IMG/VR virus record: IMGVR_UViG_3300010356_003454 | Coordinates: 72,820-136,819 of that record | Strand: one strand, 5' to 3' | Length of the DNA: 64,000 nucleotides | Origin: a virus | Lineage: Duplodnaviria > Heunggongvirae > Uroviricota > Caudoviricetes | Shown: positions 1 through 64,000 of the stretch, in pieces | How the letters are laid out: the number at the start of each line of letters is the position of its first letter | How positions within the stretch are numbered: position 1 is the first letter of the stretch | Notes under the pieces: generated by a model | Told to the model about the DNA's origin: nothing | The model's database searches: none | What the model saw: only the letters and a program-made list of their open reading frames with translations | Position numbers and translations under genes: made by a program

Positions 1-22
1 GAGGGAAAACGTTTCTGAAGCT

Positions 23-445
23 ATGGATGACGAATCAGATGATACTTTTGATCCGGATCAAGATATTTACGATAGAAATCCTGATTATGATGTAGAGGGA
101 GATAGAGAGGAATTTGAAGAGGACGGGGAAACAGAAGATGATGATTCTCTTGAGGGTGATTATGTTTTCGCAGTCAAAGTTATAGACGGGGATGAGGAAG
201 AGGATATTATTGCTAAATTCTATAGGGATGAAGATGATGATTTCTGGAAGGCTAGAGTCGTTCAAGGATCTGAAGAACCTATCGAGAGTATGCAATTTGA
301 TCCGGAGATGGAGAAATTGGATATCATTGAGCACCTAGCGACAATATATGACGAAGTTGAAGAGATAGATACAGAGGATTATGAAGAGATGTTAGACGAT
401 AAAGAAGTTATCGATGATATTTTTTATGATGATATAGTAAAATAA
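23..445 (+). CDS. highly acidic (D/E-rich) hypothetical protein
   Basis: Complete ORF with a strong D/E bias. No recognisable motifs. Confidence 0.4.
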   Translation: MDDESDDTFDPDQDIYDRNPDYDVEGDREEFEEDGETEDDDSLEGDYVFAVKVIDGDEEEDIIAKFYRDEDDDFWKARVVQGSEEPIESMQFDPEMEKLDIIEHLATIYDEVEEIDTEDYEEMLDDKEVIDDIFYDDIVK

Positions 446-454
446 TTTTATAAA

Positions 455-718
455 ATGCCAGAGAAGAAGGAGACTAAGAGTCCATGGGGAGAATTTATGA
501 CAAAGTTTCGAGATATTGTTTTTATAATTCTATTCCTAGTGACATCAGCTGGATGGATAGTTACATCTACAGCTAATAAGACAAAGATGAAAGTAGTCTT
601 AGAGGAAACAACAAAAGCAGTTAATGATTTAAAAGAAGAGGTAAAAGAAATAAATAAAACTCTTCAGAAACAAGCTGAATTAAATGGTCAGATTATTCAA
701 TATATGAGAGAACAATGA
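455..718 (+). CDS. small membrane-anchored coiled-coil protein (possible i-spanin-like)
   Basis: One N-terminal TM helix (IVFIILFLVTSAGWIV) followed by a charged coiled-coil region. Its end overlaps the next gene by 4 nt (ATGA). Confidence 0.3.
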   Translation: MPEKKETKSPWGEFMTKFRDIVFIILFLVTSAGWIVTSTANKTKMKVVLEETTKAVNDLKEEVKEINKTLQKQAELNGQIIQYMREQ

Positions 719-1077
719 AAAAATTAATACTACTATCTTTTATAATATTTTTATGGGGATGCGGAAATTCTGCAAACAGAGAAGAACCCATAATGACAGA
801 TTCAACTTCTGTGTCATTAGAATTATCTGATACTACTCTTTATCCTGAAGAATATGTTGAATCACCTGCAGAAGAGAGCGTTGCTCAATTAGATTCTCAA
901 AGAAAATTATTAAGAGATACTATGAGAAGCGATTCTATTTCTGAAGAATCCGAATCTGAAAGGCCATTTCAGATATCTAAATTAGATACTATATCTTTGC
1001 TTCCGGAGATTAGAAGGAATAAAGAAATTATTAAGCAACAACAAGAAATTCTTGATTCTCTGATTAAGAAGAAATGA
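715..1077 (+). CDS. putative lipoprotein (possible o-spanin-like partner)
   Basis: Signal peptide ending LWGC (lipobox-like Cys). The start is embedded in the stop of the upstream TM/coiled-coil gene. S/E-rich. Confidence 0.3.
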   Translation: MKKLILLSFIIFLWGCGNSANREEPIMTDSTSVSLELSDTTLYPEEYVESPAEESVAQLDSQRKLLRDTMRSDSISEESESERPFQISKLDTISLLPEIRRNKEIIKQQQEILDSLIKKK

Positions 1078-1153
1078 TGTTATAAAAATCCTGCAAAAAT
1101 GTTAGTATTTATAGTGATATATAGACTATAAATCAAAAATTAATGTTATAATT

Positions 1154-2527
1154 ATGAAAAACTATGCTCCCGTAACTTTAGATCAGTATATCAATGAATC
1201 TAAATCAATTACGCTTAAGAGAGGATATGGTGCTAAACAACCGGTTGTAGTTGGTGCAAGTGCTCCAATTAGAAATCAGGTTCTAGCCTATGTTGCTGAG
1301 GGTCAGAGAGTTAAATCTGCTGATCTTAAAAGATTTGTTGCTGGCTTGAATGAGACTAATGCCAATCCAGCTGCTGCCGCTACAATGTGGCTTAGAAGAA
1401 ATGGAAAATTCTTCGTTACTGAAAGTCGTCAAGGAGTAACTTATTATAAGCTCTCTCCTTTAGGTCAAAGACTTGTTAATAGATTTGCTTCTCCTGCTGG
1501 GATATCCGAAGCTAAAAAATATGATTTCAAAGATCCTAAAACTAAGGAGCCTGGAATCGTTGATAAGGATAAAGAAGAACTTGAAGAATGCGGAGTTAAA
1601 GAAGCTCATGATCTAGGGGGAAGGCTAAGTTCAAAACTTCATAATCTCCTATCAAAAGATCAGGATAAGGATGATAAAGAATTTGATGGCTTTGAAGATG
1701 AGATTACTAAGAAAGGAAATCCGCTTGGAGTCCTTACTGAAGAGAGAAGGAAGAGAATCGAGCAGATTATAGAGAATATTAAGTCCCGTCAGGAAAAACC
1801 TCTTAATGAAGAGGAAGAAGAGGAAAAAGAGGAAAAAGAAGAAGGATCTGCTGATGAATTATCATTTGATGATCTAGATCTTGGAAGTGAGGAGAAGGAA
1901 GAAGGTGACGAGAAAGAAGCTGAAGGCGAAGAGGAAGAAGCTGAAGGTGAAGAAGAAAAGGAAGAAGGAGAAGAGGAAGAAGCTGAAGGTGAAGAAGAGA
2001 AGGAAGAAGGAGAAGAGGATAAGGTAGAAATTACCGAATTTATTCTTACCGTTGATGATGTTGATGCTGCTATTGAGGAGTTAGAAGAAAAAGGAGTAAC
2101 TGCTGAAAAAGTTGTTGATCCTGATGCAGAACCAGAAGAAGGTGAAGAAGAAGCATATAAGAAAGACGAGATTTCTGTTAAAGCAGAAGACTGGGACGAA
2201 CTTAAAGGCTGGCTCGAAGAAAAAGGCGTTGACGTTGAAGAAATGTTCGGCGGTGAAATAGAAGTTGAAGAGGTTGAAGATGAAGAAGAAGGTGAAGAAG
2301 GTGAAGAAGGCGATATGGATCTTGATCTCGGAGGCGAAGAAGGCGAAGGTGAAGAAGGCGAAGGCCTTGATCTTGATCTAGCTGGTGAAGATGATGAAGA
2401 ACTTGAACTCGATCTCGAAGGAGAAGGCGAAGAAGTTGAGGAGTCTCTTACCGGAATGGAAAATCACGAAGATGATACTAATAACCTAATAAAAGGTGCA
2501 AAACAGGTAATTATTAATTATAAATAA
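1154..2527 (+). CDS. acidic repeat protein (N-terminal globular region + long E/G/D low-complexity tail)
   Basis: ORF with tandem nucleotide repeats (gaagaggaagaagctgaaggtgaagaaga...) encoding EEEAEGEEEKEEG repeats. The C-terminal two-thirds are extremely acidic. Confidence 0.5.
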   Translation: MKNYAPVTLDQYINESKSITLKRGYGAKQPVVVGASAPIRNQVLAYVAEGQRVKSADLKRFVAGLNETNANPAAAATMWLRRNGKFFVTESRQGVTYYKLSPLGQRLVNRFASPAGISEAKKYDFKDPKTKEPGIVDKDKEELEECGVKEAHDLGGRLSSKLHNLLSKDQDKDDKEFDGFEDEITKKGNPLGVLTEERRKRIEQIIENIKSRQEKPLNEEEEEEKEEKEEGSADELSFDDLDLGSEEKEEGDEKEAEGEEEEAEGEEEKEEGEEEEAEGEEEKEEGEEDKVEITEFILTVDDVDAAIEELEEKGVTAEKVVDPDAEPEEGEEEAYKKDEISVKAEDWDELKGWLEEKGVDVEEMFGGEIEVEEVEDEEEGEEGEEGDMDLDLGGEEGEGEEGEGLDLDLAGEDDEELELDLEGEGEEVEESLTGMENHEDDTNNLIKGAKQVIINYK

Positions 2528-2549
2528 AAACCTATTTCTTAAATCTAGA

Positions 2550-2576
2550 GGGAAGTCATATCGGCTTCCCTTTTTT
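2550..2576 (+). terminator. rho-independent terminator
   Basis: gggaag-N9-cttccc hairpin followed by TTTTTT, directly after the stop at 2527. Confidence 0.5.
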
Positions 2577-2604
2577 ATTGATATATAAAGAAAAAGTATA
2601 CTTC

Positions 2605-3039
2605 ATGAGAGCTAAAACTGTAAATGAAGATCAAAATTTCGAAAGAGGTAGGACTGCTAAAGCAGCTTTAGGTATTGGTGGGATAAATCTCTATGATTTA
2701 TACCAGGAAAGAATGGAGGAATTGGAAAGAGAAATATCAATGTCTAAGATTAATGCAGATACAGAATGGGGAGAATATCTTAGAGAGAATTTTGTTGGAA
2801 AGAAGATTACAGCACATATGACTCGAATGGTTACATTTAATATAAAGACAAAACAAAAATCGATAGATTCAGAAACTAAATATGGGGAATTTACTATTGT
2901 GGTACAAGATATTAAACCAGGAGAATCATTTAGTGATGCTATAGGTAGAAATGTGGAGATATCTCCACAAGCTATTGTGGCTGATATGGAAGGAAAGATA
3001 TACACCATGAGACTACATCAAAAAATCTATGTTGAGTAA
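2605..3039 (+). CDS. MRAK/FERG-leader family protein
   Basis: N-terminus MRAKTVNEDQNFERGRTAKAALGIGG matches the leader shared by more than 20 paralogs. The ATG at 2605 lies inside the tracked ORF, which starts at a TTG. Confidence 0.6.
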   Translation: MRAKTVNEDQNFERGRTAKAALGIGGINLYDLYQERMEELEREISMSKINADTEWGEYLRENFVGKKITAHMTRMVTFNIKTKQKSIDSETKYGEFTIVVQDIKPGESFSDAIGRNVEISPQAIVADMEGKIYTMRLHQKIYVE

Positions 3040-3407
3040 TGAGGGCTAAATTTGTTAATGAAAAAATGGATTTTGAAAGAGGCATCCATCCTAAACAGGC
3101 TTTGGATGTTGGCGGGATTTGTTTGGGAGAGGAGAGATGGAAAATGAAGAAGAAATTGGAGGACGATTGGAAATTCTTATTATTAACTCTTCTAGATGGT
3201 AAGACCATTTCAGCTCAGATGAATAAGAGATCCGCAAATGGCGGGAAGCTAACTGGAAAAGATACTTGGGGTAATTATACAGTTACTATTGAAGACTGGG
3301 AGGTCCCCGATATTGATGATATGGGGATCAATATAATAGGAACGGATAAAGAATACTATATTCTTCCTATTGATGATAAAAAGATATACATACATAATGC
3401 GCGCTAA
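3039..3407 (+). CDS. MRAK/FERG-leader family protein
   Basis: N-terminus MRAKFVNEKMDFERGIHPKQALDVGG. Confidence 0.6.
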   Translation: MRAKFVNEKMDFERGIHPKQALDVGGICLGEERWKMKKKLEDDWKFLLLTLLDGKTISAQMNKRSANGGKLTGKDTWGNYTVTIEDWEVPDIDDMGINIIGTDKEYYILPIDDKKIYIHNAR

Positions 3408-3945
3408 ACGAGTTCCATATAAGGCATACATATTCGATTTTGATGACACGTTGGTAAAAACTGATGCAAAGGTTCATGTTCTTAGAGATGGAAAACGTAT
3501 AAAATCTCTAACTCCTACAGAATTTAATCACTATATCTCTCAACCAGGAGAAACATTGGATCTAGAAGATTTCGTGGATCCAAGAATAATTATGAATGCT
3601 AAAAAATATAAAATGTGGCCTGCTCTTCAGAATATAGATGCTGCTAGAAAAATGGGAAGATCATCTTCAGATATATTCATTCTTACAGCTAGATCTCATA
3701 GAGCTCAACAGGCAATACACAATTACTTAACGAATAATGGAATTGATATTCCCTTAGAAAATGTCATTACTATCGGAACTGATTCAGATGAAGGATATGA
3801 TATTGCAGAGGAGAAGGGTAAGGTTTTACAGGATCTCAAAGACAGATATGCTGATGTATTCTTCTATGATGATAGTCCTGATAATATAGAGCTTGCTTCT
3901 AAAATTGGTGGCATTAAAACCAGATTAATTGATTGGAAAAAATAA
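3397..3945 (+). CDS. HAD-superfamily hydrolase (phosphatase/nucleotidase-like) with MRAK N-terminus
   Basis: Starts MRAKRV. HAD motif I is FDFDDTL. A Thr/Ser motif (ILTARSH) and a DD motif (FYDDSPDN) follow. Confidence 0.5.
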   Translation: MRAKRVPYKAYIFDFDDTLVKTDAKVHVLRDGKRIKSLTPTEFNHYISQPGETLDLEDFVDPRIIMNAKKYKMWPALQNIDAARKMGRSSSDIFILTARSHRAQQAIHNYLTNNGIDIPLENVITIGTDSDEGYDIAEEKGKVLQDLKDRYADVFFYDDSPDNIELASKIGGIKTRLIDWKK

Positions 3946-3953
3946 AGAGATAT

Positions 3954-4739
3954 ATGAGAGCTAAATTTATAAATGAGGAAAGATTTATTAGGGGAAAGAA
4001 CCCTAAACATGCCTTAAATATAGGAATGGCTAATAAAGTCTTTCAGTCAACAGGAAAACCTTATGGTGAAGGAGGTGGATATTCCTTTAATTATTATGGT
4101 CCTGAAAACTGGATGGATATCATTCAGTGGCTTCTAGATCAGGGATATAATGCGGAAGAGACGGAAGAGGTTATGAGAAGCAAACTGATGAGATGGACTT
4201 CTGATGAGTCTGGAAAGGATGATGGTAATTGCACTCTCGAGGATTTTATAAAATTCAATAATAATGCTGGATATAAGAATAGAGGGAAAACTCAGATAGA
4301 CGATTTCCTGGATCAGTATTTTCCAGATCCTAGTAGGGCAGAAAGAGTTAAAAGACAGATTGATGAAGATGCTGTAGGCGGGGTAAGTGCTCCAATGGGA
4401 ACCCTTAACAATACTCCTGGAATGGGAAGTGCTCAACCTGCTCCATCAGCATCAACTGGAGCTCTTGGAACTGCTCCTTCCGGCTCTGGGGATAAATGGG
4501 ATGCTTCTATAGGACCTATTAATACTCAGGCCCCATCTAAAAAGGTCAATGAGATGAATATTAATCCTCATGATAAATTAGGGGTAGCAATGGCTAAGAA
4601 AATGGGGGTTCCTCTAGTTTTCAAGAAGGGCAAGGGGGATAAGGATGTTGAACAAGTAAAAGTGGATGAAGATATCGATTTATCAACAAGCCTAATGACT
4701 TTTGATGAATGGGCAGAAAAATTCAATAAAAAATTATGA
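3954..4739 (+). CDS. MRAK/FERG-leader family protein with G/S/P-rich linker
   Basis: MRAKFINEERFIRGKNPKHALNIG leader. A low-complexity G/S/P/A linker lies mid-protein. Confidence 0.55.
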   Translation: MRAKFINEERFIRGKNPKHALNIGMANKVFQSTGKPYGEGGGYSFNYYGPENWMDIIQWLLDQGYNAEETEEVMRSKLMRWTSDESGKDDGNCTLEDFIKFNNNAGYKNRGKTQIDDFLDQYFPDPSRAERVKRQIDEDAVGGVSAPMGTLNNTPGMGSAQPAPSASTGALGTAPSGSGDKWDASIGPINTQAPSKKVNEMNINPHDKLGVAMAKKMGVPLVFKKGKGDKDVEQVKVDEDIDLSTSLMTFDEWAEKFNKKL

Positions 4740-4945
4740 AAATCGTGAAAGAATCTCTAGATGGAAAATCAGATTTGGAAGAGGTTTCCGAATCAGGAGG
4801 ATTTAGGCTAAAAGGAGTTACTTATGATATATGGAGGACCCCCGCAGGAAAGGTCTATGCAGGGGAGCAAGGAATTCTTAGTCATAAAGATACTCTCATC
4901 CCATGGGCTGAGATAAAAGAGCTCATGAAAAAATATTCAGCATAA
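4736..4945 (+). CDS. hypothetical protein
   Basis: ORF overlapping the upstream stop by 4 nt. Confidence 0.35.
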   Translation: MKIVKESLDGKSDLEEVSESGGFRLKGVTYDIWRTPAGKVYAGEQGILSHKDTLIPWAEIKELMKKYSA

Positions 4946-4993
4946 TAAAAACCTTTTGGTGCCCTTTCTATATAAATTCTAAAAAGAATAGAA

Positions 4994-5647
4994 ATGGCAA
5001 AATCAACTATTAAATTTACAAGAATTAGGGATGTTAAACTACCTTCCCGTGGTCATAAATTAGATGCAGGAATCGATTTCTTCGTTCCTAAATTCGATAA
5101 AGTATTCATTAAAGACCTTTTAATCAAGAATCCTAGTCTCAGGCCGGAAGAAGTGCGTGATGGATGCTCATGTACAACTCTTACAATTTCAGGAGGCCAG
5201 AGAGAAGCTGAGGTCAAGTTCGATCTTCATGATTATAATGATTCTATCGTGAGATTTGATGATATAGAAGGACTTAATTATTTTATCTTACCTCCACTCT
5301 CAAGAGTTAATATTCCATCCGGAATTTATTGTCAAATGCAGGAGGAGGGTAGAGCCCTTATAGCTGCTAATAAATCAGGAGTAGCTTCTAAGCATGGATT
5401 AATCTTTGGAGCTCAGGTGGTTGACTTTGAATATCAGGGAGAAATACACATCAATGTCATAAACACATCCTCGAAAGTAGTTCGTATCTATGAGGATCAG
5501 AAGCTCATTCAATTTGTTGAGACTCCGGTATTTACTTCTGAAATAGAAGAAGTAGAAACCCTCCAGGACTTATATAAAGGAGCGACTTCTCGTGCTGACG
5601 GTGGATTTGGCTCAACCGATAAGAAGCCAGAACAACTCAATTCATAA
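4994..5647 (+). CDS. dUTPase / dCTP deaminase family protein
   Basis: dUTPase-like motifs: LDAGID (motif 1), VDFEYQGEI (resembles GxxDxDYRGE motif 3), KLIQFV (resembles the RIAQ motif). Confidence 0.5.
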   Translation: MAKSTIKFTRIRDVKLPSRGHKLDAGIDFFVPKFDKVFIKDLLIKNPSLRPEEVRDGCSCTTLTISGGQREAEVKFDLHDYNDSIVRFDDIEGLNYFILPPLSRVNIPSGIYCQMQEEGRALIAANKSGVASKHGLIFGAQVVDFEYQGEIHINVINTSSKVVRIYEDQKLIQFVETPVFTSEIEEVETLQDLYKGATSRADGGFGSTDKKPEQLNS

Positions 5648-5892
5648 TGGCAAAACCAATATTAGTTGTTAATTATTGTATTGATGGCCTTACACAAGAA
5701 CAGGTTGTCAGGAACTTTAAGGAGTTAAGAAATGTCGTTGAGAACTCAGGGATAAATGATGATTATTTCACATTCTTCCTTCCTGTAAAAACTGACTCAC
5801 ATATTCAGGTCTTTTATGAAAAAGATTTTGATGAAGAAAAATATGAGGAACTTAAAGAAATGATTAAACAGAAATTTGAGGAATTGAAATGA
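5647..5892 (+). CDS. hypothetical protein
   Basis: ORF whose start overlaps the upstream stop. Confidence 0.35.
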   Translation: MAKPILVVNYCIDGLTQEQVVRNFKELRNVVENSGINDDYFTFFLPVKTDSHIQVFYEKDFDEEKYEELKEMIKQKFEELK

Positions 5893-6266
5893 ATAACGGA
5901 ATAAAAATATACATAGCTTCTCCCTATAATGCTGGAGATAGAGAGAAGAATACAAAACTTCAGATTGATGCTTTTCATATTCTGAGAGATTTTGGATATC
6001 TTCCTATTGCACCTCTTTTAAGCCATTATGTTAATCTTGTTAGAGACAGGTCTCATAAAGACTGGCTGGAATATGATATTGAATTGCTTAAGGTATGCGA
6101 TATTGTAGTTAGGCTTAGGCCTAAAGATGAGAAAGGTGTCGAAATCCCATCGCCTGGAGCAGATATAGAAGAACAGAAAGCTAAAGAATTTGGGATTCCA
6201 TATTTCGAATTTGAAACTCTGGACCAGATGGCATTTTTCTTTCAATCAATGGAATTTAAATTATAA
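5889..6266 (+). CDS. nucleoside 2-deoxyribosyltransferase-like (Rossmann) protein
   Basis: N-terminal IYIASPY resembles the YxAGP(F) motif of the deoxyribosyltransferase/DUF4406 fold. Confidence 0.3.
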   Translation: MNNGIKIYIASPYNAGDREKNTKLQIDAFHILRDFGYLPIAPLLSHYVNLVRDRSHKDWLEYDIELLKVCDIVVRLRPKDEKGVEIPSPGADIEEQKAKEFGIPYFEFETLDQMAFFFQSMEFKL

Positions 6267-6270
6267 TATT

Positions 6271-6477
6271 ATGAGTGACGGGATAACAGAAGCCAGAAGA
6301 GGAACCTATTTTCTTGATAGATCAGAAAGTCAGGAGGAGAGGGAAAAGAGATATAATGAAGAAATGGAGAGATTGAAGCAAAAACGAATAGAAGTCGTTA
6401 AAATGATTCAAGCGGAAACAGATTTGGAAAAAGCTCAGGATATATTATTGAAATTTCTCTATAACCCAAGACCATAA
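6271..6477 (+). CDS. hypothetical protein
   Basis: ATG at 6271 directly after the upstream stop. Charged helical sequence. Confidence 0.3.
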   Translation: MSDGITEARRGTYFLDRSESQEEREKRYNEEMERLKQKRIEVVKMIQAETDLEKAQDILLKFLYNPRP

Positions 6478-6501
6478 TTTAAATATACGTTAATTTTAAG
6501 G

Positions 6502-6536
6502 GGTTTATTCTTTTAGAGTAAACCTCTTTCTTTTTT
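6502..6536 (+). terminator. rho-independent terminator
   Basis: ggtttattct/agagtaaacc 10-bp stem (one G-U pair) followed by a T-rich tract. Confidence 0.4.
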
Positions 6537-6563
6537 GACCATATAAATTAAAAAGAAGAGAAC

Positions 6564-8006
6564 ATGATTATTTCAATTGAGCAAAGACAGTCCAAATTAA
6601 TTGTTTCCCATATTAATAAAGAGGGAAATCTTGCTTATATGCAATTGAATATTCCTGTTTCCCATCAGTATTCCTATGTCTATTCAAAAAGTGCTGCAGG
6701 TGCTTTGCACGGAATTAAATCTTGGGATGGTAAACCTGTTAGAAAGGTTCCTGCTCCGTTTCTTTCCAGGCATCGTATTCAGGAATTTTTTATGGATGCG
6801 GGTGATCAATTAACGGCTCCTCTTTTCGAAAGAAATATGCCTAATCTATATTCTTGCGATATAGAGGTTGATGTAACTGATGATGGATTCGCAGAAGCTT
6901 CTGATGCTCGAAATAGAATTAATTCAATTGCTTGGTCTCATTATCCTGATGTAACAGTCTTTGGCCTGAAAGATTTATCAGGAGAACAATGTAACGAAGT
7001 CGAGACCGAAATAAACAATCACTTAAAACCTATTGGAAAGGAGTATAAGTTTGTTTATAAGAAGTATGAGAGCGAAAGCGATATGCTTTATGATTTTCTA
7101 TATAATTATGCTCGTCATGCTCCCCTAATTACTGGATGGCACTTTTGGAATTACGACTGGAGGTATATCTATAATAGGTGTAAGCGTCTTAATTTGGATA
7201 TTTCTTGGATGTCTCCGACTCGTCAGTGGTATAAGCATAAAATTATGGATCGGAACAACAGGGCTGATATATTTCTCCCCCAGCATAAGCTTATAGTTGA
7301 CTATATGGAGATTTATAAGAAGTGGGATAGGGTAATTGATCCAAAAGAGAATAACTCGTTAGACTTCGCTGCAGAGGCCGCATTAGGCATCACAAAAGTT
7401 AAGTATTCTGGAACATTTCAGGATCTCTATAGGGATTATCCTAAACATGTTTTCTACAACGCTATTGATACAATTCTTGTTGAGGAGATACACAATAAGC
7501 TAAAGACCATGGAGACATTCCTCGGTCTTGCTAATATCAATAGAGTTGAGGCAATGAATGCTTTTTCTCCTATTGCCATGCTCGAAGCAACGGCAACAAG
7601 ATATGCTTATAAAAGAGGCCTAGTTTTTCCAAAGGGCAATTTTGATAAAACTCGTGAGGATTATGAAGGGGCATTTGTATTTAAACCTACCCCCGATTTA
7701 TATGGTTGGGTGGCTGCTTTTGACTATGCTTCTCTTTATCCAAGTATTATGAGGCAGTTTAAGATTTCAATGGAAAATTTTGTGGGAAAGAATAAAGACT
7801 ATCAACCAAAACCTCATGAGATAAAATGTTCAAGCGGAGCTATTTTTGATGCTTCGGTAGAACCACTTCTTCCAGAGATACTTACTGATTACTATGCTCA
7901 GAGAAAGGAGGCTCAAATGATTGCCAAAAAAGCTGAGATTGAGGCTAATGAATTGAAAATGATCCTTAAAAAACGACTTAGTTCTGCACAAAAATCATTA
8001 TCTTAA
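6564..8006 (+). CDS. family B DNA polymerase, N-terminal part (3'-5' exonuclease + motif A only)
   Basis: Exo I is CDIEVDV, Exo II is WNYDWRYI and Exo III is YNAIDT. Pol motif A is FDYASLYPSIM, as in T4/RB69 gp43. The ORF ends about 95 aa after motif A and has no motif B (KxxxNSxYG) or motif C (YGDTDS). Confidence 0.75.
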   Translation: MIISIEQRQSKLIVSHINKEGNLAYMQLNIPVSHQYSYVYSKSAAGALHGIKSWDGKPVRKVPAPFLSRHRIQEFFMDAGDQLTAPLFERNMPNLYSCDIEVDVTDDGFAEASDARNRINSIAWSHYPDVTVFGLKDLSGEQCNEVETEINNHLKPIGKEYKFVYKKYESESDMLYDFLYNYARHAPLITGWHFWNYDWRYIYNRCKRLNLDISWMSPTRQWYKHKIMDRNNRADIFLPQHKLIVDYMEIYKKWDRVIDPKENNSLDFAAEAALGITKVKYSGTFQDLYRDYPKHVFYNAIDTILVEEIHNKLKTMETFLGLANINRVEAMNAFSPIAMLEATATRYAYKRGLVFPKGNFDKTREDYEGAFVFKPTPDLYGWVAAFDYASLYPSIMRQFKISMENFVGKNKDYQPKPHEIKCSSGAIFDASVEPLLPEILTDYYAQRKEAQMIAKKAEIEANELKMILKKRLSSAQKSLS

Positions 8007-8086
8007 ATCTTTGTTAAGAAATAATTAAGGGTCGTTAAAAGGGGATAAATAAGAGAGTAAAAATATAAAAATAATGTAAAATAAGT

Positions 8087-10684
8087 ATGGGTAAGTCATA
8101 TTCGGAGGCCCAATTGAGAGAGCAGGGCCTTCTCTATTTCAAAGGAGATATACTCGCAACGAATGTATGGATTAATAAATACGCACTAAAGACTAAAAGA
8201 GGAGATTACAAGGAATTAACGCCAGATGAAACAATAAAGAGATTAACAGCTGAAATAGAGAGAGCTGAAGCAAAATACCCAAACCCCCTTTCCCACAGAC
8301 AAATTTACGAAATGCTTAAGGGCTTCAAATATTTTATATTTGGAGGCTCTATTCTTTTTGGCCTGGGAAATGATGAGCAGGTTTCATCTTTAGGAAATTG
8401 TTTTTTTATTGATAATGGGTCAGATTCTTATGGAGGAATATTCCAGACAGAGGAGTCGATGGTTCAGCTGATGAAAAGAAGAGGTGGAGTCGGTATTACA
8501 TTAGAGCATTTAAGGCCCGAAACTTCTCTTGTCAATAATGCTGCTAAGACCTCTACAGGTGCAGTTTCATTTATGGATAGATTTTCTAATGGAACAAGAG
8601 AGGTTGCTCAAGACGGACGAAGAGGAGCTCTAATGATAACTATGCATGTGGATCATCCAGATATCATGAAATTTATCATGAAAAAAGATGATCTTACAAA
8701 AGTAACTGGAGCTAATATCTCTGTGAAGGTAACTGATAAATTCATGGAGGCTGTTGAAAGGGATGAAGACTATTATTTGTGCTGGCCTGTTAAGGATAAA
8801 AAACCAGAGATAAAAGAAAACCTTCCGTATAATTCTCTTCATATTCTTGAAGATGGATCCCATGTTAGGCGTGTTAGAGCGAAAGAGATATGGGATGCTA
8901 TAGTTAAGCAAGCTCATAAAAACGCTGAACCAGGTGTTCTATTCTGGGATAATGTCGTTAAGGAATCTCCTGCAGATTCTTATTCTCATTTAGGATTTAC
9001 AACGAAGGGAACTAATCCTTGTGGGGAAGTACCCCTATCCCCTTATGATTCATGTCGTTTGGGGTCTATTAATCTTTATCCTCTTGTTGATGATCCTTTT
9101 ACTCCAGATGCCCGGTTTAATTTTCAGAAATTAGCAAAACATGCCCGAATAGCTCAGAGATTTATGGATGATATTGTAGAGCTGGAAGAGGAAAAGGTGA
9201 TAAATATTATAGCTAAGATAAACAGCGATCCGGAGGATACGGAAATTAAAAGAAATGAATTAAGAACATGGGAAAGAGTCTTAGAAGTGTTGAGGAAGGG
9301 CCGAAGAACGGGGGTTGGCGAGCTAGGCTTAGGGGATGCGCTAGCTGCTCTGGGAATAAGGTTCGGAACGCCGGAAGCAACCAAACTGGCAGAGGAAATA
9401 CAAAAATGCATCGCCATTCACTCCTACAAGGAAAGCATTAATCTTGCTAAGGAGAGAGGAGCATTTCCAATTTGGAATCCTGATCTTGAATCTCCGAATC
9501 CATTTATCAGAAGAGTTATTGTTGATAATTTTGACAATAAAGAATATAAGGAATATGTTGATTCTGGCCGTAGAAATATAGCTAATATCAGTATTGCTCC
9601 GACCGGATCTCTTGCAATTCTTGGACAAACCACCTCTGGCATAGAACCTGTATTTAAAGTCTATTATCATAGAAGGAGAAAGGTTAATCCGGGGGAGAAA
9701 GATGTTAAAATTTCTCTGGTTGACCAAAATGGAGATTCATGGGAAGAATATAATGTTATCCATTATCCCTTTATTGATTGGTATATTCAACATCGTAAGG
9801 AAACATTTAAAGATTTAATTGAAAGGGGCGAGGAACTTCCAGAAGATTTATCATTTGAAGCAGTTTCCAAAGAATTAAAGGCTCTTCCTGTAGAAATATT
9901 GGACGAACTCGTTAAAGGCTCTCCCTGGGGTGGATCAGAATCCCACAATATCGATTATATCGAAAAGATAAAAATGCAAGGAGCTATTCAGAGATGGGTG
10001 GATCATTCTATTTCTGTAACTCATAATCTCCCAGCTGATATCTCTATTGATGAAGTTAATAAGATCTATTTCCAAGCGTGGAAAGCTGGTTGTAAGGGAC
10101 TTACTATTTATAGGGAAGGATCCAGAACGGGTGTTTTAATATCAAACAAGGAAAAAAAGGAGACTGAATTTAAGGAATCAACAGCCCCAAAAAGACCAGC
10201 TATATTAGAATCTGATTACTATGTTGCGAAGGCTAAAGGAAAGGAATTTGCTGTTATTGTAGGAAAATGGCCGGGAACAGAAAAACCATTTGAAGTCTTT
10301 GCCTTTGAAAATCCGCCAGCTAGCAAAAATACGAAAGGAAAGACCGTTAAAATTAAAAAGGGACATTATAAGTTCATTAATGGCGAATTTGAAATAGATA
10401 ATCTTCAGTTATCGGCCGAAAGGGTAGAGGAGAGAATGTTAACTCTGACAGCCTCTATGCTTTTGCGTCATGGTGCTCCAATTAAGCATGTAAATAATGT
10501 TATTCAAAAAATTGATGATAATATTTCATCATTTTCAACGGTAGTTCGAAGATATCTTTCTAGATATATTCCAGATGAAAAACTTGATGGGGAGGCATGT
10601 CCTCATTGCGGAGATAAATTAATAATGCAAGATGGATGTGTCAAATGTGTTAATCCCGAGTGCGGATATAGTAAGTGCGGATAA
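8087..10684 (+). CDS. nrdJ: class II (adenosylcobalamin-dependent) ribonucleotide reductase
   Basis: Active-site NPCGEV...CRLGSINL. Length 865 aa. C-terminal Zn ribbon CPHCG...CVKCVNPEC. Monomeric NrdJ-like architecture. Confidence 0.8.
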   Translation: MGKSYSEAQLREQGLLYFKGDILATNVWINKYALKTKRGDYKELTPDETIKRLTAEIERAEAKYPNPLSHRQIYEMLKGFKYFIFGGSILFGLGNDEQVSSLGNCFFIDNGSDSYGGIFQTEESMVQLMKRRGGVGITLEHLRPETSLVNNAAKTSTGAVSFMDRFSNGTREVAQDGRRGALMITMHVDHPDIMKFIMKKDDLTKVTGANISVKVTDKFMEAVERDEDYYLCWPVKDKKPEIKENLPYNSLHILEDGSHVRRVRAKEIWDAIVKQAHKNAEPGVLFWDNVVKESPADSYSHLGFTTKGTNPCGEVPLSPYDSCRLGSINLYPLVDDPFTPDARFNFQKLAKHARIAQRFMDDIVELEEEKVINIIAKINSDPEDTEIKRNELRTWERVLEVLRKGRRTGVGELGLGDALAALGIRFGTPEATKLAEEIQKCIAIHSYKESINLAKERGAFPIWNPDLESPNPFIRRVIVDNFDNKEYKEYVDSGRRNIANISIAPTGSLAILGQTTSGIEPVFKVYYHRRRKVNPGEKDVKISLVDQNGDSWEEYNVIHYPFIDWYIQHRKETFKDLIERGEELPEDLSFEAVSKELKALPVEILDELVKGSPWGGSESHNIDYIEKIKMQGAIQRWVDHSISVTHNLPADISIDEVNKIYFQAWKAGCKGLTIYREGSRTGVLISNKEKKETEFKESTAPKRPAILESDYYVAKAKGKEFAVIVGKWPGTEKPFEVFAFENPPASKNTKGKTVKIKKGHYKFINGEFEIDNLQLSAERVEERMLTLTASMLLRHGAPIKHVNNVIQKIDDNISSFSTVVRRYLSRYIPDEKLDGEACPHCGDKLIMQDGCVKCVNPECGYSKCG

Positions 10685-10692
10685 AAATAAAA

Positions 10693-10718
10693 GGCCTCGA
10701 AAAATCCGGGGCTTTTTT
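10693..10718 (+). terminator. rho-independent terminator
   Basis: ggcctcg-aaaaat-ccggggc hairpin followed by TTTTTT. Near-identical to the terminator at 63456. Confidence 0.55.
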
Positions 10719-10735
10719 GTGGGGATATATAATAT

Positions 10736-11164
10736 ATGAAAGCTAGATTTGTCTTTGAAAATATAGAATTTAATCGCGGAAGGGATCCAAAGGATTCTCT
10801 TTTTGGATTAAGGCCTGGACAAGTGGTTATCCCTAATAGGAAAAAAAATCCTGATAAGAAAGGATATCTTAGAAATGGAATTTATTATATTCAAAGAGTT
10901 TTTCATGATAAATTTGGGGAGATCGACGGATATAGTATTTCCGGACTTGGCGATGTAGTATATTATGGAAATATAGAAGGATATCCAAGATTTGAAAAGT
11001 TTGGTGGACAACATCATACTTCTGTAAGACCCGATGAAGTAATAGGAATATCCGGAACCGATAAAGAAGTTTTTGAAAAATGGTGGAATAGTGAAGAGGG
11101 CAAAAAGAAAAGAGAATATATCCAGAAATGGGATAAAGTTGTCCCTTTTATTTCTAAATTTTAA
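10736..11164 (+). CDS. FERG-leader family protein (variant leader MKARFVFENIEFNRGRDPKDSLFG)
   Basis: Leader variant of the family consensus. Confidence 0.5.
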   Translation: MKARFVFENIEFNRGRDPKDSLFGLRPGQVVIPNRKKNPDKKGYLRNGIYYIQRVFHDKFGEIDGYSISGLGDVVYYGNIEGYPRFEKFGGQHHTSVRPDEVIGISGTDKEVFEKWWNSEEGKKKREYIQKWDKVVPFISKF

Positions 11165-11192
11165 ATAGATATAAAGAATAAGAAGCTATATA

Positions 11193-12068
11193 ATGAAAGA
11201 AGGAACCATTAGAAATATATTAGCTGAAGAGCTTTTTGGAACTAGAATTTGTGAATCTGTCGAAGATCAAGAAATTCTAGAAACATTTTATAGCGGTCTA
11301 AAACCTGTATTTGAGAAGTTCTTATGGGGAGAGCCAATATCGGTCGAAGAGCTACGTAAACTTCTCCGAAAGAGTATTGTAAATTTTGAATTTATTAAAC
11401 TTGATGGCGAAGTGAGACCTGCAAGAGGAACAACCATGCTTAAATATATTCCTAAAGAGGATCAGCCTAAAGGAATTCGTCCGTCATCTGATGCGGTAGC
11501 TACTTTCTTTGATATGGATAAGGAGGCTTGGAGAAGCGTATCTAAAAAATCCAAAGAGATAGTTCTTAAGAAAGATCAAGAAAAAGATCGTCCGATAGTA
11601 GTTGTAAAAGATAAGGAAGAGGGCCTTAAGAAAAAAGGTAAAGAGATCGAAAAAATTGGTCCTGAACCGGAAGATGAACTTAACGTGGGAGATATCAGAT
11701 ATTATCTAAACAGAAATAATAGAGATATTGTTATTCGTATAACTAGAATGGATGACGATGGATCAGTTTATGCAGAGACATTTAGAGAGAAAACTCCATT
11801 TAAAATACCGGCTAATAGGATCAGAAATATAGGTGAAAAATTAACTCCTGAGGAACTTCAGAAATTGCAAAAGCCAAGACCTATTATTCCTCCAACCCCG
11901 ATTGCTAAACCCAAACCAGTAGCTCCCGAAATGAAGCCTGTAACTCCTACAACCCCTGAAGGAGAAGAGGGAGAGGTTATAGAGCTTAAACCTATTGAGG
12001 ATGTAGAGACTAAGGAGCCTCCTGAAGAAGTTGAGGATAGAGAAGACGCTGAAGAACTTCTTAAATAA
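11193..12068 (+). CDS. hypothetical protein with Pro-rich / acidic C-terminus
   Basis: ORF. C-terminal PxxP-rich region followed by an acidic tail. Confidence 0.4.
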   Translation: MKEGTIRNILAEELFGTRICESVEDQEILETFYSGLKPVFEKFLWGEPISVEELRKLLRKSIVNFEFIKLDGEVRPARGTTMLKYIPKEDQPKGIRPSSDAVATFFDMDKEAWRSVSKKSKEIVLKKDQEKDRPIVVVKDKEEGLKKKGKEIEKIGPEPEDELNVGDIRYYLNRNNRDIVIRITRMDDDGSVYAETFREKTPFKIPANRIRNIGEKLTPEELQKLQKPRPIIPPTPIAKPKPVAPEMKPVTPTTPEGEEGEVIELKPIEDVETKEPPEEVEDREDAEELLK

Positions 12069-12108
12069 TCTTAAAAACTTATTCCTCTTATCTTTTTATA
12101 AAGATTAT

Positions 12109-13170
12109 ATGAAAGCTATGGATAGAAAATTTGACTTGGATGATATAGCTATCATCCCGACAATTGTTAGTGAAATTAGGAGTAGATCAGAATGTAAGAT
12201 TTCTAGATCTTTTGAGAATGAAATTATGGTACTACCTCTTATGGCTTCTCCTATGGATACCGTGGTTTGTGAGAAGAACTATGAGAGGTATATTCTTGAG
12301 GGAATAATTCCCTGTATACCGCGGGGTCAAAAAGTACCGAAATCTAAATCTGAATTTTATTTTAAATCATATGGATTAAGTGAAATAGAATATCAGCTAG
12401 AATATGAAGGAAAGGGCCCAGAAGATTTTTATAATTTTCCTAATATTCTTATAGATATTGCCAATGGCCATATGAAGAGATTGGTAGAGGTAGTTAAGGA
12501 GATAAAGGAATTTTATCCGCACATAAAGATTATGGTTGGAAATGTGGCTCATCCTCTTACCTATAAAAATTTGGCTATGGCAGGAGCAGACTATGTTAGG
12601 TGCTCGATAGGAACGGGGGCTGGCTGTACCACAGCGGCAAATGTGGCTATTAATTATCCTATTGGCAGTTTGATACATGAATGCGCAAAAATCAAAAAAG
12701 AGTGTAATTTGACAGCAAAAATAGTTGCTGATGGAGGAGCAAAAGATTATTCTGATATTATAAAGGCTTTGGCACTTGGAGCAGACTATGTTATGATGGG
12801 ATCTATTTTTAACAGAAGCATGGAGAGTGCAGGATTTAATTATCTTAAGACCCCATTTGGAAAGATTCGGATTAAAAATTATGATCTTGCAAGAGCTCTA
12901 TGGAAATGGGATTTCCCCATATATAAAAAGTATAGGGGGATGAGCACTAAGGCCGTTCAGCGAAGCTGGGGAAAGGCTCAGCTAGTTACAGCTGAGGGAA
13001 TTACAAAATATCAGAAAGTTGCTTATACTCTTAAACAGTGGACTGAAAATTTTAGGGATTATCTTCGTTCCAATATGAGTTATTCTGGAAGTAGAACACT
13101 AGAAGAATTTATCGGAGATGCTGAATGGGTATTTATAACAGAGAGGGCCCGGAAGCGCTTTGAGAAGTAG
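12109..13170 (+). CDS. GMP reductase / IMP dehydrogenase family protein
   Basis: N-terminal FDLDDIAIIP. Catalytic Cys loop CSIGTGAGCTT. VADGGAK...LALGADYVMMGS matches the IMPDH/GuaC TIM barrel. The ATG at 12109 is inside a longer tracked ORF. Confidence 0.55.
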   Translation: MKAMDRKFDLDDIAIIPTIVSEIRSRSECKISRSFENEIMVLPLMASPMDTVVCEKNYERYILEGIIPCIPRGQKVPKSKSEFYFKSYGLSEIEYQLEYEGKGPEDFYNFPNILIDIANGHMKRLVEVVKEIKEFYPHIKIMVGNVAHPLTYKNLAMAGADYVRCSIGTGAGCTTAANVAINYPIGSLIHECAKIKKECNLTAKIVADGGAKDYSDIIKALALGADYVMMGSIFNRSMESAGFNYLKTPFGKIRIKNYDLARALWKWDFPIYKKYRGMSTKAVQRSWGKAQLVTAEGITKYQKVAYTLKQWTENFRDYLRSNMSYSGSRTLEEFIGDAEWVFITERARKRFEK

Positions 13171-13819
13171 ATTTTTTATAAGGACCTCTTTTTATTCCTT
13201 TTCTACTTTTTGACATTTTTTCTCTTGTTTCGATAGACATTTTTTTACCTAACCAAGGTTTATTTTTAGCATTATTTTGGCTTATTTTCTTTTTATGCTC
13301 TTCCGATAATTTTTTGCCTTTAAAGTTTTTACTAATTTGTTTTTTATGTTCTTCTGATAGATGACTTCCTTTCATTGCATTCTCTATTTCGCCATTTAAG
13401 TATTTTTTCTTTAATGTTTCGGAAATCTTCTTCTTTGTTTCCTCTGATTTAGCAATGGATTTATTTCTAGATATGCCCCTTCCATTTTTACTAATAGCTT
13501 CCTTACTTTTTTCGGAATGGGAAAACGATCCTTTAACCCCTAATCCCCCGGTAGGGCTTATATTATATCCATTTGGCTGTAAGGTATTGAATTTTTTTAT
13601 ATATTTTTTTTGAGCATTAAAAGCCTCTTCTTTAGTTTCAAAGAGTTCTAATATAGTTTTTTTAAAATTTTTCTTACCGTATTTTTTCAATGCTCTCTTG
13701 AATAATGGCCTTCCACTTCCGAGATATGGATCTTCTTCTGGATTACAATCACAAGATCGATCCCCAACATATTGAAGACCATTTATTTTGTTAGTTGTAA
13801 TGTAGGTATAGTGGAACAT
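13133..13819 (-). CDS. GIY-YIG homing endonuclease
   Basis: N-terminal HYTYITTNKINGLQYVG (GIY-YIG). C-terminal NUMOD3-like repeats (SEEHKKKIS, SEETKKKISE). It is the only convincing minus-strand gene and converges on the preceding + gene with a 38-nt overlap. Confidence 0.7.
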   Translation of the reverse strand: MFHYTYITTNKINGLQYVGDRSCDCNPEEDPYLGSGRPLFKRALKKYGKKNFKKTILELFETKEEAFNAQKKYIKKFNTLQPNGYNISPTGGLGVKGSFSHSEKSKEAISKNGRGISRNKSIAKSEETKKKISETLKKKYLNGEIENAMKGSHLSEEHKKQISKNFKGKKLSEEHKKKISQNNAKNKPWLGKKMSIETREKMSKSRKGIKRGPYKKSTSQSASGPSLL

Positions 13820-13892
13820 AAATCTTATTGGGCCTTATTTTATATAAAGATATATAGTATATATTAATGAAATTAATTACAGAAAGAGAAGG

Positions 13893-14690
13893 ATGGCTAT
13901 ATTATTATATGCGAATGGAATTACAGAAGAACTAAAATCTGCAGATCATACTTTTACTGATCAGGAGATTTATAATATATTTGAGGGCTTTGATAGGATA
14001 AGATCGTTTAGGCTTTATGAGGTCCCTAATACTTGGTGTGTCTGGGGTCAGAGAGAGCCTGTAAATAAGTCCCCGGATGAATTCAATCAGGTAGGAACTG
14101 ATATTCTGGATCAACCATGCTATTCTCCAGTTCTCTTTATTCATGATACAGAGATTAATCCTGGTTGGATGTTAACGGATGATGTTATTCTTTCTGGATA
14201 TGGTGATTTTCATAATGAGCTAACTAATTTTTTTAATGAAGTAGCTAAAGGAATATTAGAGGAGAGAGAAAGAATTAGGCAAGAAACGGGAGAACCTCCA
14301 AATCTACTTGTTATGGAACAGAAGGGGATATCAGAGGATAAGCGAATTATTTTTCAATTTGATATGGATAAGCAAGTTGAAGAATTCTTTTCAGAGCCAA
14401 ATCTTAGTGAATTTGCTAAAAAGGTTCACAATTTTCTTAAGTTCTCATATAAGGATGGAGATATATTCGCAATTTATGCAGATAAGAATATTATAATGGT
14501 TATGTCTGATAATCAGGTAAAACCATTTATTGAAAAAATCATAGCATATTTTCAGCATCATGAGAATTATGAGGCTTGTTCCATAATTAGGAATACTTAT
14601 GATAGATGGATAAAATATAAGGAATCTAAAAAAGAGAAATCCGCTCCAAAGAGAGGAAGACCTCGAAAAAATTCGGATTCACAAAAATAG
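13893..14690 (+). CDS. hypothetical protein with C-terminal AT-hook
   Basis: C-terminal PKRGRPRK motif (AT-hook). Confidence 0.4.
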   Translation: MAILLYANGITEELKSADHTFTDQEIYNIFEGFDRIRSFRLYEVPNTWCVWGQREPVNKSPDEFNQVGTDILDQPCYSPVLFIHDTEINPGWMLTDDVILSGYGDFHNELTNFFNEVAKGILEERERIRQETGEPPNLLVMEQKGISEDKRIIFQFDMDKQVEEFFSEPNLSEFAKKVHNFLKFSYKDGDIFAIYADKNIIMVMSDNQVKPFIEKIIAYFQHHENYEACSIIRNTYDRWIKYKESKKEKSAPKRGRPRKNSDSQK

Positions 14691-14696
14691 AAGAGG

Positions 14697-15485
14697 ATGT
14701 ATGATAAGGAAAATAAAAATATCCTTCTTCACCAGATTAATATAGAAGGCGGGAATCTTTCTTTTAGGGAGGTAATACCCGTTTTTGATTCTTCTACTAT
14801 TCCAGAACAAATTTTATCAATTGATTCAAGCGGAAATATATTCTGGCTTAGGTTTCCTGAGATACCAGAAATCCCTCAAATACCAGAAATCCCTAAAATA
14901 CCAGAATTTCACGTCGTTGAGAATAATAGAATAATCGAGACAGAGATCTTTTATAAAGATGGCCGTGTCGGGATATCTAGAATACCCCTTCTTAATTATA
15001 AATTTGATATAGGAGTTCCCAGAGATACCCTCATGACAGCTATCCATGTTGGTGATGGAAAATATGGGTTTTCTATGGGAAACGGGACCTCCCAGGGATT
15101 TATTCCAGAGATAATAGGAATGGGATCTGATGAGAATGATGCAGGCCTTTATTTTTTGGGAAAATCCGGTAATAATCTTCCTTCGAATATACCACTCATT
15201 ATTATAGATGGGCGTAATGCTGCTCATGAGAGCTTGACAAATAGACCAATTTTAGGGGTAACAAGCGGAGATTATTCTAAGTATAAACTTCTCTTGGATC
15301 ATGAGGGAAAGCTAGGATTAGGTAAATCACCAGAAATATATAAGATGGAGATCGCTGGGTCTGTTATGGCTGAAGATTTTATAGTAGGGGATCTGAGTAT
15401 GAAAGCTTTAATAGATGTAGTTAAGGAACTCAAAGAAGAGATAGATACATTAAGAAACAAGATAAATCTACTAGAACAAAAATAA
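14697..15485 (+). CDS. hypothetical protein with PEIP tandem repeats and C-terminal coiled coil
   Basis: 18-nt tandem repeats encode PEIPEIPQIPEIPKIPE. The last about 40 aa are a heptad-like coiled coil. Confidence 0.4.
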   Translation: MYDKENKNILLHQINIEGGNLSFREVIPVFDSSTIPEQILSIDSSGNIFWLRFPEIPEIPQIPEIPKIPEFHVVENNRIIETEIFYKDGRVGISRIPLLNYKFDIGVPRDTLMTAIHVGDGKYGFSMGNGTSQGFIPEIIGMGSDENDAGLYFLGKSGNNLPSNIPLIIIDGRNAAHESLTNRPILGVTSGDYSKYKLLLDHEGKLGLGKSPEIYKMEIAGSVMAEDFIVGDLSMKALIDVVKELKEEIDTLRNKINLLEQK

Positions 15486-15513
15486 TAAAATAAACAAAAA
15501 TTAAAGAGCATGG

Positions 15514-16008
15514 ATGATACAAAATTTATTGTTAGGGTCAATTCTCCTCTTATGCGTATTACTCATTATTTCCCTATTTCGAAAGCCTTTAGACCAAAGG
15601 ACTAAAAATCCTTGTGGGTTCAAAATATTTCCACCTAAATTTGATATTAGGGGTGATAAGAAAATCGCCTCTTTTAGCATTGGAGTTGAGAAGAAGCACA
15701 AGTATTTTATTAATTTTCCTCTAATGTTCAGATTCTACTCCAAAGATAAATTTAAAACGGATGTTAAAATTTACTATTCCACCCCAGGAGAGAATAGACA
15801 AATGATCTTAGACAAACAAATTGAATATACTTCTAAAACTAGAGAATTCATTACTTATATTACTGACGTTATTCTAGGCAAACTATCCATAGATATCGAA
15901 TTAGAAGTAATGGAAGGAAATCCGACAATACTCTTTGAGATTATGGAGAATAGCACTTGTAATCTTATGAAAGAACACAAGTTAGAGATAAAATTCCCAG
16001 AATCTTAA
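15514..16008 (+). CDS. membrane-anchored hypothetical protein
   Basis: N-terminal TM helix. Confidence 0.35.
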   Translation: MIQNLLLGSILLLCVLLIISLFRKPLDQRTKNPCGFKIFPPKFDIRGDKKIASFSIGVEKKHKYFINFPLMFRFYSKDKFKTDVKIYYSTPGENRQMILDKQIEYTSKTREFITYITDVILGKLSIDIELEVMEGNPTILFEIMENSTCNLMKEHKLEIKFPES

Positions 16009-16083
16009 CGATTTTTTAGCGATAATATTTTTTTATTAAGGATCTTTTTATTATATTTGTCCTATTAAAGGCAAAAAAGTAAT

Positions 16084-17970
16084 ATGATGGATCCAGACTT
16101 TAGACTTTTAGAAGACAGATATTTAAAAGCGAAAATCGCTTATTATGAGGGCAACCCAATTATGTCTGATGCAGAATTTGATGCATTAGAGGCTCATCTT
16201 AAATCATTGGGTTCTAAAGCTCCTGAACAAGTTGGAGCAAAGAGAAAGGACTTCGATTTCTCCCATCCCACGAAAATGCTCTCTCTGGCTAAACTTCAGA
16301 CTGAAGCAACTGAGGATGGAACAGATTATAAAGAAGAAGATTTTCGTAAGTGGGTGAATAAGAATAAAGCTATTCTTGGGGTTCTTCCCGAATTGGAGGC
16401 TTCTCCAAAATTTGACGGAAATGCTATTAATATAATATATCAGGGAACAAAACTTCATAACATCCTTACAAGAGGCGACGGTCTTACAGGTAAGGATATC
16501 ACAAAGAGAATGGCTCAGCACGTTCCCGATGAGCTTCTCCTCCTCGGACTGGATGTTCGGGATACTGATACGATCGAGATACGCGCGGAAGTAGTAATAG
16601 ATGTCCCTCTCTTTAATGAAAAATATGCTTCTGAATTTGCTAATGCTCGTAATTATGTTGCGGGAGTTATTGGAAAGGATGATGCAGATGAGATTAAGGC
16701 TTCAGAATTAACCGTAATTCCTCTTCATTTTCTTGTTAATGGAAAACACGTCGCATGGTCTCATTTCAAAAGAAATCTTTTTTCTTGTCAGAATTGGAAT
16801 TCATCTTTTATTCCTGACAATTATGTCTACACTATTCAGTCATTTGAGAAATTGAGAAAAACTCTCAACTACCAGCTTGACGGTGTCGTTATATCATTTC
16901 CAGCTCACGTCCGTGAAACTCTTGGTGAAAATGACCATGACCCTGAATGGGCTATAGCAATTAAATTCGTTCCGGTTGAGACGATTACAGAAGTTGATGG
17001 AATCGAATGGAATGTCTCAAAAAAAGGAGAAATAATGCCTACCGTTCTATTATCACCGGTATTTCTGGATGGATCTACAGTTCGCAGGGCCTCCGGATAT
17101 AATGCAGGCTATATTACTAATAAAGCTATAGGTGTTGGCGCTAAAGTATCTCTGGCTAAGGCGGGGGATATAATTCCTGAGATTCAGAAGGTTATAGCAG
17201 AAACCACAGAAACTTTCGTTCTTCCTTGCCAATGTCCTGCATGCGGATCCAAACTCACTTTTGATGGTATTCACCTTATGTGCACTAATAATATGTGCGA
17301 AGGCAAGATTGCTAAGCAATTGGCATCGGCTATTTCAATTTTGGATGTTAAGGGCGTAGGTGAAAAAACTATCGAACCATTCGCTAAGAAATTTGGAGAT
17401 ATTTATCAGGTGATGAAATGGGTCCTTTCCCAGCCAAATGCTCTTGGTGAATTTGGATTTGAAATAGGATCTAAGTCTCATCAGAATTTTGTAAATGCTT
17501 TTAAAAATATCAGATCCCTTACTTATGAGCAGGTTATTCAAATGCTCGGATATGAAAATGTTGGAAAGAAGCTCTCCGTTCAGCTCGCACGCGAGCACGC
17601 GGGATTAGAATATAATTATATGCACCTCGAAAAGGCCCTCGTTGCTAAACTTCGCTCTCCTGAAGTAAGCGGATATATCAAAGAGGTGGTTAAGGGATTA
17701 GAAGATCTTGGGATTTCAATTGATCGTCCCAAAGGGGAAACAGGGAATGGAACCAGCGTAGGCGTTTGCCTAACTGGTTCCCCCAAGGATTTTGGCTATG
17801 CTACAAAAGCTGAATTCCTTGCTAAATTCCCTAATGTTAAAGAGGTATCACTTACAGATTCCTCATGTAAATATCTTGTTACTGATTCTTATCAGTCTAC
17901 AAGCAGCAAGATGAAAACTGCAGAGAAGAAGGGAATAAAAATATTAACTTATGGAGATTTTAAAATATGA
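16084..17970 (+). CDS. ligA: NAD-dependent DNA ligase
   Basis: Ia domain (YYEGNPIMSDAEFDALE). Adenylation Lys in KFDG. Zn finger CPACGSKLTFDGIHLMC. C-terminal HhH and BRCT-like region. Length 628 aa. Confidence 0.8.
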   Translation: MMDPDFRLLEDRYLKAKIAYYEGNPIMSDAEFDALEAHLKSLGSKAPEQVGAKRKDFDFSHPTKMLSLAKLQTEATEDGTDYKEEDFRKWVNKNKAILGVLPELEASPKFDGNAINIIYQGTKLHNILTRGDGLTGKDITKRMAQHVPDELLLLGLDVRDTDTIEIRAEVVIDVPLFNEKYASEFANARNYVAGVIGKDDADEIKASELTVIPLHFLVNGKHVAWSHFKRNLFSCQNWNSSFIPDNYVYTIQSFEKLRKTLNYQLDGVVISFPAHVRETLGENDHDPEWAIAIKFVPVETITEVDGIEWNVSKKGEIMPTVLLSPVFLDGSTVRRASGYNAGYITNKAIGVGAKVSLAKAGDIIPEIQKVIAETTETFVLPCQCPACGSKLTFDGIHLMCTNNMCEGKIAKQLASAISILDVKGVGEKTIEPFAKKFGDIYQVMKWVLSQPNALGEFGFEIGSKSHQNFVNAFKNIRSLTYEQVIQMLGYENVGKKLSVQLAREHAGLEYNYMHLEKALVAKLRSPEVSGYIKEVVKGLEDLGISIDRPKGETGNGTSVGVCLTGSPKDFGYATKAEFLAKFPNVKEVSLTDSSCKYLVTDSYQSTSSKMKTAEKKGIKILTYGDFKI

Positions 17971-18030
17971 AAAATATTTTCAAAAGACTATTTTGTAGTC
18001 ATATTTTCAAAGAGGAAAAAAAAGGAATTC

Positions 18031-18168
18031 ATGGAAACAAAAAGAGAAATCCTTGGGAGCGAGGGTTTCATGCCAGTATTCTCGAACTATAGCTATTATG
18101 CAATATACAAAAAATGCATTAAGTGCGGGAAAGAAAAAATAGTTACTAAACGAGTTTTAAATCTCTAA
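18031..18168 (+). CDS. small CxxC ORF (45 aa)
   Basis: ATG-initiated 45-codon ORF in the 200-nt gap between the ligase and the next gene. Contains CIKCGKE. Not in the provided ORF track. Confidence 0.15.
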   Translation: METKREILGSEGFMPVFSNYSYYAIYKKCIKCGKEKIVTKRVLNL

Positions 18169-18170
18169 AA

Positions 18171-18680
18171 ATGCCTAAGTTGATAGAACTAGAAAAAATA
18201 AAAGGAAAAAGCGTTACCTTAACAGATGAGGAATACGCAATGTGTCAGAAATTTCTAAATGAGAGTAAAAATTCTCATAGATCCATGGGAAGAACTGATA
18301 CCAAGAAGGAAGCAGATATACTTAATGGAAAAATAGGGGAGATTGGCTTTCATAATCTTGCCAAAGCAATTTTCAGGGGCATGTCTGATGTTAATCTTCG
18401 AAATATGCCTTATGGCGATGGTAATTATGATTTCATCCTTAAAGATAATCTCAATACTGACGTTAAGTGTAATTATAATCCCGCTTATGATAAGGTATTT
18501 TTTAAGCCTGTTCTTGGATATGATATACTCTCTCTTGTTGATGTAAGGGGAAGGACCGTTACCTATATCGGGTCTATTTCCAGAGGAGATGCTATAGAGA
18601 ATATGTCAAGACTTTCAGGAGCGGTTGGAGATATGGGATATTATGTATACAGAAGCCTTTTTGAAAACTCAACATTTTAA
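18171..18680 (+). CDS. hypothetical protein
   Basis: ORF. No recognisable motifs. Confidence 0.35.
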   Translation: MPKLIELEKIKGKSVTLTDEEYAMCQKFLNESKNSHRSMGRTDTKKEADILNGKIGEIGFHNLAKAIFRGMSDVNLRNMPYGDGNYDFILKDNLNTDVKCNYNPAYDKVFFKPVLGYDILSLVDVRGRTVTYIGSISRGDAIENMSRLSGAVGDMGYYVYRSLFENSTF

Positions 18681-18684
18681 AATA

Positions 18685-18951
18685 ATGAAAAAACATCCTG
18701 ACCTTTACCAGAATGATCGTTCGGTTACCAGCAGATTCCTAAATCTCTTGAAACCTGAATATCATAAGAAGACTCTTCCGGAGTTAAAAGAAATAGCTCT
18801 AAATATTCTTAATGATCCTACAACTCATGTTTCGGATCACAAAAGAAAGGAATATCTTCTTAATATTGAAAGAATGAGATCATTGACCCAGTTTCAATTC
18901 TATCTGGCTAATATCTCAATGAAGGGAAGTAACTTATCATTAAATGATTAA
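18685..18951 (+). CDS. hypothetical protein
   Basis: ATG at 18685 directly after the upstream stop. Confidence 0.3.
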   Translation: MKKHPDLYQNDRSVTSRFLNLLKPEYHKKTLPELKEIALNILNDPTTHVSDHKRKEYLLNIERMRSLTQFQFYLANISMKGSNLSLND

Positions 18952-19029
18952 GTGGCAGTATATGGCAGAAATTAACAAATCTTAACGTTGATTATCAATA
19001 TATTAATAAAATAAGTGGCAGTATATGGC
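18949..19029 (+). repeat. 19-bp perfect direct repeat (TAAGTGGCAGTATATGGCA) x2 flanking a 43-bp spacer
   Basis: Copies at 18949-18967 and 19011-19029. The second copy contains the ATG of the downstream gene. The spacer contains TCTTAACG and the near-palindrome ttgattatcaa. Confidence 0.6.
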
Positions 19030-19357
19030 AAGTTTAAGAAGAATTAGAGATGGCGAAGGAGAGGTTGGAGCCCGATCCGAAGCCATCGCCTGGACAGAAG
19101 AGGGAAAATTTAAGGAAGTAGTCGGCTCCCGCCCGACAGTGGGGTGCTCCATGCTTGTTGGATCTGTTACCGCAAGATCTTATGCCAATAGGGACTATTG
19201 GCTTACAACCCCAGTTCTTGAGATCCTTGAAGAAGAGGAAACAGATGAGTATTACTACTGTAAATTCAGGACGGAAAATAGCGATTATGAATTCTGGGCT
19301 GGCAATGTTCCGAAGGAAAAATTTGACTGGTGGAAAGATGATCCTGATGAAAAATAA
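19025..19357 (+). CDS. hypothetical protein
   Basis: The start codon lies inside the second direct-repeat copy. Confidence 0.35.
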   Translation: MASLRRIRDGEGEVGARSEAIAWTEEGKFKEVVGSRPTVGCSMLVGSVTARSYANRDYWLTTPVLEILEEEETDEYYYCKFRTENSDYEFWAGNVPKEKFDWWKDDPDEK

Positions 19358-19362
19358 CCGTT

Positions 19363-19401
19363 AAAATATTTTTTTATCTCGGAAAGATTTCTTAAATTAG
19401 C
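19363..19401 (+). promoter_or_regulatory. conserved intergenic module copy (AAAATATTTTTTTATCTCGGAAAGATTTCTTAAATTAGC)
   Basis: One of four near-identical 40-nt copies (the others are at 26154, 35754 and 50442). A CCGTTAAAA element lies just upstream. Confidence 0.35.
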
Positions 19402-19426
19402 TGTGTAAACTAAAAAAACACAGAGA

Positions 19427-19780
19427 ATGAAAAGATCATCTAGCACAAGAAACTCCTATTTTTGGGTATTTGCAGTCCTGATATTGGTTGCCCTAATATC
19501 TGGAGCAGCTTATCAGTATGGGACCGCAAGAGAGGTAGAGATCACCGTCCAGGATAAGGAGAGAATCGTAAAGGGCTCAGGCGATGGACTTGAGAGCTAT
19601 TATCTGATCTTTACCAAAGATGCTACTTACAAGAATGAGGATACTTTTCTGTATTTGAAATTCCGCTCTTCTGATCTCCAGGGAAAATTCCAGATTGGTC
19701 AGACCTATAAGGTTAAGGTATATGGATGGAGAATAGGCTTTTTCTCAACTTATCCGAATATCGTAAAAATCGTGAAATAA
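19427..19780 (+). CDS. membrane-anchored hypothetical protein
   Basis: N-terminal TM helix or signal anchor. Confidence 0.35.
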   Translation: MKRSSSTRNSYFWVFAVLILVALISGAAYQYGTAREVEITVQDKERIVKGSGDGLESYYLIFTKDATYKNEDTFLYLKFRSSDLQGKFQIGQTYKVKVYGWRIGFFSTYPNIVKIVK

Positions 19781-20490
19781 TGGAAGGATTTATCTATAAT
19801 ATCGCGCTGAAGATTGTTGAAAGCCGTAAGGCTAAACAGGAATCTCTGAAAGCTTCTGATGAGGAAGCAGAGAAAAAGAGAAGGGAGAATTGGAAAAGAC
19901 ATTCTGAACTTATTGCTAAATTCAGGAATCAATTTATAGCTGATCTGGAAGCAGATTACGCTAAAAAGAATAAACCCAAATTTGAGGTTGGGCAAAAGGT
20001 CCTAATGAATCCTTATTCACCTGGGGATCATTGGGAAGGCAGCGTCAGATCTCTTCTATCTCATACCCCATTTAGAGGCCCCGTAGAAGTAATTATTGAT
20101 TCTGCGGGTCTGGATTCAGGATGCCTTTATGAGGCAATTGATAATTTGAGAGAACGAGGTCATCTGGAAAAAATCCAATTCGGAATGGATTATGAAAAGT
20201 TTATAGATATCGTTCTGAATAAGATTTTTAGCGATAGCACCTATCAATGGGTTATGTATACTTACAGGTTCCATAAAAAAGGAGAGGAAGGAAAATATTG
20301 GTGCTATCCACTTCGAGAGGATAAGTTTGTAAGTCTCCATTCTAAAGAGGGAAAGGCCATTTTGAAGCTTGGAAAACTCGAAGCTCAGGTCGAAGAGAAA
20401 AAAGAGGCTGCAAAAAGAGCAAGAGAGGAATACGAATCTCTTCAAAAAGACTTTCACAAGAAAATAGGTATTACTTATACTATAGCATAA
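19780..20490 (+). CDS. hypothetical protein
   Basis: ATG at 19780 overlaps the upstream stop (TAATG). Confidence 0.4.
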   Translation: MEGFIYNIALKIVESRKAKQESLKASDEEAEKKRRENWKRHSELIAKFRNQFIADLEADYAKKNKPKFEVGQKVLMNPYSPGDHWEGSVRSLLSHTPFRGPVEVIIDSAGLDSGCLYEAIDNLRERGHLEKIQFGMDYEKFIDIVLNKIFSDSTYQWVMYTYRFHKKGEEGKYWCYPLREDKFVSLHSKEGKAILKLGKLEAQVEEKKEAAKRAREEYESLQKDFHKKIGITYTIA

Positions 20491-20687
20491 TGAAAATATT
20501 AGGTTCAACTTGGTTTACTCAAATGGGAGGCACTCTCATTGGGATTGTTAAGACCCAGAACGAGGTCGGAGAAATTAAGTATTATATTGGTAGCTGTTTT
20601 GGCGATTGTCAGGAAGAAGACGAAAAGAGTATTGCTGAAAGAGGAGCAAAATTTCCTGAAACTGCTGGTAAAATACTGATACCGTAA
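20490..20687 (+). CDS. hypothetical protein
   Basis: Small ORF. Confidence 0.3.
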   Translation: MKILGSTWFTQMGGTLIGIVKTQNEVGEIKYYIGSCFGDCQEEDEKSIAERGAKFPETAGKILIP

Positions 20688-20729
20688 TCTACGAAACTTA
20701 CCGGGATATATAAATAAATTCCAATAAGT

Positions 20730-21332
20730 ATGATTATTTATAAAACTATCAATTTAATAAACGGAAAAATTTATGTGGGTCAGGATTCGAATAATAATCC
20801 TGATTATTTGGGCTCGGGATTATTATTAGAGAAGGCTTTTGAAAAATACGGAAAGGAAAATTTTAAAAAAGAAATTTTGGAAGAATGTTTTTCTAAGGAA
20901 GAATTAAATATAAGGGAAATATTTTGGATTAAAGAGCTAAATTCTAATAATAAAGATATCGGATACAATATAGCCAAAGGCGGATTGGGGGGAGATACAA
21001 TATCTAATAATCTTAAGAATAGGGAATTTAGAAAATTTTTATCAGACAGAAATAAAAAATTATATCAAGATAAATCAAATCATCCTATGTTTGGCAAATC
21101 ACAATCAAAAGAATCTAATGATAAAAGAAGAAATTCTTTATTGGGGATAAAAAGAAGCCAGATAACTAAGGATAAGCAATCAAAATCCGCGACCGGGAAA
21201 AATAATTCGGCTTTTGGAAAAAAATGGATTCATAATAAAGAATTAAAAATTCAGAAGCTGGTCCCAAAAGATGAATATAAAAGAATCATAAAAAATGCCG
21301 GCTGGATTTCAGGAATGCTTAAAAAGGGATAA
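20730..21332 (+). CDS. GIY-YIG homing endonuclease
   Basis: MIIYKTINLINGKIYVGQ (GIY-YIG). Basic C-terminal DNA-binding region with NUMOD-like repeats. Confidence 0.65.
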   Translation: MIIYKTINLINGKIYVGQDSNNNPDYLGSGLLLEKAFEKYGKENFKKEILEECFSKEELNIREIFWIKELNSNNKDIGYNIAKGGLGGDTISNNLKNREFRKFLSDRNKKLYQDKSNHPMFGKSQSKESNDKRRNSLLGIKRSQITKDKQSKSATGKNNSAFGKKWIHNKELKIQKLVPKDEYKRIIKNAGWISGMLKKG

Positions 21333-21334
21333 CC

Positions 21335-21799
21335 ATGATCAGAGATTACATAATTAAGATGTTTAAAAAGTCTTTTGAAAAAGAATATTACGAGACTTAT
21401 TGGGCTTTTGATCTTCATGGGACGATAATAAAACCAACCTATGACGAAACCATTAGAGTAGAATATTATCCATTTGCAAAGGAGTGTCTTCAGATCTTAA
21501 CGGAGAGAAAGGACATTATCATGATTCTCTGGACCTCATCATATCCGCAAGAGATAATTGATTATATCTATCTCATGGAAAAGGATGGGATAAAATTTGA
21601 TGATGTAAATAAGAATCCCGATATAAGTTCTAAAAATGGGAATTTTGGATATTATCAGGATAAGTTTTATTTTAATGTTCTTTTTGAGGATAAGGCGGGG
21701 TTTAACCCTGAGACCGAATGGGAAATGATTTATGAGTATTTGATTGATTGTGAAAATGCAGGATATCTCCCAAATTCCGAATGGACAACTAAATATTAA
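21335..21799 (+). CDS. hypothetical protein (weak HAD-like DxxGT motif)
   Basis: AFDLHGTII resembles HAD motif I. No other support. Confidence 0.3.
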   Translation: MIRDYIIKMFKKSFEKEYYETYWAFDLHGTIIKPTYDETIRVEYYPFAKECLQILTERKDIIMILWTSSYPQEIIDYIYLMEKDGIKFDDVNKNPDISSKNGNFGYYQDKFYFNVLFEDKAGFNPETEWEMIYEYLIDCENAGYLPNSEWTTKY

Positions 21800-21803
21800 A
21801 GAT

Positions 21804-22004
21804 ATGGAAGAGCAGATTAAAAAAATTGATCATTATGTCAGACTTCTTAATGATGCTATGGGCATAAGGATTTCAGTTCAGATCAAAGGCTCTCTTGGAG
21901 TAATTATGGAAGATGAGAGGGTTATCTTTACCACGTCGGCGATACAGCCTACCGGTATAATTGAGGCGTATTTAATGGGATTTGTTACAGCTTTAACACG
22001 ATAA
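21804..22004 (+). CDS. hypothetical protein
   Basis: ATG at 21804 just after the upstream stop. Confidence 0.25.
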   Translation: MEEQIKKIDHYVRLLNDAMGIRISVQIKGSLGVIMEDERVIFTTSAIQPTGIIEAYLMGFVTALTR

Positions 22005-22006
22005 AA

Positions 22007-22330
22007 ATGAAAAGTTACATTCATGAATTTCGCAAATGGGGACCAGTTTCTCGCTGCATCGTTCATATTAAAGAAGTAGGCGATTCTACTTGGATCGGAT
22101 TCGAAAACAGGAGGGATGGAACCTCGGTTACAAATGCTTCAGAAGATCTGGCTACGGGGATTGTTGCCAAAGAAGGCCTGGATCCAGCGAAATGCAGATT
22201 CTTCGAATTTTATCCAGAGTACGAAGGAGATGTAGATGAAATCACATATACCTGGGATTCAGAAGGAAAGGCAAGAAATCCCCAATGGAGACCATTTGTA
22301 AAAGCAGAAAATAATCCCTTTCTTGGATAA
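22007..22330 (+). CDS. hypothetical protein
   Basis: ORF. Confidence 0.35.
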   Translation: MKSYIHEFRKWGPVSRCIVHIKEVGDSTWIGFENRRDGTSVTNASEDLATGIVAKEGLDPAKCRFFEFYPEYEGDVDEITYTWDSEGKARNPQWRPFVKAENNPFLG

Positions 22331-22866
22331 TGGATTTTACGAGGGGCATAGAAGTTAAGCAGGCTATTGGAATAGGAAATCCAGATCGATTAGCTTTTAT
22401 AAAGGCATTTAATTCAGATCAATATACCGATCTTGCAGCTCTCCCGATAAACCATATTATTGATGGCGTAGGGATAGGTCTTATAACTATTGATGAGATA
22501 AAGATTTTTTTGGATAAGTTTGTTGAAAAATTTGATACTAATTCTAATTATCATAAGACCAGATGGGTTTTGGATGAATTTTTCAATACTTTTAATGTTA
22601 GTATAAGTGTTGAAAAACGTATCCCAAAAATTAAGATAAAATTTCAATTAGCTGAAAATAAATTTATTAGCTATAGGATGTGGAAAGAAGGCGATGAATA
22701 TTATGTAAGGGGTATTGGAACCTATTATTCTCCTAACTTTGATTCTAACCGGCCATTATTCAGATGTCCTGTGAACCAATCTTTTTTTGCAGGGATTCCC
22801 CCAATAACAATAATGTTTAGGGATATGGATAGAATAGTTAAAGATCTTATGTCATATAATAGGTGA
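22330..22866 (+). CDS. FERG-leader family protein (leader MDFTRGIEVKQAIGIGN, no MRAK)
   Basis: Truncated form of the leader. Confidence 0.45.
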   Translation: MDFTRGIEVKQAIGIGNPDRLAFIKAFNSDQYTDLAALPINHIIDGVGIGLITIDEIKIFLDKFVEKFDTNSNYHKTRWVLDEFFNTFNVSISVEKRIPKIKIKFQLAENKFISYRMWKEGDEYYVRGIGTYYSPNFDSNRPLFRCPVNQSFFAGIPPITIMFRDMDRIVKDLMSYNR

Positions 22867-22896
22867 AATTTTGAATAAATAGAATAAAAAGTAATC

Positions 22897-23448
22897 ATGA
22901 AGAAAAAGTGGGTGTGGATCATTATTGCAGCTATTATAGTCCTTGTAGGATTTATAATTTTTATAAATGTTCGTCAGAAAAAACTTGATGCTAGGCCTTT
23001 CAATGTCTATGAATATCCCGAGACAATAAAGATTATTAATGGAACAGAATTTTCTAAAGCAGATACTATAATATTATCTCTAGCTCACCAAGTTTTTAAA
23101 TTCGATTCTGTTCAAATTCTTTTATACTATATTCCAGATCATTTGAATTCAGGAGAAATGGAATTTTATGGTATAGTTCAGCAGACTCCTTTTGATAAGA
23201 ATAAATTTCTGATATTGGTCAATAGAAAATTAGATCTTACAGATCTTTTTACGACTCTTTCTCATGAATTTGTTCATATCGATCAGTATAAGAGAGGAGA
23301 CCTAGAAATTATAGGAAAATATGCTGTTTGGCAAGGAGACACTTTAGATATGACACAGGTTAAATATGAGACTAGACCATTTGAAAAAGAGGCGTTTGGA
23401 AACCAGAGAGTTATTGCTAAAGAAGTAAAAGAATTCCTATATGAATGA
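22897..23448 (+). CDS. membrane-anchored HExxH metallopeptidase-like protein
   Basis: N-terminal TM helix. HEFVH motif. Confidence 0.4.
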   Translation: MKKKWVWIIIAAIIVLVGFIIFINVRQKKLDARPFNVYEYPETIKIINGTEFSKADTIILSLAHQVFKFDSVQILLYYIPDHLNSGEMEFYGIVQQTPFDKNKFLILVNRKLDLTDLFTTLSHEFVHIDQYKRGDLEIIGKYAVWQGDTLDMTQVKYETRPFEKEAFGNQRVIAKEVKEFLYE

Positions 23449-23966
23449 GAGCTAAAACTGTAAATTTCCAGAGGGGATTAGATCCGAAGGAGGCCTTGGA
23501 AATAGGTAATGAAAATCTAAGGCAATTCCATAAAGATATGGATAATGGAAATTTTTTGGCTCCTCTTCATATTTTGATGGATGGGCTGGAAAGAGGATAT
23601 ATCTCGGATAAAGAAGCTGATGAGTTTATAATTGGAGCAGTCAGAACTAGTGCTCCCAGATATTGGGAATGGACTAAATGGTTTGAGGATACAAGAAATA
23701 TCTATTGGTCTGAATTTAATGAGTCTCTAAATATTAATTTTACGCTTCCCGATTTTAAGAGGATTAAAACATGGATAGGTAAAATAACAGAACATGATGG
23801 AGGTTATTGGTTTAAGATGAGAACTTCTTCCACTGATAAAAATGGAAATGGATATGGCATAGAGACGGAAAATGTTTTTTCGGATGATGATTATGCTTTT
23901 ACATCTAAATTTATCTTGAATCAAATTAATAGAGTATTTACAGAAACAGTTAGAAATATAGATTAA
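23445..23966 (+). CDS. MRAK/FERG-leader family protein
   Basis: Leader MRAKTVNFQRGLDPKEALEIGN. Confidence 0.55.
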   Translation: MRAKTVNFQRGLDPKEALEIGNENLRQFHKDMDNGNFLAPLHILMDGLERGYISDKEADEFIIGAVRTSAPRYWEWTKWFEDTRNIYWSEFNESLNINFTLPDFKRIKTWIGKITEHDGGYWFKMRTSSTDKNGNGYGIETENVFSDDDYAFTSKFILNQINRVFTETVRNID

Positions 23967-25183
23967 TGACTTTACCTAAACAATTAAATGATATTCTTGA
24001 TTTTCTTAGAGGACAAGACTGGATTCAGTCTCTGAATTCTATAGGGGATACTTATATGGTCGGAGGCTGTGTGAGGGATGCTTTCCGTGGCCAGAAGATT
24101 AAGGATATAGACCTTATTGTTGAAGGAACTACAATGGATCAGATCTTAGACGAATTGAGGCCTTATGGTAGAGTCGATCAGGTGGGCGAATCTTTTGCTG
24201 TAATTAAGTTTAGGCCTAAAGGTCATATTGGAGAAGATTATGATATTGCAGTTCCTAGAGTTGATAGAAAAATAGGATCTGGCCATAAGGGATTTGTTGT
24301 AGAGACTAAAGGAGTTAATCTTGTGGATGATTTGGAGAGAAGGGACTTTACCATAAATGCTATTGCCGTTAAAGTGGATAATGGAAGATTGGTAGATCCT
24401 TATTCTGGATTGGCGGATCTGAAAGCTGGAGTTCTTCGTGCGGTAGATGATATAGCATTTATTGAGGATCCTCTTAGAATTCTTAGAGGTATACAATTTG
24501 CGGCTCGCTTCGGATATAGGATCACGAATGGAACTATGAAATTAATGAGGGAAAATGCTCATTTAATTAAAGAGATTTCAGGAGAGAGAATATTTGAGGA
24601 ACTTATGAAGGTTCTGGATAAAGGAGGAGATACTCAGCTTGCTCTAGATCTTCTTCATCAGACTGATGTGGATGTAGCTCTATTTGATAAGAAGATGCTT
24701 AAATATGATCAGGGCTTTGAACATCTAGATCCCGCCTCTTTCTTCTATGTCTTGGGGCTCTTGGGAGATGTTAATCCTGCCGATTTCCTTAAAAAGAGGC
24801 TTAGGGGCGATAATAGACTTGAGAAGAATGTAAGAGTTCTCGATCGTATTTTTGAGATGCTTCCTCGAATGGTAGAGGACGAGGATCTAAAATACATGCT
24901 CTCTAAGGCCTTTACCGCTGCTCCTGAAGTTATGGATGCTGTAATTCTTCCTGATGAAGTCGATGAAATCGTTCTCCAGATGAGGACAATGAAAATTCCG
25001 ATGAACGAAGGAGATATAAAAATCGGAGGGGAGGATATTAAGAGAATAGGCCAGCTAAAAGAAGGACCTGAAATAGGATTCATCAAGGAGAAAATATTGA
25101 GGGATGCTCTAATGAATAGGTTTAATTGGAAAGACCGGGATAAGAGTTTAGAATATTTGCAGAATCTACTATATTCGAAATGA
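23966..25183 (+). CDS. cca: tRNA nucleotidyltransferase (CCA-adding enzyme) / poly(A) polymerase head-domain protein
   Basis: GGCVRDAFRGQKIKDIDLIVEG is the Pol-beta-like NTase head motif of CCA enzymes. Length 405 aa. Confidence 0.7.
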   Translation: MTLPKQLNDILDFLRGQDWIQSLNSIGDTYMVGGCVRDAFRGQKIKDIDLIVEGTTMDQILDELRPYGRVDQVGESFAVIKFRPKGHIGEDYDIAVPRVDRKIGSGHKGFVVETKGVNLVDDLERRDFTINAIAVKVDNGRLVDPYSGLADLKAGVLRAVDDIAFIEDPLRILRGIQFAARFGYRITNGTMKLMRENAHLIKEISGERIFEELMKVLDKGGDTQLALDLLHQTDVDVALFDKKMLKYDQGFEHLDPASFFYVLGLLGDVNPADFLKKRLRGDNRLEKNVRVLDRIFEMLPRMVEDEDLKYMLSKAFTAAPEVMDAVILPDEVDEIVLQMRTMKIPMNEGDIKIGGEDIKRIGQLKEGPEIGFIKEKILRDALMNRFNWKDRDKSLEYLQNLLYSK

Positions 25184-25614
25184 AATCTCTAATTCATAAT
25201 CTGGATAGGAAAAAGGTATTATTGATCCTTGAATGGTGTAAGAAGAACTTTGGGAGATCAAGATATCATCGAAAGTATCCAACATTGAGGGTCTATAAAT
25301 CTAAGGGAAATTCAGCCTTTGCTTATAGAGATGGAGGACTATTTGGAACTTATGATCACGGAGTAATTACAATTTATCTAGGCTCTCATGATAGTATGCG
25401 GGAACTATGTAAAACAGTAATACATGAATACAGGCATTATCTGATGAGCATTCGGGAATATAATTCTCTCTATAAAAAAATGGAAAGAGAAGGTTCTGAT
25501 CCTGAAGAGATATCTTATGAGCACCCTCATGAAAAAGATTGCGAGGATTTCGAGGATAAGTGGGGTGAATTATGTTTTAGTCAATTGAGAAAGAAACTCT
25601 ATAAAAAAGACTGA
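25180..25614 (+). CDS. HExxH metallohydrolase-like protein
   Basis: VIHEYRHYL motif. Resembles the C-terminal half of the 22897 protein. Confidence 0.35.
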   Translation: MKSLIHNLDRKKVLLILEWCKKNFGRSRYHRKYPTLRVYKSKGNSAFAYRDGGLFGTYDHGVITIYLGSHDSMRELCKTVIHEYRHYLMSIREYNSLYKKMEREGSDPEEISYEHPHEKDCEDFEDKWGELCFSQLRKKLYKKD

Positions 25615-25615
25615 T

Positions 25616-26134
25616 ATGAAAAGAATCCTTTTCTTTTTATTACTTATATTTATACCCTTAATAGCTCCAACTGGGTATTTAGAAATGACAGAGGAGAGGC
25701 TATTTGAAGCTGAAAAGATGGCATATTATATCTCTATTAGAGACCTTCCGTTTTCTCCGGATCTACTTGTTAAAGTTATAGAATATGAGAAGATTCTATA
25801 TCCAGATGTTGTTATTCTTCAGTCTCAACTTGAAACCGGATTTTATACTTCCGATATATTTAACAACGGAAAGAATCTCTTTGGCATGAAATTTCCTAAA
25901 TATAGGCCTACAGTTGCAATAGGAACTTATTCCGGGCATGCTCAATATGATCATTGGATAGAATCAGTCAGAGATTATAAGATATGGCAGGACTGGTATA
26001 TTACTAAAGGTTGGAGAATTTCAGTTAAAGAGGATAATTCTTTTTACATGGTCTTTCTTGATTGCATAAAATATGCGGAAGATCCCCACTATATCCCTAA
26101 ATTGATAAATCTCGCTTCTAGAGATAGGACGTAA
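25616..26134 (+). CDS. glucosaminidase-domain peptidoglycan hydrolase (endolysin candidate) with N-terminal signal anchor
   Basis: LQSQLETGFYTS...NNGKNLFGMK matches the ESGWG...NNLFGIK signature of mannosyl-glycoprotein endo-beta-N-acetylglucosaminidase. Hydrophobic N-terminus. Confidence 0.5.
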   Translation: MKRILFFLLLIFIPLIAPTGYLEMTEERLFEAEKMAYYISIRDLPFSPDLLVKVIEYEKILYPDVVILQSQLETGFYTSDIFNNGKNLFGMKFPKYRPTVAIGTYSGHAQYDHWIESVRDYKIWQDWYITKGWRISVKEDNSFYMVFLDCIKYAEDPHYIPKLINLASRDRT

Positions 26135-26153
26135 ATCTTAACGATTTTTTAAC

Positions 26154-26193
26154 AAAATTATTTTTTTATCTCGGAAATTATTCTTACATTAGC
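26154..26193 (+). promoter_or_regulatory. conserved intergenic module copy
   Basis: AAAATTATTTTTTTATCTCGGAAATTATTCTTACATTAGCC, preceded by CTTAACGATTTTTTAAC. Confidence 0.35.
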
Positions 26194-26212
26194 CTCTATA
26201 AAAGAATAGAGT

Positions 26213-26491
26213 ATGCTTGACATAGAAGCTTTTGATAAAATTCCAGCCGGATCCACTTTTGCAACAGGAGTTCTTCCTAATTCTCCAACAGGCATTTTTA
26301 TGACTAGGGACGGAGGAGATCTTCGTTGGGTAGCTGTAAAGGGATATGCTCATGATTGGGCAGTCTATTGTCATTGGGCTTATCACTCAGAAGACTTTGT
26401 AGCTTCTAGCGGAGATAAGGTACTTACTCCTGAATATGTTAAGAGGTGTGTTCCTTGCACAGAAGAAGTAATGGAAAGATATAGAATATGA
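26213..26491 (+). CDS. hypothetical protein
   Basis: ORF downstream of a module copy. Confidence 0.3.
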   Translation: MLDIEAFDKIPAGSTFATGVLPNSPTGIFMTRDGGDLRWVAVKGYAHDWAVYCHWAYHSEDFVASSGDKVLTPEYVKRCVPCTEEVMERYRI

Positions 26492-26778
26492 AAGTATATA
26501 GGATCCTTCATAAACCAACAGGTCTTTTTTTCACGCCTTCAAGGGGGTATGGGAATCTTTCTCGAACAGGAAAGCTCTATCCTAAAAAGCCCAGATTAGA
26601 ATGGGCTGGTGATTGTGTTCGAATCGAATTACGGATCTGGAGCAATAAAAAGCCTAACAAGCATCAACAGAAGATCATTGATTATTTTGGTCTTCAACCT
26701 GATAAGGATGGAGGATATTGGTTGGATAGGTATTTTCATAATCAGAAAGATAATTGGGAAATAATTGAAATAGAATAA
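26488..26778 (+). CDS. hypothetical protein
   Basis: ORF. 4-nt overlap with the upstream gene. Confidence 0.3.
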   Translation: MKVYRILHKPTGLFFTPSRGYGNLSRTGKLYPKKPRLEWAGDCVRIELRIWSNKKPNKHQQKIIDYFGLQPDKDGGYWLDRYFHNQKDNWEIIEIE

Positions 26779-26965
26779 ATTTATGAAAATATTTTTAAAT
26801 AGGTTAGCAGCTTTTTTTGTTTTACTTATTTTTGGCTATTTACTATTATCTTTATTTAACTGGAATATTGATTATTTTAACTGGAATGGGATATCTCAGT
26901 TTATATTTTGTTGCACGCTAGCTTTTTTATTATTATTTAGACCAGAATTTTCAAAAAAATAAATT

Positions 26966-27307
26966 ATGTCAGACATTACAAGAAGATTAGCAACAATTGA
27001 GAGGATATCAGCTATTAATCCTATACCGGATGCTGATGCAATTGAAAGGGCAACCATTCGAGGATGGAACGTAGTGGTTAAGAAGGGCGATCATAAAGTA
27101 GGAGATTTGGTTGTCTACTGCGAGATAGATTCTCTTATGCCCGAAAGGCCGGAATTCGAATTCCTTCGCCCGCGTGGGTTTAGAATAAAGACAATCAAAC
27201 TCAGAGGAACTTATAGTCAAGGTATAATTTTTTCATTAAATATTCTAAATTCGTCGGGAAATTTAATTGAAAAGGATGGAAAATTTTATCTGGAAATAGA
27301 TATATAA
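26966..27307 (+). CDS. hypothetical protein
   Basis: ORF. Confidence 0.3.
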   Translation: MSDITRRLATIERISAINPIPDADAIERATIRGWNVVVKKGDHKVGDLVVYCEIDSLMPERPEFEFLRPRGFRIKTIKLRGTYSQGIIFSLNILNSSGNLIEKDGKFYLEIDI

Positions 27308-27324
27308 ATTAAAACTATATATTT

Positions 27325-28164
27325 ATGGAGATAGGTTATATTTATGCGATAATTAATAAAAGGAATGGTAAATTTTATTTTGGCAAAACCTTTGATATTC
27401 AAAAAAGGTGGAAAAAACATGTTTTTAATGCTACTAAAAAAATAAATCGAAAACTTTATGATTCTATGAATTCATATGGTTATGATTATTTTTCTATTCA
27501 TCAAATTGGAATATACAAAGCAGAAAATAAAAATGAATTAACTAAGATACTAAATGAAAGGGAAAGATACTTTATAAATTTTTCTGATTCTGTTTTACTT
27601 GGCTATAATATGGCTCCTGGCGGGGATGGCGGATATTTAGGGGAGGAAGCTATACAAAAGATATCAAATAAAAAGAAGGGAATAAATTTAACAGAGGAAC
27701 ATAAAAAACATATTTCAGAAGGGAATAAAGGGATTTCAAAAATAGTATCGGAAAAAACAAAGAACAGGATTAGAAAAACTTGTAAAGAAAAAGGAATAAA
27801 ACCGCCGGCACAATATTGGGGAAGACCCGGATATAATGAACATCCGATGCTAAATAAGCATCATACAGAAGAAGCCAGAAATCTGATGAGTCAATATAGA
27901 TCCGGGAAATCCTATGAAGAAATTTACGGAAAAGAAAAAGCAAAGAAATTGAGGTTGGAAAAATCAAAAAGATGGATGGGAAATAAAATAAACTTTAAGG
28001 AAGTAGATTTAGAATTAGCAGAAAATCTTCTTCAGAAAGGAAAAAATTATAAAGAAGTCGCAAAATTTTTAGGAATTAGTTTAACAACATTTAATTATAA
28101 ATTTCGAGAAAAACATAACATAACACCGTATCAATATAGTTTAAATTTAAAAATAATGTCATGA
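27325..28164 (+). CDS. GIY-YIG homing endonuclease
   Basis: MEIGYIYAIINKRNGKFYFGKT (canonical GIY-YIG). NUMOD3-like LTEEHKKHIS. C-terminal HTH-like region. Confidence 0.75.
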   Translation: MEIGYIYAIINKRNGKFYFGKTFDIQKRWKKHVFNATKKINRKLYDSMNSYGYDYFSIHQIGIYKAENKNELTKILNERERYFINFSDSVLLGYNMAPGGDGGYLGEEAIQKISNKKKGINLTEEHKKHISEGNKGISKIVSEKTKNRIRKTCKEKGIKPPAQYWGRPGYNEHPMLNKHHTEEARNLMSQYRSGKSYEEIYGKEKAKKLRLEKSKRWMGNKINFKEVDLELAENLLQKGKNYKEVAKFLGISLTTFNYKFREKHNITPYQYSLNLKIMS

Positions 28165-28706
28165 AAAAATTATCCGCTATTTTTGTTTTTTTATTGTTTG
28201 CTTTTCTGAGCTTTGGCCAAATTCCATTATCTATTAACAATATAGATGAATTCAATGGATCTGTTAATAAAGTCACCAGAAGCTCATACTCTGTATTTAA
28301 AAGTGAAAATTCCATCGGAAATATAAGTTTATCTATGGGAAGGGTAGATAGCACATATTTTCTAATATTAAGAGTATCTACAGATCTTGGATGCCTATCT
28401 CAATATGACGGAAAATGTATGATAAAATTTTCGGATGGAACTATACTTAATTTTGCCCAGGGATCGGAAACAGATTGTTCGGAGTCCCCTGCAGCTCAAT
28501 ACTATTTAGTTGCTCGAGAAGAAATGAATCTGGAAAATGTTTTTCAAATAATGAAAATAAACCGAGAAAAAATAGAGTCTTCTTCTATTGATAAAATTCG
28601 GGTTTATGGATCAAAATATTATGCAGATTATATTCCAAATCCAAAATTTAGAGAGGATTTTAATGCAAAAGATGTTCTTATTTTTCACATTAAATCTTTA
28701 AAATAA
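28161..28706 (+). CDS. secreted hypothetical protein
   Basis: N-terminal signal peptide. Confidence 0.35.
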   Translation: MKKLSAIFVFLLFAFLSFGQIPLSINNIDEFNGSVNKVTRSSYSVFKSENSIGNISLSMGRVDSTYFLILRVSTDLGCLSQYDGKCMIKFSDGTILNFAQGSETDCSESPAAQYYLVAREEMNLENVFQIMKINREKIESSSIDKIRVYGSKYYADYIPNPKFREDFNAKDVLIFHIKSLK

Positions 28707-29464
28707 TGAAACAATTGATAGAGCTTTCTGAAGGAACGGACGTAACCGGACTTCTTGGGATTACTAAATGGGAGCCTCAGATTCCTGCTTGCCTTGCCGG
28801 TCTTGCTAAGGGAGCCTTTCCTTCTCATTCCATCAAGACGGATGAGGAAAGGGTTCAGAACCTTGTGGACATATATGAGGAATACCGTACCAGATACACC
28901 TGGATTGCTACGGAAAAACTTGATGGATCGTCCACGACTTATTCTATTGTCAATGACGAATTTGGAGTTTCTTCTCGCAATCTGGAACTTAAAGAGACCG
29001 AGGATAATACCTTCTGGAAGGTTGCAAGAGCTCTTGATGTTGAGGAAAAAATGAGGAAGTATATGACTGATCACGGTCTTAATGCTTTGACTCTTCAGGG
29101 TGAACTTCTTGGAGAAGGGATTCAGAAGAATAAGTATCATCTTAAAGGCCATACAGTGAGATTCTTCAGGGTCTTCGATCCTACCGCTTATTCTTTCTTC
29201 CCATATCATCAGGCTATAAAGGCTATTGCAGAAATGGGACTTGATTTTGTTCCTGTTATTGAGACTGATATGACTCTTCCCGACACAGTTGAAGAGATTA
29301 TTCGCTATGCAGATGGAAGATCAGCTCTTTATGAAACTGCAAGGGAAGGAGTGGTATTCGTTGCTGATCAGCTTATTGATAAGTCTGCGGATCTTAGCAG
29401 ATACCAAGGAAGGCTTTCATTTAAGGTTATTTCAAACAAATTCATACTAAAACACGAAGAATAA
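28706..29464 (+). CDS. ATP-dependent RNA ligase (Rnl/PF09414-like nucleotidyltransferase)
   Basis: KxDG adenylation motif in ATEKLDGSST. Length and motif spacing fit small RNA ligases. Confidence 0.6.
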   Translation: MKQLIELSEGTDVTGLLGITKWEPQIPACLAGLAKGAFPSHSIKTDEERVQNLVDIYEEYRTRYTWIATEKLDGSSTTYSIVNDEFGVSSRNLELKETEDNTFWKVARALDVEEKMRKYMTDHGLNALTLQGELLGEGIQKNKYHLKGHTVRFFRVFDPTAYSFFPYHQAIKAIAEMGLDFVPVIETDMTLPDTVEEIIRYADGRSALYETAREGVVFVADQLIDKSADLSRYQGRLSFKVISNKFILKHEE

Positions 29465-29916
29465 TGGACAAAAAAGTAGAAGAAGCAATTAATGAGTATC
29501 AGTGTCCTGGATGCTCTGTAGGCCCTTATCTAAAAAACGGGTGTACAGCATTCAAAAAGAGATCCTGGTCAGAATCATGCGATGCTCATAGTGCAGGAAC
29601 TTCTCTCGGCCTCTCTATTAAGATCTTTCTGGGAATGCCGAAGGGATTTAACCGAACTGGCGGAGGATTGGGTGATAAGCCCCGTCTGTCTTTGGATATC
29701 TTTAAATCTTTTGATGAGGTTTGGGATAAGGACGGAAAACCTTATGACGAATGGAATATCCCAGTCTGGAAGTATCTGAATGAGAATGGGCATACTCTTG
29801 TCAGAGGAATGTCCCCCAGAAACAATGCTCCCTTCCTTCATGTGATTCTCGAGAACTGCATGGATAGGATTGATTGCTTCGAAGTAACAAAGCAGATGGT
29901 TGAAGAAATGGACTAA
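29464..29916 (+). CDS. Cys-rich hypothetical protein
   Basis: ORF with CPGC...C...C N-terminus. Confidence 0.35.
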   Translation: MDKKVEEAINEYQCPGCSVGPYLKNGCTAFKKRSWSESCDAHSAGTSLGLSIKIFLGMPKGFNRTGGGLGDKPRLSLDIFKSFDEVWDKDGKPYDEWNIPVWKYLNENGHTLVRGMSPRNNAPFLHVILENCMDRIDCFEVTKQMVEEMD

Positions 29917-29931
29917 TTAATAAAACAAATT

Positions 29932-31059
29932 TTGATAATTCTAAATACTAAAACAATGAGTGAAAAAGCGAGTGTAAAACTCAGTACAAAGTCTTGGCAT
30001 TATAAACTGATAAAGTTTATTCTGGGATCGGCAGCACCTACGCCCTATAATATGAACAACCTCTGTCCGTATTTTTGGCTCTTGGTATTCAGCCTTTTGG
30101 TAGTTCCCTTTGTGGCTCCTATTAAAGGAATTGCGAAATTCTTAACCTGGTTTTTTAATGGATTTATTAATCTGTTAGAGAGCTCGATGATTTCTCCTAT
30201 CGCAGATAACTGGGAAAAGAGCTTAACTGATTTTGATGTCTATCAGATATGGACTTGGAATCAGGAAGTAAATAAATTTTTTAAATCTGTTCATAAGAAA
30301 GATGATCGTCCTATAGATCATTCAGATTTTGCCCGGGAATGGTGGACTAAGAAATATGGAGAGGATCCATTTAAGAACCAATACGAAGGAGGGTATACAG
30401 AAAAATTCCAAAAATGGCTTAATGAAATGAGGGAGAAGGATGCAGCGTTGAAAACTGCTGAGTATACAAAGGAGAAGGAAGAGCATGTTAAGAAACTTCA
30501 GAGGAAGGAGAAATTGGAGAAATTCGGTAAGGGCGTTGATAACATCTTCCAAAAAGTTGGTGATGAGTTTCGCTCATGGAAGAATCTTATCAAATGGACC
30601 AAGAGGGTGGTAGGCCTTATCATTACTCTTCTGGGACTGGTAGTTACTTTCTTTGTTGTTAACTTTATTGGTAAGGGAATTCTCCTTCTCATCATCAATT
30701 GGAGCTGGCCGGTATTCTTTGGTGTTTTAATAGTATTGGCAGTTATAGGATTAGGCGCTCTTTTTGTTCATTTCATTGGAATTCTTATAAAGTATATTGA
30801 GGCTAAAGGTCGAAAGGTATGGTGGATTAATATTCTTTATTATCTTTCCCTAGTGGTATTCTATCCCTTTAAATGGATCTTTTATAATTTCTTCTGGAAA
30901 ATCCTCTGTGTTGGCGGATGGTATCTTATAAAGAAAGGTGCTATTGGTCTCTGGGACGGCATCCTTGGATTCCTTGGAATCTTTGGTGAATATTTCGGAG
31001 CTTCCTATACAGATTATTGTCCTGGAATAGAATGGGATCAAGATGAACAAAAAAGATAG
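29932..31059 (+). CDS. multi-pass membrane protein
   Basis: Several predicted TM helices flank a charged central region. Confidence 0.4.
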   Translation: MIILNTKTMSEKASVKLSTKSWHYKLIKFILGSAAPTPYNMNNLCPYFWLLVFSLLVVPFVAPIKGIAKFLTWFFNGFINLLESSMISPIADNWEKSLTDFDVYQIWTWNQEVNKFFKSVHKKDDRPIDHSDFAREWWTKKYGEDPFKNQYEGGYTEKFQKWLNEMREKDAALKTAEYTKEKEEHVKKLQRKEKLEKFGKGVDNIFQKVGDEFRSWKNLIKWTKRVVGLIITLLGLVVTFFVVNFIGKGILLLIINWSWPVFFGVLIVLAVIGLGALFVHFIGILIKYIEAKGRKVWWINILYYLSLVVFYPFKWIFYNFFWKILCVGGWYLIKKGAIGLWDGILGFLGIFGEYFGASYTDYCPGIEWDQDEQKR

Positions 31060-31189
31060 AGAAGAACTAAACAAGGCCTTAGAGCTGGCTGAGAAGCACA
31101 AAGACTGCAAACACGAATTTGTGGTTAAGGAGTATCCCAGCCAGCCCTATGGCACCTGTCTCGTCTGCGGAAGAACAATTTTTAAATAA
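31043..31189 (+). CDS. small Zn-ribbon-like ORF (48 aa)
   Basis: ATG ORF with CKHEF...CLVCG. Overlaps the upstream gene end. Not in the ORF track. Confidence 0.2.
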   Translation: MNKKDREELNKALELAEKHKDCKHEFVVKEYPSQPYGTCLVCGRTIFK

Positions 31190-31200
31190 AAACAAAAAAC

Positions 31201-31788
31201 ATGTATACATTCATAATTTTAGCTATCGTATCCTTTCTTATTTCCGGAATAGTCTTCGGAAAGAGACTTAAAGAGAATCAGTTCTTTGTTGCCTTGATTG
31301 TTATATGTGGAACTCTCCTAGGATCCGTTATTATAAACGGAGTCGTCGGGCTAAAAATTCCGCTGAAAGAGGTTAAGGTTAAAGAATTTCCGCTGGATAG
31401 GGAATTATCCCAGATAATAACTCTAACGGATACAATAGAATTTATATCTTATCTGGAATATACCTATAAAATGAAATCCGATAGCTCTATTAAATATAAT
31501 TCTTTGGATTTCGATAATATTGAATATCTCCAGTCGAGCGAAACAGGAAGGATCTCTCGTTTTTCTATCAATTGGCTTCCGGAAGGAGATACAATTCCTA
31601 GATATGAAAGGTGGAAAGAGAAGAGAATTATAGGAGATAATAGATGGATATCTTCAATAGGCATTCCTAATGGGAGAAGACTCCATAAAGTCTTTATCCC
31701 TCAGGATTCAATTCATATAGTACTCGTAAATCATCTTAATGATAAATTCTTTAGAAATGAAGAAACAAAAATCGCTTTCGCTAATTAG
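31201..31788 (+). CDS. membrane protein
   Basis: Two N-terminal TM helices. Confidence 0.35.
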   Translation: MYTFIILAIVSFLISGIVFGKRLKENQFFVALIVICGTLLGSVIINGVVGLKIPLKEVKVKEFPLDRELSQIITLTDTIEFISYLEYTYKMKSDSSIKYNSLDFDNIEYLQSSETGRISRFSINWLPEGDTIPRYERWKEKRIIGDNRWISSIGIPNGRRLHKVFIPQDSIHIVLVNHLNDKFFRNEETKIAFAN

Positions 31789-32008
31789 GATCTTCCTTCT
31801 TAAAGAAGGAGTCTTCTGGAAGAGGACATGGAGCATGAGAAAGAAATCTGGATGGTTTGGATTTATAATTGCTCTTCCTTTTCTGACTTTGGCTCATTAT
31901 GCTTTTGCTCTGATGCACTTCTTATTTGAGTGTTTTCTCTGGATTGTAATGAGACCTCAGTTCAGAGCGAATCTTCGGAAACTTCAGCTACAAGTTCAAG
32001 TAGCTTAA
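31739..32008 (+). CDS. small membrane protein
   Basis: Hydrophobic segments. Overlaps the upstream gene. Confidence 0.25.
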   Translation: MINSLEMKKQKSLSLIRIFLLKEGVFWKRTWSMRKKSGWFGFIIALPFLTLAHYAFALMHFLFECFLWIVMRPQFRANLRKLQLQVQVA

Positions 32009-32064
32009 AATGAAAACTTAACTCCGAGAAGATTCTATAAATCTATAGACTAAAATAATATATC

Positions 32065-32271
32065 ATGGAAACTTTTTTAACACTTCTTATCGCTTACATT
32101 CTCGGAGTATCTTTTTATACAATGGCTGTTCGGTGGAACGGAACAAATAAGTATGTAAAGGATATTAAGATCTGGCCTATTGTTTGGGAAGGAGCAAAGG
32201 GCATGGCCATAGGATTTGCTGTTGTAGCAGCCCTTATATTTGTTATTTCAAAGATCTCTATGCTGCTATAA
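32065..32271 (+). CDS. small two-TM membrane protein
   Basis: Two TM helices in 68 aa. Confidence 0.25.
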   Translation: METFLTLLIAYILGVSFYTMAVRWNGTNKYVKDIKIWPIVWEGAKGMAIGFAVVAALIFVISKISMLL

Positions 32272-32281
32272 TTTTCAAATC

Positions 32282-32710
32282 ATGAAAAAGCTGATATTCC
32301 TACTATCGATAGCTCTTCTTTTTGCTTCATGCGAAAAAGAGCCGGAGCCTGAACCAGAACCGCAGACTCTAATAGAGTTTCTGGAAGGAGAGTGGACCTG
32401 CAATCGACAAACTGTTCAGGGCCATCAGGCAGATTTAACCCTGACATTTACAGAGGATAACTACACGTTATTTGTGGATTTTGCCGAGCATATTATTCCC
32501 AACTTTACAGCCACAAATAAGGGTTATCAAATTCTAAATGAAGACCGGAGAGTTCGATTAGATTATCCATATTCCCCAGAATCTTTCTTAGTAGAGTATG
32601 ATGTGGCTTGGACAGAGCTTAATCAGGAGAATATGACCTGGACTCCAAGACCAACTAATGAGAAGAATATAACGAGCAATCCTGTCATGCTAACCTGGAC
32701 AAGAAAATAA
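32282..32710 (+). CDS. putative lipoprotein
   Basis: MKKLIFLLSIALLFASCEKEPEP. Signal peptide plus lipobox Cys. Confidence 0.4.
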   Translation: MKKLIFLLSIALLFASCEKEPEPEPEPQTLIEFLEGEWTCNRQTVQGHQADLTLTFTEDNYTLFVDFAEHIIPNFTATNKGYQILNEDRRVRLDYPYSPESFLVEYDVAWTELNQENMTWTPRPTNEKNITSNPVMLTWTRK

Positions 32711-32731
32711 GTTAAACTTTTGTTAAAAAAG

Positions 32732-32765
32732 TTCCCGAGGTATCGTTGATATCTCGGGAATTTTT
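32732..32765 (+). terminator. rho-independent terminator fused to a -10-like TATATTAG
   Basis: ttcccgag/ctcgggaa 8-bp perfect stem followed by TTTTT, then TATTATATTAGCC. Confidence 0.5.
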
Positions 32766-32794
32766 ATTATATTAGCCCTATAAAACAAAAGATT

Positions 32795-33457
32795 ATGAAT
32801 TTCGAAAGAGGCAAAGATCCGCTTAGGTCAATGGGAATAGGTCATTCTCAGAAGAGAGAATTCGCCAGCATTAGAGAGGCCGCAGAATGGGCTCTTCTCT
32901 TCCCTGCTGAATACACCGATGGCCAGATTACTAAATGGTCCAGGGATATGATAAGCTCTGGCAGGCTGGAACTTCCTAATGGAGTTCATACCGGTTGGCT
33001 TCAGATGGTTAAATGGATGAAGGATAATATCCGTATTCCCTCTCTTTTCGGGAATGAAAAAATTGGTCTTAAGGAGGCTAAAAATGTGATAGACCTTATG
33101 AGAGAAATGATCCCAGTCTATCTGATGAAGGGGGATAACCTGATGGCTAATTATAATACAGCTCTTAAGGAACTATACGATCATGTAGGATTCAAAGAGG
33201 ATTGGGTGGTATATCCCGTTGATGATAGAACAGATATGTTCTGGTCTCTTGATGGCGATTCTGCTGTAAGATATTCTGAGACCGAAGAAAAGCTTAAGGA
33301 CGAAGCTGCTGGTGAATACTACGAAGATGAAATTTACAAGCAGAGGTTCTATTCCAAATGGATCTATGAAGGCCAGGATCTCACCATGATTTTTGTCGAT
33401 ACTCATGTTGATGGCATGAGATACTTTGCAATATTTAGTAATTCAAAAAAGATATGA
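32795..33457 (+). CDS. FERG-leader family protein
   Basis: MNFERGKDPLRSMGIGH. Confidence 0.55.
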   Translation: MNFERGKDPLRSMGIGHSQKREFASIREAAEWALLFPAEYTDGQITKWSRDMISSGRLELPNGVHTGWLQMVKWMKDNIRIPSLFGNEKIGLKEAKNVIDLMREMIPVYLMKGDNLMANYNTALKELYDHVGFKEDWVVYPVDDRTDMFWSLDGDSAVRYSETEEKLKDEAAGEYYEDEIYKQRFYSKWIYEGQDLTMIFVDTHVDGMRYFAIFSNSKKI

Positions 33458-33756
33458 AGCTAAATCCTGCAGGATACGGAAATCATAATAACCTCTGGTG
33501 CACAGCACGCAAATGGGGCATCACCTTTAAAATCATGGTCTTCTTCAATTCCGGAAATGCTTATATCATGAAGAGCACTAAGAAGAATTTTGATTCGACT
33601 CGGGATTACAATAAACTCTACAAAGAATTAAAGGAGTCATTAGCAGATATGGATTTTGTTCTCCAAACACCAAGAAAAAGGTATTTACACTGTAATATTA
33701 GAACTACCGCTAATCTCATGCATCATCTCAAACAAATGGGAATAAATGAACTTTGA
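33454..33756 (+). CDS. hypothetical protein
   Basis: ORF inside the tandem FERG array with no leader. Confidence 0.3.
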   Translation: MKLNPAGYGNHNNLWCTARKWGITFKIMVFFNSGNAYIMKSTKKNFDSTRDYNKLYKELKESLADMDFVLQTPRKRYLHCNIRTTANLMHHLKQMGINEL

Positions 33757-34081
33757 CAGGGATTCAGATATTAAAACTCGTCTTGGTATAGGAAGATATA
33801 CAGAAGAGAATCTGATTAGAATTATATCAGAAGCTCTTCGAAAATCTCATTCTTTTAGTGAATATGTTCTATCAAATATGCCGGTCTTGATATCTAGTCA
33901 TGTTGCTGAATGGATTCACCCTAAGACTGGCGGATATTTCAATCTTATAAAACCAGAAAAATTATCTATGGAATCTCATAATAAATTCCCTGGATATTTT
34001 ATTACTTATGACGATGGGGGATTTTCCTATGGTAATTTATCCCTATCAGCTTTTTTTAAAGATTTTAATATAGAGCTATGA
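33746..34081 (+). CDS. FERG-leader family protein
   Basis: MNFDRDSDIKTRLGIGR. Confidence 0.5.
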   Translation: MNFDRDSDIKTRLGIGRYTEENLIRIISEALRKSHSFSEYVLSNMPVLISSHVAEWIHPKTGGYFNLIKPEKLSMESHNKFPGYFITYDDGGFSYGNLSLSAFFKDFNIEL

Positions 34082-34410
34082 ATTTCGAAAGAGGTATAAG
34101 TCCTAAAAAATCAATGCGAATAGGCATTGGAAGTCAGGCTCTTCATTTAAGAGGCATTTATAATAGAAATATAATTTTCAGTACTTTACCTGATACCGAT
34201 GATACTGCGGTTGAATTTAGAGTAATCAATGGACCTGATGGACATAGGATTTTCAAAGAAATACAGGAAAATGGGATTCAATCGAAACATGAAAAGTATT
34301 GGGTTCATACAGGAGGGAGTCAAGGACATCTTCCTATTGATTGGATAGCTGGACGATGGATTGAGTATCTAAAGAGCTATTATAAAATACCAGAAAGAGA
34401 TGAATTTTGA
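34078..34410 (+). CDS. FERG-leader family protein
   Basis: MNFERGISPKKSMRIGIG. Confidence 0.55.
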   Translation: MNFERGISPKKSMRIGIGSQALHLRGIYNRNIIFSTLPDTDDTAVEFRVINGPDGHRIFKEIQENGIQSKHEKYWVHTGGSQGHLPIDWIAGRWIEYLKSYYKIPERDEF

Positions 34411-34678
34411 AAGAGGAAAAGACCCGAAAGAGGCTTTAGGAATAGGAATAGAACGAGCTGTTCTAAACATTATTCGGAGAAATATTTCGGATGCTGTTAT
34501 TTCTGTTGACGGGGAAATGAGAAAACATATAATAAGAGAAATAGAAAAATTTACTGGATGGAGAGAGGCAAAACATTGGACTTCTATGGATCAAAATAAG
34601 GTTTTTAGATTTATTAATCCGAAAGATGAAGCTAAAATAATTGTCATTAATTTAGATTATAGAAAAGACTATGCCTAA
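34400..34678 (+). CDS. FERG-leader family protein
   Basis: MNFERGKDPKEALGIGI. Confidence 0.55.
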   Translation: MNFERGKDPKEALGIGIERAVLNIIRRNISDAVISVDGEMRKHIIREIEKFTGWREAKHWTSMDQNKVFRFINPKDEAKIIVINLDYRKDYA

Positions 34679-34997
34679 TTTTGAAAGAGGAAAAAATCCA
34701 AAAGAAGCCTTAGGAATAGGCTTATTCTCAAAGAGATGTTTTGATTCAGTACTAGCTGCTAGAAAATGGCTAGTTCAAAATCATGTGGATATTTTAGGAT
34801 TGAATGGCCTTTGCGATCCATATCCTACTGAAGAGCAATTTGCAAATCTTCGAGCTTATGTTGAAAAATATATTTCCTATAGCGATGATGAATCTTGGAC
34901 ATCAGATAGCCTTGTTAATGGGGTAGCTCAGCTCTATAGGGAACTACATGAAGTAAGAAATTCTATTGGAAATATAATGAACGGTAATAATAGATAA
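34671..34997 (+). CDS. FERG-leader family protein
   Basis: MPNFERGKNPKEALGIGL. Confidence 0.55.
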   Translation: MPNFERGKNPKEALGIGLFSKRCFDSVLAARKWLVQNHVDILGLNGLCDPYPTEEQFANLRAYVEKYISYSDDESWTSDSLVNGVAQLYRELHEVRNSIGNIMNGNNR

Positions 34998-34999
34998 TT

Positions 35000-35755
35000 A
35001 TGAAAGAAGAATTTTCACCACTGACAATTGAGAAATTAGAGCATTATGTCTATACACTTTCTGATTCTCGGACCGGCCAGGTTTTCTATGTAGGTAAGGG
35101 AGTTGGAAACAGAGTATTTTCTCATGTGAATGATGCTCTGGAAACAGAATCAGAATCAGATAAACTGGATCATATTAGATATCTGATAGCTAAAGGATTC
35201 CCGCCAAAACATACTATAGTCCGCCATGGAATGGACAAGGATACGGCATTTGAGGTTGAAGGAGCTCTTATTGATGCATTTCAATTAGAAGGCCTTAAGA
35301 ATGAGGTAAATGGCCATCATAACAATCAGAGAGGACGTCGGGATTGGCAGGATATAGAAATCGAGTATGGAGCCGTTTCAGCGACCATAGACGATCCTGT
35401 TATCATACTTAAGACATCAGATTGGAGTTGGGATAAAGTGTCTAATACGGTCATATATGATAATATACGCAAAGGCTGGTGGGTCTCAGGTGATAAGAGG
35501 AAGAAGATCAAGTATGCATTGGCTATAAAGTCAGGTATTGTTAGAGAGGTCTATGCTATAGACCATTGGGACGATAACTGGGGAATTACTAACAAGAAGG
35601 GAACTGCATGTAAGAAGGATTTTGTTGGAACTGTGGCTCCTGTAGAGATCAGGGATAAGTATATCTATAAGGATGTTTCGGCATATTTTGCTATTCCGAG
35701 ATTACAGAAAGCATATGTTAATGTAGATGACAAAAAGAAGGAAAAAAATCCATAA
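35000..35755 (+). CDS. GIY-YIG nuclease-like protein
   Basis: HYVYTLSDSRTGQVFYVGKGVGNRVFSH has the GIY-YIG core plus a conserved Arg. Confidence 0.5.
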   Translation: MKEEFSPLTIEKLEHYVYTLSDSRTGQVFYVGKGVGNRVFSHVNDALETESESDKLDHIRYLIAKGFPPKHTIVRHGMDKDTAFEVEGALIDAFQLEGLKNEVNGHHNNQRGRRDWQDIEIEYGAVSATIDDPVIILKTSDWSWDKVSNTVIYDNIRKGWWVSGDKRKKIKYALAIKSGIVREVYAIDHWDDNWGITNKKGTACKKDFVGTVAPVEIRDKYIYKDVSAYFAIPRLQKAYVNVDDKKKEKNP

Positions 35756-35794
35756 AATATTTTTTTATCTCGGAAAGTTTGTTTATATTTAGAG
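35754..35794 (+). promoter_or_regulatory. conserved intergenic module copy
   Basis: AAAATATTTTTTTATCTCGGAAAGTTTGTTTATATTTAGAGG followed by GTAATTAAAAA and the ATG at 35813. Confidence 0.35.
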
Positions 35795-35812
35795 GTAATT
35801 AAAAACAAAAAA

Positions 35813-36070
35813 ATGGAAACACTTAAAGTAAGAATGGGAGACGAAGTTGAAAATTTCTCAAAAGAAGAATTCAACAATGTAATAAATGCTCTTTTCGGAA
35901 CAGAGGACAAGCATATTCATATCGACGATTCCGAGCATCCTTTTATGCAGCATGTTCACCTGTATCAGAGCTCTCTTTTTGATGATCTTCAGAAAATGAT
36001 TTATGGGGATCATCAGATAGAGATCCTGGACGCTGACGAGAATACGGTTTTAGTAGTTAGCAAAGTTTGA
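35813..36070 (+). CDS. hypothetical protein
   Basis: ORF. Confidence 0.3.
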   Translation: METLKVRMGDEVENFSKEEFNNVINALFGTEDKHIHIDDSEHPFMQHVHLYQSSLFDDLQKMIYGDHQIEILDADENTVLVVSKV

Positions 36071-36139
36071 GTGCGGATAAATAAAGAAAATGACCTTTAA
36101 TTAGCTGGATAAAGAATAAAAAACTTAAAAATTAAAATT

Positions 36140-36613
36140 ATGAAAAGATTAGGTATTTTTATTATTGGATTATTAATTTCAATAGGTGTTTGGGGCCAGG
36201 AAAATATTTCTTATATAAAAATCATTGAAGTTCCTAATACTTCTTCTAATGAATTATATGTAAAATGTAATGAATGGTTTGTAAGAACATTTAATTCTGC
36301 AGAATCTGTTATTGAGTTTAGTGATAAAGATAATGGAAAAATAATAGGAAAATATGTATTTCAGGCTACTATGATTTCTCGAATTAAATCAACAATAACT
36401 GTGGATATAAAAAATAATAAAATTAGGGTTAAATGTGATACACCAACAGTCATTTCTTTATCCCCGGATTTGCAAGAAGATCTTGTATTAACAGAAGAAT
36501 ATATTCAATATAAGTCATGGAGAAAGACTCTTTCTAAAATAAATTTAGAATGGGAAAATCTTGTAAAGAATTTGGAATCAAGCTTAATCGAAGATGAAGA
36601 AGATGAATGGTAA
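36140..36613 (+). CDS. secreted hypothetical protein
   Basis: Signal peptide. Confidence 0.35.
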   Translation: MKRLGIFIIGLLISIGVWGQENISYIKIIEVPNTSSNELYVKCNEWFVRTFNSAESVIEFSDKDNGKIIGKYVFQATMISRIKSTITVDIKNNKIRVKCDTPTVISLSPDLQEDLVLTEEYIQYKSWRKTLSKINLEWENLVKNLESSLIEDEEDEW

Positions 36614-36694
36614 TGAATTAAATTTTATAATTAATAAATAATTTAAATTTAATTTCTTAAAGTTTCCTTTTTCGCGAATAAATAAAATACTGTT

Positions 36695-37093
36695 ATGAGA
36701 GCTAAAAAAGTAAATCAGTTATCTATGGATTTTGATTACAGGGATGAGGATCAATTTCCAGATGCTCAAGGGGAGGATCTTGATTTCTTAGAAAAATTAG
36801 CCTGGCAATTTGAAGAAAGATTTCCGATGGGAACTTATGCTTTTAGTTTTTGGCGTCCTGAAGAAGATGGTCCAGCTGTTTTTGAAGTTATAACAAGTGA
36901 AAATCCAGATAAGAAGTTTTTTGATGCTATGTATTTTAAGGCTGAAGGAGGATTTGGATTTAGTATTGGCGAAGGCCCAGTTAGAAAACCCATGTATCCT
37001 GAATTGCTGAAGCTAAAAAATAAAGGGATAGAGGTTAAAAAATATTTAATATCTAATGATCGCTGGTCTGAATTTGAAAAAATGAATTCTTAA
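36695..37093 (+). CDS. MRAK-start family protein (diverged leader)
   Basis: MRAKKVNQLSMDFDYRDED. Confidence 0.4.
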   Translation: MRAKKVNQLSMDFDYRDEDQFPDAQGEDLDFLEKLAWQFEERFPMGTYAFSFWRPEEDGPAVFEVITSENPDKKFFDAMYFKAEGGFGFSIGEGPVRKPMYPELLKLKNKGIEVKKYLISNDRWSEFEKMNS

Positions 37094-37095
37094 TT

Positions 37096-37611
37096 ATGAG
37101 AGCAAAAACTGTTAATGAGAATAATCAATTTGAAAGAGGACAGGATCCTAAAGATGCTATGGATATAGGAAGATACAAAGATCTTAAGGATAAAGATTTT
37201 GATATATGGAATTTTTTTCGATTTCTTCAGTTTAAAGAACATTCTGAAAGTAATGGAGTAACTTTTTATTCAAGAGGTGGGGGACAAGATGAATGCTATG
37301 ATTTTAAAAGAATTTATTATTTCGATGAATATAACTGGATTTCTGATGAAGAAATAATGGATATATTTAGTAGTATTAATAAAAAAGAGCTTCTTAAAAT
37401 TTCGGATAATATAGAGTTATTAGCTTTTAAAGGATCTACTCAACAGAGCACATATTCTTTCCAAGTAGTATTTAAGGGCGATTATCAAGATTATATGGAT
37501 AGGGGGGAGGAAGAGACTATTGAAAAAATAGAAGAATATATTTCAGAATACTTCACTGAAAATTCCGAAGAATTTATTAATTTTGAGGATGAAGAATATG
37601 AAGATGAATAA
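37096..37611 (+). CDS. MRAK/FERG-leader family protein
   Basis: MRAKTVNENNQFERGQDPKDAMDIGR. Confidence 0.55.
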   Translation: MRAKTVNENNQFERGQDPKDAMDIGRYKDLKDKDFDIWNFFRFLQFKEHSESNGVTFYSRGGGQDECYDFKRIYYFDEYNWISDEEIMDIFSSINKKELLKISDNIELLAFKGSTQQSTYSFQVVFKGDYQDYMDRGEEETIEKIEEYISEYFTENSEEFINFEDEEYEDE

Positions 37612-37627
37612 AAATAAAAAAGAGGAA

Positions 37628-38128
37628 ATGAAACTAGTTGCTGAATCCCTAAATGAAATAAAAAATAGGGAAAAATTGATTAAAAGAAGGGAAAAATTAT
37701 TATCCGACTTAGAAAAAGCAAGATCTAATCATAAAAAAGCAGTGGATAGAAAGTCAGAATTTATTGAAAAATATGGAGAGGACGCTTGGTGGAATAATCT
37801 AAGCTATTACAAAGATGGGTATAATGCTTGGAAATATGAGAGAATGAGATATCCCGGAAAGGCTGCTTGGAATGGGGAAGGGCCCATACAGAGAGCGATA
37901 AATAATACATTTATTAAGAAATCCAATATTGAGGAGGAACTTAAAGAAATAGAGGCTAAATTATCTGGGGAGCAGGGGGAGACTGAATTAATGAATGATA
38001 AAGATGTATATATACCTGGGGTTTCGGAATATGACCCAGATCTGGATTATAAATATGCAATGACACATCCGGGCTATAAAGGACCCCCTGGAGGACCATA
38101 TACAAATTATTATAACGATCTGGATTAA
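37628..38128 (+). CDS. MKLVAESLNE-leader family protein
   Basis: Starts MKLVAESLNE, a second leader type shared with the genes at 47297 and 47948. AGAGGA lies upstream of the ATG. Confidence 0.45.
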   Translation: MKLVAESLNEIKNREKLIKRREKLLSDLEKARSNHKKAVDRKSEFIEKYGEDAWWNNLSYYKDGYNAWKYERMRYPGKAAWNGEGPIQRAINNTFIKKSNIEEELKEIEAKLSGEQGETELMNDKDVYIPGVSEYDPDLDYKYAMTHPGYKGPPGGPYTNYYNDLD

Positions 38129-38157
38129 TTTTTTCTTAAATTTTAACGTTTTTTCTT

Positions 38158-38187
38158 CCCAAACATCGTTGGTGTTTGGGAATTTTT
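38158..38187 (+). terminator. rho-independent terminator in a conserved module
   Basis: cccaaaca/tgtttggg stem followed by T-run. Preceded by AATTTTTTCTTAAATTTTAACG, which is identical to the sequence at 49742. Confidence 0.5.
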
Positions 38188-38220
38188 GTTTATATTTATA
38201 GTGTAATTAAACTTAGTGAG

Positions 38221-40626
38221 ATGAAAAAATTATATTTAGTGATCTACATTTACACAGATTACAGGAATTACAAAATTGGAAAAGCTGCTAGATATGCATC
38301 TTCACCCGAAGAAGCAGCAAAAATTCGTATTTCGGAACAAACTACAGCAGCTACTTATGGTAATTGGAAATTAGTAGATGTATTGGTGATTTCCAGAGAA
38401 GGCCTAGATCCTTTATTTGTAGAAGCATATATTCATAATCGGATACAGGAATTGGGATATGAAAGACTTCATCGTAATGTCCAGTTTTCAGAAAAAGATA
38501 TTAAAGAAGGCCTTTCAGAATGGTTTAATTTTAGAAAACTTAATGAATTTAAGGTAAAGCGTCTTATACGCGAAATTTTTTCTGAGATTAATCATGCATC
38601 AGGCCAGAAATTTTATATCCCAAGATTTTATCAAGCTCTGGTAAAGGCTATTACTTTAGATAAAATAGAATCTGGATTAATGGAATCGGATTCGATAACA
38701 ATAGCATTGGAGCTTGCTCCGAGATTTGGAAAAACCCTATGGGCATTAGATCTATTTAATGAGTTAAGATATTTAGGAATTAATGTTTTGATCCTCCCAA
38801 CTTTTGTATTATCCTCGACTTCTTCTTTTACTAAAGAGATTACAAGTTTTGGTGATTTCGAACATTTTTATCTTTTGGATTCATCGGATTCAGAATTTGA
38901 TAAAAAACTTAAAGAATCGAAGGAATCAGGAAAGATAATGGTTATTGGGGTTTCTATGCATATGTCAGAGGATTCTTTGAAAAAATATAAAAAATCAATG
39001 AGCATCATTAGCAAAGATAGGATTATGTCTATTGTCGATGAGGCTGATTTTGGGGCTCATACAGAATCAAGCCGGGAAGTTTTGAATGCGGTAGATTCAA
39101 AAATAACGCTTTTGATGACGGGTACTGCTATTGAAAGAGCTATCAAAGGGCTTGTATTTATCCAAAATAATATAATTATTTGGACTCAGACAGATATGCA
39201 AATGGTTAAAAAGGGAACTCATCCTATTCTTCAATATATTGGGGATGGGGACAAACAATTTTCCAACAGGGTTAATTCAGTTTTGAAAAAATATACAATA
39301 GAAGAAGCAAAAAAAAGCTGTGCTAATCTTCCAGAAATAGAAATGCTTAAATTAAATCTTTCAAATATTTCTATTTTGCAAGAAATGCAGGATATTGAAT
39401 TAAGAGGTAAATGGACAAAAATTCTTACTGATGTTAATCAGAGCAAATCTATTATAAAAACAGTCTATAAGGGCCTTTTCGATTTCCCGAATATGGAATT
39501 TGATAATCCCGATCTAAAGAATATGAGCAAAATTTATCTTCGGAAAAAATGCAGGTTAGGAGTTACTATGATTTTTGGAGGATTTCCAAACAAAAAAGAG
39601 CAAAAAGCTTTTGTAAAATTCCTTCAAACCATACTAGGTGATAATTTTGAGGTTTATGAAATAAATGGAGATGTAACTACAAATAAAAAAGCGGAAGAAA
39701 AAGCAAAAAGAATTATCGCCAAAAATAAATTAAATAGGGAAGAAGGAGTGGATAGACAGATAATCTTTGTTTCCAAGGATATGGCTTCTCGAAGTTTTTC
39801 AATTTCCGAAATTGATACTGTAATACTTATGTATGACAGGGGAATGATCAATTCAACCGCCCAGAAAATCTCAAGGGCATTTACTCCTGGTAATAACTTA
39901 TATGACGAAGAGAAATTGGTTTCACACGTCGTTAGTTTAAGCCTGGATGCATCAAGAGAACACTGTCCTATTGATCTTTACATAATTCAGGAGGCAGCTA
40001 GAATTGGGGAATATGATCCAAATGGATCTATAGAGGGTCCAATTAAGAACGTAGCTTCCTGCTATAATATCTTCCAGAATACAGATAATGGATTTCTCCC
40101 AATAGAAATGGATGACTATTCCCAATTCTTGATTGAAGGAGCAGGATCTGATTTATTAAGAATTGCTAGCTCAACAGTAGATGTATCAGATCTCGGATCC
40201 ATAATTCTTTCGATGGATCAGGAAATGATAGATTTTTTGGATCTTGCATCTCCTAATGGGTCTAATAAACAAAAATCTAAAGGCAGAACGGAGATATCTG
40301 TTAATGAGGTGAAGACCTATTATAATAATCATAGAGGTCCAAATGATGAAAAAATAAAAACATTGGAAGAAAAATTATCAGAAGTTCTCAGAGATATTAA
40401 CTATTGTGTGCCAGATTTAGTTATGCTTGATGATTATAGACATGATAATATTTCGGATATAATTGGAAATCTCTATAATATGCCTGAAATATACAAAGAT
40501 ATTGAAGAGGATTTAGGTTTTTCTATAGTCCTTGCAAAATATTTACTTCCATATCTTAATCATAGACTTCTTAATACAGCAATAGAAATTTTTATTAAGG
40601 AAGAGGATAAATTTTTCATTATATAA
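38221..40626 (+). CDS. T5orf172/GIY-YIG-like N-terminal domain fused to SF2 DEAD-type helicase
   Basis: N-terminal YLVIYIYTDYRNYKIGKA...EWF is T5orf172-like. Walker A is APRFGKT. Motif II is VDEADF. Motif III is LLMTGTA. Motif VI is QKISRAF. Confidence 0.55.
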   Translation: MKKLYLVIYIYTDYRNYKIGKAARYASSPEEAAKIRISEQTTAATYGNWKLVDVLVISREGLDPLFVEAYIHNRIQELGYERLHRNVQFSEKDIKEGLSEWFNFRKLNEFKVKRLIREIFSEINHASGQKFYIPRFYQALVKAITLDKIESGLMESDSITIALELAPRFGKTLWALDLFNELRYLGINVLILPTFVLSSTSSFTKEITSFGDFEHFYLLDSSDSEFDKKLKESKESGKIMVIGVSMHMSEDSLKKYKKSMSIISKDRIMSIVDEADFGAHTESSREVLNAVDSKITLLMTGTAIERAIKGLVFIQNNIIIWTQTDMQMVKKGTHPILQYIGDGDKQFSNRVNSVLKKYTIEEAKKSCANLPEIEMLKLNLSNISILQEMQDIELRGKWTKILTDVNQSKSIIKTVYKGLFDFPNMEFDNPDLKNMSKIYLRKKCRLGVTMIFGGFPNKKEQKAFVKFLQTILGDNFEVYEINGDVTTNKKAEEKAKRIIAKNKLNREEGVDRQIIFVSKDMASRSFSISEIDTVILMYDRGMINSTAQKISRAFTPGNNLYDEEKLVSHVVSLSLDASREHCPIDLYIIQEAARIGEYDPNGSIEGPIKNVASCYNIFQNTDNGFLPIEMDDYSQFLIEGAGSDLLRIASSTVDVSDLGSIILSMDQEMIDFLDLASPNGSNKQKSKGRTEISVNEVKTYYNNHRGPNDEKIKTLEEKLSEVLRDINYCVPDLVMLDDYRHDNISDIIGNLYNMPEIYKDIEEDLGFSIVLAKYLLPYLNHRLLNTAIEIFIKEEDKFFII

Positions 40627-40676
40627 TCGTTAACTTTACGAAATATTTATTATATTTAAGTATAAATTATAACTAA

Positions 40677-41942
40677 GTGAGTAACTTTAATAAATATTGG
40701 ACTGCTAGGGGGAACTCAAAAAAAGCCGAGGTTTTTACCCCGTCTTTTTTAGTCAGAGAAATGCTTGATAAAATTCCTGCAGAAATTTGGAGGAGTTCAG
40801 AAACTATATTTTTAGATCCTTGCTTTGGATCCGGAACATTCATAAAATGCATCATTGAAAAGCTAAGGGAATATGGACATAGTGATGAGAATATTTCTAA
40901 AAGGATCTGGGGAGTAGAAATTAATAGAAAATGGTATAATAGGGTAAAACATTTCAGGATTGGCGAGTATAATATAAGAAACATCTATTGTGTAGATGCT
41001 CTAAATACAAATATTTTAGATGGTATGAAGTTTGATGTAGTATGTGGGAATCCGCCTTATCAGGGGAAAAAATTAGGGGGTGGAGCTGGATCTGGAAATG
41101 CTATATGGCATAAATTTGTAGTAAATGCTTTTAATGCTCTAAAGGAGAACGGATACCTTTGCTTAATTCATCCTATAGATTGGAGAACTAATCTTTCGCA
41201 GAAAAAGATTGAATCTGCTAGGAAAATTTTGATGACGAATCAAATAGAATATTTAAAATTAGCATCAGCCCCATTCCCTGGTATAGGAGCTTATGTTGAT
41301 TGGTATATTCTGAAAAAACGTGAGAAAAAAGAAAATACTTTAATAGATTTTCTGGATTGCCAAAAAAATGTTTTTTTAGATAATAAATTATTTCCTCTAT
41401 ATTCTTATAACAGCGATACTGTAAATTCAATAAAATCGAAAGTTTTAATGGATGCTACAAATAATCTAAATATGAGGAAACCATTTCACGGGTTAACTAT
41501 ATTAGATAGGTCTAAGCCAAAAGGAAAATATAAATTTGCTCATGGAACCGGATATACAAAAAATGAATGGAAATATTATGATTATCCGCATATTCATCAA
41601 TATCATAAAAAGGTTATAATGTCTTCCGTTAGGATACCTAGAGCTATTTATGATGATGGGAATATAGGGATCGGGGATCATGTTCATTATATTTTGGTTA
41701 ATAATAAGGAAGAGGGGGAATTTCTAACCTCTGTGATAAATAGCAAGCTTGGTATATTTCTGCAAAAGATTTTCGTTACTACCTTTTGGGATGGCGAATC
41801 CTCTCATTGGAATAATCCATATCCAATCTCTAAATTAAAAATAGACAATAGGAAATTCGAATCGGATATAGAGATCTATGATTATTTTGGATTAAGTAAG
41901 GAGGAGAGAGAATACATTGATAAAGAACTAAGAACCAAATAA
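40677..41942 (+). CDS. N6-adenine DNA methyltransferase (Eco57I/gamma-class-like)
   Basis: Motif I is LDPCFGSGTF. Motif IV is CGNPPYQG. GTG start. An in-frame TAA lies immediately upstream. Confidence 0.65.
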   Translation: MSNFNKYWTARGNSKKAEVFTPSFLVREMLDKIPAEIWRSSETIFLDPCFGSGTFIKCIIEKLREYGHSDENISKRIWGVEINRKWYNRVKHFRIGEYNIRNIYCVDALNTNILDGMKFDVVCGNPPYQGKKLGGGAGSGNAIWHKFVVNAFNALKENGYLCLIHPIDWRTNLSQKKIESARKILMTNQIEYLKLASAPFPGIGAYVDWYILKKREKKENTLIDFLDCQKNVFLDNKLFPLYSYNSDTVNSIKSKVLMDATNNLNMRKPFHGLTILDRSKPKGKYKFAHGTGYTKNEWKYYDYPHIHQYHKKVIMSSVRIPRAIYDDGNIGIGDHVHYILVNNKEEGEFLTSVINSKLGIFLQKIFVTTFWDGESSHWNNPYPISKLKIDNRKFESDIEIYDYFGLSKEEREYIDKELRTK

Positions 41943-41950
41943 TTAAATTT

Positions 41951-42817
41951 ATGAATATTTTCGAATTTTTACTAACATCTATTTTAAACTTCATGGTTGG
42001 AGTGTTAATTGCCTATTATTGCACACGATTTTGGGCTATTAAAACAAGTCCTGGCAAATCTTTATTGGATCAGCTAGCAAAAGATACATATTCTTTTTTT
42101 CAGGAAAATGGGGGAATGGAAGTTAGCGAAAATTATGTATTTTTTCATGTTCATAATAATTTTTTATTAGATTCGATTTATGATTATTATAGTAAGGATT
42201 TTTTTAAGAAGAGAGATGAGATTCAAAGAAATACCGGATATTTGAATAAAAAATATAAGGATTTTTTTTATTGCGTAGATAATTTATATAAAGGAATAAA
42301 CCAATTTTATATGAGCTATAAAGCTCAGTCAAAATTAGCAGATCATTACAGAGAAGAACTTATAAATTATTTTTCGGGACCTAGTAAATGGGATATAAAA
42401 GTTCCATATATTCTTTATTTTTTAGACAAAATGACTGGAGAAAATGAGATTTTTAAAAATTTTAGAGAGAATTTTTTAGATTATTATTTAAAATTAGGAA
42501 AATATAAAGATGTAAATACCGTTTCATTCCAATATGATCCTCATGAAATGAAACAGATTTTAAATTTATTTATTTTAAATAAGGATTTTTTTAAAAAGAC
42601 TATAAAAGAATTGGAATTAGGAGTTTCTACTATAACTAGCGAAAAATCCTGCAGAAAATATTATAGATCTGGTGAAATAATAAAATTATTGGAGGATTAT
42701 GAGGATTGCAAAAATAAACTAACTAATATTGAATTAGATAATAAGAAAGAAATAAAATATCTTATAGGGAAGATTCGAAACCATAAGTTATATCAATCAA
42801 TAAATAGTAAAAAATAG
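41951..42817 (+). CDS. membrane-anchored hypothetical protein
   Basis: N-terminal TM helix. K/Y/F-rich. Confidence 0.35.
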   Translation: MNIFEFLLTSILNFMVGVLIAYYCTRFWAIKTSPGKSLLDQLAKDTYSFFQENGGMEVSENYVFFHVHNNFLLDSIYDYYSKDFFKKRDEIQRNTGYLNKKYKDFFYCVDNLYKGINQFYMSYKAQSKLADHYREELINYFSGPSKWDIKVPYILYFLDKMTGENEIFKNFRENFLDYYLKLGKYKDVNTVSFQYDPHEMKQILNLFILNKDFFKKTIKELELGVSTITSEKSCRKYYRSGEIIKLLEDYEDCKNKLTNIELDNKKEIKYLIGKIRNHKLYQSINSKK

Positions 42818-42840
42818 TATAAATTTCTTGAATATATAAT

Positions 42841-43056
42841 ATGGAAGATCGATGGTACACATATAAAGAAATCCTCCAATTATTTGGGATCTGTAAGCAG
42901 ACTCTTTATAACTGGAGGAATAATGGTACTATCGAATACAAAGAAATTACTAAAAAGACTTTCTTGTATAAGCTTCCAAAAGAGAAAAATATTCAAAAAA
43001 ATGGATTACAAGAAGATTTACGAATCGATAATAGCGAAAGCAAAGAGCGAGAATAG
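42841..43056 (+). CDS. Xis/MerR-like HTH DNA-binding ORF
   Basis: YTYKEILQLFGICKQTLYNWRNNGTI is HTH_17-like. The last 56 nt overlap the HNH gene in the +1 frame across an A7 run. Confidence 0.4.
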   Translation: MEDRWYTYKEILQLFGICKQTLYNWRNNGTIEYKEITKKTFLYKLPKEKNIQKNGLQEDLRIDNSESKERE

Positions 43057-43696
43057 GAATAAGGGAAATGGAATTTATTATGAATCTCATCATATAGTTC
43101 CAAAATGTCTATGTGGATCAGATACTAAAGATAATAGAGTTCTTTTAACGGCTAAAGAGCATTTTGTTTGTCATAAGCTACTGGCAAGGATTTATCCAGA
43201 TAGTAATGGTATACGATTTTCGTTCTTTTTAATGTGTCAATCCAGCGATAATCAAGAAAGATATCAAATTTCCTCCAGAGATTATGAATATGCTTGTGAA
43301 TTAAATCGCCAAGCTTGTTTGGGAAATAGATGGAGAAGAGGAAAGAAAGCTCCTCATTCGGAGGAAACTAAAAAAATACTAAGCAAACATTTTTCGGAAC
43401 ATCTACCAAAATATGCTTTTAAAAAGGGAATGATTCCTTGGAATAAAAATACATTAACAGAGGATCAGAAGAAATATATTAAAGAGCATACATTATCGAT
43501 GGAATATATTTCTAAAAAATTTGGGATATCCAAAAGACAAGCAGGAGATTTAAAACATGGACATATAGATGGAAAAAGATTGGGAGTTACTGAAAAAGAT
43601 ATCCAATATATCAGAGAGCATACTCAAAATTGTGTTCAAATAGCTAATAAATTTAAAACAACTCAGAGAATTGTGAGTATAATTAAAAATAGTTAA
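43001..43696 (+). CDS. HNH homing endonuclease
   Basis: YESHHIVPKCLCGSDTKDNRVLLTAKEHFVCH is an HNH motif. Confidence 0.6.
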   Translation: MDYKKIYESIIAKAKSENRNKGNGIYYESHHIVPKCLCGSDTKDNRVLLTAKEHFVCHKLLARIYPDSNGIRFSFFLMCQSSDNQERYQISSRDYEYACELNRQACLGNRWRRGKKAPHSEETKKILSKHFSEHLPKYAFKKGMIPWNKNTLTEDQKKYIKEHTLSMEYISKKFGISKRQAGDLKHGHIDGKRLGVTEKDIQYIREHTQNCVQIANKFKTTQRIVSIIKNS

Positions 43697-44143
43697 ATGG
43701 ACGAGATAAAAAAGAAGGAATTAGAGGAGAGAAGAAAGGCCCGAAGAAAAATCAGCGCGGAAGATTTTACTCCGATTGAATTAGTTAATGAAATGCTCGA
43801 TAAGTTACCTGCTGAAGTATGGGCCGATCCTAATAAGACCTTTTTGGATAACAGTGGAGGAAATGGAAATTTTGTTGTTGAAGTATTAAGAAGAAAATTA
43901 GAAAGGGGCCACGATCCTCTTCAGGCTCTGTCCACAATATATTCTGTAGAACTAATGTATGATAACGTTGAAGAGATGCATCATCGCATGTACTCAATTG
44001 TTAAAGATTTTCTCCATACTCAAGAAGATAAAGACAAGGCATTCAAAATAATCAAGGAGAATCTGGTCTGCCACGACGCATTGACCTGGGATTACGAAAA
44101 CTGGTGCTCACCAAATACTCATCACGCAGTTCCTCTTTTTTAA
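43697..44143 (+). CDS. methyltransferase N-terminal-domain paralog (lacks catalytic NPPY half)
   Basis: FTPIELVNEMLDKLPAEVW...FLDNSGGNGNF aligns with residues of the 40677 MTase (FTPSFLVREMLDKIPAEIW...FLDPCFGSGTF). The ORF ends before motif IV. Confidence 0.45.
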   Translation: MDEIKKKELEERRKARRKISAEDFTPIELVNEMLDKLPAEVWADPNKTFLDNSGGNGNFVVEVLRRKLERGHDPLQALSTIYSVELMYDNVEEMHHRMYSIVKDFLHTQEDKDKAFKIIKENLVCHDALTWDYENWCSPNTHHAVPLF

Positions 44144-44225
44144 CTACTCCTTAACGATATATTCTATCTATTTTTAAAACTATTATTTTATATCTTATAA
44201 TAGGGATATAATTTAAACTAATAAA

Positions 44226-44741
44226 ATGGAAAAAGTAAAAGTATCGATTAATGTAATGGTTCATCCTAATCTTGTTCCTATGATTGAAAAATTCAATAAG
44301 ATCGGGGGAATCTATGATAACTTAAATTCAGGTCTTTTAAGCGAACCCTTAATGCCTCTATTTCTATCCGAACATTTTGGAGAGCCTGTGGAGTTTATTA
44401 ATGGTAATGGAATAGATTACAGAACATCAATAACTGGAAAAACTATTGAAAATAAGGCACTAACTATGTCTAAAGGATCTTCGGATTTAAAAAATTTCGG
44501 GGAGGTAAAAGAGAATTCTGATTATCTTTCTATTTTTCATCCGGACGAAAATAGGTTTTTTTTAATGCCTATGAAGGAAGCTCAAAAATTTCTTATAAAT
44601 GAGGATATTACAAATAACAAAGAGCATGTCCCTTTCTGCAAAAATCTGATTCCTTCAAGCCGAATATCTAAGGCCTCAATTAATACTATGCATCTTTTAA
44701 ATCATTCCGAAGAAATAAGTCTTTCTTTATTGGATAAATAA
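44226..44741 (+). CDS. hypothetical protein
   Basis: ORF. Confidence 0.35.
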   Translation: MEKVKVSINVMVHPNLVPMIEKFNKIGGIYDNLNSGLLSEPLMPLFLSEHFGEPVEFINGNGIDYRTSITGKTIENKALTMSKGSSDLKNFGEVKENSDYLSIFHPDENRFFLMPMKEAQKFLINEDITNNKEHVPFCKNLIPSSRISKASINTMHLLNHSEEISLSLLDK

Positions 44742-44758
44742 AGAAAAAGTATCCCTTA

Positions 44759-45988
44759 ATGAGAGCTCGATTTGTACTTTACGAATTCGCTAAAAACAAA
44801 GATTCTAAATATTATGCTCCTGATTATCTTATACAGGAGCTTATGGATGCTGTTAACAAGTATGTTCCTCTCCATGAGATAGATCATATAGTTGAACCAG
44901 CTTCTGGCGACGGAGCGCTAATACCTTTTATTGATAAGATAGCTAATGCCTATAATATTGATACCAGCTATTATGATCTAAAACCAGATCCAGGCAATCC
45001 TCGTATTGAACAGCAAAACTTCTTAGACTATTCTCCAGAACCATATTTCAGTCCATCTAGGCTTGTACTCACAGGACCACCTTATGGGGAACCTGGAGCT
45101 ACAGCCAAACTATGGAAGCAGTTCGCTCAGAAGGCTTCAGAGGTGGCAGGATATGTCGCTTTTATCTCTCCGGTTACTTGGCTTGATGTGAAACATCCTG
45201 TTCCTCATCTAGAACTTATCTATCAGAAGGACATGGGGTGGGTTAAATTCAGGGGCAGCGAAGCTTTCGGCGGTGAAGACCATCCTGTTAAGACTGCTAT
45301 ACTTATCTATAAAACTATCAAAGAGCCACAAACTGAAGACTTTTCATTTATAGATAACGATTTCATTATTCAGGAGATCTATGGTCGTGATAACTTCAGG
45401 AATAGAAAATACGATTATTATATTCTCTCCTGGGGCCGTGATTCAGGCAGAGTTAATACCTCAGGAAGGTATCCTGATGGCCGACTATTTTCTAAGGCAA
45501 TTGGAATAAAGGTCTTGGATGAGGCTCGTAGGGATGATTTAGAAGCGTTTTTAGAGACTTTCGAACAGGACTATAAGGATAAGATCGCCAGATACTCAAT
45601 TACAACAGCTAATGTCTTAAGTGTGCCTCGTTTTAAGAGATTTCTCGGAAACGCTCTATATTCGGGGATGAATGAATCTATAGACTTCGAAAGAGAAGGG
45701 AATCCATACGAGAAATTACGTATCGGTCGTAAGGTAACAAGGCCTTATCCTCAAATGAAGCCGAAAGAATTTTTTCAATGGTATCAGTCTGAGGCCTTTC
45801 CATATTATGATTCCGATGAGTTCTCTTTTTCTAGCGTGCTTTCAGATCTTGTTAATGACGAGGAGTCTACAGATGAAGAACTTCGAGAGGTATGGACTGA
45901 AGAACTTGATGTTCCAGAAGAAGTTATAGATAAACTATTACCTATGCGGGGTTATTTCTTAGATTTCCGCTATATTCAGAACATATGA
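44759..45988 (+). CDS. MRAR-leader protein with methyltransferase-like fold (non-canonical GPPY) and C-terminal FERG module
   Basis: Leader MRARFVLYEF. Motif-I-like EPASGDGAL. TGPPYGE sits where NPPY would be. A C-terminal FEREGNPYEKLRIGR...RPYPQM...MRGYF module is paralogous to the 46607 C-terminus. Confidence 0.5.
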   Translation: MRARFVLYEFAKNKDSKYYAPDYLIQELMDAVNKYVPLHEIDHIVEPASGDGALIPFIDKIANAYNIDTSYYDLKPDPGNPRIEQQNFLDYSPEPYFSPSRLVLTGPPYGEPGATAKLWKQFAQKASEVAGYVAFISPVTWLDVKHPVPHLELIYQKDMGWVKFRGSEAFGGEDHPVKTAILIYKTIKEPQTEDFSFIDNDFIIQEIYGRDNFRNRKYDYYILSWGRDSGRVNTSGRYPDGRLFSKAIGIKVLDEARRDDLEAFLETFEQDYKDKIARYSITTANVLSVPRFKRFLGNALYSGMNESIDFEREGNPYEKLRIGRKVTRPYPQMKPKEFFQWYQSEAFPYYDSDEFSFSSVLSDLVNDEESTDEELREVWTEELDVPEEVIDKLLPMRGYFLDFRYIQNI

Positions 45989-46617
45989 AACTAGTACCAG
46001 AACATATAGATGAGGTAATGGGCTTCCAAAGAGGAATAGATCCTAAGGAGGCTATTGGTATAGGAAGGCTAGCGAATATACCTAGCGAAAAGATCCGTAA
46101 TGCTTTTGCATGTGTCCGCAATTATTCTCTTGAAGATCTTGAGGATATGTATAGAAGGATTAGAGCTAAATCTAATATCTCTCTTGATGGAGTTCCTATA
46201 GAGAAATTATCTAATCATGAATGGATAGAATTTAATAATAAAGTTGTTAATGGTATTAAATCTCTTAGGAGAAGAAAGGTAAAAGCGGTCTCTCCATTTG
46301 GAGAAGGCGATATCCTAAAAGTAGTTCATCACGGAAGGACTTATTTTGGAGTTTATGATGGAATAGACAAACATGGGAGGATTAAGGCAAAGGGGAATAG
46401 GGCTAGATTAGCATTTGGCTTAGACAGATATACTCTCGCAACTCCGGAAGAGGCAGAAGCTTTTAGAAAAGAAGCAATTGAAAGAGAGAAACAGAGATGG
46501 GATTTGCAAATTCGCCGAGTTAAAATGCTGCTTTCAATGGGATCTGCTAAACCGGAAGATCTAGAAAGACTTATAAGAGACTATAAAAATACATTCCGAG
46601 AAGATTATGAGGGCTAG
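45985..46617 (+). CDS. FERG-leader family protein
   Basis: MGFQRGIDPKEAIGIGR. Confidence 0.5.
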   Translation: MKLVPEHIDEVMGFQRGIDPKEAIGIGRLANIPSEKIRNAFACVRNYSLEDLEDMYRRIRAKSNISLDGVPIEKLSNHEWIEFNNKVVNGIKSLRRRKVKAVSPFGEGDILKVVHHGRTYFGVYDGIDKHGRIKAKGNRARLAFGLDRYTLATPEEAEAFRKEAIEREKQRWDLQIRRVKMLLSMGSAKPEDLERLIRDYKNTFREDYEG

Positions 46618-47293
46618 AAGAGTCATAGAATCTATCAATTTCGAAAGGGGAAAGGATCCTAAAACAGTTATGGATATAGGAAGGACTAAATATGCGTTTC
46701 CTGTCGAAGATATTATTTTCAGAGGGGGAAATGTAATATCTCCTGAAGAGGGCGATAAGTATTTAAGGACAGTTTTACCTAGGAGATTGAAGAGCGTTAT
46801 ATCCAGGCCAGGTGCAGTTTGGAATTACCCAAGATTCAAAGATGGCCTTCATTATGCAGATGCTAAATGGATCATGAGACAAGGCTATAGCGGAATTAAA
46901 TATAAGGGAACTTTTTATCCATTTCCTAAAATAGAGGGATTTGATTTCCAAAGGAGCGGTGAAGAAGAAATCGATGAATCTGTAAATTTCGAAAGAGGAA
47001 AAGATCCTAAAAAGGTTTTACGTCTTGGAAGAGTTCGTCCGTATCCTGATATGACTGTGGAACAATTCCAGAGATGGTTTAGAGAAGAAATAGTTCCTTA
47101 TTTAGATGATGATGGTGAACAGGCTATTGTAGATAATCTATTGATGAATGATTGGGAGGCTGATTGGGAAGTAGCTGAATATTTAAGGGGAAGGCATCTG
47201 TCGCCGGAGATTGTTGACGATTTAATGTATATGAGGGGCTACTTTAATGACAGAGAATATATAAAGAGACTATTTGACGAAAAATTATTTTAA
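46607..47293 (+). CDS. MRAR/FERG-leader protein with two FERG modules
   Basis: N-terminal MRARRVIESINFERGKDPKTVMDIGR. Internal VNFERGKDPKKVLRLGRVRPYPDM...MRGYF. Confidence 0.5.
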   Translation: MRARRVIESINFERGKDPKTVMDIGRTKYAFPVEDIIFRGGNVISPEEGDKYLRTVLPRRLKSVISRPGAVWNYPRFKDGLHYADAKWIMRQGYSGIKYKGTFYPFPKIEGFDFQRSGEEEIDESVNFERGKDPKKVLRLGRVRPYPDMTVEQFQRWFREEIVPYLDDDGEQAIVDNLLMNDWEADWEVAEYLRGRHLSPEIVDDLMYMRGYFNDREYIKRLFDEKLF

Positions 47294-47296
47294 GAT

Positions 47297-47941
47297 ATGA
47301 AGCTAGTAGCAGAATCACTTAATGAGGCCTTAAATGAGGGAGCTCTTATAAAATTTGGAAGAAGCACGCAGAGTTTGAAAGAGGAGTATCCTATTTTCAA
47401 GAACTTATCTGTTGCAATGATACTTGAAGCTCTTCAGAGAGTGAATTCTACTCATTTTACAGGAGGAAAATTAGATTTATTCAAGTTCTATGACTTTATA
47501 AAGAAATTTAGGGGATATACTAAATCCTTTAATGATATGAAGGAGGTTATGACTGAAATCGCTCCGGTTTTAGGTATTGTGGATCAGATTCGCTTTTCTA
47601 GAGAGGAAAGGAGCGAGATTAAATTTAAAGAGAAAGCTCTAAATGGAGAGGTTCCTATAGAGTATTTTGATGAGGCTGAGATTCCAGAGGATACTATAGA
47701 AGATGAGGATTATGTTGTTAGAAGCATGGGCGGGGATACTGAACCCGCTTTCTATAGATTTGATAGAGAACTTAATCAGAGAGAGCGAAATCTATTAAGA
47801 GTATCTTATGCCCTTAATCATGGTAATCCTGAAGTTAGCACATGGAGAACTTATCTTGGTGCAGTTCCGGCTAAAGTAGGATTTGTTCGAAGAAATAATA
47901 GAAGTTTTGATTATACAGCAGGACTTGCAAAAAAGAGATGA
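47297..47941 (+). CDS. MKLVAESLNE-leader family protein
   Basis: MKLVAESLNEALNEG. Confidence 0.45.
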   Translation: MKLVAESLNEALNEGALIKFGRSTQSLKEEYPIFKNLSVAMILEALQRVNSTHFTGGKLDLFKFYDFIKKFRGYTKSFNDMKEVMTEIAPVLGIVDQIRFSREERSEIKFKEKALNGEVPIEYFDEAEIPEDTIEDEDYVVRSMGGDTEPAFYRFDRELNQRERNLLRVSYALNHGNPEVSTWRTYLGAVPAKVGFVRRNNRSFDYTAGLAKKR

Positions 47942-47947
47942 TAAAAT

Positions 47948-48571
47948 ATGAAATTAGTAGCAGAATCACTTAAGGAATTCTTAGGAATTAATAGGCTGGA
48001 CGAATTTGAGAGATCCGGAGATCCTCATAAGACTATGGGTATAGGACTCGAACCAGTTATTAAAGACTGGATGAGAAAGAATACTCATTATAATGTTGAT
48101 GAGAAGCCAGCCGAATACTCATGGAGAAAACCTCCTACAGTCTACAGTCTCTTATGGCTTTCTGTGAAGCATAATCATCCGCAGTGGGTTAAAGCTCTTT
48201 TGCAAAAGGGATATGATCCTAATGAGAACGGTGGTGCTGCTCTAAGATGGGCTTGCGGTCTTGGTTATAAAGATATAGTAGGTCTCCTTCTTGATGCTGG
48301 AGCTGATCCAGATGCTAAAGGACCAAGCGGTCCTCAGGAGGCTTATGAATGGGCAAGGCGAGAAGGTCATAGAGATATTATTAAAATGCTGGATATGAGT
48401 AAGGCGGGATATACTTTTACAGATAAAGGTCCGGATTTTGAACTACCAGAAGAGCCAGAAGAAGAGTCTAAAAAGACCCCCGAAGCTCCTCCCGTTCCGG
48501 CTAAGCCCGTAGAGCGACCCGAAGAGGAAGAGGAAGAGGAAGAGGAAGAAGAAAAAGGAGGCTGGTTTTAA
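47948..48571 (+). CDS. MKLVAESL/FERSGDP-leader ankyrin-repeat protein
   Basis: Leader MKLVAESLKEF...FERSGDPHKTMGIGL. Ankyrin repeats (NGGAALRWACGLGYKDIVGLLLDAGADPDAKG). C-terminal poly-E tail. Confidence 0.55.
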   Translation: MKLVAESLKEFLGINRLDEFERSGDPHKTMGIGLEPVIKDWMRKNTHYNVDEKPAEYSWRKPPTVYSLLWLSVKHNHPQWVKALLQKGYDPNENGGAALRWACGLGYKDIVGLLLDAGADPDAKGPSGPQEAYEWARREGHRDIIKMLDMSKAGYTFTDKGPDFELPEEPEEESKKTPEAPPVPAKPVERPEEEEEEEEEEEKGGWF

Positions 48572-49455
48572 TGAAGGCTATGAGAGTCATAGAATCGGTA
48601 GAATTTCAGAGAGGAGCAGATCCATATACTTCTTTAGGTATAGGAAAGTCTACTCAAAGGGATTTTTCTGGTGGTAAAGAACTCATAGAATGGGCTTATA
48701 ATTTTCCTGCAGTATGGTCTAAGGGGGAGATCCCGGAATGGAATGATTCTGATTACATAATTAGAAAACCATTCGGCGGATACCTCGAAGAAGTCTATAT
48801 ACAGAGAATGAGGAATATAAAGCTTATAGTAATAAAATGGATTAAAGATAATATTACTATTAATGGAGAGCCTTTAAGCCTTAAAGAAGCTATGAATATG
48901 TTTGAAGAAATTCAGAAGTTCGTTATTAAGAATCTAGAAAGGGAACGGGGAATTAGAGAGAGCATAGATTTTCATAAAGGAGGTAATCCGCTGGATACGC
49001 TAGAGGTTGGCAGAATAGAGGAAAGAAAGGATGCAGCATATAGATCTTTTATGGATTGGCTTTCTACATACTCATTTAAGGAGGCAGATGTTATTGAAGA
49101 GACTTATGATCAACCTTATGGATTCTTTGGTGATGATGAAAAGGAGGCTTTGATATTTAATGGATTAACTGTTGATGAAGTTTCTAAGAAAACTCCAGAA
49201 GAAATGGAGAGATATTTCAAAATTGTAGAAGAGGTTTTCGGCCTCACTTTTTGGGCCGCTGAAATAGCTAAATTGGAATATGAAGAATATAAAACTATGC
49301 CAGAGGAGGATAAAGAGGAGCTGGAGCAAAAGATAGAAGATGATTTTGGAACATATAATTTTTTGGAATATCTTGTAAAGTATTTCATTAATAAATGGCC
49401 AGGAAAGGTAAAAATAAAAGATCCATATGAGAGCAAAAAGCGTAAACGAAGCTAA
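48571..49455 (+). CDS. FERG-leader protein with two modules
   Basis: N-terminal MKAMRVIESVEFQRGADPYTSLGIGK. Internal IDFHKGGNPLDTLEVGR. Confidence 0.5.
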   Translation: MKAMRVIESVEFQRGADPYTSLGIGKSTQRDFSGGKELIEWAYNFPAVWSKGEIPEWNDSDYIIRKPFGGYLEEVYIQRMRNIKLIVIKWIKDNITINGEPLSLKEAMNMFEEIQKFVIKNLERERGIRESIDFHKGGNPLDTLEVGRIEERKDAAYRSFMDWLSTYSFKEADVIEETYDQPYGFFGDDEKEALIFNGLTVDEVSKKTPEEMERYFKIVEEVFGLTFWAAEIAKLEYEEYKTMPEEDKEELEQKIEDDFGTYNFLEYLVKYFINKWPGKVKIKDPYESKKRKRS

Positions 49456-49744
49456 TTTCGAGAAGGGACAAGATCCTAAGGATGCTCTGGGTATTGGAGT
49501 TGGCGAAAAACTCCGAATGGAGGGTATAGATGCTCTTACTCATTTCCTATATTATGCTAATGCAAAGGATATGATAAAAAAAGTCTGGAATGACTGGGAT
49601 CATATGTGGGATAAGCTAAAGAACAAAGTCGGGGATGGATATATGGATCCGAATGCTCTTATGAGTTTTATAAGAGATTTAGATGTGGAGAATCAGAAAA
49701 AGCTATATGATTATATTATAAAGAACCATTCGAATAAATGGTAA
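49427..49744 (+). CDS. MRAK/FERG-leader family protein
   Basis: MRAKSVNEANFEKGQDPKDALGIGV. Confidence 0.55.
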   Translation: MRAKSVNEANFEKGQDPKDALGIGVGEKLRMEGIDALTHFLYYANAKDMIKKVWNDWDHMWDKLKNKVGDGYMDPNALMSFIRDLDVENQKKLYDYIIKNHSNKW

Positions 49745-49773
49745 TTTTTTCTTAAATTTTAACGAAATTCCAG

Positions 49774-49802
49774 CCGTAATATTTTTTTATTACGGTTTTT
49801 TT
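49774..49802 (+). terminator. rho-independent terminator in a conserved module
   Basis: ccgtaata/tattacgg perfect 8-bp stem followed by a 7-T run, then TTGTTTATATTAGC and GTAATTAAAA. Preceded by AATTTTTTCTTAAATTTTAACG. Confidence 0.55.
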
Positions 49803-49835
49803 GTTTATATTAGCTCTGTAATTAAAATTAATTTT

Positions 49836-50432
49836 ATGCCACAAGGAGATCTGGTCAGTGTTTATAATATTAAGGATACCGAAATTTACGAAGATAATAA
49901 CTGGGACCTTAATGAGGGGTTTAATGATAGGGACTGCAATTTCTACGAGAAGAAAGAGGAGAAGGGTATAAGACCTAATCGCGATAAGGACGGGAAAATT
50001 CCGTTGAATCTTGGATGCGGAGTTCGAATGAGAGATAAGTATGGACAATTCCTCTATACTGATAAAGAGAAAGCTGAAGGATATGATCGGGAGGTAACTC
50101 TCAACGTCACTTCATGGATTGGTACATCTCCTGGAGCTATTCACTATTATGGAAATATGCATTTCAGAACTTGCACTGTTCATCCAGAGGGCCAGCCAAC
50201 TTGCTCTACCTCTTGCTGGGATATTCCTCTATTTGGATCTGGAAATATTCAGCTTACCAGAGAACTCGAAGCTTGGGAGTTTAAGAGGTATCCCAAGACT
50301 TATGACGGCTGGTATCCTGGAGATAGCTATTCCGGATTCTATACCCCGGAGGATGTTATAGCCAGAGGTAAACAGGTCTTTAAAGATCTCTTCGGAAAGG
50401 GATGGAAACTTAAAATTGATCGAAGGTATTAA
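49836..50432 (+). CDS. Cys-containing hypothetical protein
   Basis: ORF downstream of a module. Confidence 0.4.
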   Translation: MPQGDLVSVYNIKDTEIYEDNNWDLNEGFNDRDCNFYEKKEEKGIRPNRDKDGKIPLNLGCGVRMRDKYGQFLYTDKEKAEGYDREVTLNVTSWIGTSPGAIHYYGNMHFRTCTVHPEGQPTCSTSCWDIPLFGSGNIQLTRELEAWEFKRYPKTYDGWYPGDSYSGFYTPEDVIARGKQVFKDLFGKGWKLKIDRRY

Positions 50433-50441
50433 ATTTATCCC

Positions 50442-50480
50442 AAAATATTTTTTTATCTCGGAAAGATTCATTATATTAGC
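50442..50480 (+). promoter_or_regulatory. conserved intergenic module copy
   Basis: AAAATATTTTTTTATCTCGGAAAGATTCATTATATTAGC, 17 nt before the ATG at 50497. Confidence 0.35.
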
Positions 50481-50496
50481 ATATAAATTATCACCA

Positions 50497-50733
50497 ATGG
50501 CAGCTAAGATAGACTTAACCACAAAAAAGAGATTTCTGGAAATTCCAGAAAGAAAGAGATTTGGCTGGTCTCCCTATATGCAGGAAATTCTTAAAATCCA
50601 GTTTCCCCGTAATGCTGTTAAAGTAATGGCGCAGAAATCTGTTATTAGGGGAAAAAAATTATGCCTCTTTGGGAAGTTCATTTGGGATTATCAGATCGAA
50701 GTTGTTGATTACAAAGAATTTGTAAGGGAATAA
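50497..50733 (+). CDS. hypothetical protein
   Basis: ATG at 50497 downstream of the module. The tracked ORF begins earlier inside the module. Confidence 0.3.
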   Translation: MAAKIDLTTKKRFLEIPERKRFGWSPYMQEILKIQFPRNAVKVMAQKSVIRGKKLCLFGKFIWDYQIEVVDYKEFVRE

Positions 50734-50798
50734 TGGAAAAAAATCTTATCATAGTAAGGGGTTTGCCGGGCTCAGGATTTGGATATATAAAATAAAAA

Positions 50799-51617
50799 AT
50801 GCTTAAAAGAAATTGTCCATATTGTGATGCTGAAATTAAATATAGGAATGAAAAATCCTATAAATTTGCTATTAAGAATGAATCTGTTTGCAGGAGCTGC
50901 TCCGGGAAAATCAATACGTGGAATATTAGATTAAAGAACGGGGAAGCTAAAAATCCTTTTTTAGATAAAAACCACTCTAAAGAAGCTATTCAAAAAATGA
51001 GAGATTCACGGGCATCCAGGTCTGAAAAATATAAAACAGATGAATTTAGAAAAAATGTTTCTAAAGTAACTTCCGGAGAAAGAAATCCAATGTATGGAAA
51101 GAATTTAATGGATACTTGGATAGAAAAATATGGATTAGAAGAAGCATTAAAAAAGGAGAAAAGACGGAAACAAAAATTATCAAAAGCTTTTTCGGGGGAT
51201 AAAAATCCAATGTACGGTAGGGAAACCCCTAAAAAATCAGGTAAAGGAATTTCTGGCTGGTATGGAAGTTTTTATTTTAGAAGTTTGCATGAATTGAAAT
51301 TCATAATTTCCTGCGAACGATTCGGGTTAGAAATTTTATCTGCGGAGGACTTAAAAATACCATATAAAAATTATGATGGAACGGATAGAACATATTCTCC
51401 AGACTTTATTGTAGATAATAATTTTTTAGTTGAGGTCAAACCAAAAAAACTTTTCAAAACACCCTCTAATTTATTGAAATTTGATTCCGCAAAAAAATAC
51501 GCTTTAGAAAATAATTTAATCTTTAAAGTATTGGATTTTGGAATAATACTCAAAGATGAACTTAATAGATTGATAGAGTCGCAAGCAGTAAAATTAAATG
51601 TTGAATATGACTTATAA
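50799..51617 (+). CDS. putative homing-endonuclease-like nuclease (Zn finger + NUMOD3 repeats + C-terminal PD-(D/E)xK-like)
   Basis: CPYCD...CRSCSG Zn finger. Repeated NPMYGK/NPMYGR (NUMOD3). C-terminal SPDFIVDNNFLVEVK is PD...ExK-like. Confidence 0.4.
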   Translation: MLKRNCPYCDAEIKYRNEKSYKFAIKNESVCRSCSGKINTWNIRLKNGEAKNPFLDKNHSKEAIQKMRDSRASRSEKYKTDEFRKNVSKVTSGERNPMYGKNLMDTWIEKYGLEEALKKEKRRKQKLSKAFSGDKNPMYGRETPKKSGKGISGWYGSFYFRSLHELKFIISCERFGLEILSAEDLKIPYKNYDGTDRTYSPDFIVDNNFLVEVKPKKLFKTPSNLLKFDSAKKYALENNLIFKVLDFGIILKDELNRLIESQAVKLNVEYDL

Positions 51618-52032
51618 AAATGAAAATGGATCCCGCGAAAGATCTTTGATCATCGTTCGCGGGATCCCGTAACTGGGTTCGGGAAAAAGTACCTTTGCTA
51701 AGCTATTAGGTCGTGCAGTCTGTACCGCAGATGATTTTCATACTGATCGAGACGGAAATTATAACTGGAAGCCTGAAAATGTTGGCAGAGCTCATGAGTG
51801 GTGTAAGCGTAAGTGCAAGAGATTTATGAAGGCCGGAATTGAGACCATAATTATAGCTAACACTTCAACGACTGAGGATGAAATACGTCCATATATAATG
51901 ATAGCTAAAAATCATGGATATAGAGTGTTTTCGATTGTTGTTGAGAATAGACACGGGGGAGTAAATGAACACAATGTTCCTGAGGCCACTCTGGAAAAAA
52001 TGAAGAATAGATTTTCAATAAAACTGATATAA
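51607..52032 (+). pseudogene. polynucleotide-kinase-like P-loop kinase (AAA_33/Pnk-type) interrupted by in-frame TAA within the Walker A motif
   Basis: The reading frame gives ...SLIIVRGIP-TAA-LGSGKSTFAKLLGRAV...DDFHTDRDG...; the canonical form is hhhhRGxPGSGKST. The interruption behaves as a 6-nt insertion (TAACTG). The only ATG-initiated piece in the track (51826-52032) is the C-terminal third. Confidence 0.45.
51628..51667 (+). repeat. perfect 12-bp GC-rich inverted repeat (GGATCCCGCGAA / TTCGCGGGATCC) with 16-nt loop
   Basis: Arms at 51628-51639 and 51656-51667. The loop contains a TTG that could serve as a start codon (51646). An in-frame TAA follows 3 nt after the right arm. Confidence 0.7.
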
Positions 52033-52045
52033 AAATAATCTAAAA

Positions 52046-52261
52046 TTGATGGAAATGAAAAATAACACTTTTGTTCAGGAGAATGGAATGGTAATTGAAG
52101 AAGGGAAAAGATACAGATCTCTTGTTAGAGACCTTGTTTGGGTGAAGGAGATAAATCTTGAAAAGAACGAAATGCATTGTTACAATATTTCAGAATCCTG
52201 CAATTCCTGGCATAGGATATCTTCAGCTATTAAAGATAATAAATTCCGCAGTCAGGTATAA
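52046..52261 (+). CDS. hypothetical protein
   Basis: ORF. Confidence 0.3.
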   Translation: MMEMKNNTFVQENGMVIEEGKRYRSLVRDLVWVKEINLEKNEMHCYNISESCNSWHRISSAIKDNKFRSQV

Positions 52262-52263
52262 AA

Positions 52264-52803
52264 ATGAGTACAAAGATTTATAATGCATATTTATGGGATG
52301 GCACAGTTGAAGAACTGATGTCATTCCTTAAAGAGCTTCGAAAAAAGTATGCAGAAGAGGCAACTCTTCATCTTGTTCAATTTTCTGGATGGCTTAAGCA
52401 TAAGGAGGAGGAATATAAATCTGAAGGAAAATACTTCAGCCTTTCGATATATCTCAGGAGTTGCATAAATGCAGGACTTAATGAACCGGATAATCTTGAT
52501 GCTTCGGCTGCAGTGTATTTTCATCGCGGAAAAATTGCTCTTCAATTTTTTGGTTTTGAACTATTCTCTAGAGATGGTAAAAGACCTATGATGGAGCTGC
52601 TTCGTAGCGAGCCCAAACTCATCGAGTATGATTTCTGGAATAATGTTGATCAGCCGGAAGAACTAACAGAGGAACAATGGGACGATAGAAAAGACTTCTG
52701 GGATTTTCTTCAAGTTCCCTGCGAGGACGGTCTCATTTACGAATTCTCCTCACGAAATACACTATGGGAAATTATAAGCAACTATAGAGAAAAAACTCGG
52801 TAA
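52264..52803 (+). CDS. hypothetical protein
   Basis: ORF. Confidence 0.35.
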   Translation: MSTKIYNAYLWDGTVEELMSFLKELRKKYAEEATLHLVQFSGWLKHKEEEYKSEGKYFSLSIYLRSCINAGLNEPDNLDASAAVYFHRGKIALQFFGFELFSRDGKRPMMELLRSEPKLIEYDFWNNVDQPEELTEEQWDDRKDFWDFLQVPCEDGLIYEFSSRNTLWEIISNYREKTR

Positions 52804-52857
52804 GCATCATTGTAATTGCGAAAGATTTATTATATTTGAACATTAATATATGAAGCT

Positions 52858-53049
52858 ATGGTAAAGTTCTTAGTAAATATTCTCTCCTGGGTGCTTCTGC
52901 TTGCCGCCCTTGTATTTTTCATAGGTATCTTCTACTTCGTGATCGAGAAAGATTCCGATAATGCTTTTATTTGCGTCCTTTTAGGATGGACCAGCTACTT
53001 TTTAGGCTGGGGAGCTAGAAATTATTATCTCTTACTTAAAAACAAGTAA
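52858..53049 (+). CDS. small two-TM membrane protein (holin-like topology)
   Basis: 63 aa. Two TM helices. Charged C-terminus. Confidence 0.3.
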   Translation: MVKFLVNILSWVLLLAALVFFIGIFYFVIEKDSDNAFICVLLGWTSYFLGWGARNYYLLLKNK

Positions 53050-53050
53050 T

Positions 53051-53308
53051 ATGAATAACGATCTTAAAAAACTTTCTGACCACGAGATCAAGATACGAAA
53101 AGATGATCTCATCAGGGCTGAATCCGGTATCAAAATTCTTCTTGCCGAAAAAAGGGCTGTTTATAACAAGAAGATACAGAAGAGGTGGACGAATCCTGTT
53201 AAAATACTGGATCTCAAGAGGGAAATGGATGATCTGGAAAAGGCACTCTACTTGCTTAATGAATATTCCCGGACATTGACCGATGAAAGTAATTCCAGGA
53301 TGAAATAA
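53051..53308 (+). CDS. hypothetical coiled-coil protein
   Basis: ORF. Confidence 0.3.
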   Translation: MNNDLKKLSDHEIKIRKDDLIRAESGIKILLAEKRAVYNKKIQKRWTNPVKILDLKREMDDLEKALYLLNEYSRTLTDESNSRMK

Positions 53309-53357
53309 TCACAAAACTCTTAACAATATTTTAACTATAAATTCTAAATAGAAAGAA

Positions 53358-53987
53358 ATGTCAGACGAACAAACTCCCATCCAGAAGCTCTACTCAGATC
53401 CCAAAGCTAAAGGATTCGTTAATCACTTAATTGGAGCTTATCTCCCTATCCATAAAATCGAAAAGGTCTGGAACTTTAAATCCACTCAAAAACATCGCTG
53501 TAATGTCTGCGGCCAGAAGCTCTTCGATATTCAGACCGTTTGGGATAACATGCACAAAAATGATGAGAAGCTCCGGGCAGAATTCATGCCTCATCTTCAA
53601 AAACAGCTGGCAGGGGAAGAGACCAAACTCGAAGAGCATCCCATGTATAAGTATGTTACCCAGGGAGCGGTCCAGGCCTGGACTGGTAAGAAAACTGATA
53701 CCTGTCTCTGCAACAAATGTATTTCAGATCTTCTTGATATGGTCCAGACTGGCCTTTTAATGGATGATAAAAATATTGTTTGGCTTATCAACAAAATGAG
53801 AAGATCGGAAGTATTTGATGTATTCAAGGCCAGCGAAAAACTAACACCCACCGATAAAGAAGAGGTGGAACGAATAGAGAAAAAAGTCGAGAGATCGCCA
53901 GATAAGAAAGTTGCTACGTTTGGCGACCTTGAAGTCTTACAGCAACTTAAAGCAAAAATGGAGGCTGAAGAAAATGGCAAAGAATAA
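53358..53987 (+). CDS. Cys-rich (Zn-binding-like) hypothetical protein
   Basis: CNVCGQK and CLCNKC pairs. Confidence 0.4.
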   Translation: MSDEQTPIQKLYSDPKAKGFVNHLIGAYLPIHKIEKVWNFKSTQKHRCNVCGQKLFDIQTVWDNMHKNDEKLRAEFMPHLQKQLAGEETKLEEHPMYKYVTQGAVQAWTGKKTDTCLCNKCISDLLDMVQTGLLMDDKNIVWLINKMRRSEVFDVFKASEKLTPTDKEEVERIEKKVERSPDKKVATFGDLEVLQQLKAKMEAEENGKE

Positions 53988-54204
53988 AGAAGAAATTAGG
54001 GTTGTCAGAAAGATCCGAAGGATTGAATTCTGGTATAAGGACGAATTCTATGTCTATGAATTCCGAAGTGAGAACAACACCGGGTACTCTTTCATCTGGA
54101 AGAATGGGGCAAGGATATATGGACCTATGATAAATCACTCTACAGAGGAGGGGATTGAGGTCTATAATGCGATCCAGCCTAAAATCGTAAATAAGGAAAT
54201 TTGA
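53974..54204 (+). CDS. hypothetical protein
   Basis: ATG at 53974 overlaps the upstream gene end. Confidence 0.3.
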   Translation: MAKNKEEIRVVRKIRRIEFWYKDEFYVYEFRSENNTGYSFIWKNGARIYGPMINHSTEEGIEVYNAIQPKIVNKEI

Positions 54205-54293
54205 TTTTTAACAAACTTTTAACGCTTAAAATTTTTTTAAAATTTAACTTTTTCTTATATTAAGGTGTAATAAATATAGAGAAATTACCTAAC

Positions 54294-55004
54294 ATGAAAA
54301 TAATACTTAATACTCAGAGCTCAGAATTACTTAATTATTTTATAAGGGCTTCGAAGAATTCTGCATCAGGACCAGAGAGTAAAAGAGCAGAAATCCAAGG
54401 ATCTAGAGTCGAATCCGGCCTTTTTGATCATATAGGAGTTCCTTCCGTTGATGCATATCTTATAGAAGTTCCGACATCTTATTCTAAAAGGGCCGTTGAC
54501 TTTATCAAAAAGAAAACTCCTTATGTTCCCGTAATTCTGTTTGGCTCGCCTGAATCCCTGATTGAGGTTTCCGGTGCAGATATTTACATTCCACTTTGCA
54601 ATTATTCAGAAGAATTCTTTGCAAGTTTCTACCAGTTAGCTATTTGGAATGCTTCGAATTATATTCGTAATTTCGAAAAGCTTCGTAAATTAACCACGAA
54701 GATGAGTGATGTTATCGAATTCAATAATTGTAAGTATGATCCTACCCGCAGGACTCTATTCTATAAAGGGAGCGAGTTAAAGAGGCTATCGGCTAAAGAG
54801 GGCGGAATTATAGAAGTTCTTGCTTCTAATTTTGGGGAGGTGGTTAAGAAAGAAATCATCTTGGAGAAGGTATGGCATAAATCAGACTATTTCTCCGGTC
54901 GCTCAATGGATGTCTATGTCACGCATCTAAGGACCTTATTTAAGGAGAACGATGTTGATGTTAATATAAAGAATATCTCCGGTGTTGGACTAATACTTGA
55001 ATAA
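54294..55004 (+). CDS. OmpR/PhoB-type winged-helix transcriptional regulator-like protein
   Basis: The C-terminal LKRLSAKEGGIIEVLASNFGEVVKKEIILEKVWHKSDYFSGRSMDVYVTHLRTLFKE matches the trans_reg_C winged-helix pattern. The N-terminal region is not clearly a receiver domain. Confidence 0.5.
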   Translation: MKIILNTQSSELLNYFIRASKNSASGPESKRAEIQGSRVESGLFDHIGVPSVDAYLIEVPTSYSKRAVDFIKKKTPYVPVILFGSPESLIEVSGADIYIPLCNYSEEFFASFYQLAIWNASNYIRNFEKLRKLTTKMSDVIEFNNCKYDPTRRTLFYKGSELKRLSAKEGGIIEVLASNFGEVVKKEIILEKVWHKSDYFSGRSMDVYVTHLRTLFKENDVDVNIKNISGVGLILE

Positions 55005-55257
55005 TATGAGTGTTTTTCGAAAATTTCAGAATACCCGAATCGATCTGGAAAAAGTTATGGTCTATAGGCCATATACAAATTCCGTCAGAAGAGAAGATGC
55101 ATGGGATAAAATAATTTTCTATACTTCTCGATATCCCGAATGTTTTGAGGTCTATTATAATAGTGTTGAGGAAAGGGAGATTCTTTTGAAGGACCTTAAA
55201 TTTTTAGATGATTACTTTGCGATAAAATCTCCGGAGGAAGAGCGAATATTGCCATAA
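54997..55257 (+). CDS. hypothetical protein
   Basis: ORF. Confidence 0.3.
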   Translation: MNNMSVFRKFQNTRIDLEKVMVYRPYTNSVRREDAWDKIIFYTSRYPECFEVYYNSVEEREILLKDLKFLDDYFAIKSPEEERILP

Positions 55258-55359
55258 ATCTAACGTTTTTTAACGTTTCATAAGTCATTTAGATCCTCAA
55301 ATATTTTTTTATTTGGGGATTTTTTCTTACATTTACTTAGTAATTAAAACTATAAGACA

Positions 55360-55962
55360 ATGAAACGCTTAATTATCCTCTGGACACTCTTACTTCTCCC
55401 GCTTTTTGCAGGTGCCCAGTTTTCGATAGATTCCGTAGGCTTTCAGGTTTATCGGGCTGATATCTATCAGGGGCAGGATACAGAAGAAGGCTTTTTCGCT
55501 AACAAGAGGAATTCTTACAATGTAGACGTTTTAGTCTATATTGAAGATGGCAAGATGACAAATAAGAATATGAGGGGTCAGCTTAAGTCTATGAGATTTC
55601 AAAAAGAGCCCAAGTATTTTTCTAACCTGGCTGAAGGAGTCCCTGGATATGAAATAGAGAGTAAAGACTTTGGAGGGTTCAATTGCGTTATCAGCATATT
55701 TTATCTTCAGGAGTCAAACTCATATAGGATTAGAATGGATTATTCAAATCTTCGAATCTTTTTATATGCTAATCCTACAAATGAAAGACCTTGGGATGAT
55801 CAAACAGATTTAATGCTGGTAAAAGATGCTCAGTCCTGGCCTAATGATCCTGATTATACGGATGAAGAAGTTATAGAGTATTTTAAAAAGCTGATGAACG
55901 GAGACGAGGTTTCAAAGGCTATTGCTAAAGCTCTTATTTTTGATGCAGTAAACGAATTTTAA
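55360..55962 (+). CDS. secreted hypothetical protein
   Basis: Signal peptide MKRLIILWTLLLLPLFAGAQ. Confidence 0.35.
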   Translation: MKRLIILWTLLLLPLFAGAQFSIDSVGFQVYRADIYQGQDTEEGFFANKRNSYNVDVLVYIEDGKMTNKNMRGQLKSMRFQKEPKYFSNLAEGVPGYEIESKDFGGFNCVISIFYLQESNSYRIRMDYSNLRIFLYANPTNERPWDDQTDLMLVKDAQSWPNDPDYTDEEVIEYFKKLMNGDEVSKAIAKALIFDAVNEF

Positions 55963-55970
55963 AAAAGAAT

Positions 55971-57074
55971 ATGAATTACACACTTGATTTTATCAGAAAG
56001 AATAATCTCATTATTTTTGAAGCAATAATGGGATCGCATGCATACGGAACCAATATTGAGACTTCGGATAAGGATATCCGAGGGGTCTTCATTCAGCCTC
56101 TTGAAGACATTCTTAAGTATGGATATAAGGATCAGGTTGCTGATAAGACCAACGATATTGTCTTTTATGAACTGAAGAGATTTCTCGGACTGGTTAAGAC
56201 TAATAATCCTAACATCCTTGAGCTCCTTAATGCTCCTGCAGATTGTATTATCTATAAGAATTCTCTTTATGATCTTATCGCTCAGAATGCTCGTCATTTT
56301 GTTACGAAGAAGTGCCGCTGGACTTTCGCTGGTTATGCTATCGAGCAGATTAGGAAGGCAAGGGGATACAACAAGATGATGAACTGGGAAGAATCTAAGA
56401 TGACCCGAAAGGGTGTTCTGGATTTCTGCTACATTATTGAAGGGGGAGAGACCATACTCCTTGAGGAATGGATCAGAAGAACCGGTAGAAATACAGAAGG
56501 ATCCCTCTTCAGCGATCAGAGAATGCTTGCTCTTGCAAAGATCGATCACGCTCATGACATTTATGCAGTTTATGATCTTAGTAATTTCAAGGGTCTTTAT
56601 GGAGTTGTTGGAAAGGAGAATGCAAATGATGTTCAGCTTACCTCTATCCCTAAGGGACAAAAGGTCGTTGCTATCCTTACTTTCAATAAGGACGCATACT
56701 CAACTCATTGCAAGAATTATCTGGCTTACCAGACTTGGCTGAAGGAGAGGAATGAGGATCGTTTCAAGATGAACAAGGCTCATGGTAAGAACTATGACTC
56801 GAAGAATATGATGCATACCTTCCGTCTTCTTAACATGGCTCTTGAGATTGCAGCTACCGGAGAGATAAGAGTTCGTAGATCAGATGAAGAAAGAGAAAAG
56901 CTTCTTAAGATCCGTCATGGCGAATACGATTATGATCTTCTTATCGAAGAAGCAGAAGATATGATCAAGGATCTTGATCGTGCATTCGATCAGTCTTCTC
57001 TTCCTGATAAAATTCACGATAGCTTTATCGCTAATCTTGAATATGAAATCAGAGAAAAAAGATATGGTCTTTAA
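55971..57074 (+). CDS. Pol-beta-superfamily nucleotidyltransferase (PF10127-like 'predicted NTase')
   Basis: MGSHAYGTNIETSDKDIRGVF matches the G[SG]...D.D NTase-fold signature. Confidence 0.5.
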   Translation: MNYTLDFIRKNNLIIFEAIMGSHAYGTNIETSDKDIRGVFIQPLEDILKYGYKDQVADKTNDIVFYELKRFLGLVKTNNPNILELLNAPADCIIYKNSLYDLIAQNARHFVTKKCRWTFAGYAIEQIRKARGYNKMMNWEESKMTRKGVLDFCYIIEGGETILLEEWIRRTGRNTEGSLFSDQRMLALAKIDHAHDIYAVYDLSNFKGLYGVVGKENANDVQLTSIPKGQKVVAILTFNKDAYSTHCKNYLAYQTWLKERNEDRFKMNKAHGKNYDSKNMMHTFRLLNMALEIAATGEIRVRRSDEEREKLLKIRHGEYDYDLLIEEAEDMIKDLDRAFDQSSLPDKIHDSFIANLEYEIREKRYGL

Positions 57075-57088
57075 CACACTTTTAACAC

Positions 57089-57116
57089 CCGGGATTTTTT
57101 AATCTCGGGTTTTTTC
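57089..57116 (+). terminator. rho-independent terminator in a conserved module
   Basis: cccgggat/atctcggg stem followed by TTTTTT, then CTTTATATTAGC. Confidence 0.5.
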
Positions 57117-57145
57117 TTTATATTAGCAAAATAAAATACAATCTT

Positions 57146-57733
57146 ATGAAATTCAATAACAGACCTAACATAGCTCATAAAGTTGGAGATCGAATTGTCT
57201 GGGAATCTCGCTCAGTAGCCGTCAATGGAGTAGTAATACTCTATGTCCCCGGTGAAAAGGTTCCTTATGTTCTTGTTTCAAAGAGGGGTCCAAAATCAGC
57301 CGATTATCAGGGATATATGAATCTTATTGCAGGCTATATGGACTGGGACGAATCAGGTCCTGAAGCCCTTTACAGGGAAGCATGGGAAGAAGTAGGTCTG
57401 GATCTTAGAGAATTCGCTTATCCGGAAAAGGATGGTCAGGACTCTCCATTCTGGAAGGATGTTATAAGCAATGATCTTGAACAACCTTGGCATGTTAAAA
57501 CAGAGCCAGACGAAAATCGTCAAAATATTTCCTTAAGGTATGGATTAGCAGTTAGGATGAAAGCTAATATTCTGCCTGCTCTATCTCTGGAAAATAATGA
57601 GGTCGAGGGAGAAGTCGAACATGCTGGATGGCTTCCAGTTAATGAATTAGATCATTATCAGTGGGCCTTTGATCATGATAAAGTTATTAAAGAATATCTC
57701 GTCAGAATAGGCGATCATATTTGTAATTATTAA
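57146..57733 (+). CDS. Nudix hydrolase
   Basis: Nudix box GYMDWDESGPEALYREAWEEVGL (Gx5Ex7REuxEExGu). Confidence 0.65.
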   Translation: MKFNNRPNIAHKVGDRIVWESRSVAVNGVVILYVPGEKVPYVLVSKRGPKSADYQGYMNLIAGYMDWDESGPEALYREAWEEVGLDLREFAYPEKDGQDSPFWKDVISNDLEQPWHVKTEPDENRQNISLRYGLAVRMKANILPALSLENNEVEGEVEHAGWLPVNELDHYQWAFDHDKVIKEYLVRIGDHICNY

Positions 57734-57775
57734 AACTTCTTCGTGGGTTCCTTCTAAAATATACAAAAATACTTT

Positions 57776-58729
57776 ATGAGTGCTATAAATGAACTCTTTA
57801 CCGAGAAGTTTCGTCCTAAAAATCTGAGCCAATTAATTGTTCCGGAGAGGATCAAAGCCCAATTGAATAAAGGTCTGATTCAGAATTTACTTCTTCATGG
57901 ATCTGCTGGAACCGGGAAAACTTCAACTCTTTTTATACTTGCTGAAGGTCATCCGACTCTCTATATTAATGCCTCTTCAGAAAGGGGCATCGATACTATT
58001 CGAGAGAAGATATCCAGCTTTTGCTCGACTATCTCATTAGAGGGCGGTAGAGAAAATCTTAAATGTGTTATACTTGATGAGCTTGATGGAGCTACAGAGG
58101 AATTCTTTAAAGCTCTTCGTGCTGTTATGGAGAGATATTCCGCAACGGCTAGATTCATAGCTTCCTGCAATTATCTTCAGAAGATTCCAGAGCCTATAAG
58201 AGAATCGCGATTCCATTCAATATCTTATGATCCTGTTAATAAGGAGGAAGAGGATTATTTGGTAAAGGAATATGCTAAACGAATTGCTGCTATACTTCAG
58301 GCTGCGAAAATTGAATATAAGCCAGAAGTTCTTCTTAAATTCATTAAGAATGATTTCCCCGATTTAAGAGCTCTCATGAATAAGATTCAGGCTCTTTATC
58401 TAAGAGGAGTCAAGACACTTGACGAGACTAATTTCAATACTAATTTCGATTTTAAAGATCTTTTCGATCTATGCCTGAATACATCTTCAAAACCATATGA
58501 TAATTATAAATTTATAGTTAATCAGTATGGATCTAGAATTGATGATTCCCTTGCAGCACTAGGAACTGATTTTCCCGAATATCTCAAGAGTGTTGCTCCA
58601 GCTAAAGAGGATAAGCTTCCACTTGTTCTAATAGCAGTGGCTGAATATCAATATCAGAAACCCTTTGTTATTGATCCTTTGATAACGTTGCTAGCAGCAG
58701 TTATGAAGATTCAAATGATACTAAAATAA
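57776..58729 (+). CDS. clamp-loader AAA+ ATPase (RFC small subunit / T4 gp44-like)
   Basis: Walker A is HGSAGTGKTS. DExD box is ILDELDG. SRC-like ESRFH. Confidence 0.65.
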   Translation: MSAINELFTEKFRPKNLSQLIVPERIKAQLNKGLIQNLLLHGSAGTGKTSTLFILAEGHPTLYINASSERGIDTIREKISSFCSTISLEGGRENLKCVILDELDGATEEFFKALRAVMERYSATARFIASCNYLQKIPEPIRESRFHSISYDPVNKEEEDYLVKEYAKRIAAILQAAKIEYKPEVLLKFIKNDFPDLRALMNKIQALYLRGVKTLDETNFNTNFDFKDLFDLCLNTSSKPYDNYKFIVNQYGSRIDDSLAALGTDFPEYLKSVAPAKEDKLPLVLIAVAEYQYQKPFVIDPLITLLAAVMKIQMILK

Positions 58730-58780
58730 AACCCATAGGTGCTAACTTTAAACATATCTTTTTGGATATATAGAATAAAA

Positions 58781-59539
58781 ATGTATTACGTATATCAGTT
58801 AAGCTCTAAAAAATATGGAATTTTTTATATCGGAAAAGGAAAAGGTTCTAGAATGTATCAGCATGTCTCATTAGCTAAGGGAAAATCGAATCGAAAAAAT
58901 AATAATCCCCATCTTTATAATAGGATTATTAAAATACTAAATGATGGTGAAAAAATACAATATAAAAAACTTTTTGAGTCTGATATTGAAAAAAAATGTT
59001 TAGATAAGGAAAAAGAATATATCTCAGATATTGGAACATTTCATAAAATCGAAGGAATAAAACGGGGTCCGCTATTAAATCTAACAGCCGGTGGGGAAGG
59101 GTCCTCTGGATATATTCACTCTTCATTATCAAAGAAAAAAATTAGTGATTCTTTGAAAGGAAAATTAAAGGGTAGAATATTTCATAAGGATTCTTTAAAA
59201 AGAATGAGTTTAGCTAAGAAGGGAAAACCCTCAGGGAACAAAGGAATTTCTCATCTCGAAAGATTAATTAATGTTTATGGGGAGAAAGAAGGACACAAAA
59301 AATATTTCTTATTTTTGGAGAAACAACGAAAATCCCATCTAGGAAAAAAAATGAAAGGAAAAGTCTGGAATAAGGGCTCTAGCATTTCGGAAGAAACAAG
59401 GAAAAAGATACAAAATTCTTTATTAGGTAAAAAACATAAAATGAATATAGTTAAATGTCCTCATTGTGGATTAGAAGGATCCGGCGGAAATATGACTAGA
59501 TATCATTTTAATAACTGCAAATCTTTAACAAAAATTTAA
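58781..59539 (+). CDS. GIY-YIG homing endonuclease
   Basis: MYYVYQLSSKKYGIFYIGKGKGSR. NUMOD3-like repeats. C-terminal CPHCG...NNC Zn finger. Confidence 0.7.
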   Translation: MYYVYQLSSKKYGIFYIGKGKGSRMYQHVSLAKGKSNRKNNNPHLYNRIIKILNDGEKIQYKKLFESDIEKKCLDKEKEYISDIGTFHKIEGIKRGPLLNLTAGGEGSSGYIHSSLSKKKISDSLKGKLKGRIFHKDSLKRMSLAKKGKPSGNKGISHLERLINVYGEKEGHKKYFLFLEKQRKSHLGKKMKGKVWNKGSSISEETRKKIQNSLLGKKHKMNIVKCPHCGLEGSGGNMTRYHFNNCKSLTKI

Positions 59540-59602
59540 CAATATTCTTATGAATTTGATTTCTCTTTTAATTATATTTGGGAACTTATAAAAATAATTT
59601 CT

Positions 59603-60757
59603 ATGACTAATGCGATATTTGATTTAAGTAACATGTTTTTCCGCTCGCTTTTTATCGTGGGCGGATACGGAAAGAAGCAATATACTTTTGATTCACAAAG
59701 AGAGCAAGACCAGCTCATGCGTAAAGTCGCTACTGATATAACATCCGTTATCAGATCCATAAATCCCTCTCGTGTTATCTTTGCTCTTGATTCCAAATCT
59801 TGGAGAAAGAGTATTTCGATTGATGAGAATGAGGGATATAAAGGTCATCGTAAAAAATCAGAGGTTATTAATTGGGACAATATCTATAAGATAATGGCCG
59901 AATTTGCTGAAATAGTTAAGACCAATGGTTTTATCGTCTCTCAGATTGATAATGCGGAGGCGGATGATCTAATGGCTCTATGGAGGGATGAATTACTCTA
60001 TAATCAGAATCAGCATGTTGTTTTGGTATCTGCGGATGAAGACGTTCGCCAATTAGCTGATTCTATTTCTTCCCCCAAAAAAGCTTTCTCTATAATATAC
60101 AATCCTTTTACCCAGGGTAAGAATTCGTCTAAAAAACTCTTTGTACCAGATGGATTTAGGGATTGGCTTAATGATGAAGATGATATTGGGGACATTTTCA
60201 ACAGATCCATTGATGTTGATAAGGAAGATTTTAAGAGGATATTGAATGATAAGGTGAATCTGGAAGAAGTTGATGGAAAGGAAATTGCTTTGCGTAAGAT
60301 CTTCTGCGGAGACGATGGTGATAATGTCCCCTCTATTTACACCTGGCTCAATGATAAGGGTAAAGAGGTTCGTATCACTAACAAGCCATATCAAAAAATC
60401 ATTGATTATATTGGGGCTAAGGATTGGAAGGATCTCATGGAGAAATCAGAGATCATATTTGACCAACTTATCGAGGTATCCGGTCAGAAGCCATCTTTTA
60501 AAATGGATAAGAGACTCGAAAGACAGGCAAAATTGGTTGTCTTGGATAAATCACTATTTCCATCTGAAATCGTAAATGCTTTTGCTGAGCATATTAGAGA
60601 GGATTATGCAGGGAATCATATTAGTCCTCAGACTTGGAATATGATCTCAATGCTCGAAGGAACTCGTTATGTTGATCCCAAAGGTAGGGTATCCTCAGGT
60701 AATGAGGCATCTATATTTGGCCAAATCGATCGTATATCCAATAAAGAACTCTTCTAA
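59603..60757 (+). CDS. rnh: 5'-3' exonuclease / flap endonuclease (T4 RNase H-like)
   Basis: NAEADDLMA acidic cluster and overall FEN/53EXO organisation. Length 384 aa. Confidence 0.7.
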   Translation: MTNAIFDLSNMFFRSLFIVGGYGKKQYTFDSQREQDQLMRKVATDITSVIRSINPSRVIFALDSKSWRKSISIDENEGYKGHRKKSEVINWDNIYKIMAEFAEIVKTNGFIVSQIDNAEADDLMALWRDELLYNQNQHVVLVSADEDVRQLADSISSPKKAFSIIYNPFTQGKNSSKKLFVPDGFRDWLNDEDDIGDIFNRSIDVDKEDFKRILNDKVNLEEVDGKEIALRKIFCGDDGDNVPSIYTWLNDKGKEVRITNKPYQKIIDYIGAKDWKDLMEKSEIIFDQLIEVSGQKPSFKMDKRLERQAKLVVLDKSLFPSEIVNAFAEHIREDYAGNHISPQTWNMISMLEGTRYVDPKGRVSSGNEASIFGQIDRISNKELF

Positions 60758-61245
60758 TGGCAAGTATGGATCTATATTTAGATAGATTAGAGGTCTTTGC
60801 GAATACTGCAAAAGAACTTCATGAGAAACATAAAAACAATCAGAGAATGAAAAACGAATACAAAGTTCTTAAACTGAATGAGCTCGGCCCTCAATTAGGT
60901 CTTCCCTCTAGTAAGGGATATAAGACTTCTGATTATCTGGAGCTAGTCATTCAGAAAATTGAGGCAAGTGGATATGCCTTTGTTCAATTTCTTCAGCTTA
61001 TTGATGTCTTATATGTCATAATTAATACAGCGGGAAAACTCAATTATGTTAATCTTCCCCCCGAAGAATTTAATCCGGAGAAGGAGATCAGAGACCATTA
61101 TAATCCAAAGCCTTCATCTGGTAAGAAGAAAAAAGAAGAGCCTGTTGAGGTTCATGAAGAATTCCAAAAGGCAATGGAGGTTGTTAAGGATCGCGAAACT
61201 CTTCAAAAGAATATGCATGGAGTGAAGCTCCCCTGGAAAAAATAA
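60757..61245 (+). CDS. hypothetical protein
   Basis: The start overlaps the upstream stop. Confidence 0.35.
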   Translation: MASMDLYLDRLEVFANTAKELHEKHKNNQRMKNEYKVLKLNELGPQLGLPSSKGYKTSDYLELVIQKIEASGYAFVQFLQLIDVLYVIINTAGKLNYVNLPPEEFNPEKEIRDHYNPKPSSGKKKKEEPVEVHEEFQKAMEVVKDRETLQKNMHGVKLPWKK

Positions 61246-61271
61246 TTATCAACATCTAAATACAAATAACA

Positions 61272-61796
61272 ATGATTAAAATCTATTTTGTTTTCTTAAT
61301 TATCGGTTTTCTTGGCCTGCTCTCCTCGATGATATTCGGAGGAGATCATGATGCTGATTTAGCCGATGGATCTCTGGACTCTGGAGACACCTTCGACGAT
61401 AGTCCGAAGGTATTCTCTCTTAGAGTCATCTTCTCGTTCCTCATGGCTTTTGGCATTGGAGGAAGCGCAGTCTATTTGGGAGAGGGAAATATCTTTACTC
61501 AAATACTTGTGGGACTTGCAGCCGGTTTGGCAACAGGGGCTTTTACCTGGTGGCTTACTAAGATCCTTTATAAGCTTCAAGGAGCTAGCAATGTTGACTC
61601 TGATTCCTTTATAGGAATGAAGGGAGATATTGTTGTAGGAACTACGGAAAGCGGGAAATCAAAAGTTAGGTTAAATACCTCTTCCGGTCCTATGGAGTTT
61701 CTTTGCAAAGAGTCTAAGGGTAAAAAGCTGAAAATCGGAGATATTGTAGAGATTTCAGAAAAAGCAGGAACTCTTCTTGTCGTATCCAAGAAATAA
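61272..61796 (+). CDS. NfeD-like membrane protein (YuaF-like)
   Basis: Three TM helices plus a C-terminal OB-like beta domain (GMKGDIVVG...KVRL...GDIVEI...VV). 174 aa. Confidence 0.5.
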   Translation: MIKIYFVFLIIGFLGLLSSMIFGGDHDADLADGSLDSGDTFDDSPKVFSLRVIFSFLMAFGIGGSAVYLGEGNIFTQILVGLAAGLATGAFTWWLTKILYKLQGASNVDSDSFIGMKGDIVVGTTESGKSKVRLNTSSGPMEFLCKESKGKKLKIGDIVEISEKAGTLLVVSKK

Positions 61797-61834
61797 AATT
61801 AATGAACATTTATAAACATTTAAACACTTAAATT

Positions 61835-63433
61835 ATGGAATTTTTTCTTTTAGGAGTAATCGTTTTCGGCGGTATCGTACTAATTGGTTCTTTGCTAGCA
61901 TTCGTGTCTAAGAACTATATCAAGATCCCGCCCAACACAGCAGCCGTTATTTTCGGTCGCAAGAAAAATGTCGAGGTTAAGAATCCCGACGGAACTGTAA
62001 CTAAGGTAGCAAAGGGCTATCGTGTCATCGCTGGAGGTGGGGTATTTAAGATCCCTGTTATAGAGAGTGTAGAATTTATGAACCTCTCAAACAGATCTCT
62101 GGTGGTTAATGTTAAAAATGCACCTAATAAAGATGGGGTTATGACAACTATCGAAGGAGTTGCCAACGTGAAATTCTCATCGGAATCTAATCTACTTCGC
62201 GTAGGTGTTGAGAGATTCCTCGGTCGTCCGGACGATGAAGTTAATAAGATTATCCTCCAGAACCTCGAGGGTCACTTACGTGCCGTTGTTGGTCGTATGA
62301 CTATGGAACAACTTATCGGTGATAAAACCGCTCTAAACTCTGCTGTACTTGACGAGGCAAATGAGGACTTCAGCAAGATGGGTATAGAGATCGACTTTAT
62401 CAATATCCAGGATATTTCCGATAACGATAGCTATATTATTAACCTCGGTCGTAAAAGAGCAGCTGAAATCGCAAGAGATGCTGATATTGGAGAGGCAGAA
62501 GCGAAGAGGGATGCTCTGAAGAAGACTTCAGAAGCTGAAAAAGCGGGTATTGAGGTTGCTAACACGAACCAGGAAAGGATTTATGAATCCAATAAGGCAA
62601 GGGACGTAAAAGAGGCAGAAATGAAAGCTCTGACCGATACTCAGCGAGAAATTGCTAATCAGGCTGGACCTCTTTCTCAAGCTCAGGCTCTGAAAAACGT
62701 TGTTGAGGCTCAGGCTGCAACAGAAGCTGCTCAGGAAAAGGCCTTGGTACAGGTTGAAATAAACCGTGCTGAAAAAGAAGAGAAGAGATATATTGCTGAG
62801 GTTGTTGTACCTGCTGAAGCTCGCAAGAGGGAAAAAGTTATTCAGGCAGAAGCGCAGAAAGACGCTCTTGTTATCGAAGCTGATGGTATTCAGGCTGCTA
62901 CTGTTAAAAAGGCAGCCGGCGAAGCTGATGCAGTTCTTTTGGCTAAGAAAGCAGAAGCAGAAGGCCAGGCTGCTATCGTAAGAGAAGCTGGTCTTGCAGA
63001 AGCTGATGCTATTAAGGCTAAGCTACTTGCTGAAGCAGAAGGTATCAAGGAAAAAGCTAAGGCTTATGCTGCTCTTGACCAGACTGGTAAATTCCTTGAA
63101 GTACTTAACGCTCTTCAGACACTTGGTCCTAATGTTATCAAAGAATTCGCAGGAGTTATGTCAGCTGCTACTGCTCACCTTGGAAACATCAAGGATGTCA
63201 AGGTCATCGACTTTGGCGGAAATGGTGCTGGCGGAGGATCAAGCGTTGGTAAGTTCGGAACCATCCCGGTGGAAGTTCTTACTAAAATGTTCGAAGGACT
63301 TGGCGGCGCAGGATTTGATGCATCAAAGCTCTTCAGCTTCCTCGGAATCAAGCCGGAAGATCTTCTTAAGAAAGATTCTCCTGCTACAGATTCAAAGGAG
63401 ACCCCATCTCCAAAGGAAACTCCTAAGAAGTAG
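61835..63433 (+). CDS. SPFH/Band-7 flotillin-like protein
   Basis: N-terminal TM plus SPFH domain. Long A/E-rich coiled coil (EA repeats). Flotillin/YqiK-like architecture. 532 aa. Confidence 0.75.
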   Translation: MEFFLLGVIVFGGIVLIGSLLAFVSKNYIKIPPNTAAVIFGRKKNVEVKNPDGTVTKVAKGYRVIAGGGVFKIPVIESVEFMNLSNRSLVVNVKNAPNKDGVMTTIEGVANVKFSSESNLLRVGVERFLGRPDDEVNKIILQNLEGHLRAVVGRMTMEQLIGDKTALNSAVLDEANEDFSKMGIEIDFINIQDISDNDSYIINLGRKRAAEIARDADIGEAEAKRDALKKTSEAEKAGIEVANTNQERIYESNKARDVKEAEMKALTDTQREIANQAGPLSQAQALKNVVEAQAATEAAQEKALVQVEINRAEKEEKRYIAEVVVPAEARKREKVIQAEAQKDALVIEADGIQAATVKKAAGEADAVLLAKKAEAEGQAAIVREAGLAEADAIKAKLLAEAEGIKEKAKAYAALDQTGKFLEVLNALQTLGPNVIKEFAGVMSAATAHLGNIKDVKVIDFGGNGAGGGSSVGKFGTIPVEVLTKMFEGLGGAGFDASKLFSFLGIKPEDLLKKDSPATDSKETPSPKETPKK

Positions 63434-63455
63434 TTTTATAATCCGTTTATCTAAA

Positions 63456-63482
63456 GCCTCGGAGAAATCCGGGGCTTTTTTT
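63456..63482 (+). terminator. rho-independent terminator
   Basis: gcctcgg-agaaat-ccggggc hairpin followed by TTTTTTT. Near-identical to the terminator at 10693. Confidence 0.55.
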
Positions 63483-63568
63483 AACGGTTTTTTAACAAAT
63501 AATTTAACCAAGATAAAGGTTTTTTTATTAAATTAGAACTCTAAAGTTATATCTGTGTATAAGATAAT

Positions 63569-63979
63569 ATGGAATTATTCGACCTTATAAAAACGATATT
63601 CGAGGATCCAGATGGATATAAAGAAGCTTCTAAGATCGATAAGAGGAAGAATTTCTTTATGATCAATCGTAGATTCGCTATTGGTCATCCTATGCAAGCT
63701 AATGCCCTTAATAGTCTTAAGATCAATCAGGAACAGGCTATTGATGTATGGCAGAAGTTTATGAGAAAGACCTACAATAAAACCCCGTTTTGGCTCTACA
63801 TTAAAGGGGTGAAGAAGGCAAAAGAAGAAAAAGAAAAAAAGATAAATATATCCACTGCGACTATAGAGGAATATGCTCGTAGACATAATTATGACAGAAA
63901 AACTGTTTTAGAAGCTCTGAATCTATTTCCAAAAGAGATGATTCATGAGCTTCAAACATTTGAAAAGATTGAGAAATGA
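63569..63979 (+). CDS. hypothetical protein
   Basis: ORF. Confidence 0.35.
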   Translation: MELFDLIKTIFEDPDGYKEASKIDKRKNFFMINRRFAIGHPMQANALNSLKINQEQAIDVWQKFMRKTYNKTPFWLYIKGVKKAKEEKEKKINISTATIEEYARRHNYDRKTVLEALNLFPKEMIHELQTFEKIEK

Positions 63980-64000
63980 AAGAGGCTAGAGTTAATGATC

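Follow-up and report, generated by a model that had tools for sequence, protein, structure and literature searches.

The window, that is, the whole stretch of 64,000 nucleotides of Caudoviricetes DNA analysed here, contains on one strand the three genes of a conserved unit: a motor-nuclease gene, a gene of an Eco57I-type gamma-class N6-adenine DNA methyltransferase, and a small gene of a half-methyltransferase-like protein (Table 1). The 801-residue product of the first gene joins an N-terminal T5orf172 domain (GIY-YIG clan) to a translocase-like ATPase of SF2. The methyltransferase gene begins 50 nt downstream of the motor gene, and the two are direct neighbours, as the first-pass annotation had stated; the small gene had not been linked to them.

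Table 1. Features of the motor-methyltransferase locus (positions in the window)
Feature	Position	Strand	Residues	Sequence or remark
Intrinsic-terminator-like hairpin	38156..38182	+		12-bp stem, 5 G-C pairs, loop 3, then TTTTTGTTTA
Promoter-like element	38180..38198	+		GAAnnnTTTnnTTATATTTA; upstream of motor gene
-7 box of motor gene	38191-38198	+		TATATTTA; 22 nt 5' of ATG
Motor-nuclease gene	38221..40626	+	801 aa	ATG start; T5orf172 + SF2 motor; putative nuclease-translocase subunit
T5orf172/MUG113-like (GIY-YIG clan) domain	38221..38595	+	1-125
N-terminal string			7-11	VIYIY
N-terminal string			17-22	YKIGKA
N-terminal string			34-40	KIRISEQ
N-terminal string			99-104	SEWFNF
SF2 ATPase core	38620..39882	+		Q motif through motif VI
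Motor motif Q			134-138	PRFYQ
Motor motif I	38716-38736	+	166-172	APRFGKT
Motor motif Ia	38791-38811	+	191-197	ILPTFVL
Motor motif II	39037-39048	+	273-276	DEAD
Motor motif III	39115-39129	+	299-303	MTGTA
Motor motif V	39772-39801	+	518-527	SKDMASRSFS
Motor motif VI	39862-39882	+	548-554	QKISRAF
Motor C-terminal helical region	39961..40623	+	~581-801	secondary structure and pLDDT
-7-box-like element of methyltransferase gene	40651..40658	+		TATATTTA; 18 nt 5' of start codon
Eco57I-type gamma-class N6-adenine DNA methyltransferase	40677..41942	+	421 aa	GTG start
Methyltransferase motif X	40728-40742	+	18-22
Methyltransferase motif I	40815-40841	+	47-55
Methyltransferase motif II	40911-40922	+	79-82
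Methyltransferase motif III	40986-41003	+	104-109
Methyltransferase motif IV	41049-41060	+	125-128	NPPY
ORF between methyltransferase and small gene	41951..42817	+	288 aa	hydrophobic N-terminus
Inserted homing-endonuclease cassette	42841..43696	+		HTH_17 ORF + HNH ORF
Small third gene	43697..44143	+	148 aa	half-methyltransferase-like; phrog_21201, 1.3e-20
Small-protein motif X	43760-43774	+
Small-protein motif I	43847-43873	+
Small-protein motif II	43943-43954	+
Small-protein motif III	44066-44083	+

The start MKKLYLVIYIY is common to the window protein and its close homologs P0001 and P0002. The ATG at 38221 is the true start of the motor gene, as the alternative TTG at 38176 is upstream of the -7 box.

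The N-terminal domain has the T5orf172 signature, formed by a tyrosine in strand 1, K-x-G in strand 2, an arginine in helix 1 and the glutamate of the E-W-F strand; the conserved residues are Y9, K18, G20, R36, Q40, H72, E100 and W101. The consensus of the aligned domains matches PF10544 (42.6 bits, E 9.1e-11, cutoff 20) and PF13455 (24.3 bits, cutoff 22.3). Among 47 individual homologs, 12 match PF10544 (best E 4.4e-10) and seven match PF13455, and residues 1-125 of the window protein alone match neither family at E up to 1. The structure matches are viral T5orf172/Bro proteins and the GIY-YIG nucleases SLX1 and HIGLE, not proteins of an unrelated fold. Judging by sequence, the domain can be placed, at the family level only, in the T5orf172/MUG113 group of the GIY-YIG clan, and the earlier assignment holds at that level. 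In 62 distinct aligned N-termini, Y9 and G20 are invariant, K18 is kept in 58, R36 in 49, and E100 in 59 with aspartate in the other three. A tyrosine is aligned at the R36 position in 11 of the 62, which may be an alignment artefact or a lost catalytic arginine. The nuclease-type residues appear to be under purifying selection, and nuclease activity is predicted.

The motor part matches the Pfam families ResIII and Helicase_C and has a two-lobed RecA-like core. The SF2 motifs Q, I, Ia, II, III, V and VI are all present, in this order, and none of 47 aligned homologs deviates at Q138, R168-T172, D273-D276, G301-T302, Q548 or R552, which is far beyond chance; motifs I, II, III and VI had been recognized previously, and all four are confirmed. 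The description of the protein as an SF2 DEAD helicase is right as regards SF2, but DEAD fits only the letters of motif II. Canonical DEAD-box motifs differ from the TGT of motif III and the QKISRAF of motif VI. The identity as a DEAD-box RNA helicase was rejected, since SAT in motif III, HRxGRxGR in motif VI and nearest structures of the DEAD-box kind are all absent. The nearest structural neighbours are dsDNA translocases of the Snf2 type and of restriction enzymes, and the motor looks like a dsDNA translocase of this kind. No match to the motor was found among the PHROG, NCBIfam and PADLOC models, or among PDB sequences searched with the single sequence and with a profile. The C-terminal region contains a disordered linker at residues 679-709, as seen from secondary structure and pLDDT. 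Since in the fused relatives this region lies between the motor and the methyltransferase, residues ~581-801 may serve as a coupler or docking region.

The upstream regions of the motor and methyltransferase genes both contain TATATTTA followed by AGTGAG, and the two copies differ by a one-base indel. For the loose pattern TATATT-N15-25-AGTGAG, two matches compare with 0.25 expected. The -7 box of the motor gene resembles the TAnnTTTG box of Bacteroidota. The core GAAnnnTTTnATTATATTT[G/A], about 30 nt upstream of the start codon, also precedes at least four other genes, at 16084, 35813, 52858 and 59603, and the copy closest to that of the motor gene, including GTAATTAAA, precedes the gene at 35813, not the methyltransferase gene. 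The shared element is a generic promoter of the Bacteroidota (host) type, present at at least six sites. Thus the similarity of the two upstream regions noted in the first-pass annotation is real, but its reading as a special signal co-regulating the helicase and the methyltransferase was rejected, as the motif occurs at at least six sites and the terminator is single. The hairpin at 38156-38182 closes the upstream block of small ORFs, and a hairpin scan upstream of the methyltransferase gene revealed nothing comparable; the terminator had been thought to be copied there as well, and it is found before the helicase only. Host-type promoters on both genes, within a block of small genes, suggest that the motor and the methyltransferase are expressed early.

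The methyltransferase matches PF07669 (Eco57I; E 1.5e-14) and N6_Mtase (1.3e-10), as well as the PADLOC mad2 and Type II methyltransferase models. The order of its motifs, X, I, II, III, IV, is that of the gamma class, and its C-terminal ~290 residues are presumably the target-recognition part. The GTG start is backed by an ATG in the relative L083. A further methyltransferase-like gene is present in the window at 44759-45988.

The small protein (about 140 residues in the family) is a paralog of the N-terminal half of the methyltransferase and is conserved downstream of it; it retains motifs X and I-III and stops where NPPY would come. In most other loci its gene directly abuts the methyltransferase gene, whereas in the window the two are separated by an ORF of 288 codons and a homing-endonuclease insertion. 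The 288-codon ORF has no Pfam match, is replaced in L083 (89%) by another ORF of 176 codons, and does not belong to the conserved module. The insertion, found in L083 too, consists of an HTH_17 ORF (42841-43056; Pfam E 8e-7) and an HNH homing endonuclease ORF (42884-43696, with a likely start near 43004; phrog_655 homing endonuclease, 1.5e-42). There are 305 homologs of the small protein, and the contexts with upstream DNA show the module; L086 and L087 begin at a contig end. A strictly split methyltransferase, with the small protein supplying the missing SAM-binding half, was considered and downgraded to a possibility. Most of the N-truncated methyltransferases (those of L022, L034, L038, L046 and L049) retain a compact N-terminal half of the EPGxG type (about 65 residues), and only those of L058 and L059 truly begin at NPPY.

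Of the related phage loci, 67 have 2.2 kb or more of DNA downstream of the motor gene; in these, the methyltransferase gene is adjacent or fused to the motor gene in 55, the small gene is present in 53, and both in 52. No other gene is common to more than 16 of 81 related loci. An upstream partner of about 800 residues, seen in L001 and L003, was dropped as a candidate member of the unit, as only seven of the 81 loci have it and the window does not. Fifteen of the 18 family representatives of at least 950 residues carry the methyltransferase, and six of eight tested match the Pfam family Eco57I. The fused relatives P0033 and P0052 have the order nuclease, motor, gamma-class methyltransferase, recognition part, and L088 is a single fusion of 1345 residues. 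The comparison of neighbourhoods in related phages thus upholds the pairing of helicase and methyltransferase proposed earlier, which is kept across dozens of loci, with repeated fusion of the two genes. The motor is genetically coupled to the gamma-class N6-adenine methyltransferase and to its small NPPY-less paralog, and the three genes make up a conserved cassette that has no annotation and is nearly confined to large phages.

The family comprises 406 clusters at 50% identity (E at most 1e-30). The cassette seems to be confined to large phages of the virulent type; the carriers include T4-like cyanophages and Bacteroidota phages, and it is present in the cultured Synechococcus phage S-CAM7 (genes CC030809_00053-56). 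When the motor was searched by tblastn in 50,697 phage records, the only matches were S-CAM7 and one uncultured jumbo phage, both distant family members, and a megablast search with 24 kb of the window against the same records found nothing. A scan of 185,579 species genomes with narrow peptide patterns produced only one partial match, in an archaeal MAG, and a tblastn search of plasmids with a fused relative as query gave matches to methyltransferase motifs X-IV alone. Thus the family as sampled is viral, not cellular.

The recognition half of the methyltransferase has been swapped or has diverged in the near-identical phages L085 and L083. The window and L085 have 96% DNA identity up to position 41065, just past NPPY, and are unrelated beyond it. 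Such turnover is typical of restriction-modification systems. Arrays of two to four methyltransferase genes with a single motor occur in L069, L080 and L089. In a sister clade, the motor gene is followed by a gene of an NPPY-less methyltransferase-derived protein (hhalign probability 80%, E 1.4e-5) and then by Mom (nine of ten loci) or Dam (one of ten). Thus in this clade the motor-nuclease stays, and the adenine-modifying enzyme is exchanged.

Our preferred reading, with a probability of about 0.45, is that the cassette is a phage-borne restriction-modification module similar to Type ISP and YeeABC. In its favour are the domain identities and structure, the nearly invariant nuclease-type residues, the gene linkage, the fusions in the Type ISP order, the turnover of recognition halves, the sister clade with its exchanged modifying enzyme, and the yeeABC analogue. 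Equally tentatively, the motor gene would encode the motor-nuclease subunit of a self-contained cassette built like an ATP-dependent restriction-modification enzyme. The methyltransferase, via its variable C-terminal recognition half, would bind a short, probably asymmetric DNA site and methylate the adenine at it, marking the phage DNA as self. At an unmodified site it would switch the motor on; the latter would hydrolyse ATP, translocate along dsDNA, as do the motors of Type ISP, Type I and Type III enzymes, and bring the T5orf172 domain to nick or cut the DNA. Whatever DNA is unmodified in the infected cell would be attacked, be it the host chromosome, that of co-infecting rival phages, or both. 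The small subunit may bind SAM and assist the methyltransferase in a structural or regulatory role; it may also supply the SAM-binding half where the methyltransferase is reduced. Several observations stand against the restriction reading. Turnover of the recognition half is also expected if the methyltransferase tracks variable host restriction systems, and a lytic phage restricting unmodified DNA must spare its own newly replicated DNA. Moreover, the motor matches no PADLOC, NCBIfam or PHROG model, and the YeeABC analogue of B. subtilis showed no restriction activity. It is rather doubtful that the complete scheme holds, in which large virulent phages carry an offensive restriction-modification enzyme, with a GIY-YIG-type nuclease on a dsDNA motor and a swappable methyltransferase/recognition subunit, that would destroy unmodified host or rival DNA and spare the N6-modified DNA of the phage itself (methyl, or Mom-type in the sister clade), with the NPPY-less half-methyltransferase as a new accessory subunit that binds SAM and acts as a regulator or as a half complementing in trans.

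It seems unlikely that the cassette serves counter-defence instead. The motor would then move or load the methyltransferase (or Mom or Dam) on phage DNA for quick and complete self-modification against host restriction, BREX or similar systems, being functionally akin to phage P1 DarB with its methyltransferase plus helicase, and T5orf172 would be a DNA-binding or anchoring domain, or a nickase giving the motor its entry. Indeed, the domain is labelled 'DNA-binding' in UniProt descriptions, but near-invariant tyrosine, arginine and glutamate in catalytic-type positions are unexpected in a mere anchor. The motor is linked to three adenine-N6-modifying enzymes, the Eco57I-type methyltransferase, Mom and Dam, and Mom is an anti-restriction modification in phage Mu; however, the partner kept beside the motor in the Mom clade lacks NPPY and looks more like the recognition subunit of an effector than like an aid to modification, and ordinary orphan methyltransferases of phages need no motor. 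Counter-defence also agrees with the turnover of recognition halves in near-identical phages, which fits the tracking of variable host restriction specificities, with the further methyltransferase-like gene at 44759-45988 and with the apparent confinement to large virulent-type phages. On the other hand, tblastn against phage records detected no similarity of the motor to P1 DarB, the only matches being the two distant family members.

Two other explanations are weaker. It is improbable that the cassette is a selfish mobile element, a kind of homing restriction-modification, with T5orf172 cutting cassette-less genomes during co-infection, the motor processing the break, the methyltransferase immunising the carrier, and recombinational repair spreading the element. 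The cassette is patchily distributed among related phages, lies in unrelated neighbourhoods where no other neighbour is conserved, and has itself served as an insertion site of homing endonucleases, of the HNH kind in the window and of the NUMOD3 kind in L084. However, classical homing endonucleases are small, lack an ATPase motor and have long, fixed targets, and this explanation is for the most part the restriction-modification reading in a special form, with no separate mechanism. The age and diversity of the family (406 clusters) and its conserved full-length architecture suggest a function useful to the phage, even though T5orf172 genes have been proposed to be a widespread family of phage homing endonucleases (Barth et al. 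2023, as cited in PMC11296320; PMC8263062). Very improbable is a general helicase-nuclease of replication, recombination or repair, with T5orf172 resolving junctions, or else an RNA helicase, the methyltransferase being coincidental. A recombination role was proposed for T5orf172 proteins of jumbo phages (Iyer et al., PMC7824862), and A859L of ASFV, a T5orf172-ResIII-Helicase_C protein with no linked methyltransferase, is annotated as an RNA helicase (PMC8777736). Motif II does read DEAD, but motifs III and VI are not those of DEAD-box proteins, and adjacency or fusion in 55 of 67 loci together with repeated covalent fusion means that the pairing with the methyltransferase is not a coincidence.

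If the restriction mechanism is true, phages without hydroxymethylcytosine would gain a means of telling their own DNA from that of the host; an analogue is the GIY-YIG endonuclease II of T4, combined with hmC. To Types I, ISP and III the cassette would then add a fourth architecture that combines nuclease, motor and methyltransferase, and phages would hold a reservoir of readily swappable adenine-methyltransferase specificities. Motor-assisted methylation, as in the counter-defence explanation, would also be new. The family is sizeable and entirely unannotated, and its presence in the cultured phage S-CAM7 makes direct testing possible.

P1 DarB and the Type III enzyme EcoP1I of P1, like the cassette, are phage-encoded combinations of an adenine methyltransferase and an SF2 helicase-like ATPase. 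However, DarB exceeds 2000 residues, lacks a nuclease domain and travels in the virion, whereas EcoP1I consists of a Res subunit with a C-terminal PD-(D/E)xK nuclease and a Mod subunit that is a beta-class methyltransferase. More generally, Type III systems combine Mod with a Res subunit that has an N-terminal motor and a C-terminal PD-(D/E)xK nuclease, and the cassette is not of this kind. Type I systems have an HsdS specificity subunit and a PD-(D/E)xK nuclease in HsdR; the cassette has T5orf172 instead, and neither the window nor the conserved module contains an HsdS-like gene.

By its described architecture, ASFV A859L, as well as other fusions in large eukaryotic DNA viruses, is the same T5orf172-ResIII-Helicase_C polypeptide (PMC8777736), but it comes from a eukaryotic virus, is annotated as an RNA helicase, and has no linked methyltransferase reported. 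In Odn (Gp88) of phage ICP1, the subject of a section entitled 'Gp88 is an origin-directed nuclease', the T5orf172 domain is the likely catalytic module; aligned with solved GIY-YIG nucleases, it retains the catalytic arginine and glutamate, as does the window protein (PMC8263062). The T5orf172 domain of Odn is guided by a DNA-binding domain of the RepA type, with neither an ATPase motor nor a methyltransferase.

The closest systems are the Type ISP enzymes, whose architecture and translocation-collision mechanism have been described (PMC4666363, PMC3553950), and yeeABC. The Type ISP order (N-terminal nuclease, SF2 motor, linker, gamma-class N6-adenine methyltransferase, recognition part) is exactly that of the fused relatives. 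However, the Type ISP nuclease is an N-terminal Mrr/PD-(D/E)xK domain, not T5orf172; Type ISP enzymes are single polypeptides, whereas the window has separate motor and methyltransferase genes; and the small third subunit has no counterpart in them. They reside on bacterial plasmids or chromosomes, and the cassette in virulent-type phages; PDB sequence and profile searches and the plasmid tblastn search detected no sequence-level similarity to them. The conserved operon dnmA(yeeA)-yeeB-yeeC unites, by published descriptions (PMC2731913, PMC9973331), the three domain types of the cassette. Morgan et al. put it forward as a Type I-like restriction-modification system with single-strand methylation (PMC2731913). 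B. subtilis YeeABC showed no restriction activity (PMC9973331), and the same paper cites higher phage sensitivity of Vibrio crassostreae after deletion of dnmA and yeeB homologs. The helicase and T5orf172 parts, fused in the cassette, are two proteins in yeeABC; the yeeABC methyltransferase, the first in the gene order, is large and MmeI-like, without a nuclease; there is no small half-methyltransferase; and the operon is located in cellular defence islands.

Beneath its coding strand, the gene for the motor, a T5orf172/MUG113-type N-terminal domain joined to an SF2 ATPase, is crossed only by minus-strand ORFs of 53-65 aa. Its start is the ATG at 38221, since the closest homologs open with an identical MKKLYLVIYIY and the alternative TTG would precede the promoter-like -7 box (38191-38198). 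All strings quoted in the first-pass annotation were found in the 801-aa product, with VIYIY, YKIGKA, KIRISEQ and SEWFNF within residues 1-104. The helicase motifs were also located: Q (PRFYQ, 134-138), I (APRFGKT, 166-172), Ia, II (DEAD, 273-276), III (MTGTA, 299-303), V (SKDMASRSFS, 518-527) and VI (QKISRAF, 548-554).

The sole Pfam match of the motor by itself is ResIII at 22.1 bits, under the cutoff of 22.5, and its sequence searches against PHROGs, NCBIfam, PADLOC and PDB gave no match. A word-indexed search yielded 71 homologs; an exhaustive profile search of cluster representatives yielded 1107 (E up to 1e-3), of which 740 pass a limit of 1e-10 and 406 one of 1e-30. Among 47 homologs, Pfam recognizes ResIII in 24, Helicase_C in 25, T5orf172 in 12 (best E 4.4e-10) and MUG113 in seven, and Q138, RFGKT168-172, DEAD273-276, G301/T302, R306, Q548 and R552 are invariant in their alignment. 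The majority consensus of the N-terminal domains matches PF10544 (E 9.1e-11, 42.6 bits, cutoff 20) and also PF13455 above its cutoff; the window motor's own N-terminus, with its insertions, matches neither. The GIY-YIG-type positions are nearly fixed in 62 distinct N-termini from related loci: Y9 (62/62), K18 (58/62), G20 (62/62), R36 (49/62) and E100 (59/62, with Asp in the other three). Compared with predicted viral structures, this domain best matches Bro proteins of baculoviruses, proteins bearing the name 'T5 Orf172 DNA-binding domain', a Synechococcus phage ACG-2014f protein of 691 aa and an 'Eco57I methylase' (1138 aa) from an uncultured phage, with probabilities up to 1.0 and E no better than 6e-3. 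Thus the family-level matches and the conserved motifs and residues support the fusion of a T5orf172 domain with an SF2 motor, but not the label 'DEAD-box helicase'.

As claimed initially, the next gene encodes a methyltransferase. Comparison of neighbourhoods in related phages, proposed in the same annotation, covered 75 loci taken from viral contigs, plus further ones from assemblies, scanned with purpose-built HMMs. It revealed a three-gene cassette: the motor is followed by a methyltransferase of ~370-420 aa and a small protein of ~125-190 aa. The latter is a paralog of the N-terminal half of the methyltransferase; it retains motifs X (EVFTP), I (D-x-S-x-G-x-G-x-F), II and III, and ends at the expected position of NPPY. 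Where at least 2.2 kb of sequence follows the motor (67 loci), the methyltransferase is adjacent or fused in 55, the small gene is present in 53, and both in 52. Any other gene is common to at most 16 of 81 loci, and therefore the cassette is self-contained and resides in varied phage backgrounds. One subgroup (7/81 loci) has an unannotated protein of ~800 aa immediately upstream of the motor (L001:7571-9949, L003:7550-9955), absent from the window.

Features of the cassette and its surroundings in the window
Feature	Position	Strand	Remarks
Recurrent promoter-like element GAAnnnTTTnATTATATTT(G/A)	16052, 35784, 38191, 40651, 52831, 59573		27-32 nt upstream of start codons
T5orf172-SF2 motor ORF	38176/38221-40626	+	Sole substantial ORF at these coordinates
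Eco57I-type gamma-class N6-adenine methyltransferase	40677-41942	+	GTG start; motifs X, I, II, III and NPPY in order
HTH_17 ORF and HNH homing endonuclease	42841-43696		HNH endonuclease matches phrog_655, 1.5e-42
Small gene	43697-44143	+	Separated from the methyltransferase by a 288-aa ORF and the HTH_17/HNH insertion

The HTH_17/HNH insertion directly abuts the start of the small gene. This insertion recurs in L083, an 89%-identical relative, in which another ORF takes the place of the 288-aa one; at L084 the corresponding region contains a NUMOD3 endonuclease. The small protein has 305 homologs; among the 120 matches listed, identity is 57-94% and all but one are unnamed or 'hypothetical protein'. 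In sampled contexts with upstream DNA, the small gene is again the last of this cassette, and the genomes are T4-like, with Portal_T4 and gp13 among the neighbouring genes. With a further predicted methyltransferase-like gene (44759-45988, 409 aa, phrog_799; motif I EPASGDGAL, and TGPPYG where (N/D/S)PPY is expected), the 40.6-46 kb region forms a methyltransferase-rich island.

The motor and methyltransferase genes had been proposed to share a duplicated terminator/TATATT module suggesting co-regulation. However, a strong terminator-like hairpin (38156-38182) precedes the helicase gene only. At the core of the similarity between the two upstream regions is TTATATTT(A/G), located ~30 nt ahead of the start codon. 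Copies of this element, with GAA...TTT upstream, also stand before the genes at 16084, 35813, 52858 and 59603, which argues against a dedicated signal. The element resembles the Bacteroidota -7 box, TAnnTTTG. Given this likeness and its recurrence, the element appears to be a generic host-type promoter; it hints at a host in Bacteroidota, and points to independent, probably early transcription of both genes. A second GIY-YIG-clan gene, encoding a LEM-3-like protein (35000-35755; PF22945, 4.4e-15; phrog_5356, 3.3e-48), lies in the same early-looking block of small ORFs, 2.5 kb upstream of the motor gene.

The window belongs to a large phage genome with every gene on one strand, including those for DNA polymerase, ribonucleotide reductase, NAD-dependent ligase and tRNA nucleotidyltransferase. 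The polymerase ORF (6564-8006) has just 480 aa and aligns to positions 99-499 of an 856-position PHROG profile, so this gene may be split or interrupted. No close relative of the window was found among 50,697 deposited phage genomes. A scan with narrow peptide patterns of one genome per species from 185,579 bacterial and archaeal species gave a single partial match in an archaeal MAG, and plasmid matches span methyltransferase motifs only; within the reach of these searches, the family is viral. A cultured carrier is Synechococcus phage S-CAM7, where genes CC030809_00053-56, every one annotated 'hypothetical protein', code for the methyltransferase, the small protein and a motor in split form.

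Fusion, fission, specificity turnover and a sister clade are lines of evidence that the three products act together. Motor and methyltransferase are fused in P0033 and P0052 (~1140 aa) and at L088 (1345 aa). Among the 147 new representatives listed from the profile search, 15 of the 18 with at least 950 aa have a C-terminal methyltransferase, and Pfam Eco57I matches six of eight long representatives tested. From the N-terminus, the fusions comprise a nuclease-like domain, the motor, a helical linker, the gamma-class methyltransferase and the recognition part. A break between the two RecA lobes divides the motor in 31 loci. Some loci contain 2-4 methyltransferase genes; in L069:938-8861 (four in total) and L080:5563-9356, two or three lie between the motor halves, which looks like a multi-specificity arrangement. 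The recognition half turns over: the window and L085, whose motors are 98% identical, are 96% identical in DNA as far as 41065, which is a few bases past NPPY, and have no similarity beyond, and the L083 methyltransferase diverges sharply in the same half. The L085 methyltransferase (5102-6246) is apparently frameshifted into ORFs of 176 and 217 aa; either a homopolymer run was misread in sequencing, or the gene is phase-variable or decaying.

In a sister clade of ten loci (L013, L014, L018-L021, L023, L032, L047, L072), the gene after the motor encodes a protein of ~290 aa that aligns with columns 104-359 of the methyltransferase HMM (hhalign probability 80%, E 1.4e-5) and has an xxKFP-type sequence in place of NPPY. 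The third gene is of the Mom family in nine loci (PF25680, 4.5e-19) and a Dam-type methyltransferase in one. Thus the motor-nuclease and a recognition-like partner persist, while the adenine-modifying enzyme is exchanged.

The best-supported reading, to which we assign a probability of about 0.45, is a phage-carried ATP-dependent enzyme of restriction-modification type. The methyltransferase would read and methylate its sites through the recognition half and, at unmodified sites, engage the motor, which would translocate on dsDNA and deliver a T5orf172 domain active as a nuclease, presumably against the host chromosome and/or rival phages. The small subunit may bind SAM, act as a regulator or serve as a complementing half. 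The main rival, motor-assisted self-modification for counter-defence, fits the Mom/Dam linkage and the recognition-half turnover equally well; however, the invariance of the nuclease-type residues and the keeping of a methyltransferase-derived partner without NPPY are harder to account for in this way, and we consider the rival rather unlikely. A selfish homing cassette is a still less probable variant, and general helicase roles unrelated to modification are very improbable.

Fusion of T5orf172 to an SF2 protein has a precedent in ASFV A859L (PMC8777736). Published work lends support to the restriction-type reading: PMC4738411 counts T5orf172 as one of the nuclease domains found in restriction-modification systems that methylate adenine, and phage ICP1 Odn is described as an origin-directed nuclease whose T5orf172 domain keeps the GIY-YIG catalytic Arg and Glu (PMC8263062). 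In full-text searches of limited reach on T5orf172 in connection with helicases, methyltransferases or phages, neither the phage cassette nor the half-methyltransferase subunit turned up. Bacterial dnmA/yeeA-yeeB-yeeC clusters, proposed as Type I-like restriction-modification systems (PMC2731913), combine three domain types also present in the cassette and so support the same reading; Vibrio dnmA/yeeB homologs are reported to affect phage sensitivity, although the B. subtilis YeeABC copy is inactive (PMC9973331). Type I is excluded, as the cassette lacks HsdS. Type III identity was rejected, since the nuclease differs in position and fold. The domain order of the fused relatives is that of Type ISP enzymes with T5orf172 in place of Mrr, whereas the cassette in the window has neither an Mrr nuclease nor a single chain. 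The cassette would work like a Type ISP enzyme or, judging by its description, the YeeABC system, but is not a Type ISP enzyme and is probably not a YeeABC system either.

Follow-up and report, generated by a model that had tools for sequence, protein, structure and literature searches.

The window, by which we mean the whole 64,000-nt stretch of viral DNA analysed here, carries on its plus strand a run of genes that an earlier reading, made from the sequence alone, described as duplicated methyltransferase genes undergoing decay or neofunctionalisation, possibly seeded by an invading HNH endonuclease. All of the open reading frames named in that sequence-only reading are present where it placed them, on the plus strand, and they are set out with their flanking genes in Table 1. 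They include a complete methyltransferase (MT1), a 148-aa protein that corresponds to the N-terminal half of such an enzyme (the N-half) and a 409-aa protein with GPPY at motif IV.

Table 1. Features of the locus, in positions of the whole window
Feature	Position	Strand	Basis or remark
SF2/ResIII-like helicase, 816 aa	38176..40626	+	Pfam ResIII 1.6e-4; opens the conserved module
MT1, predicted complete gamma-class (Eco57I-type) N6-adenine DNA methyltransferase, 421 aa	40677..41942	+	Pfam, motifs
NPPY codons of MT1, module boundary	41049..41060	+	Nucleotide comparison with L035
C-half of MT1 (residues 118-421)	41028..41942	+	Homologue of the stand-alone L010 C-half
Orphan with N-terminal hydrophobic helix, 288 aa	41951..42817	+	Variable slot between methyltransferase and N-half genes
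HTH_17 protein, 71 aa	42841..43056	+	Pfam 8e-7
Putative free-standing HNH homing endonuclease, 231 aa from Met40	43001..43696 (longest ORF 42884-43696)	+	phrog_655 1.5e-42
Tract ~100% identical between window and L040	43188..43790	+	Sliding identity
N-half, predicted SAM-binding half of a gamma-class methyltransferase, 148 aa	43697..44143	+	Motifs X, I-III
Orphan, 171 aa	44226..44741	+	No family matches
Methyltransferase-like domain of the 409-aa protein	44759..45664	+	Motif I EPASGDGA intact, GPPY
C-terminal 'FERG' domain of the 409-aa protein	45674..45988	+	phmmer to downstream paralogues

Judged by its sequence, MT1 is a regular gamma-class N6-adenine methyltransferase of the Eco57I type, as had been proposed. 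It matches Pfam Eco57I (1.5e-14, 54.9 bits against a cut-off of 25.3) and N6_Mtase (1.3e-10, 41.6 bits against 20.4), and its motifs run from FTP (X) through FGSGTF (I) and NPPY (IV) to the target-recognition region. Its C-terminal region is homologous to other C-halves that bear a target-recognition domain (TRD): the product of a stand-alone 299-aa C-half gene in L010, which lies directly upstream of an N-half gene, matches residues 118-419 with 41% identity (E 5e-73). MT1 also shares 31% identity with the methyltransferase portion of a helicase-methyltransferase fusion in L004. Compared with the methyltransferase gene of L035 (81% nucleotide identity; window 40630-41060, L035 1916-2346), homology ends exactly at the NPPY codons, and a different C-half lies beyond them. 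The preceding helicase resembles the helicase parts of L022 and L024 (phmmer 2e-24 to 3e-29); in relatives, helicase and methyltransferase form a single fused protein with T5orf172, ResIII/SNF2 and Eco57I domains. The 288-aa orphan, whose one hydrophobic stretch we read from the sequence as N-terminal, has no family match and is not similar to the C-half proteins. Family searches with the 171-aa orphan also gave no matches; at its slot, L038 carries an HNH_3 gene, and L039 and L040 carry one for T5orf172.

The N-half aligns with MT1 residues 17-100 at 38% identity (E 1e-14), and its C-terminal HHAVPLF, counted directly from the sequences, falls in register with VCGNPPY of MT1. The sequence-only reading recognized it as the N-terminal half of the methyltransferase fold with no catalytic half, and this holds: the 148-aa protein lacks catalytic motif IV, (D/N/S)PP(Y/F/W), together with the catalytic Asn, motifs V-VIII and the TRD. 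Within a very large family of similarly short proteins under purifying selection, it has the full family length, which contradicts the idea that it is decaying. Its homologues number more than 300, share 57-94% identity and almost without exception span 133-157 aa; in a profile search against 1.84 billion representatives, 123 clusters reached E<=1e-30 and 1760 reached E<=1e-10, with 138 of the 150 best matches no longer than 250 aa. F24, T25, D51, G55, G57, D89 and N90 are invariant in the family and E85, H126 and A128 nearly so; dN/dS is 0.10-0.23, with dS saturated. Structure prediction, a check suggested at the outset, gave an AlphaFold2 model of high confidence (pLDDT 92.3, pTM 0.83) with the fold of motifs X and I-III. 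Structurally, it comes closest to the N-terminal SAM-binding parts of CamA, DrdV, BsaXI, PglX and LlaGI/LlaBIII, with short phage 'DNA methylase domain' proteins also among the best matches. Sequence and model together show an intact, selected protein that is predicted to fold autonomously and to keep the SAM-binding elements X, I, II and III.

The 409-aa protein (44759-45988) indeed has a methyltransferase-like core with GPPY, the codons of which lie at 45074. It is 20% identical to MT1 (E 1e-5), and hhalign of its family profile against MT1 (E 5e-5) lines up motifs X, I, IV and V/VI; it matches phrog_799 'DNA methyltransferase' (9e-10) and PADLOC MTase_II (1e-6), with no Pfam match at E<=0.1. 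All 11 family sequences (40-61% identity) have G106, P107, P108 and Y109, so that Gly stands where Asp, Asn or Ser would precede PP(Y/F/W). Because GPPY is invariant across this small family, it is a fixed trait and not a sign of decay. E46, P47, G50, G52 and A53 of the glycine-rich motif I loop are likewise invariant, dN/dS over the methyltransferase-like domain is 0.12-0.33, and the protein probably still binds SAM. In L039, this domain is a separate 301-aa gene and the FERG domain a separate open reading frame; the FERG domain of the window is similar to downstream 46607-47293 (phmmer 6e-15). The 148-aa and 409-aa proteins show no similarity to each other by BLASTP and only weak similarity by profile (E 3.5e-4), and they are therefore distant homologues, not recent paralogues. 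Pairwise alignment detects similarity to MT1 in both. Of the earlier picture of three related genes, the shared gamma-class fold stands, whereas recent duplication does not, given identities of 38% and 20% and membership of separate families; of 'decay or neofunctionalisation', the second term comes closer to the truth.

The HTH and HNH genes had also been correctly identified. The HNH gene probably starts at 43001, because homologues start at Met40 of the longest open reading frame. It is present in L001-L006 and L039-L041 and absent from L035 and L038; the HTH and HNH pair is common to L001-L006 (phmmer 1e-26), the HTH gene is called identically in L042, and an HTH_17 protein accompanies the HNH gene in some phages. 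The HNH gene is 98% identical in nucleotide sequence to the L039/L040 copy, with flanks at ~77% or unrelated, and the adjoining N-half gene is 77% identical over its length in the same comparison. The nearly identical tract shared with L040 comprises the 3' two-thirds of the HNH gene and the first ~95 nt of the N-half gene, past which identity in the N-half gene drops to ~50-70%. We read it as a putative co-conversion tract; with ~95 nt converted in the N-half gene, the cleavage site of the HNH enzyme probably lies in the conserved motif-X-coding region of that gene. On these sequence comparisons, the HNH gene is a predicted free-standing homing endonuclease with the hallmarks of a selfish element that has moved recently and has the N-half gene as its target. 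It and the HTH gene that accompanies it would have inserted recently just upstream of the N-half gene, carrying in those first ~95 nt. The proposal that HNH invasion seeded the cluster is not supported by this comparison, since L038, without this HNH gene, keeps the order helicase-methyltransferase, N-half, GPPY protein.

Of 25 distinct phage loci, 23 place the N-half gene after one for a methyltransferase, and the order in relatives is helicase plus methyltransferase, then zero to two C-half genes, then the N-half. These C-half genes begin exactly at motif IV, without the SAM-binding half, and C-half-only proteins start M(P)KFDxxxGNPP[YF]. A C-half gene lies directly before the N-half gene in at least seven loci (including L002, L004, L010, L011, L015 and L016) and in the cultured cyanophage P-SSM2, where the two are gp036 and gp037. 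Single-chain fusions in the order C-half to N-half occur in L031, P0162, P0254, P0260 and gp077 of Aeromonas phage Ah1, and a single-chain model of one natural fusion reached a pTM of 0.57. The stop codon of the upstream methyltransferase or C-half gene often overlaps the start of the N-half gene, which suggests coupled translation. L012, L018, L019, L028 and L032 have neighbouring genes with NPPY or NPPW and no GxG motif I; some upstream proteins in L012, L019 and L028 have a degenerate N-terminal region, which might fill the docking site and so counts against complementation. Adjacent genes for complementary parts of one catalytic domain are present in relatives and absent in the window, where the 64 kb hold no C-half gene and no open reading frame with (D/N/S)PP(Y/F/W) besides MT1 and the GPPY protein. 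Roughly half of the loci (the window, L007, L008, L014, L022, L024, L025, L029, L035 and L038) have an upstream methyltransferase with an intact motif I of its own, and simple complementation does not explain why the N-half is retained there. L035 has two tandem units of methyltransferase followed by N-half.

On balance, and with somewhat better than even confidence in the account as a whole, we view the stretch as a conserved module for DNA modification in a large phage, and not as rotting duplicates: the N-half would act in trans as the SAM-binding subunit of methyltransferases that are split and circularly permuted, and the HNH gene would have homed in beside it. The module would run from helicase to MT1, N-half and a clade-specific GPPY methyltransferase-like protein. 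The N-half would supply the SAM-binding half in trans to subunits carrying motif IV and the TRD, resulting in a naturally split, circularly permuted adenine methyltransferase, and one N-half may serve several C-halves that differ in specificity. The window contains no partner, so the role of the N-half here is one that we infer; the rest of the genome might encode a partner, or the N-half might act with MT1. A more tentative extension, which we regard as possible though clearly less probable, is that in T4-like and jumbo phages a conserved N-half docks interchangeably on several catalytic/TRD half-subunits, either stand-alone or released from full-length genes, and that these loci are split-and-refuse intermediates. 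If so, a short C-half gene swapped in or added could confer a new methylation specificity, and the loci would be living intermediates on a split-and-refuse route from gamma-class to circularly permuted, beta-like enzymes.

Other explanations account for parts of the data. The N-half could be an autonomous SAM binder without a catalytic partner, acting as a SAM sensor or sequestering protein or as a decoy against Type I/ISP restriction or BREX. Its invariant SAM-binding motifs and missing catalytic part would fit, as would the lack, in about half of the loci including the window, of a C-half needing complementation, and PglX/BrxX and Type ISP enzymes are among the solved folds closest to it. 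Fusions to unrelated domains (P0151, P0167, P0177 and P0202; unrelated partners also in P0266) hint at a more autonomous role. We nonetheless think it unlikely: the gene almost always comes immediately after one for a methyltransferase or a C-half, and the stop of the first frequently overlaps the start of the second; the fusions run from C-half to N-half, and there is no PADLOC or anti-defence match except to generic methyltransferase models. A SAM-binding decoy is less well supported than a split-methyltransferase subunit. A distinctly smaller chance falls to the N-half being an accessory or regulatory subunit of a complete helicase-methyltransferase, like an inactive heterodimer partner and not a replacement half; this would fit its place right behind a complete methyltransferase or a fusion in at least 10 loci, the tandem units of L035 and the suggested translational coupling, but leaves the C-half-only loci and the C-to-N fusions unexplained.

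Slightly more probable than an accessory subunit, though still doubtful, is that the C-halves and the terminal N-half serve chiefly as cassettes for recombination, in which TRDs are swapped by crossover at the KFDxxxGNPPY-coding segment and the small open reading frames are by-products. The abrupt end of MT1/L035 homology at the NPPY codons, with unrelated C-halves after it, is what such exchange would leave, and a 42-nt motif-IV segment is common to the window and L038 (83%), several TRD types are differently combined among loci, and in L004 the C-half and the fusion protein encoded upstream of it have identical C-terminal ends. Yet exchange needs no protein-coding N-half under strong amino-acid constraint, and it explains neither why many independent C-halves have their start codon exactly in front of beta-4 nor why fused C-to-N proteins exist. 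Cassette exchange and split subunits are compatible with each other. Least probable by far is that the 148-aa and 409-aa genes are MT1 duplicates being truncated and mutated, pseudogenes in the making after HNH invasion. Homology is detectable among the three proteins, the HNH gene is adjacent, and true remnants of N-half 5' ends lie beside the HNH cassette in L002 (124-270, 1220-1309 and 1370-1474). We rejected decay on near-uniform length, dN/dS of 0.10-0.33 and invariant motifs; the confident autonomous fold of the N-half, the low identities to MT1 and the gene order shared by L035 and L038 without the HNH gene of the window argue against it as well.

Several known systems resemble parts of this module. 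The N-half matches the N-terminal SAM-binding subdomain of gamma-class enzymes of the Eco57I/M.TaqI/CamA type in sequence and predicted fold, but it halts at a degenerate motif IV, without catalytic Asn or TRD; the 409-aa protein differs from them in having Gly for the motif-IV Asn/Asp/Ser and lies below every Pfam threshold. Circularly permuted M.EcoKI-like adenine methylases have been noted in jumbo phages (PMC7824862). Like the Type ISP enzymes LlaGI and LlaBIII, which are among the structural matches, relatives fuse a nuclease-superfamily T5orf172 domain, an SF2 helicase-like ATPase and a gamma-class methyltransferase with TRD in ~1200-1400 aa. Unlike Type ISP, these proteins are phage-encoded and their N-terminal domain is T5orf172/GIY-YIG-like, not Mrr-like; helicase and methyltransferase are separate genes in the window, and no restriction function is implied.

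T4-like phages carry free-standing homing endonucleases of the Seg/Mob type, and homing endonucleases create genes in pieces, such as Aeh1 NrdA split by mobE. The HNH gene of the window is similarly intergenic and sporadic, near-identical between phages with diverged flanks, and associated with a putative co-conversion tract into a conserved neighbour; it differs in its putative target, a half-methyltransferase gene, and in its companion HTH frame. Naturally split DNA methyltransferases include M.AquI alpha/beta and M.EcoHK31I, and circularly permuted methyltransferase classes exist. To our knowledge, split enzymes described so far are C5-cytosine methyltransferases divided at another point, whereas the putative activity here would come from an amino-methyltransferase cut between motifs III and IV, and one N-half may go with zero to two C-halves, the window having an N-half alone. 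As in the split enzymes, two adjacent genes in relatives each encode part of one catalytic domain; their order, C-half then N-half, is the motif order of the beta class, and fused permuted versions exist.

The locus is a conserved modification module in which a widespread, selected and uncharacterised family of stand-alone half-methyltransferases occurs with a mobile HNH gene that has homed to it. The methyltransferase cluster's ORFs lie where a sequence-only reading of this DNA had placed them (see table), and the observation behind that reading is confirmed. Its interpretation, duplicated methyltransferase genes decaying or diverging after an HNH invasion, holds in part: neither decay nor seeding by the HNH gene survived. 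The window belongs to a large phage genome (G+C ~35%, nearly all ORFs on the + strand) that also encodes a family-B DNA polymerase, ribonucleotide reductase, NAD-dependent ligase and CCA-adding enzyme. Among the 50,697 deposited phage records of INPHARED it has no close nucleotide relative, only trivial matches in the HNH gene. A search for a longer contig of the phage itself found the identical protein only on contigs of 1-1.7 kb. PADLOC matched generic methyltransferase models alone and made no defence or anti-defence assignment. Promoter and terminator scans across 38-47 kb gave the same counts as shuffled sequence; one strong hairpin resembling a terminator, with a 12-bp stem followed by a T-run, lies across the annotated TTG start of the helicase ORF, with which the module begins. 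Elsewhere in the window, the polymerase ORF takes in the exonuclease domain but, of the 453 positions of the polymerase domain, only the first ~150 (phrog_262 positions 99-499 of 856). Because it is partial and is followed by the ribonucleotide reductase gene, the polymerase gene may be split, with the C-terminal part encoded at another place.

Coordinates of features in the window and in loci of relatives (L0xx)
Feature	Sequence	Coordinates	Strand	Length
Family-B DNA polymerase ORF	window	6564-8006		480 aa
Paralogue cluster	window	37583-49455
N-terminal motif of paralogues	window	37631, 47300, 47951
Terminator-like hairpin	window	38156-38182
Helicase	window	38176-40626
Homology of MT1 region to L035	window	40630-41060
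MT1	window	40677-41942	+	421 aa
Conserved Met and KFDxxxGNPPY	window	41025-41060
Orphan ORF	window	41951-42817		288 aa
HTH companion	window	42841-43056	+
Left edge of HNH homology	window	42994
HNH gene	window	43001-43696	+
INPHARED matches	window	~43055-43203
Tract of ~100% identity	window	43188 to ~43790
N-half	window	43697-44143	+	148 aa
N-half 3' end matched by remnant	window	44089-44143		55 nt
Orphan ORF	window	44226-44741		171 aa
GPPY protein	window	44759-45988	+	409 aa
FERG domain of GPPY protein	window	45674..45988		~100 aa
FERG motif	window	45674, 46628, 46976, 48592, 48958
Ankyrin-repeat protein	window	47948-48571
T5orf172-domain gene	L039	1690-2496		249 aa
T5orf172-domain gene	L040	3165-3971		249 aa
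Tandem N-half units	L035	1006-3621
Nuclease-helicase-methyltransferase protein	L004	1062-5099
Nuclease-helicase-methyltransferase protein	L015	2563-6123

MT1, the Eco57I-type N6-adenine methyltransferase, is complete as proposed: it scores above the Pfam thresholds of Eco57I (54.9 bits) and N6_Mtase and carries both FGSGTF and NPPY. The two ORFs suspected of kinship with it do align: N-half, the N-terminal half of a methyltransferase fold, at 38% identity to MT1 residues 17-100 (E 1e-14), and the GPPY protein, with a methyltransferase-like core, at 20% identity (E 1e-5). The three genes are distant homologues and not recent copies.

Homologue lengths, dN/dS, invariant motifs and a confident fold all speak against decay of N-half. 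A search of 5.8 billion proteins returned >300 homologues at 57-94% identity, nearly all of 133-157 aa; when 1.84 billion cluster representatives (clusters defined at 50% identity) were searched with a profile, at least 123 clusters reached E<=1e-30 and 1760 reached E<=1e-10, with 138 of the 150 best cluster matches <=250 aa. Similarly short PHROG families also match (phrog_21201, 'DNA methyltransferase', 156 positions, 1.3e-20; phrog_4376, 134 positions). The invariant columns are the gamma-class SAM-binding elements, namely motif X FTP, motif I D-x-x-x-G-x-G-N-F, the acidic end of motif II and motif III H-D-A-L; conservation extends to a family-specific W-D-Y-E-N-W and to an L-F at the C-terminus. 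Against relatives, dN/dS is 0.10-0.23, with synonymous sites near saturation. AlphaFold2 predicts a stand-alone fold of an N-terminal helix and three beta-alpha units (pLDDT 92.3, pTM 0.83), which in structure comes closest to the N-terminal subdomain of CamA, DrdV, BsaXI, PglX/BrxX and Type ISP enzymes and, among viral models, to short phage proteins including P-SSM2 Q58MW7 and Klebsiella phage KpV477 A0A1B1P8M5. By direct count, 19 residues separate the motif III Leu from the last aromatic residue in N-half and MT1 alike; the N-half end ..AVPLF-stop therefore corresponds to MT1 ..GNPPY, and the protein ends at the very point at which catalysis would start. That N-half is joined to downstream sequence by an intron or frameshift was ruled out, as homologues share the end point and the next ORFs are unrelated. 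Cultured phages also carry the family (P-SSM2, S-SKS1, Aeromonas Ah1, Klebsiella KpV477, Lak megaphages), and its annotation is in all cases either 'hypothetical' or a generic 'DNA methylase domain' protein.

Comparison of 25 distinct N-half loci, on metagenomic and IMG/VR contigs of up to 405 kb and in cultured phages, reveals a recurring order: helicase and complete gamma-class methyltransferase, then no, one or two C-half genes, then N-half. In 23 of the 25, a methyltransferase-type gene precedes N-half on its strand or a C-half is fused in front of it (L031), and the upstream stop and N-half start mostly abut or overlap; L030 lacks a methyltransferase-type gene within 2.7 kb upstream, and L034 has the reverse order. 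Helicase and methyltransferase are separate genes in the window, L024, L025 and L029 and a single 1186-1425-aa protein in L004, L007, L008, L014, L015, L022 and L038. Each C-half gene (274-327 aa; 193 aa in P-SSM2) opens precisely with M(P)KFDxxxGNPP[YF], the sequence of beta-4 and motif IV, continues into a TRD of one of at least three types, and lacks the SAM-binding half. Two precede N-half in L010, L011 and, behind the fusion protein, L015; one does so in L016, and in cyanophage P-SSM2 the C-half gp036 (MKFTLAIGNPPY...) overlaps the N-half gp037. Other upstream neighbours keep NPPY or NPPW and have lost the motif I glycine loop (L012, L018, L019, L028, L032).

The same boundary recurs within full-length enzymes. 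MT1 and the L035 methyltransferase share 81% nucleotide homology that stops exactly at the NPPY codons, beyond which their C-halves are of unrelated types, and a 42-nt motif-IV segment is common to MT1 and L038; together these point to the motif-IV coding segment as a recombination joint at which recognition halves would be exchanged. The L035 enzyme (403 aa) pairs an N-part of the MT1 type with a C-half of the L002 type. In full-length methyltransferases of the window, L004, L012, L024, L028, L032 and L034, a conserved Met directly precedes KFDxxxGNPPY. As this Met coincides with the start of stand-alone C-half genes, C-half isoforms made by internal initiation are conceivable.

Taken together, the N-half family, its synteny with C-halves and the fusions best support a function as trans-acting SAM-binding subunit of split, permuted methyltransferases, in which N-half would supply the SAM-binding half to motif-IV/TRD C-halves. 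The 299-aa C-half directly preceding N-half in L010 is 41% identical to MT1 residues 118-419 (E 5e-73), and several lineages encode C-half, linker and N-half as a single polypeptide (L031, P0162, P0254, P0260 and Aeromonas phage Ah1 gp077; P0162 is an NCBI entry under a Paludibacteraceae MAG). The window itself has no C-half gene, which counts against a split subunit there: a six-frame scan of the window for [DNSGT]PP[YFWH] as a sign of the missing catalytic half found none besides MT1 and the GPPY protein. The 288-aa ORF was ruled out as a diverged C-half, having no similarity to C-halves. In about half of the loci the methyltransferase paired with N-half itself contains an intact motif I, and L035 carries two tandem methyltransferase–N-half units (N-half genes of 148 and 142 aa, with a 126-aa ORF and the methyltransferase between them). 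In other fusions the domain follows a beta-class-like methyltransferase (P0167) or an HNH domain (P0202), or precedes unknown C-terminal regions of ~200 aa (P0151, P0177, P0266). Given the missing C-half, the intact partners and these fusions, N-half could possibly be an autonomous SAM-binding or decoy protein, or an accessory to a complete methyltransferase.

The HTH and HNH genes are real (Pfam HTH_17, 8e-7; phrog_655, 1.5e-42). The window HNH gene is 98% identical in nucleotides to those of L039 and L040 (dS 0.07), whereas the adjoining N-half genes are 77% identical. A tract of ~100% identity covers the 3' two-thirds of the HNH gene and the first ~95 nt of N-half (codons 1-31, up to motif X), beyond which identity falls to 50-70%; on the left, homology begins 7 nt upstream of the HNH start. 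The HNH gene and the same HTH companion recur in the distant L001-L006 group, flanked there by remnants of N-half 5' ends. This pattern is that of a putative free-standing homing endonuclease with a co-conversion tract, which would place the HNH target within the conserved 5' part of the N-half gene. Seeding of the cluster by the HNH gene is contradicted by L035 and L038, which lack the HNH gene and are otherwise syntenic; the HNH gene is a parasite of a conserved one. On its 3' side N-half has a second mobile-nuclease landing site: in L039 and L040 a T5orf172-domain gene is inserted directly after N-half and followed by a remnant 98% identical to the window N-half 3' end, and the same slot holds an HNH_3 gene in L038 and the 171-aa orphan in the window.

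The GPPY protein had also been suspected of decay, and this too fails. Its family profile aligns with MT1 with motifs X, I, IV and V/VI in register (hhalign E 5e-5), and it matches phrog_799 (9e-10) and PADLOC MTase_II models. Homologues are few, seven in databases plus copies in L038 and L039; across them G106-P107-P108-Y109 and the motif-I residues are invariant at 40-61% identity, dN/dS is 0.12-0.33, and the position downstream of N-half is kept in L038 and L039. On these grounds GPPY is a fixed trait of a small clade-specific family, and the protein probably still binds SAM. To our knowledge, no active amino-methyltransferase has Gly at this motif-IV position, and a literature search for the GPPY motif found nothing. 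L039 encodes the methyltransferase-like domain in a gene of its own (301 aa); in the window protein, the C-terminal FERG domain is a fused copy of one that recurs in downstream genes. These belong to a cluster of paralogues sharing short motifs, an N-terminal M-K-L-V-A-E-S-L-N/K-E and the FERG motif (V/I)-I-E-S-(I/V)-x-F-x-R-G-x-D-P-x(4-6)-G, the latter sometimes twice per protein. Family searches gave no matches here; the L004 helicase-methyltransferase fusion begins with the similar MILVCESLPQF. The motifs could be a common targeting or processing signal. The window also encodes an ankyrin-repeat protein (Pfam Ank_2, 1.5e-17) with a long poly-Glu tail, and L004 has an ankyrin protein a few genes downstream of its module.

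Phage methyltransferases determine which host restriction systems a phage evades. If one conserved SAM-binding subunit serves several exchangeable catalytic and recognition subunits, phages could gain or change methylation specificities cheaply, and the N-half/C-half arrangement would illustrate from nature how methyltransferases become circularly permuted. Because the N-half family is large and present in cultured phages, the split-subunit idea is directly testable. For annotation, short methyltransferase 'fragments' beside homing endonucleases should not be dismissed as pseudogenes.

Among known systems, the L015 and L004 proteins, which join a T5orf172/MUG113 (GIY-YIG-like) domain, a ResIII/SNF2 helicase and an Eco57I methyltransferase with TRD, recall Type ISP restriction-modification enzymes but differ in the superfamily of the nuclease domain. 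Beta-class methyltransferases have the motif order IV-VIII, TRD, X, I-III, which the C-half–N-half fusions share, and the permutation is directly visible in a multiple alignment. Our literature search on split phage methyltransferases found none, save a general note by Iyer and colleagues of circularly permuted M.EcoKI-like adenine methylases in jumbo phages (PMC7824862). The known kinds behind the locus are split or permuted methyltransferases and free-standing homing endonucleases.

Follow-up and report, generated by a model that had tools for sequence, protein, structure and literature searches.

A conserved 20-residue peptide box at the head of small modular units, single or fused in frame, in a gene array of a large uncultivated phage

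Results

The box and its modules

A conserved peptide of 20 residues, referred to here as the box, defines a new sequence family and protein architecture in a large uncultivated phage, while its mechanism is putative. The box stands at the N-terminal end of a variable, soluble module of about 100 residues, the two together forming a unit. Units are either encoded one per gene, in tightly packed arrays, or joined into in-frame chains of 2-12. The sequence analysed was a 64,000-nt window of the record IMGVR_UViG_3300010356_003454 (Caudoviricetes; positions 72,820 to 136,819).

The first-pass annotation of the window had described a shared FERG element. Its conservation was borne out, but the true element is longer than FERG: counted from the Phe, it covers positions -6 to +13 in 657 boxes, both flanks being at background in information content, and its consensus is [ILV]-x-E-S-[VLI]-N-F-E-R-G-x-D-P-K-x-[AS]-[ML]-x-I-G. 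The most invariant residues are E (99%), F (99%), R (99%), G (92%), P (94%, at +6, preceded by D/N/E at +5 in 92%) and the terminal G (97%), and the tail shows [AS] in 81%, [ML] in 90%, G in 41%, I in 73% and G in 97%. A regular expression for the box matched the window 14 times, always in the coding frame of the + strand; the other five frames gave no match. A profile HMM built from boxes (E<1e-3) gave 18 matches, every one in frame, and counted eight boxes in the array at 44759-49744.

Internal copies were conserved no less than N-terminal ones. Among 508 internal boxes, position -6 was I/L/V in 81% and position -4 was E in 99%; they carried no MRAK relic, and S at -3 was present in 81%, compared with 20% of N-terminal boxes. 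Many units start straight at M-N-F-E-R-G, so the [ILV]-x-E part is dispensable at N-termini. The box lay on the N-terminal side of its module without exception, and no protein ended in a box. At identical residues, the frequency of same-codon pairs was 0.515 against 0.438 expected from genome codon usage. Synonymous sites are thus almost randomised while the amino acids are 92-99% invariant, which shows purifying selection on the peptide rather than on the DNA. AF2 predicted the box as coil plus a one-turn helix (pLDDT<50-60) beside better-predicted modules.

The spacing of boxes within chains had a median of 117 aa (5-95%, 93-159), and in single-box genes the median distance from the F to the stop was 119 aa. 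The modules (n=650) fell into 248 BLAST clusters, including 155 singletons; 57% were acidic, and a TM-like segment was present in 2 of the 650. Their fold classes were ankyrin, beta-plus-helix and all-helical, and they were shuffled among positions and proteins. Pfam searches of eight chains, about 70 modules in total, recognised ankyrin alone, and NCBIfam found nothing on the box-bearing chains.

The seven-gene array

The array at 44759-49744 is one transcription-unit-like block of seven genes, comprising eight units and a methyltransferase-like domain, and all seven open reading frames listed in the first pass are present (Table 1). The 14-mer upstream of it has exact copies at 2586 and 44739 only. 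Alignment of both upstream regions showed about 40 nt around this element that recur where the first FERG array begins (2586-2599); it is a candidate promoter or 5' UTR. The genome of this phage is without Shine-Dalgarno sites. At several starts, conservation of the first four codons, ATGAGAGCTAAA (MRAK), extends to the DNA level, and genes without FERG are headed by them too. The FERG-unit genes elsewhere in the window scored 23-49 bits with the HMM, every match being in frame, and no Pfam domain was found in them (2605-37611).

Table 1. Features of the seven-gene array and other FERG-unit genes in the window
Feature	Position	Strand	Description
Upstream element TAAAGAAAAAGTAT	44739..44752	+	6 nt 5' of the array's first gene
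Gene 1	44759..45988	+	409 aa; leader remnant, methyltransferase-like domain (~300 aa), internal box, C-terminal RPYP module
Gene 1 internal box MNESIDFEREGNPYEKLRIG	45668..45727	+	FEREG-x-P variant; HMM 19.9 bits, E=2e-5
Gene 1 RPYP module	45728..45985	+	C-terminal; matches C-half of gene 3
Gene 2	45985..46617	+	210 aa, single unit; leader MKLVPEHIDEVMGFQRG
Gene 2 box	46006-46065	+	HMM 31.1 bits
Gene 3	46607..47293	+	228 aa, two units
Gene 3 N-terminal box	46622-46681	+	HMM 52.7 bits
Gene 3 internal box	46970-47029	+	HMM 48.6 bits
Gene 3 second unit	47030-47290	+	RPYP module
Gene 4	47297..47941	+	214 aa; half-leader MKLVAESLNE only, FERG part lost
Gene 5	47948..48571	+	207 aa; half-leader MKLVAESLKE, 10-aa insert, then box
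Gene 5 box	47987-48046	+	HMM 14.8 bits
Gene 5 ankyrin repeats	~48140-48403	+	Pfam Ank_2
Gene 5 poly-Glu run	48521-48553	+	11 Glu, residues 192-202
Gene 6	48571..49455	+	294 aa, two units
Gene 6 N-terminal box	48586-48645	+	HMM 36.9 bits
Gene 6 internal box	48952-49011	+	Diverged; HMM 12.8 bits, weakest of the array's eight
Gene 7	49427..49744	+	105 aa, single minimal unit
Gene 7 box	49439-49498	+	HMM 32.6 bits
Terminator-like hairpin and T-run	49772..49797	+	10-bp stem, then T tract; end of array
Other FERG-unit genes	2605-3039, 3039-3407, 3954-4739	+	FERG-unit genes, HMM matches
Further FERG-unit genes	10736-11164, 23445-23966, 32795-33457, 34078-34410	+	HMM matches
Further FERG-unit genes	34400-34678, 34671-34997, 37096-37611	+	HMM matches

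A second, internal box had been proposed in genes 1, 3 and 6. This holds for genes 3 and 6, while the internal box of gene 1 is its only one: its N-terminus has only about 8 leader residues (MRARFVLYE) without FERG, an arrangement kept in 7 of 7 homologs. The FEREG-x-P variant of its box is kept in the homologs P0173, P0174, P0176 and P0179, and three short homologs terminate exactly at the position preceding the box. The N-terminal domain of gene 1 matched the DNA methyltransferase PHROG 799 (9e-10), the box-bearing proteins otherwise giving no significant match in PHROGs. Compared with N6-adenine DNA methyltransferases, it contains the AdoMet motif I as EPASGDG, and its catalytic motif reads GPPY in all homologs, against the expected [DNS]PP[YFW]; Pfam gave no match for this domain. 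The C-terminal module reported as common to genes 1 and 3 is indeed shared (35% identity over 106 aa, E=1e-19), and in its cluster (n=8) this RPYP module is the last module of its protein every time.

Gene 2 is 54% identical to a gene of a related locus, L017, which bears the canonical leader MRAKLIFEFERG. Both boxes of gene 3 are kept in the homologs P0001-P0003. Its second unit is a stand-alone 103-residue gene in the syntenic L017 (54% identity, E=7e-35), which starts with MRAKTVNFERG and whose N-terminal leader aligns to the internal box of gene 3, and its first unit is 54% identical to a homologous module lying internally in P0111. Each internal box is the leader of a unit that is fused in this phage and separate in relatives. 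The internal boxes are conserved in the homologs of genes 3 and 1, so chance similarity does not account for them. Thus the proposal that the box delimits internal modules, beyond serving as an N-terminal signal, stands, with homologs keeping the internal boxes and fusion or fission taking place at the box.

Gene 4 has no FERG and gave no significant match with the box HMM; its N-terminus is common to gene 5 and to the gene at 37628. Gene 5 had been described as an ankyrin-repeat protein with a poly-Glu tail, and both features were recovered: Ank_2 matched at 1.5e-17 (64.4 bits, cut-off 27.3) and Ank at 40.9 bits (cut-off 21.1), both above gathering, and the run of Glu lies near the C-terminus. 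AF2 gave a pLDDT of 66-79 in the ankyrin region and below 50 at residues 1-33. The accompanying remark, that ankyrin proteins are uncommon in phages and have been linked to host interaction, is correct as far as it goes, and further members of the family also have ankyrin modules following a box. The first unit of gene 6 is 36% identical to the window gene at 32795 and has homologs among the internal modules of P0043, P0121 and P0118, with a canonical box ahead of each.

Spread of the box

The box was present in at least 1,799 metagenome protein clusters (E<=1e-3), with a maximum of 12 boxes per protein, and was absent from Pfam, NCBIfam, PDB, 50,697 GenBank phages and GTDB genomes. Related loci totalling 721 kb contained 603 boxes in 424 ORFs, 78% of which had a single box. 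One locus (L019) holds ORFs carrying 6, 6 and 9 boxes, and one relative has 30 boxes within 11.5 kb immediately 3' of a gp5-like baseplate hub gene. Most FERG genes are neighboured by genes for replication and nucleotide metabolism; in relatives they adjoin gp32, primase and helicase. The window phage is T4/Lak-related, its PolB being 39% identical to the Lak gp43-like PolB.

Discussion

Since one and the same peptide, exposed and apparently unstructured, is found on hundreds of unrelated modules, a single common partner most likely reads the box in trans. Our preferred explanation, held tentatively and by analogy, is that the box may be a head targeting and processing tag like the capsid targeting sequence (CTS) of T4. 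Following the T4 model, the tag would steer units into the assembling prohead, where the prohead protease would cut after the invariant Glu, [ILV]-x-E|S, and convert chains into pieces of about 100 residues. Such pieces would be small enough to exit through the tail along with the DNA, and they could act in the host as pre-made takeover or anti-defence effectors. The strongly conserved remainder behind the cut, NFERGxDPKxAMxIG, would then serve for docking, with the scaffold or the inner face of the HK97-fold shell as possible binding surfaces.

This explanation is suggested by the fit of the invariant [ILV]-x-E|S to the L/I-x-E site of T4-type prohead proteases, together with the T4/Lak-like replication genes. 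Proteolysis at the internal boxes, put forward for testing in the first pass, is plausible. A short and post hoc match is the hexamer I-x-E-S-[VI]-N, of which gp22, the T4 scaffold, has two copies, with no further one among 13.8 k residues of T4 ORFs; within the window it occurs in leaders and boxes only. The gp22 hexamer, the box array beside the gp5-like baseplate hub gene and the encapsulin-like tail of the box are all consistent with a head tag. Several observations weaken it. No prohead protease, scaffold or capsid gene was found in the 64-kb window, and phmmer queries with T4 gp18-gp24 against the 721 kb of box-bearing loci, a search of low sensitivity over short loci, gave 0 matches. 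Most FERG genes sit with replication and nucleotide-metabolism genes, and some 20 units in 64 kb are many for capsid cargo. The best-conserved residues are C-terminal to the proposed cut, which a simple removable propeptide would not predict, and many units lack [ILV]-x-E at the N-terminus. The likeness to the T4 CTS is one of function and architecture only, without sequence homology, and the gp22 and encapsulin matches are short and post hoc.

In T4, gp21 cleaves after L/I-x-E and the core proteins yield several fragments, while the CTS, a stretch of 10 residues that internal proteins have in common despite being unrelated, brings these proteins into the head (PMC9026906, PMC3012670). Like the CTS of IPI/IPII/IPIII and Alt, the box is a short N-terminal peptide on small, otherwise unrelated, fast-evolving proteins; the CTS proteins are scattered over hyperplastic regions of the T4-type genome, and their peptide ends in hydrophobic-x-Glu. 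The box is likewise shared by 248 unrelated module clusters and contains L/I-x-E, as a motif only. However, it bears no similarity to MKTYQEFIAE, which T4 ipII and ipIII have in common, T4 IP leaders and the FERG leader sharing at most M-[KR] and one Glu. It is also twice as long, and its better-conserved half follows the putative cut. Moreover, it recurs inside proteins, with as many as 12 copies in one chain, and tags hundreds of families rather than a handful. With dissimilar leaders and no matches in GenBank phages, the box is not a sequence homolog of the T4 CTS.

Diverged paralogs among the SPN3US ejection proteins share MANFVKSKLARESVE, with predicted cleavage after ARE (AXE-12) (PMC5694885). 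Similarly to the box, phiKZ gp93-95 and SPN3US gp53/gp54 are diverged paralogs that keep identical N-termini with x-x-E|S sites for a gp21-like protease, and both are large-capsid phages with many packaged proteins. Their propeptides differ from the box in being 15 to >100 residues long and family-specific, with no known unit chains and no FERG-like motif. The targeting peptides of encapsulins have the consensus DGSLGIGSLKG, in which L-G-I anchors in a pocket inside the HK97-fold shell (PMC7925596). Like the box, whose tail is [AS]-[ML]-G-I-G, they are flexible, hydrophobic-Gly-hydrophobic and borne by unrelated cargo, a resemblance of five residues only. They are usually C-terminal, with genes beside the shell gene, whereas the box always precedes its module and no capsid gene was found near the arrays.

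The chains resemble viral polyproteins and polyubiquitin-type precursors, in which one ORF holds several units with a recurring separator (here up to 12 boxes at regular spacing). Unlike those and polyvalent proteins, the same FERG units also exist as single genes. As summarised in PMC7824862 (citing Iyer et al., 2017), polyvalent proteins are regarded as being injected along with the phage DNA and then processed. They combine recognisable enzymatic effector and peptidase domains with no repeated separator. FERG chains instead consist of orphans of about 100 residues between invariant 20-residue boxes, and with ankyrin alone recognised by Pfam in the eight chains searched and nothing by NCBIfam, they do not match the make-up of polyvalent proteins. 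No protease domain was found within or beside the chains.

A capsid-independent role in the cytoplasm is a less probable explanation, though a serious one. The box would then be an address or processing tag, either a site for a dedicated phage protease, with cutting in the style of polyproteins or polyubiquitin, or a docking peptide for one common partner, from host or phage, such as a chaperone, protease adaptor, compartment import machine or modifying enzyme. The regular 20-residue separator, the constant unit size and the conservation of internal boxes, no lower than that of terminal ones, agree with this, as do the mostly early/replication-type surroundings of FERG genes behind their own terminators and promoter-like elements, and the resemblance of the modules, 57% of them acidic, to typical small early proteins. 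However, no candidate protease or partner was found beside the arrays, one large array adjoins a baseplate gene, and the constant unit size of about 100 residues is better explained by a passage constraint.

It is unlikely that the box is a structural element without processing, namely an N-terminal strand-turn-helix needed by each module, with the chains being true multidomain proteins; versions of this include oligomerisation via strand exchange and a nucleic-acid-contacting hairpin like half a helix-hairpin-helix (h-G-I-G). G-x-D-P-K is typical for a turn followed by a helix N-cap, where AF2 placed the one-turn helix, the 'GIG' hairpin resembles the helix-hairpin-helix signature, and constant length could mean a shared size class. 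Against this, the modules differ in fold class and form about 250 unrelated families, the box has sharp edges with no co-varying positions downstream, and it is predicted at lower confidence than the neighbouring domains. No helix-hairpin-helix or other Pfam model matched the box at E<=0.1 in any FERG protein.

That the box is a by-product of gene shuffling or translation starts, a recombination junction or initiation region with no peptide function, is very improbable and largely refuted by the codon test: modules have clearly moved among positions and proteins, and ATGAGAGCTAAA is conserved as DNA at starts with no Shine-Dalgarno sites, on non-FERG genes as well, but the near-random synonymous sites contrast with residues invariant across thousands of divergent proteins, and internal boxes have their own signature at -3 and no MRAK relic. 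Equally improbable is a self-cleaving linker of the GDPH/NPTH type, in which the conserved (D/N)-P bond at +5 and +6 would be autoproteolytic or acid-labile, so that no protease would be needed to free the units. Certain other proteins do cleave themselves at Asp-Pro or Asn-Pro bonds, but known sites lie in folded, bond-straining domains whereas the box is predicted unstructured, D-P is equally a common helix N-cap, and similarity to GDPH, SEA or FlhB modules is absent.

Returning to the head tag, a broader possibility, which we consider with some reserve, is that the box is the universal, position-independent label of an undescribed system in large T4/Lak-related phages: a combinatorial library of hundreds of mini-effectors of about 100 residues, held as single genes or regular polyproteins of up to 12 units, all processed or loaded by one machinery. 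This would be the first such polyprotein organisation and generic cargo tag in tailed dsDNA phages. Current domain libraries (Pfam, NCBIfam) hold no model for the box. Should the box prove to be a signal for loading or processing, it would label at once the full set of proteins delivered or deployed against hosts, comprising hundreds of orphan families, some of them ankyrin and one methyltransferase-linked, and would offer a sequence-only route to anti-defence and host-takeover effectors in uncultivated phages. As a portable tag of 20 residues, it would serve to package foreign proteins, as the T4 CTS has. Whatever the mechanism, our results show that tailed phages use regular 'beads-on-a-string' proteins, in which a conserved peptide is the point where units freely join, separate and change places.

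Internal FERG Boxes and Fused Units

Judged by sequence, the internal FERG boxes in the array at 44759-49744 are leaders of fused units, each unit consisting of the 20-residue box and a downstream module of about 100 residues. The first-pass annotation had proposed that the box delimits internal modules in addition to serving as an N-terminal signal. In the homologs of gene 46607 (P0001-P0003), both boxes and the C-terminal RPYP module behind the internal box were kept, and the first module was swapped. Among the homologs of gene 44759, four of a long form retain the internal FEREG-type box and its module, and three of a short form end at ...ALY(ES), directly before the box position. In the syntenic locus L017, an RPYP-like module that stands alone and is led by MKLVYESLNE is followed by the short methyltransferase form, a 45985 homolog (54% identical) with the canonical leader MRAKLIFEFERG, and a stand-alone 103-residue gene, MRAKTVNFERGLDPKKAMNIG... 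The 103-residue product shares 54% identity with the second half of 46607 (E=7e-35), and its leader aligns with the internal box of the window gene. Every module of the window has homologs behind FERG boxes elsewhere in other proteins; an internal module of P0111 shares 54% identity with the first module of 46607, and that of 48571 matches internal modules in P0043, P0118, and P0121. The homologs of 46607 and 44759, locus L017, and the module homologs clearly establish conservation, and the internal boxes are therefore not chance similarities.

The array contains seven tightly packed plus-strand ORFs, whose stops and starts overlap or nearly abut. A regular expression for the FERG motif matched 14 times in the 64-kb window, always on the plus strand and in coding frame, with 0 copies in the other five frames. 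The profile HMM detected 18 window copies at E<1e-3, in coding frames only, and 8 of the 18 lie within the array, their coordinates being checked by translation. All seven genes had been described as carrying leaders, but 47297 retains only the half-leader MKLVAESLNE. Similarly, the box regarded as the second of 44759 is internal but is its only one, the N-terminus being just MRARFVLYE. The C-terminal module common to 44759 and 46607 was borne out (35% identity, E=1e-19), as was the ankyrin protein 47948, which carries a run of 11 Glu. Over its N-terminal ~300 residues, 44759 is similar to DNA methyltransferases (PHROG 799, 9e-10), but GPPY stands in place of the catalytic motif. Three methyltransferase-like genes are clustered at 40677-45988, together with an HNH homing endonuclease.

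The 14-mer TAAAGAAAAAGTAT precedes the first gene of both FERG arrays (2586-2599 and 44739-44752), with no further occurrence in the window. At both arrays it is embedded in a similar stretch of ~40 nt, and the 14-mer and its surroundings are a candidate for a promoter or 5' UTR common to both arrays. A hairpin with a T-run (49772-49797) marks the 3' border of the array.

Coordinates of FERG boxes in the array and of other features (window positions unless a record is named)
Feature	Position	Strand	Evidence
FERG box, internal (gene 44759)	45668-45727	+	HMM, translation
FERG box	46006-46065	+	HMM, translation
FERG box	46622-46681	+	HMM, translation
FERG box, internal (gene 46607)	46970-47029	+	HMM, translation
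FERG box	47987-48046	+	HMM, translation
FERG box	48586-48645	+	HMM, translation
FERG box, internal (gene 48571)	48952-49011	+	HMM, translation
FERG box	49439-49498	+	HMM, translation
Eco57I/N6_Mtase-type gene	40677-41942
HNH homing endonuclease, within methyltransferase cluster	42884-43696
PHROG 21201 methyltransferase-like gene	43697-44143
Split RNA ligase region ORFs	26966-27307, 27325-28164, 28706-29464
T4 gene 22	NC_000866 (T4 record L123), 6118-6927

Distribution and Conservation of the FERG Box

A FERG box profile matched at least 1,799 clusters at E<=1e-3 among 1.84 billion representative proteins, including 96 at E<=1e-30. The largest number of boxes in one protein was 12 (in 1,511 residues); the 150 representatives listed lean towards multi-box proteins. 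In 657 boxes from 167 proteins, the box spans exactly 20 positions, information content being at background level at -7 and +14, and the consensus is [ILV]-x-E(99%)-S-[VLI]-N-F(99%)-E-R(99%)-G(92%)-x-D-P(94%)-K-x-[AS]-[ML]-x-I-G(97%). Internal boxes of this set are conserved at least as well as N-terminal ones, have S at -3 in 81% of cases compared with 20%, and contain no relic of the N-terminal M-R-A-K. The spacing of boxes in chains is 117 residues (5-95%: 93-159), and the Phe-to-stop distance in single-box ORFs is 119 residues (331 ORFs in 721 kb of related loci), so free and chained units are equal in size. The 650 modules between boxes formed 248 BLAST clusters, of which 155 were singletons; module repeats inside one protein are rare, and module positions are variable. 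The modules are soluble (TM-like segment in 2 of 650), Cys-poor, and of mixed charge, and ankyrin alone was recognisable by Pfam.

No counterpart of the box was found in Pfam, NCBIfam, or PDB, and PHROGs matched box-bearing proteins significantly only in the methyltransferase domain, with weak matches over the ankyrin repeats. The consensus double box and a six-box protein gave no tblastn match in GenBank phages (50,697 records), blastn of the array region gave none, and an IMG/VR protein search found no close relatives of 46607. A degenerate DNA pattern for NFERGKDPK identified 12 IMG/VR contigs (up to 133 kb) and 100 metagenome loci, most related contigs being short, and 0 loci in GTDB (185,579 prokaryotic species, one genome each). 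A 40-aa box alignment profile against a 5.8-billion-protein set returned only 5 short, uninformative fragments, and nothing relevant was found in the literature on the motif, polyproteins, or leaders in jumbo phages. One member of the P0008 protein cluster comes from a 'Candidatus Paceibacterota bacterium' MAG and another from a 46-kb IMG/VR viral contig; the MAG record probably reflects the misplacement of a phage contig in a CPR genome bin.

Leaders and Gene Starts

The MRAK start (four codons, often ATGAGAGCTAAA) is shared by some non-FERG genes, and may reflect translation initiation in a system without Shine-Dalgarno sequences. An origin of the internal E-S by frame change, from YES-stop or YEG-stop gene ends overlapping 'ATGAGRGC' starts, was rejected, since GAA TCT is the usual coding of E-S in internal boxes.

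There is also a second type of N-terminal leader, MK[LI]V[AYK]ESL[NQK]E, which corresponds to the first half of the FERG box without FERG. It occurs in the window at 37628-38128, 47297, 47948, and 4736 and in the related loci L004, L005, and L017, and in relatives it also heads non-FERG proteins. Another paralog set with the N-terminus M-x-F-[QK]-S-[LI]-x-x-W... (L013 5457-9998 and L001 74-2086) adjoins FERG genes and gp32, so that more than one family of leaders may be in use in these phages.

The sequence NATAAATA resembles the T4 late promoter and occurs on the plus strand of the window (e.g., 8044, 20709, 22874, 36677, 44733, and 54269), lying no more than 40 nt upstream of a start at 6 of 18 sites compared with 6% expected. 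The downstream genes are heterogeneous and include those for RNR and a homing endonuclease, so that they fit no single class.

Genome Type and Host

The window genes, all on one strand, code for a class II-like RNR, a T4 gp43-type PolB, NAD ligase, CCA-adding enzyme, SPFH protein, dUTPase, RNA ligase, and several GIY-YIG and HNH homing endonucleases; no tRNAs were found in the window. Among T4-type polymerases, PolB is closest to Lak megaphages (39%), and the RNR is closest to uncultivated huge phages (43%). In box-bearing relatives, gp32, primase, and a gp41-like helicase adjoin FERG genes. The PolB ORF (6564-8006) has only 480 aa, enough for the exonuclease domain and, of the polymerase domain, the first third; the remainder was not located, and this may be a split gene of the kind found in some T4-like phages. 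The RNA ligase is apparently split into N- and C-terminal ORFs, with a GIY-YIG homing endonuclease and a 181-aa ORF between them. A 457-aa protein (1154-2527) without a family match has a very long, Glu- and Gly-rich acidic region of low complexity. No Shine-Dalgarno sequences were found at window gene starts, where the context is A-rich, and several proteins have Bacteroidota-style lipoprotein signals ending in Cys (715-1077, 32282-32710). From these two features we infer only that the host may be Bacteroidota-like.

Possible Function of the FERG Box

By analogy with known phage systems, the FERG box might be a combined capsid address and processing tag, a reading that we put forward tentatively, as somewhat short of probable. 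Hundreds of unrelated modules share the same exposed peptide, which implies that one common reader would recognise it. The [ILV]-x-E↓S at the start of the box would be a putative cut site of the T4/giant-phage type. The constancy of the ~100-residue unit across unrelated folds suggests that an external size limit, such as exit through the tail, would keep the units small. In T4, internal proteins that are otherwise unrelated share a 10-residue capsid targeting sequence (CTS), which brings them into the scaffolding core, and the prohead protease gp21 cuts after L/I-x-E, core proteins yielding several fragments (PMC9026906, PMC3012670). The same size argument has been made for the compact T4 IPI*, which must exit via the tail (PMC3012670). 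In giant phages, N-termini that contain x-x-E↓S sites stay identical among diverged ejection-protein paralogs (PMC5694885). The leader sequences of T4 were taken directly from its record. I-x-E-S-[VI]-N, the first half of the FERG box, occurs twice in the T4 scaffold gp22 (IFESVN, residues 22-27; ITESIN, residues 226-231) with no further occurrence in the 13.8 k residues of T4 ORFs examined, a match that is short and post hoc; gp22 is a known gp21 substrate. Within the window, this pattern is confined to leaders and boxes. The box tail [AS]-[ML]-G-I-G recalls the L-G-I anchor by which encapsulin targeting peptides dock inside the HK97-fold shell (PMC7925596), a resemblance likewise short and post hoc. 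In one relative, L019 (JGI Ga0114918_10003375, 1736-14100), nine consecutive FERG genes directly follow the gene for a gp5-like baseplate hub (PF04717, PHROG 430); they carry 30 boxes in 11.5 kb and include ORFs with 6, 6, and 9 boxes.

However, several results hold the capsid-address model to this tentative standing. No protease, scaffold, or capsid genes were found near any box, and T4 gp18-gp24 had no match in any of the box-bearing loci in a search of low sensitivity. Most FERG arrays have replication-type surroundings, M-N-F-E-R-G stands right at the start of many units, and the most conserved half of the box follows the putative cut. In a search for head genes beyond the window, its last gene was found only on 2-5 kb contigs, and its first gene is not on record. 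A tag for processing or docking in the cytoplasm is the next candidate, which we consider rather unlikely.

That the box is a purely structural element is more doubtful still. AlphaFold2 models of 46607 (with a 34-sequence alignment) and 47948 (alone), both with a mean pLDDT of about 52 and used qualitatively only, consistently show the boxes as coil of low confidence that contains a one-turn helix at D-P-K-x. The neighbouring modules are better predicted and differ in fold (beta plus helix, all-helical, ankyrin). In these models, the box fits an exposed linear motif better than a piece of a common fold. Self-cleavage at D-P seems very improbable. Selection acts on the box peptide with hardly any DNA homogenisation: in the 18 window boxes, 51.5% of the codon pairs for one residue are identical, compared with 43.8% predicted by genome codon usage, yet the box residues stay 92-99% invariant between highly divergent proteins. 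These two results rule out a mere recombination scar, and an origin of the box as a by-product of shuffling is just as improbable as self-cleavage; the box may help in-frame shuffling as a side effect.

Phage polyvalent proteins lack a repeated separator and are made of recognisable enzyme domains (PMC7824862), unlike FERG chains. By its sequence the FERG box is a new family, and we rate it as belonging with the N-terminal targeting and processing tags of phage internal proteins; there is a considerable, though less than even, chance that it represents a system of its own. In architecture, the FERG box goes further than the T4 CTS and giant-phage propeptides, being universal across hundreds of families and also occurring internally, in regular chains of up to 12 units.
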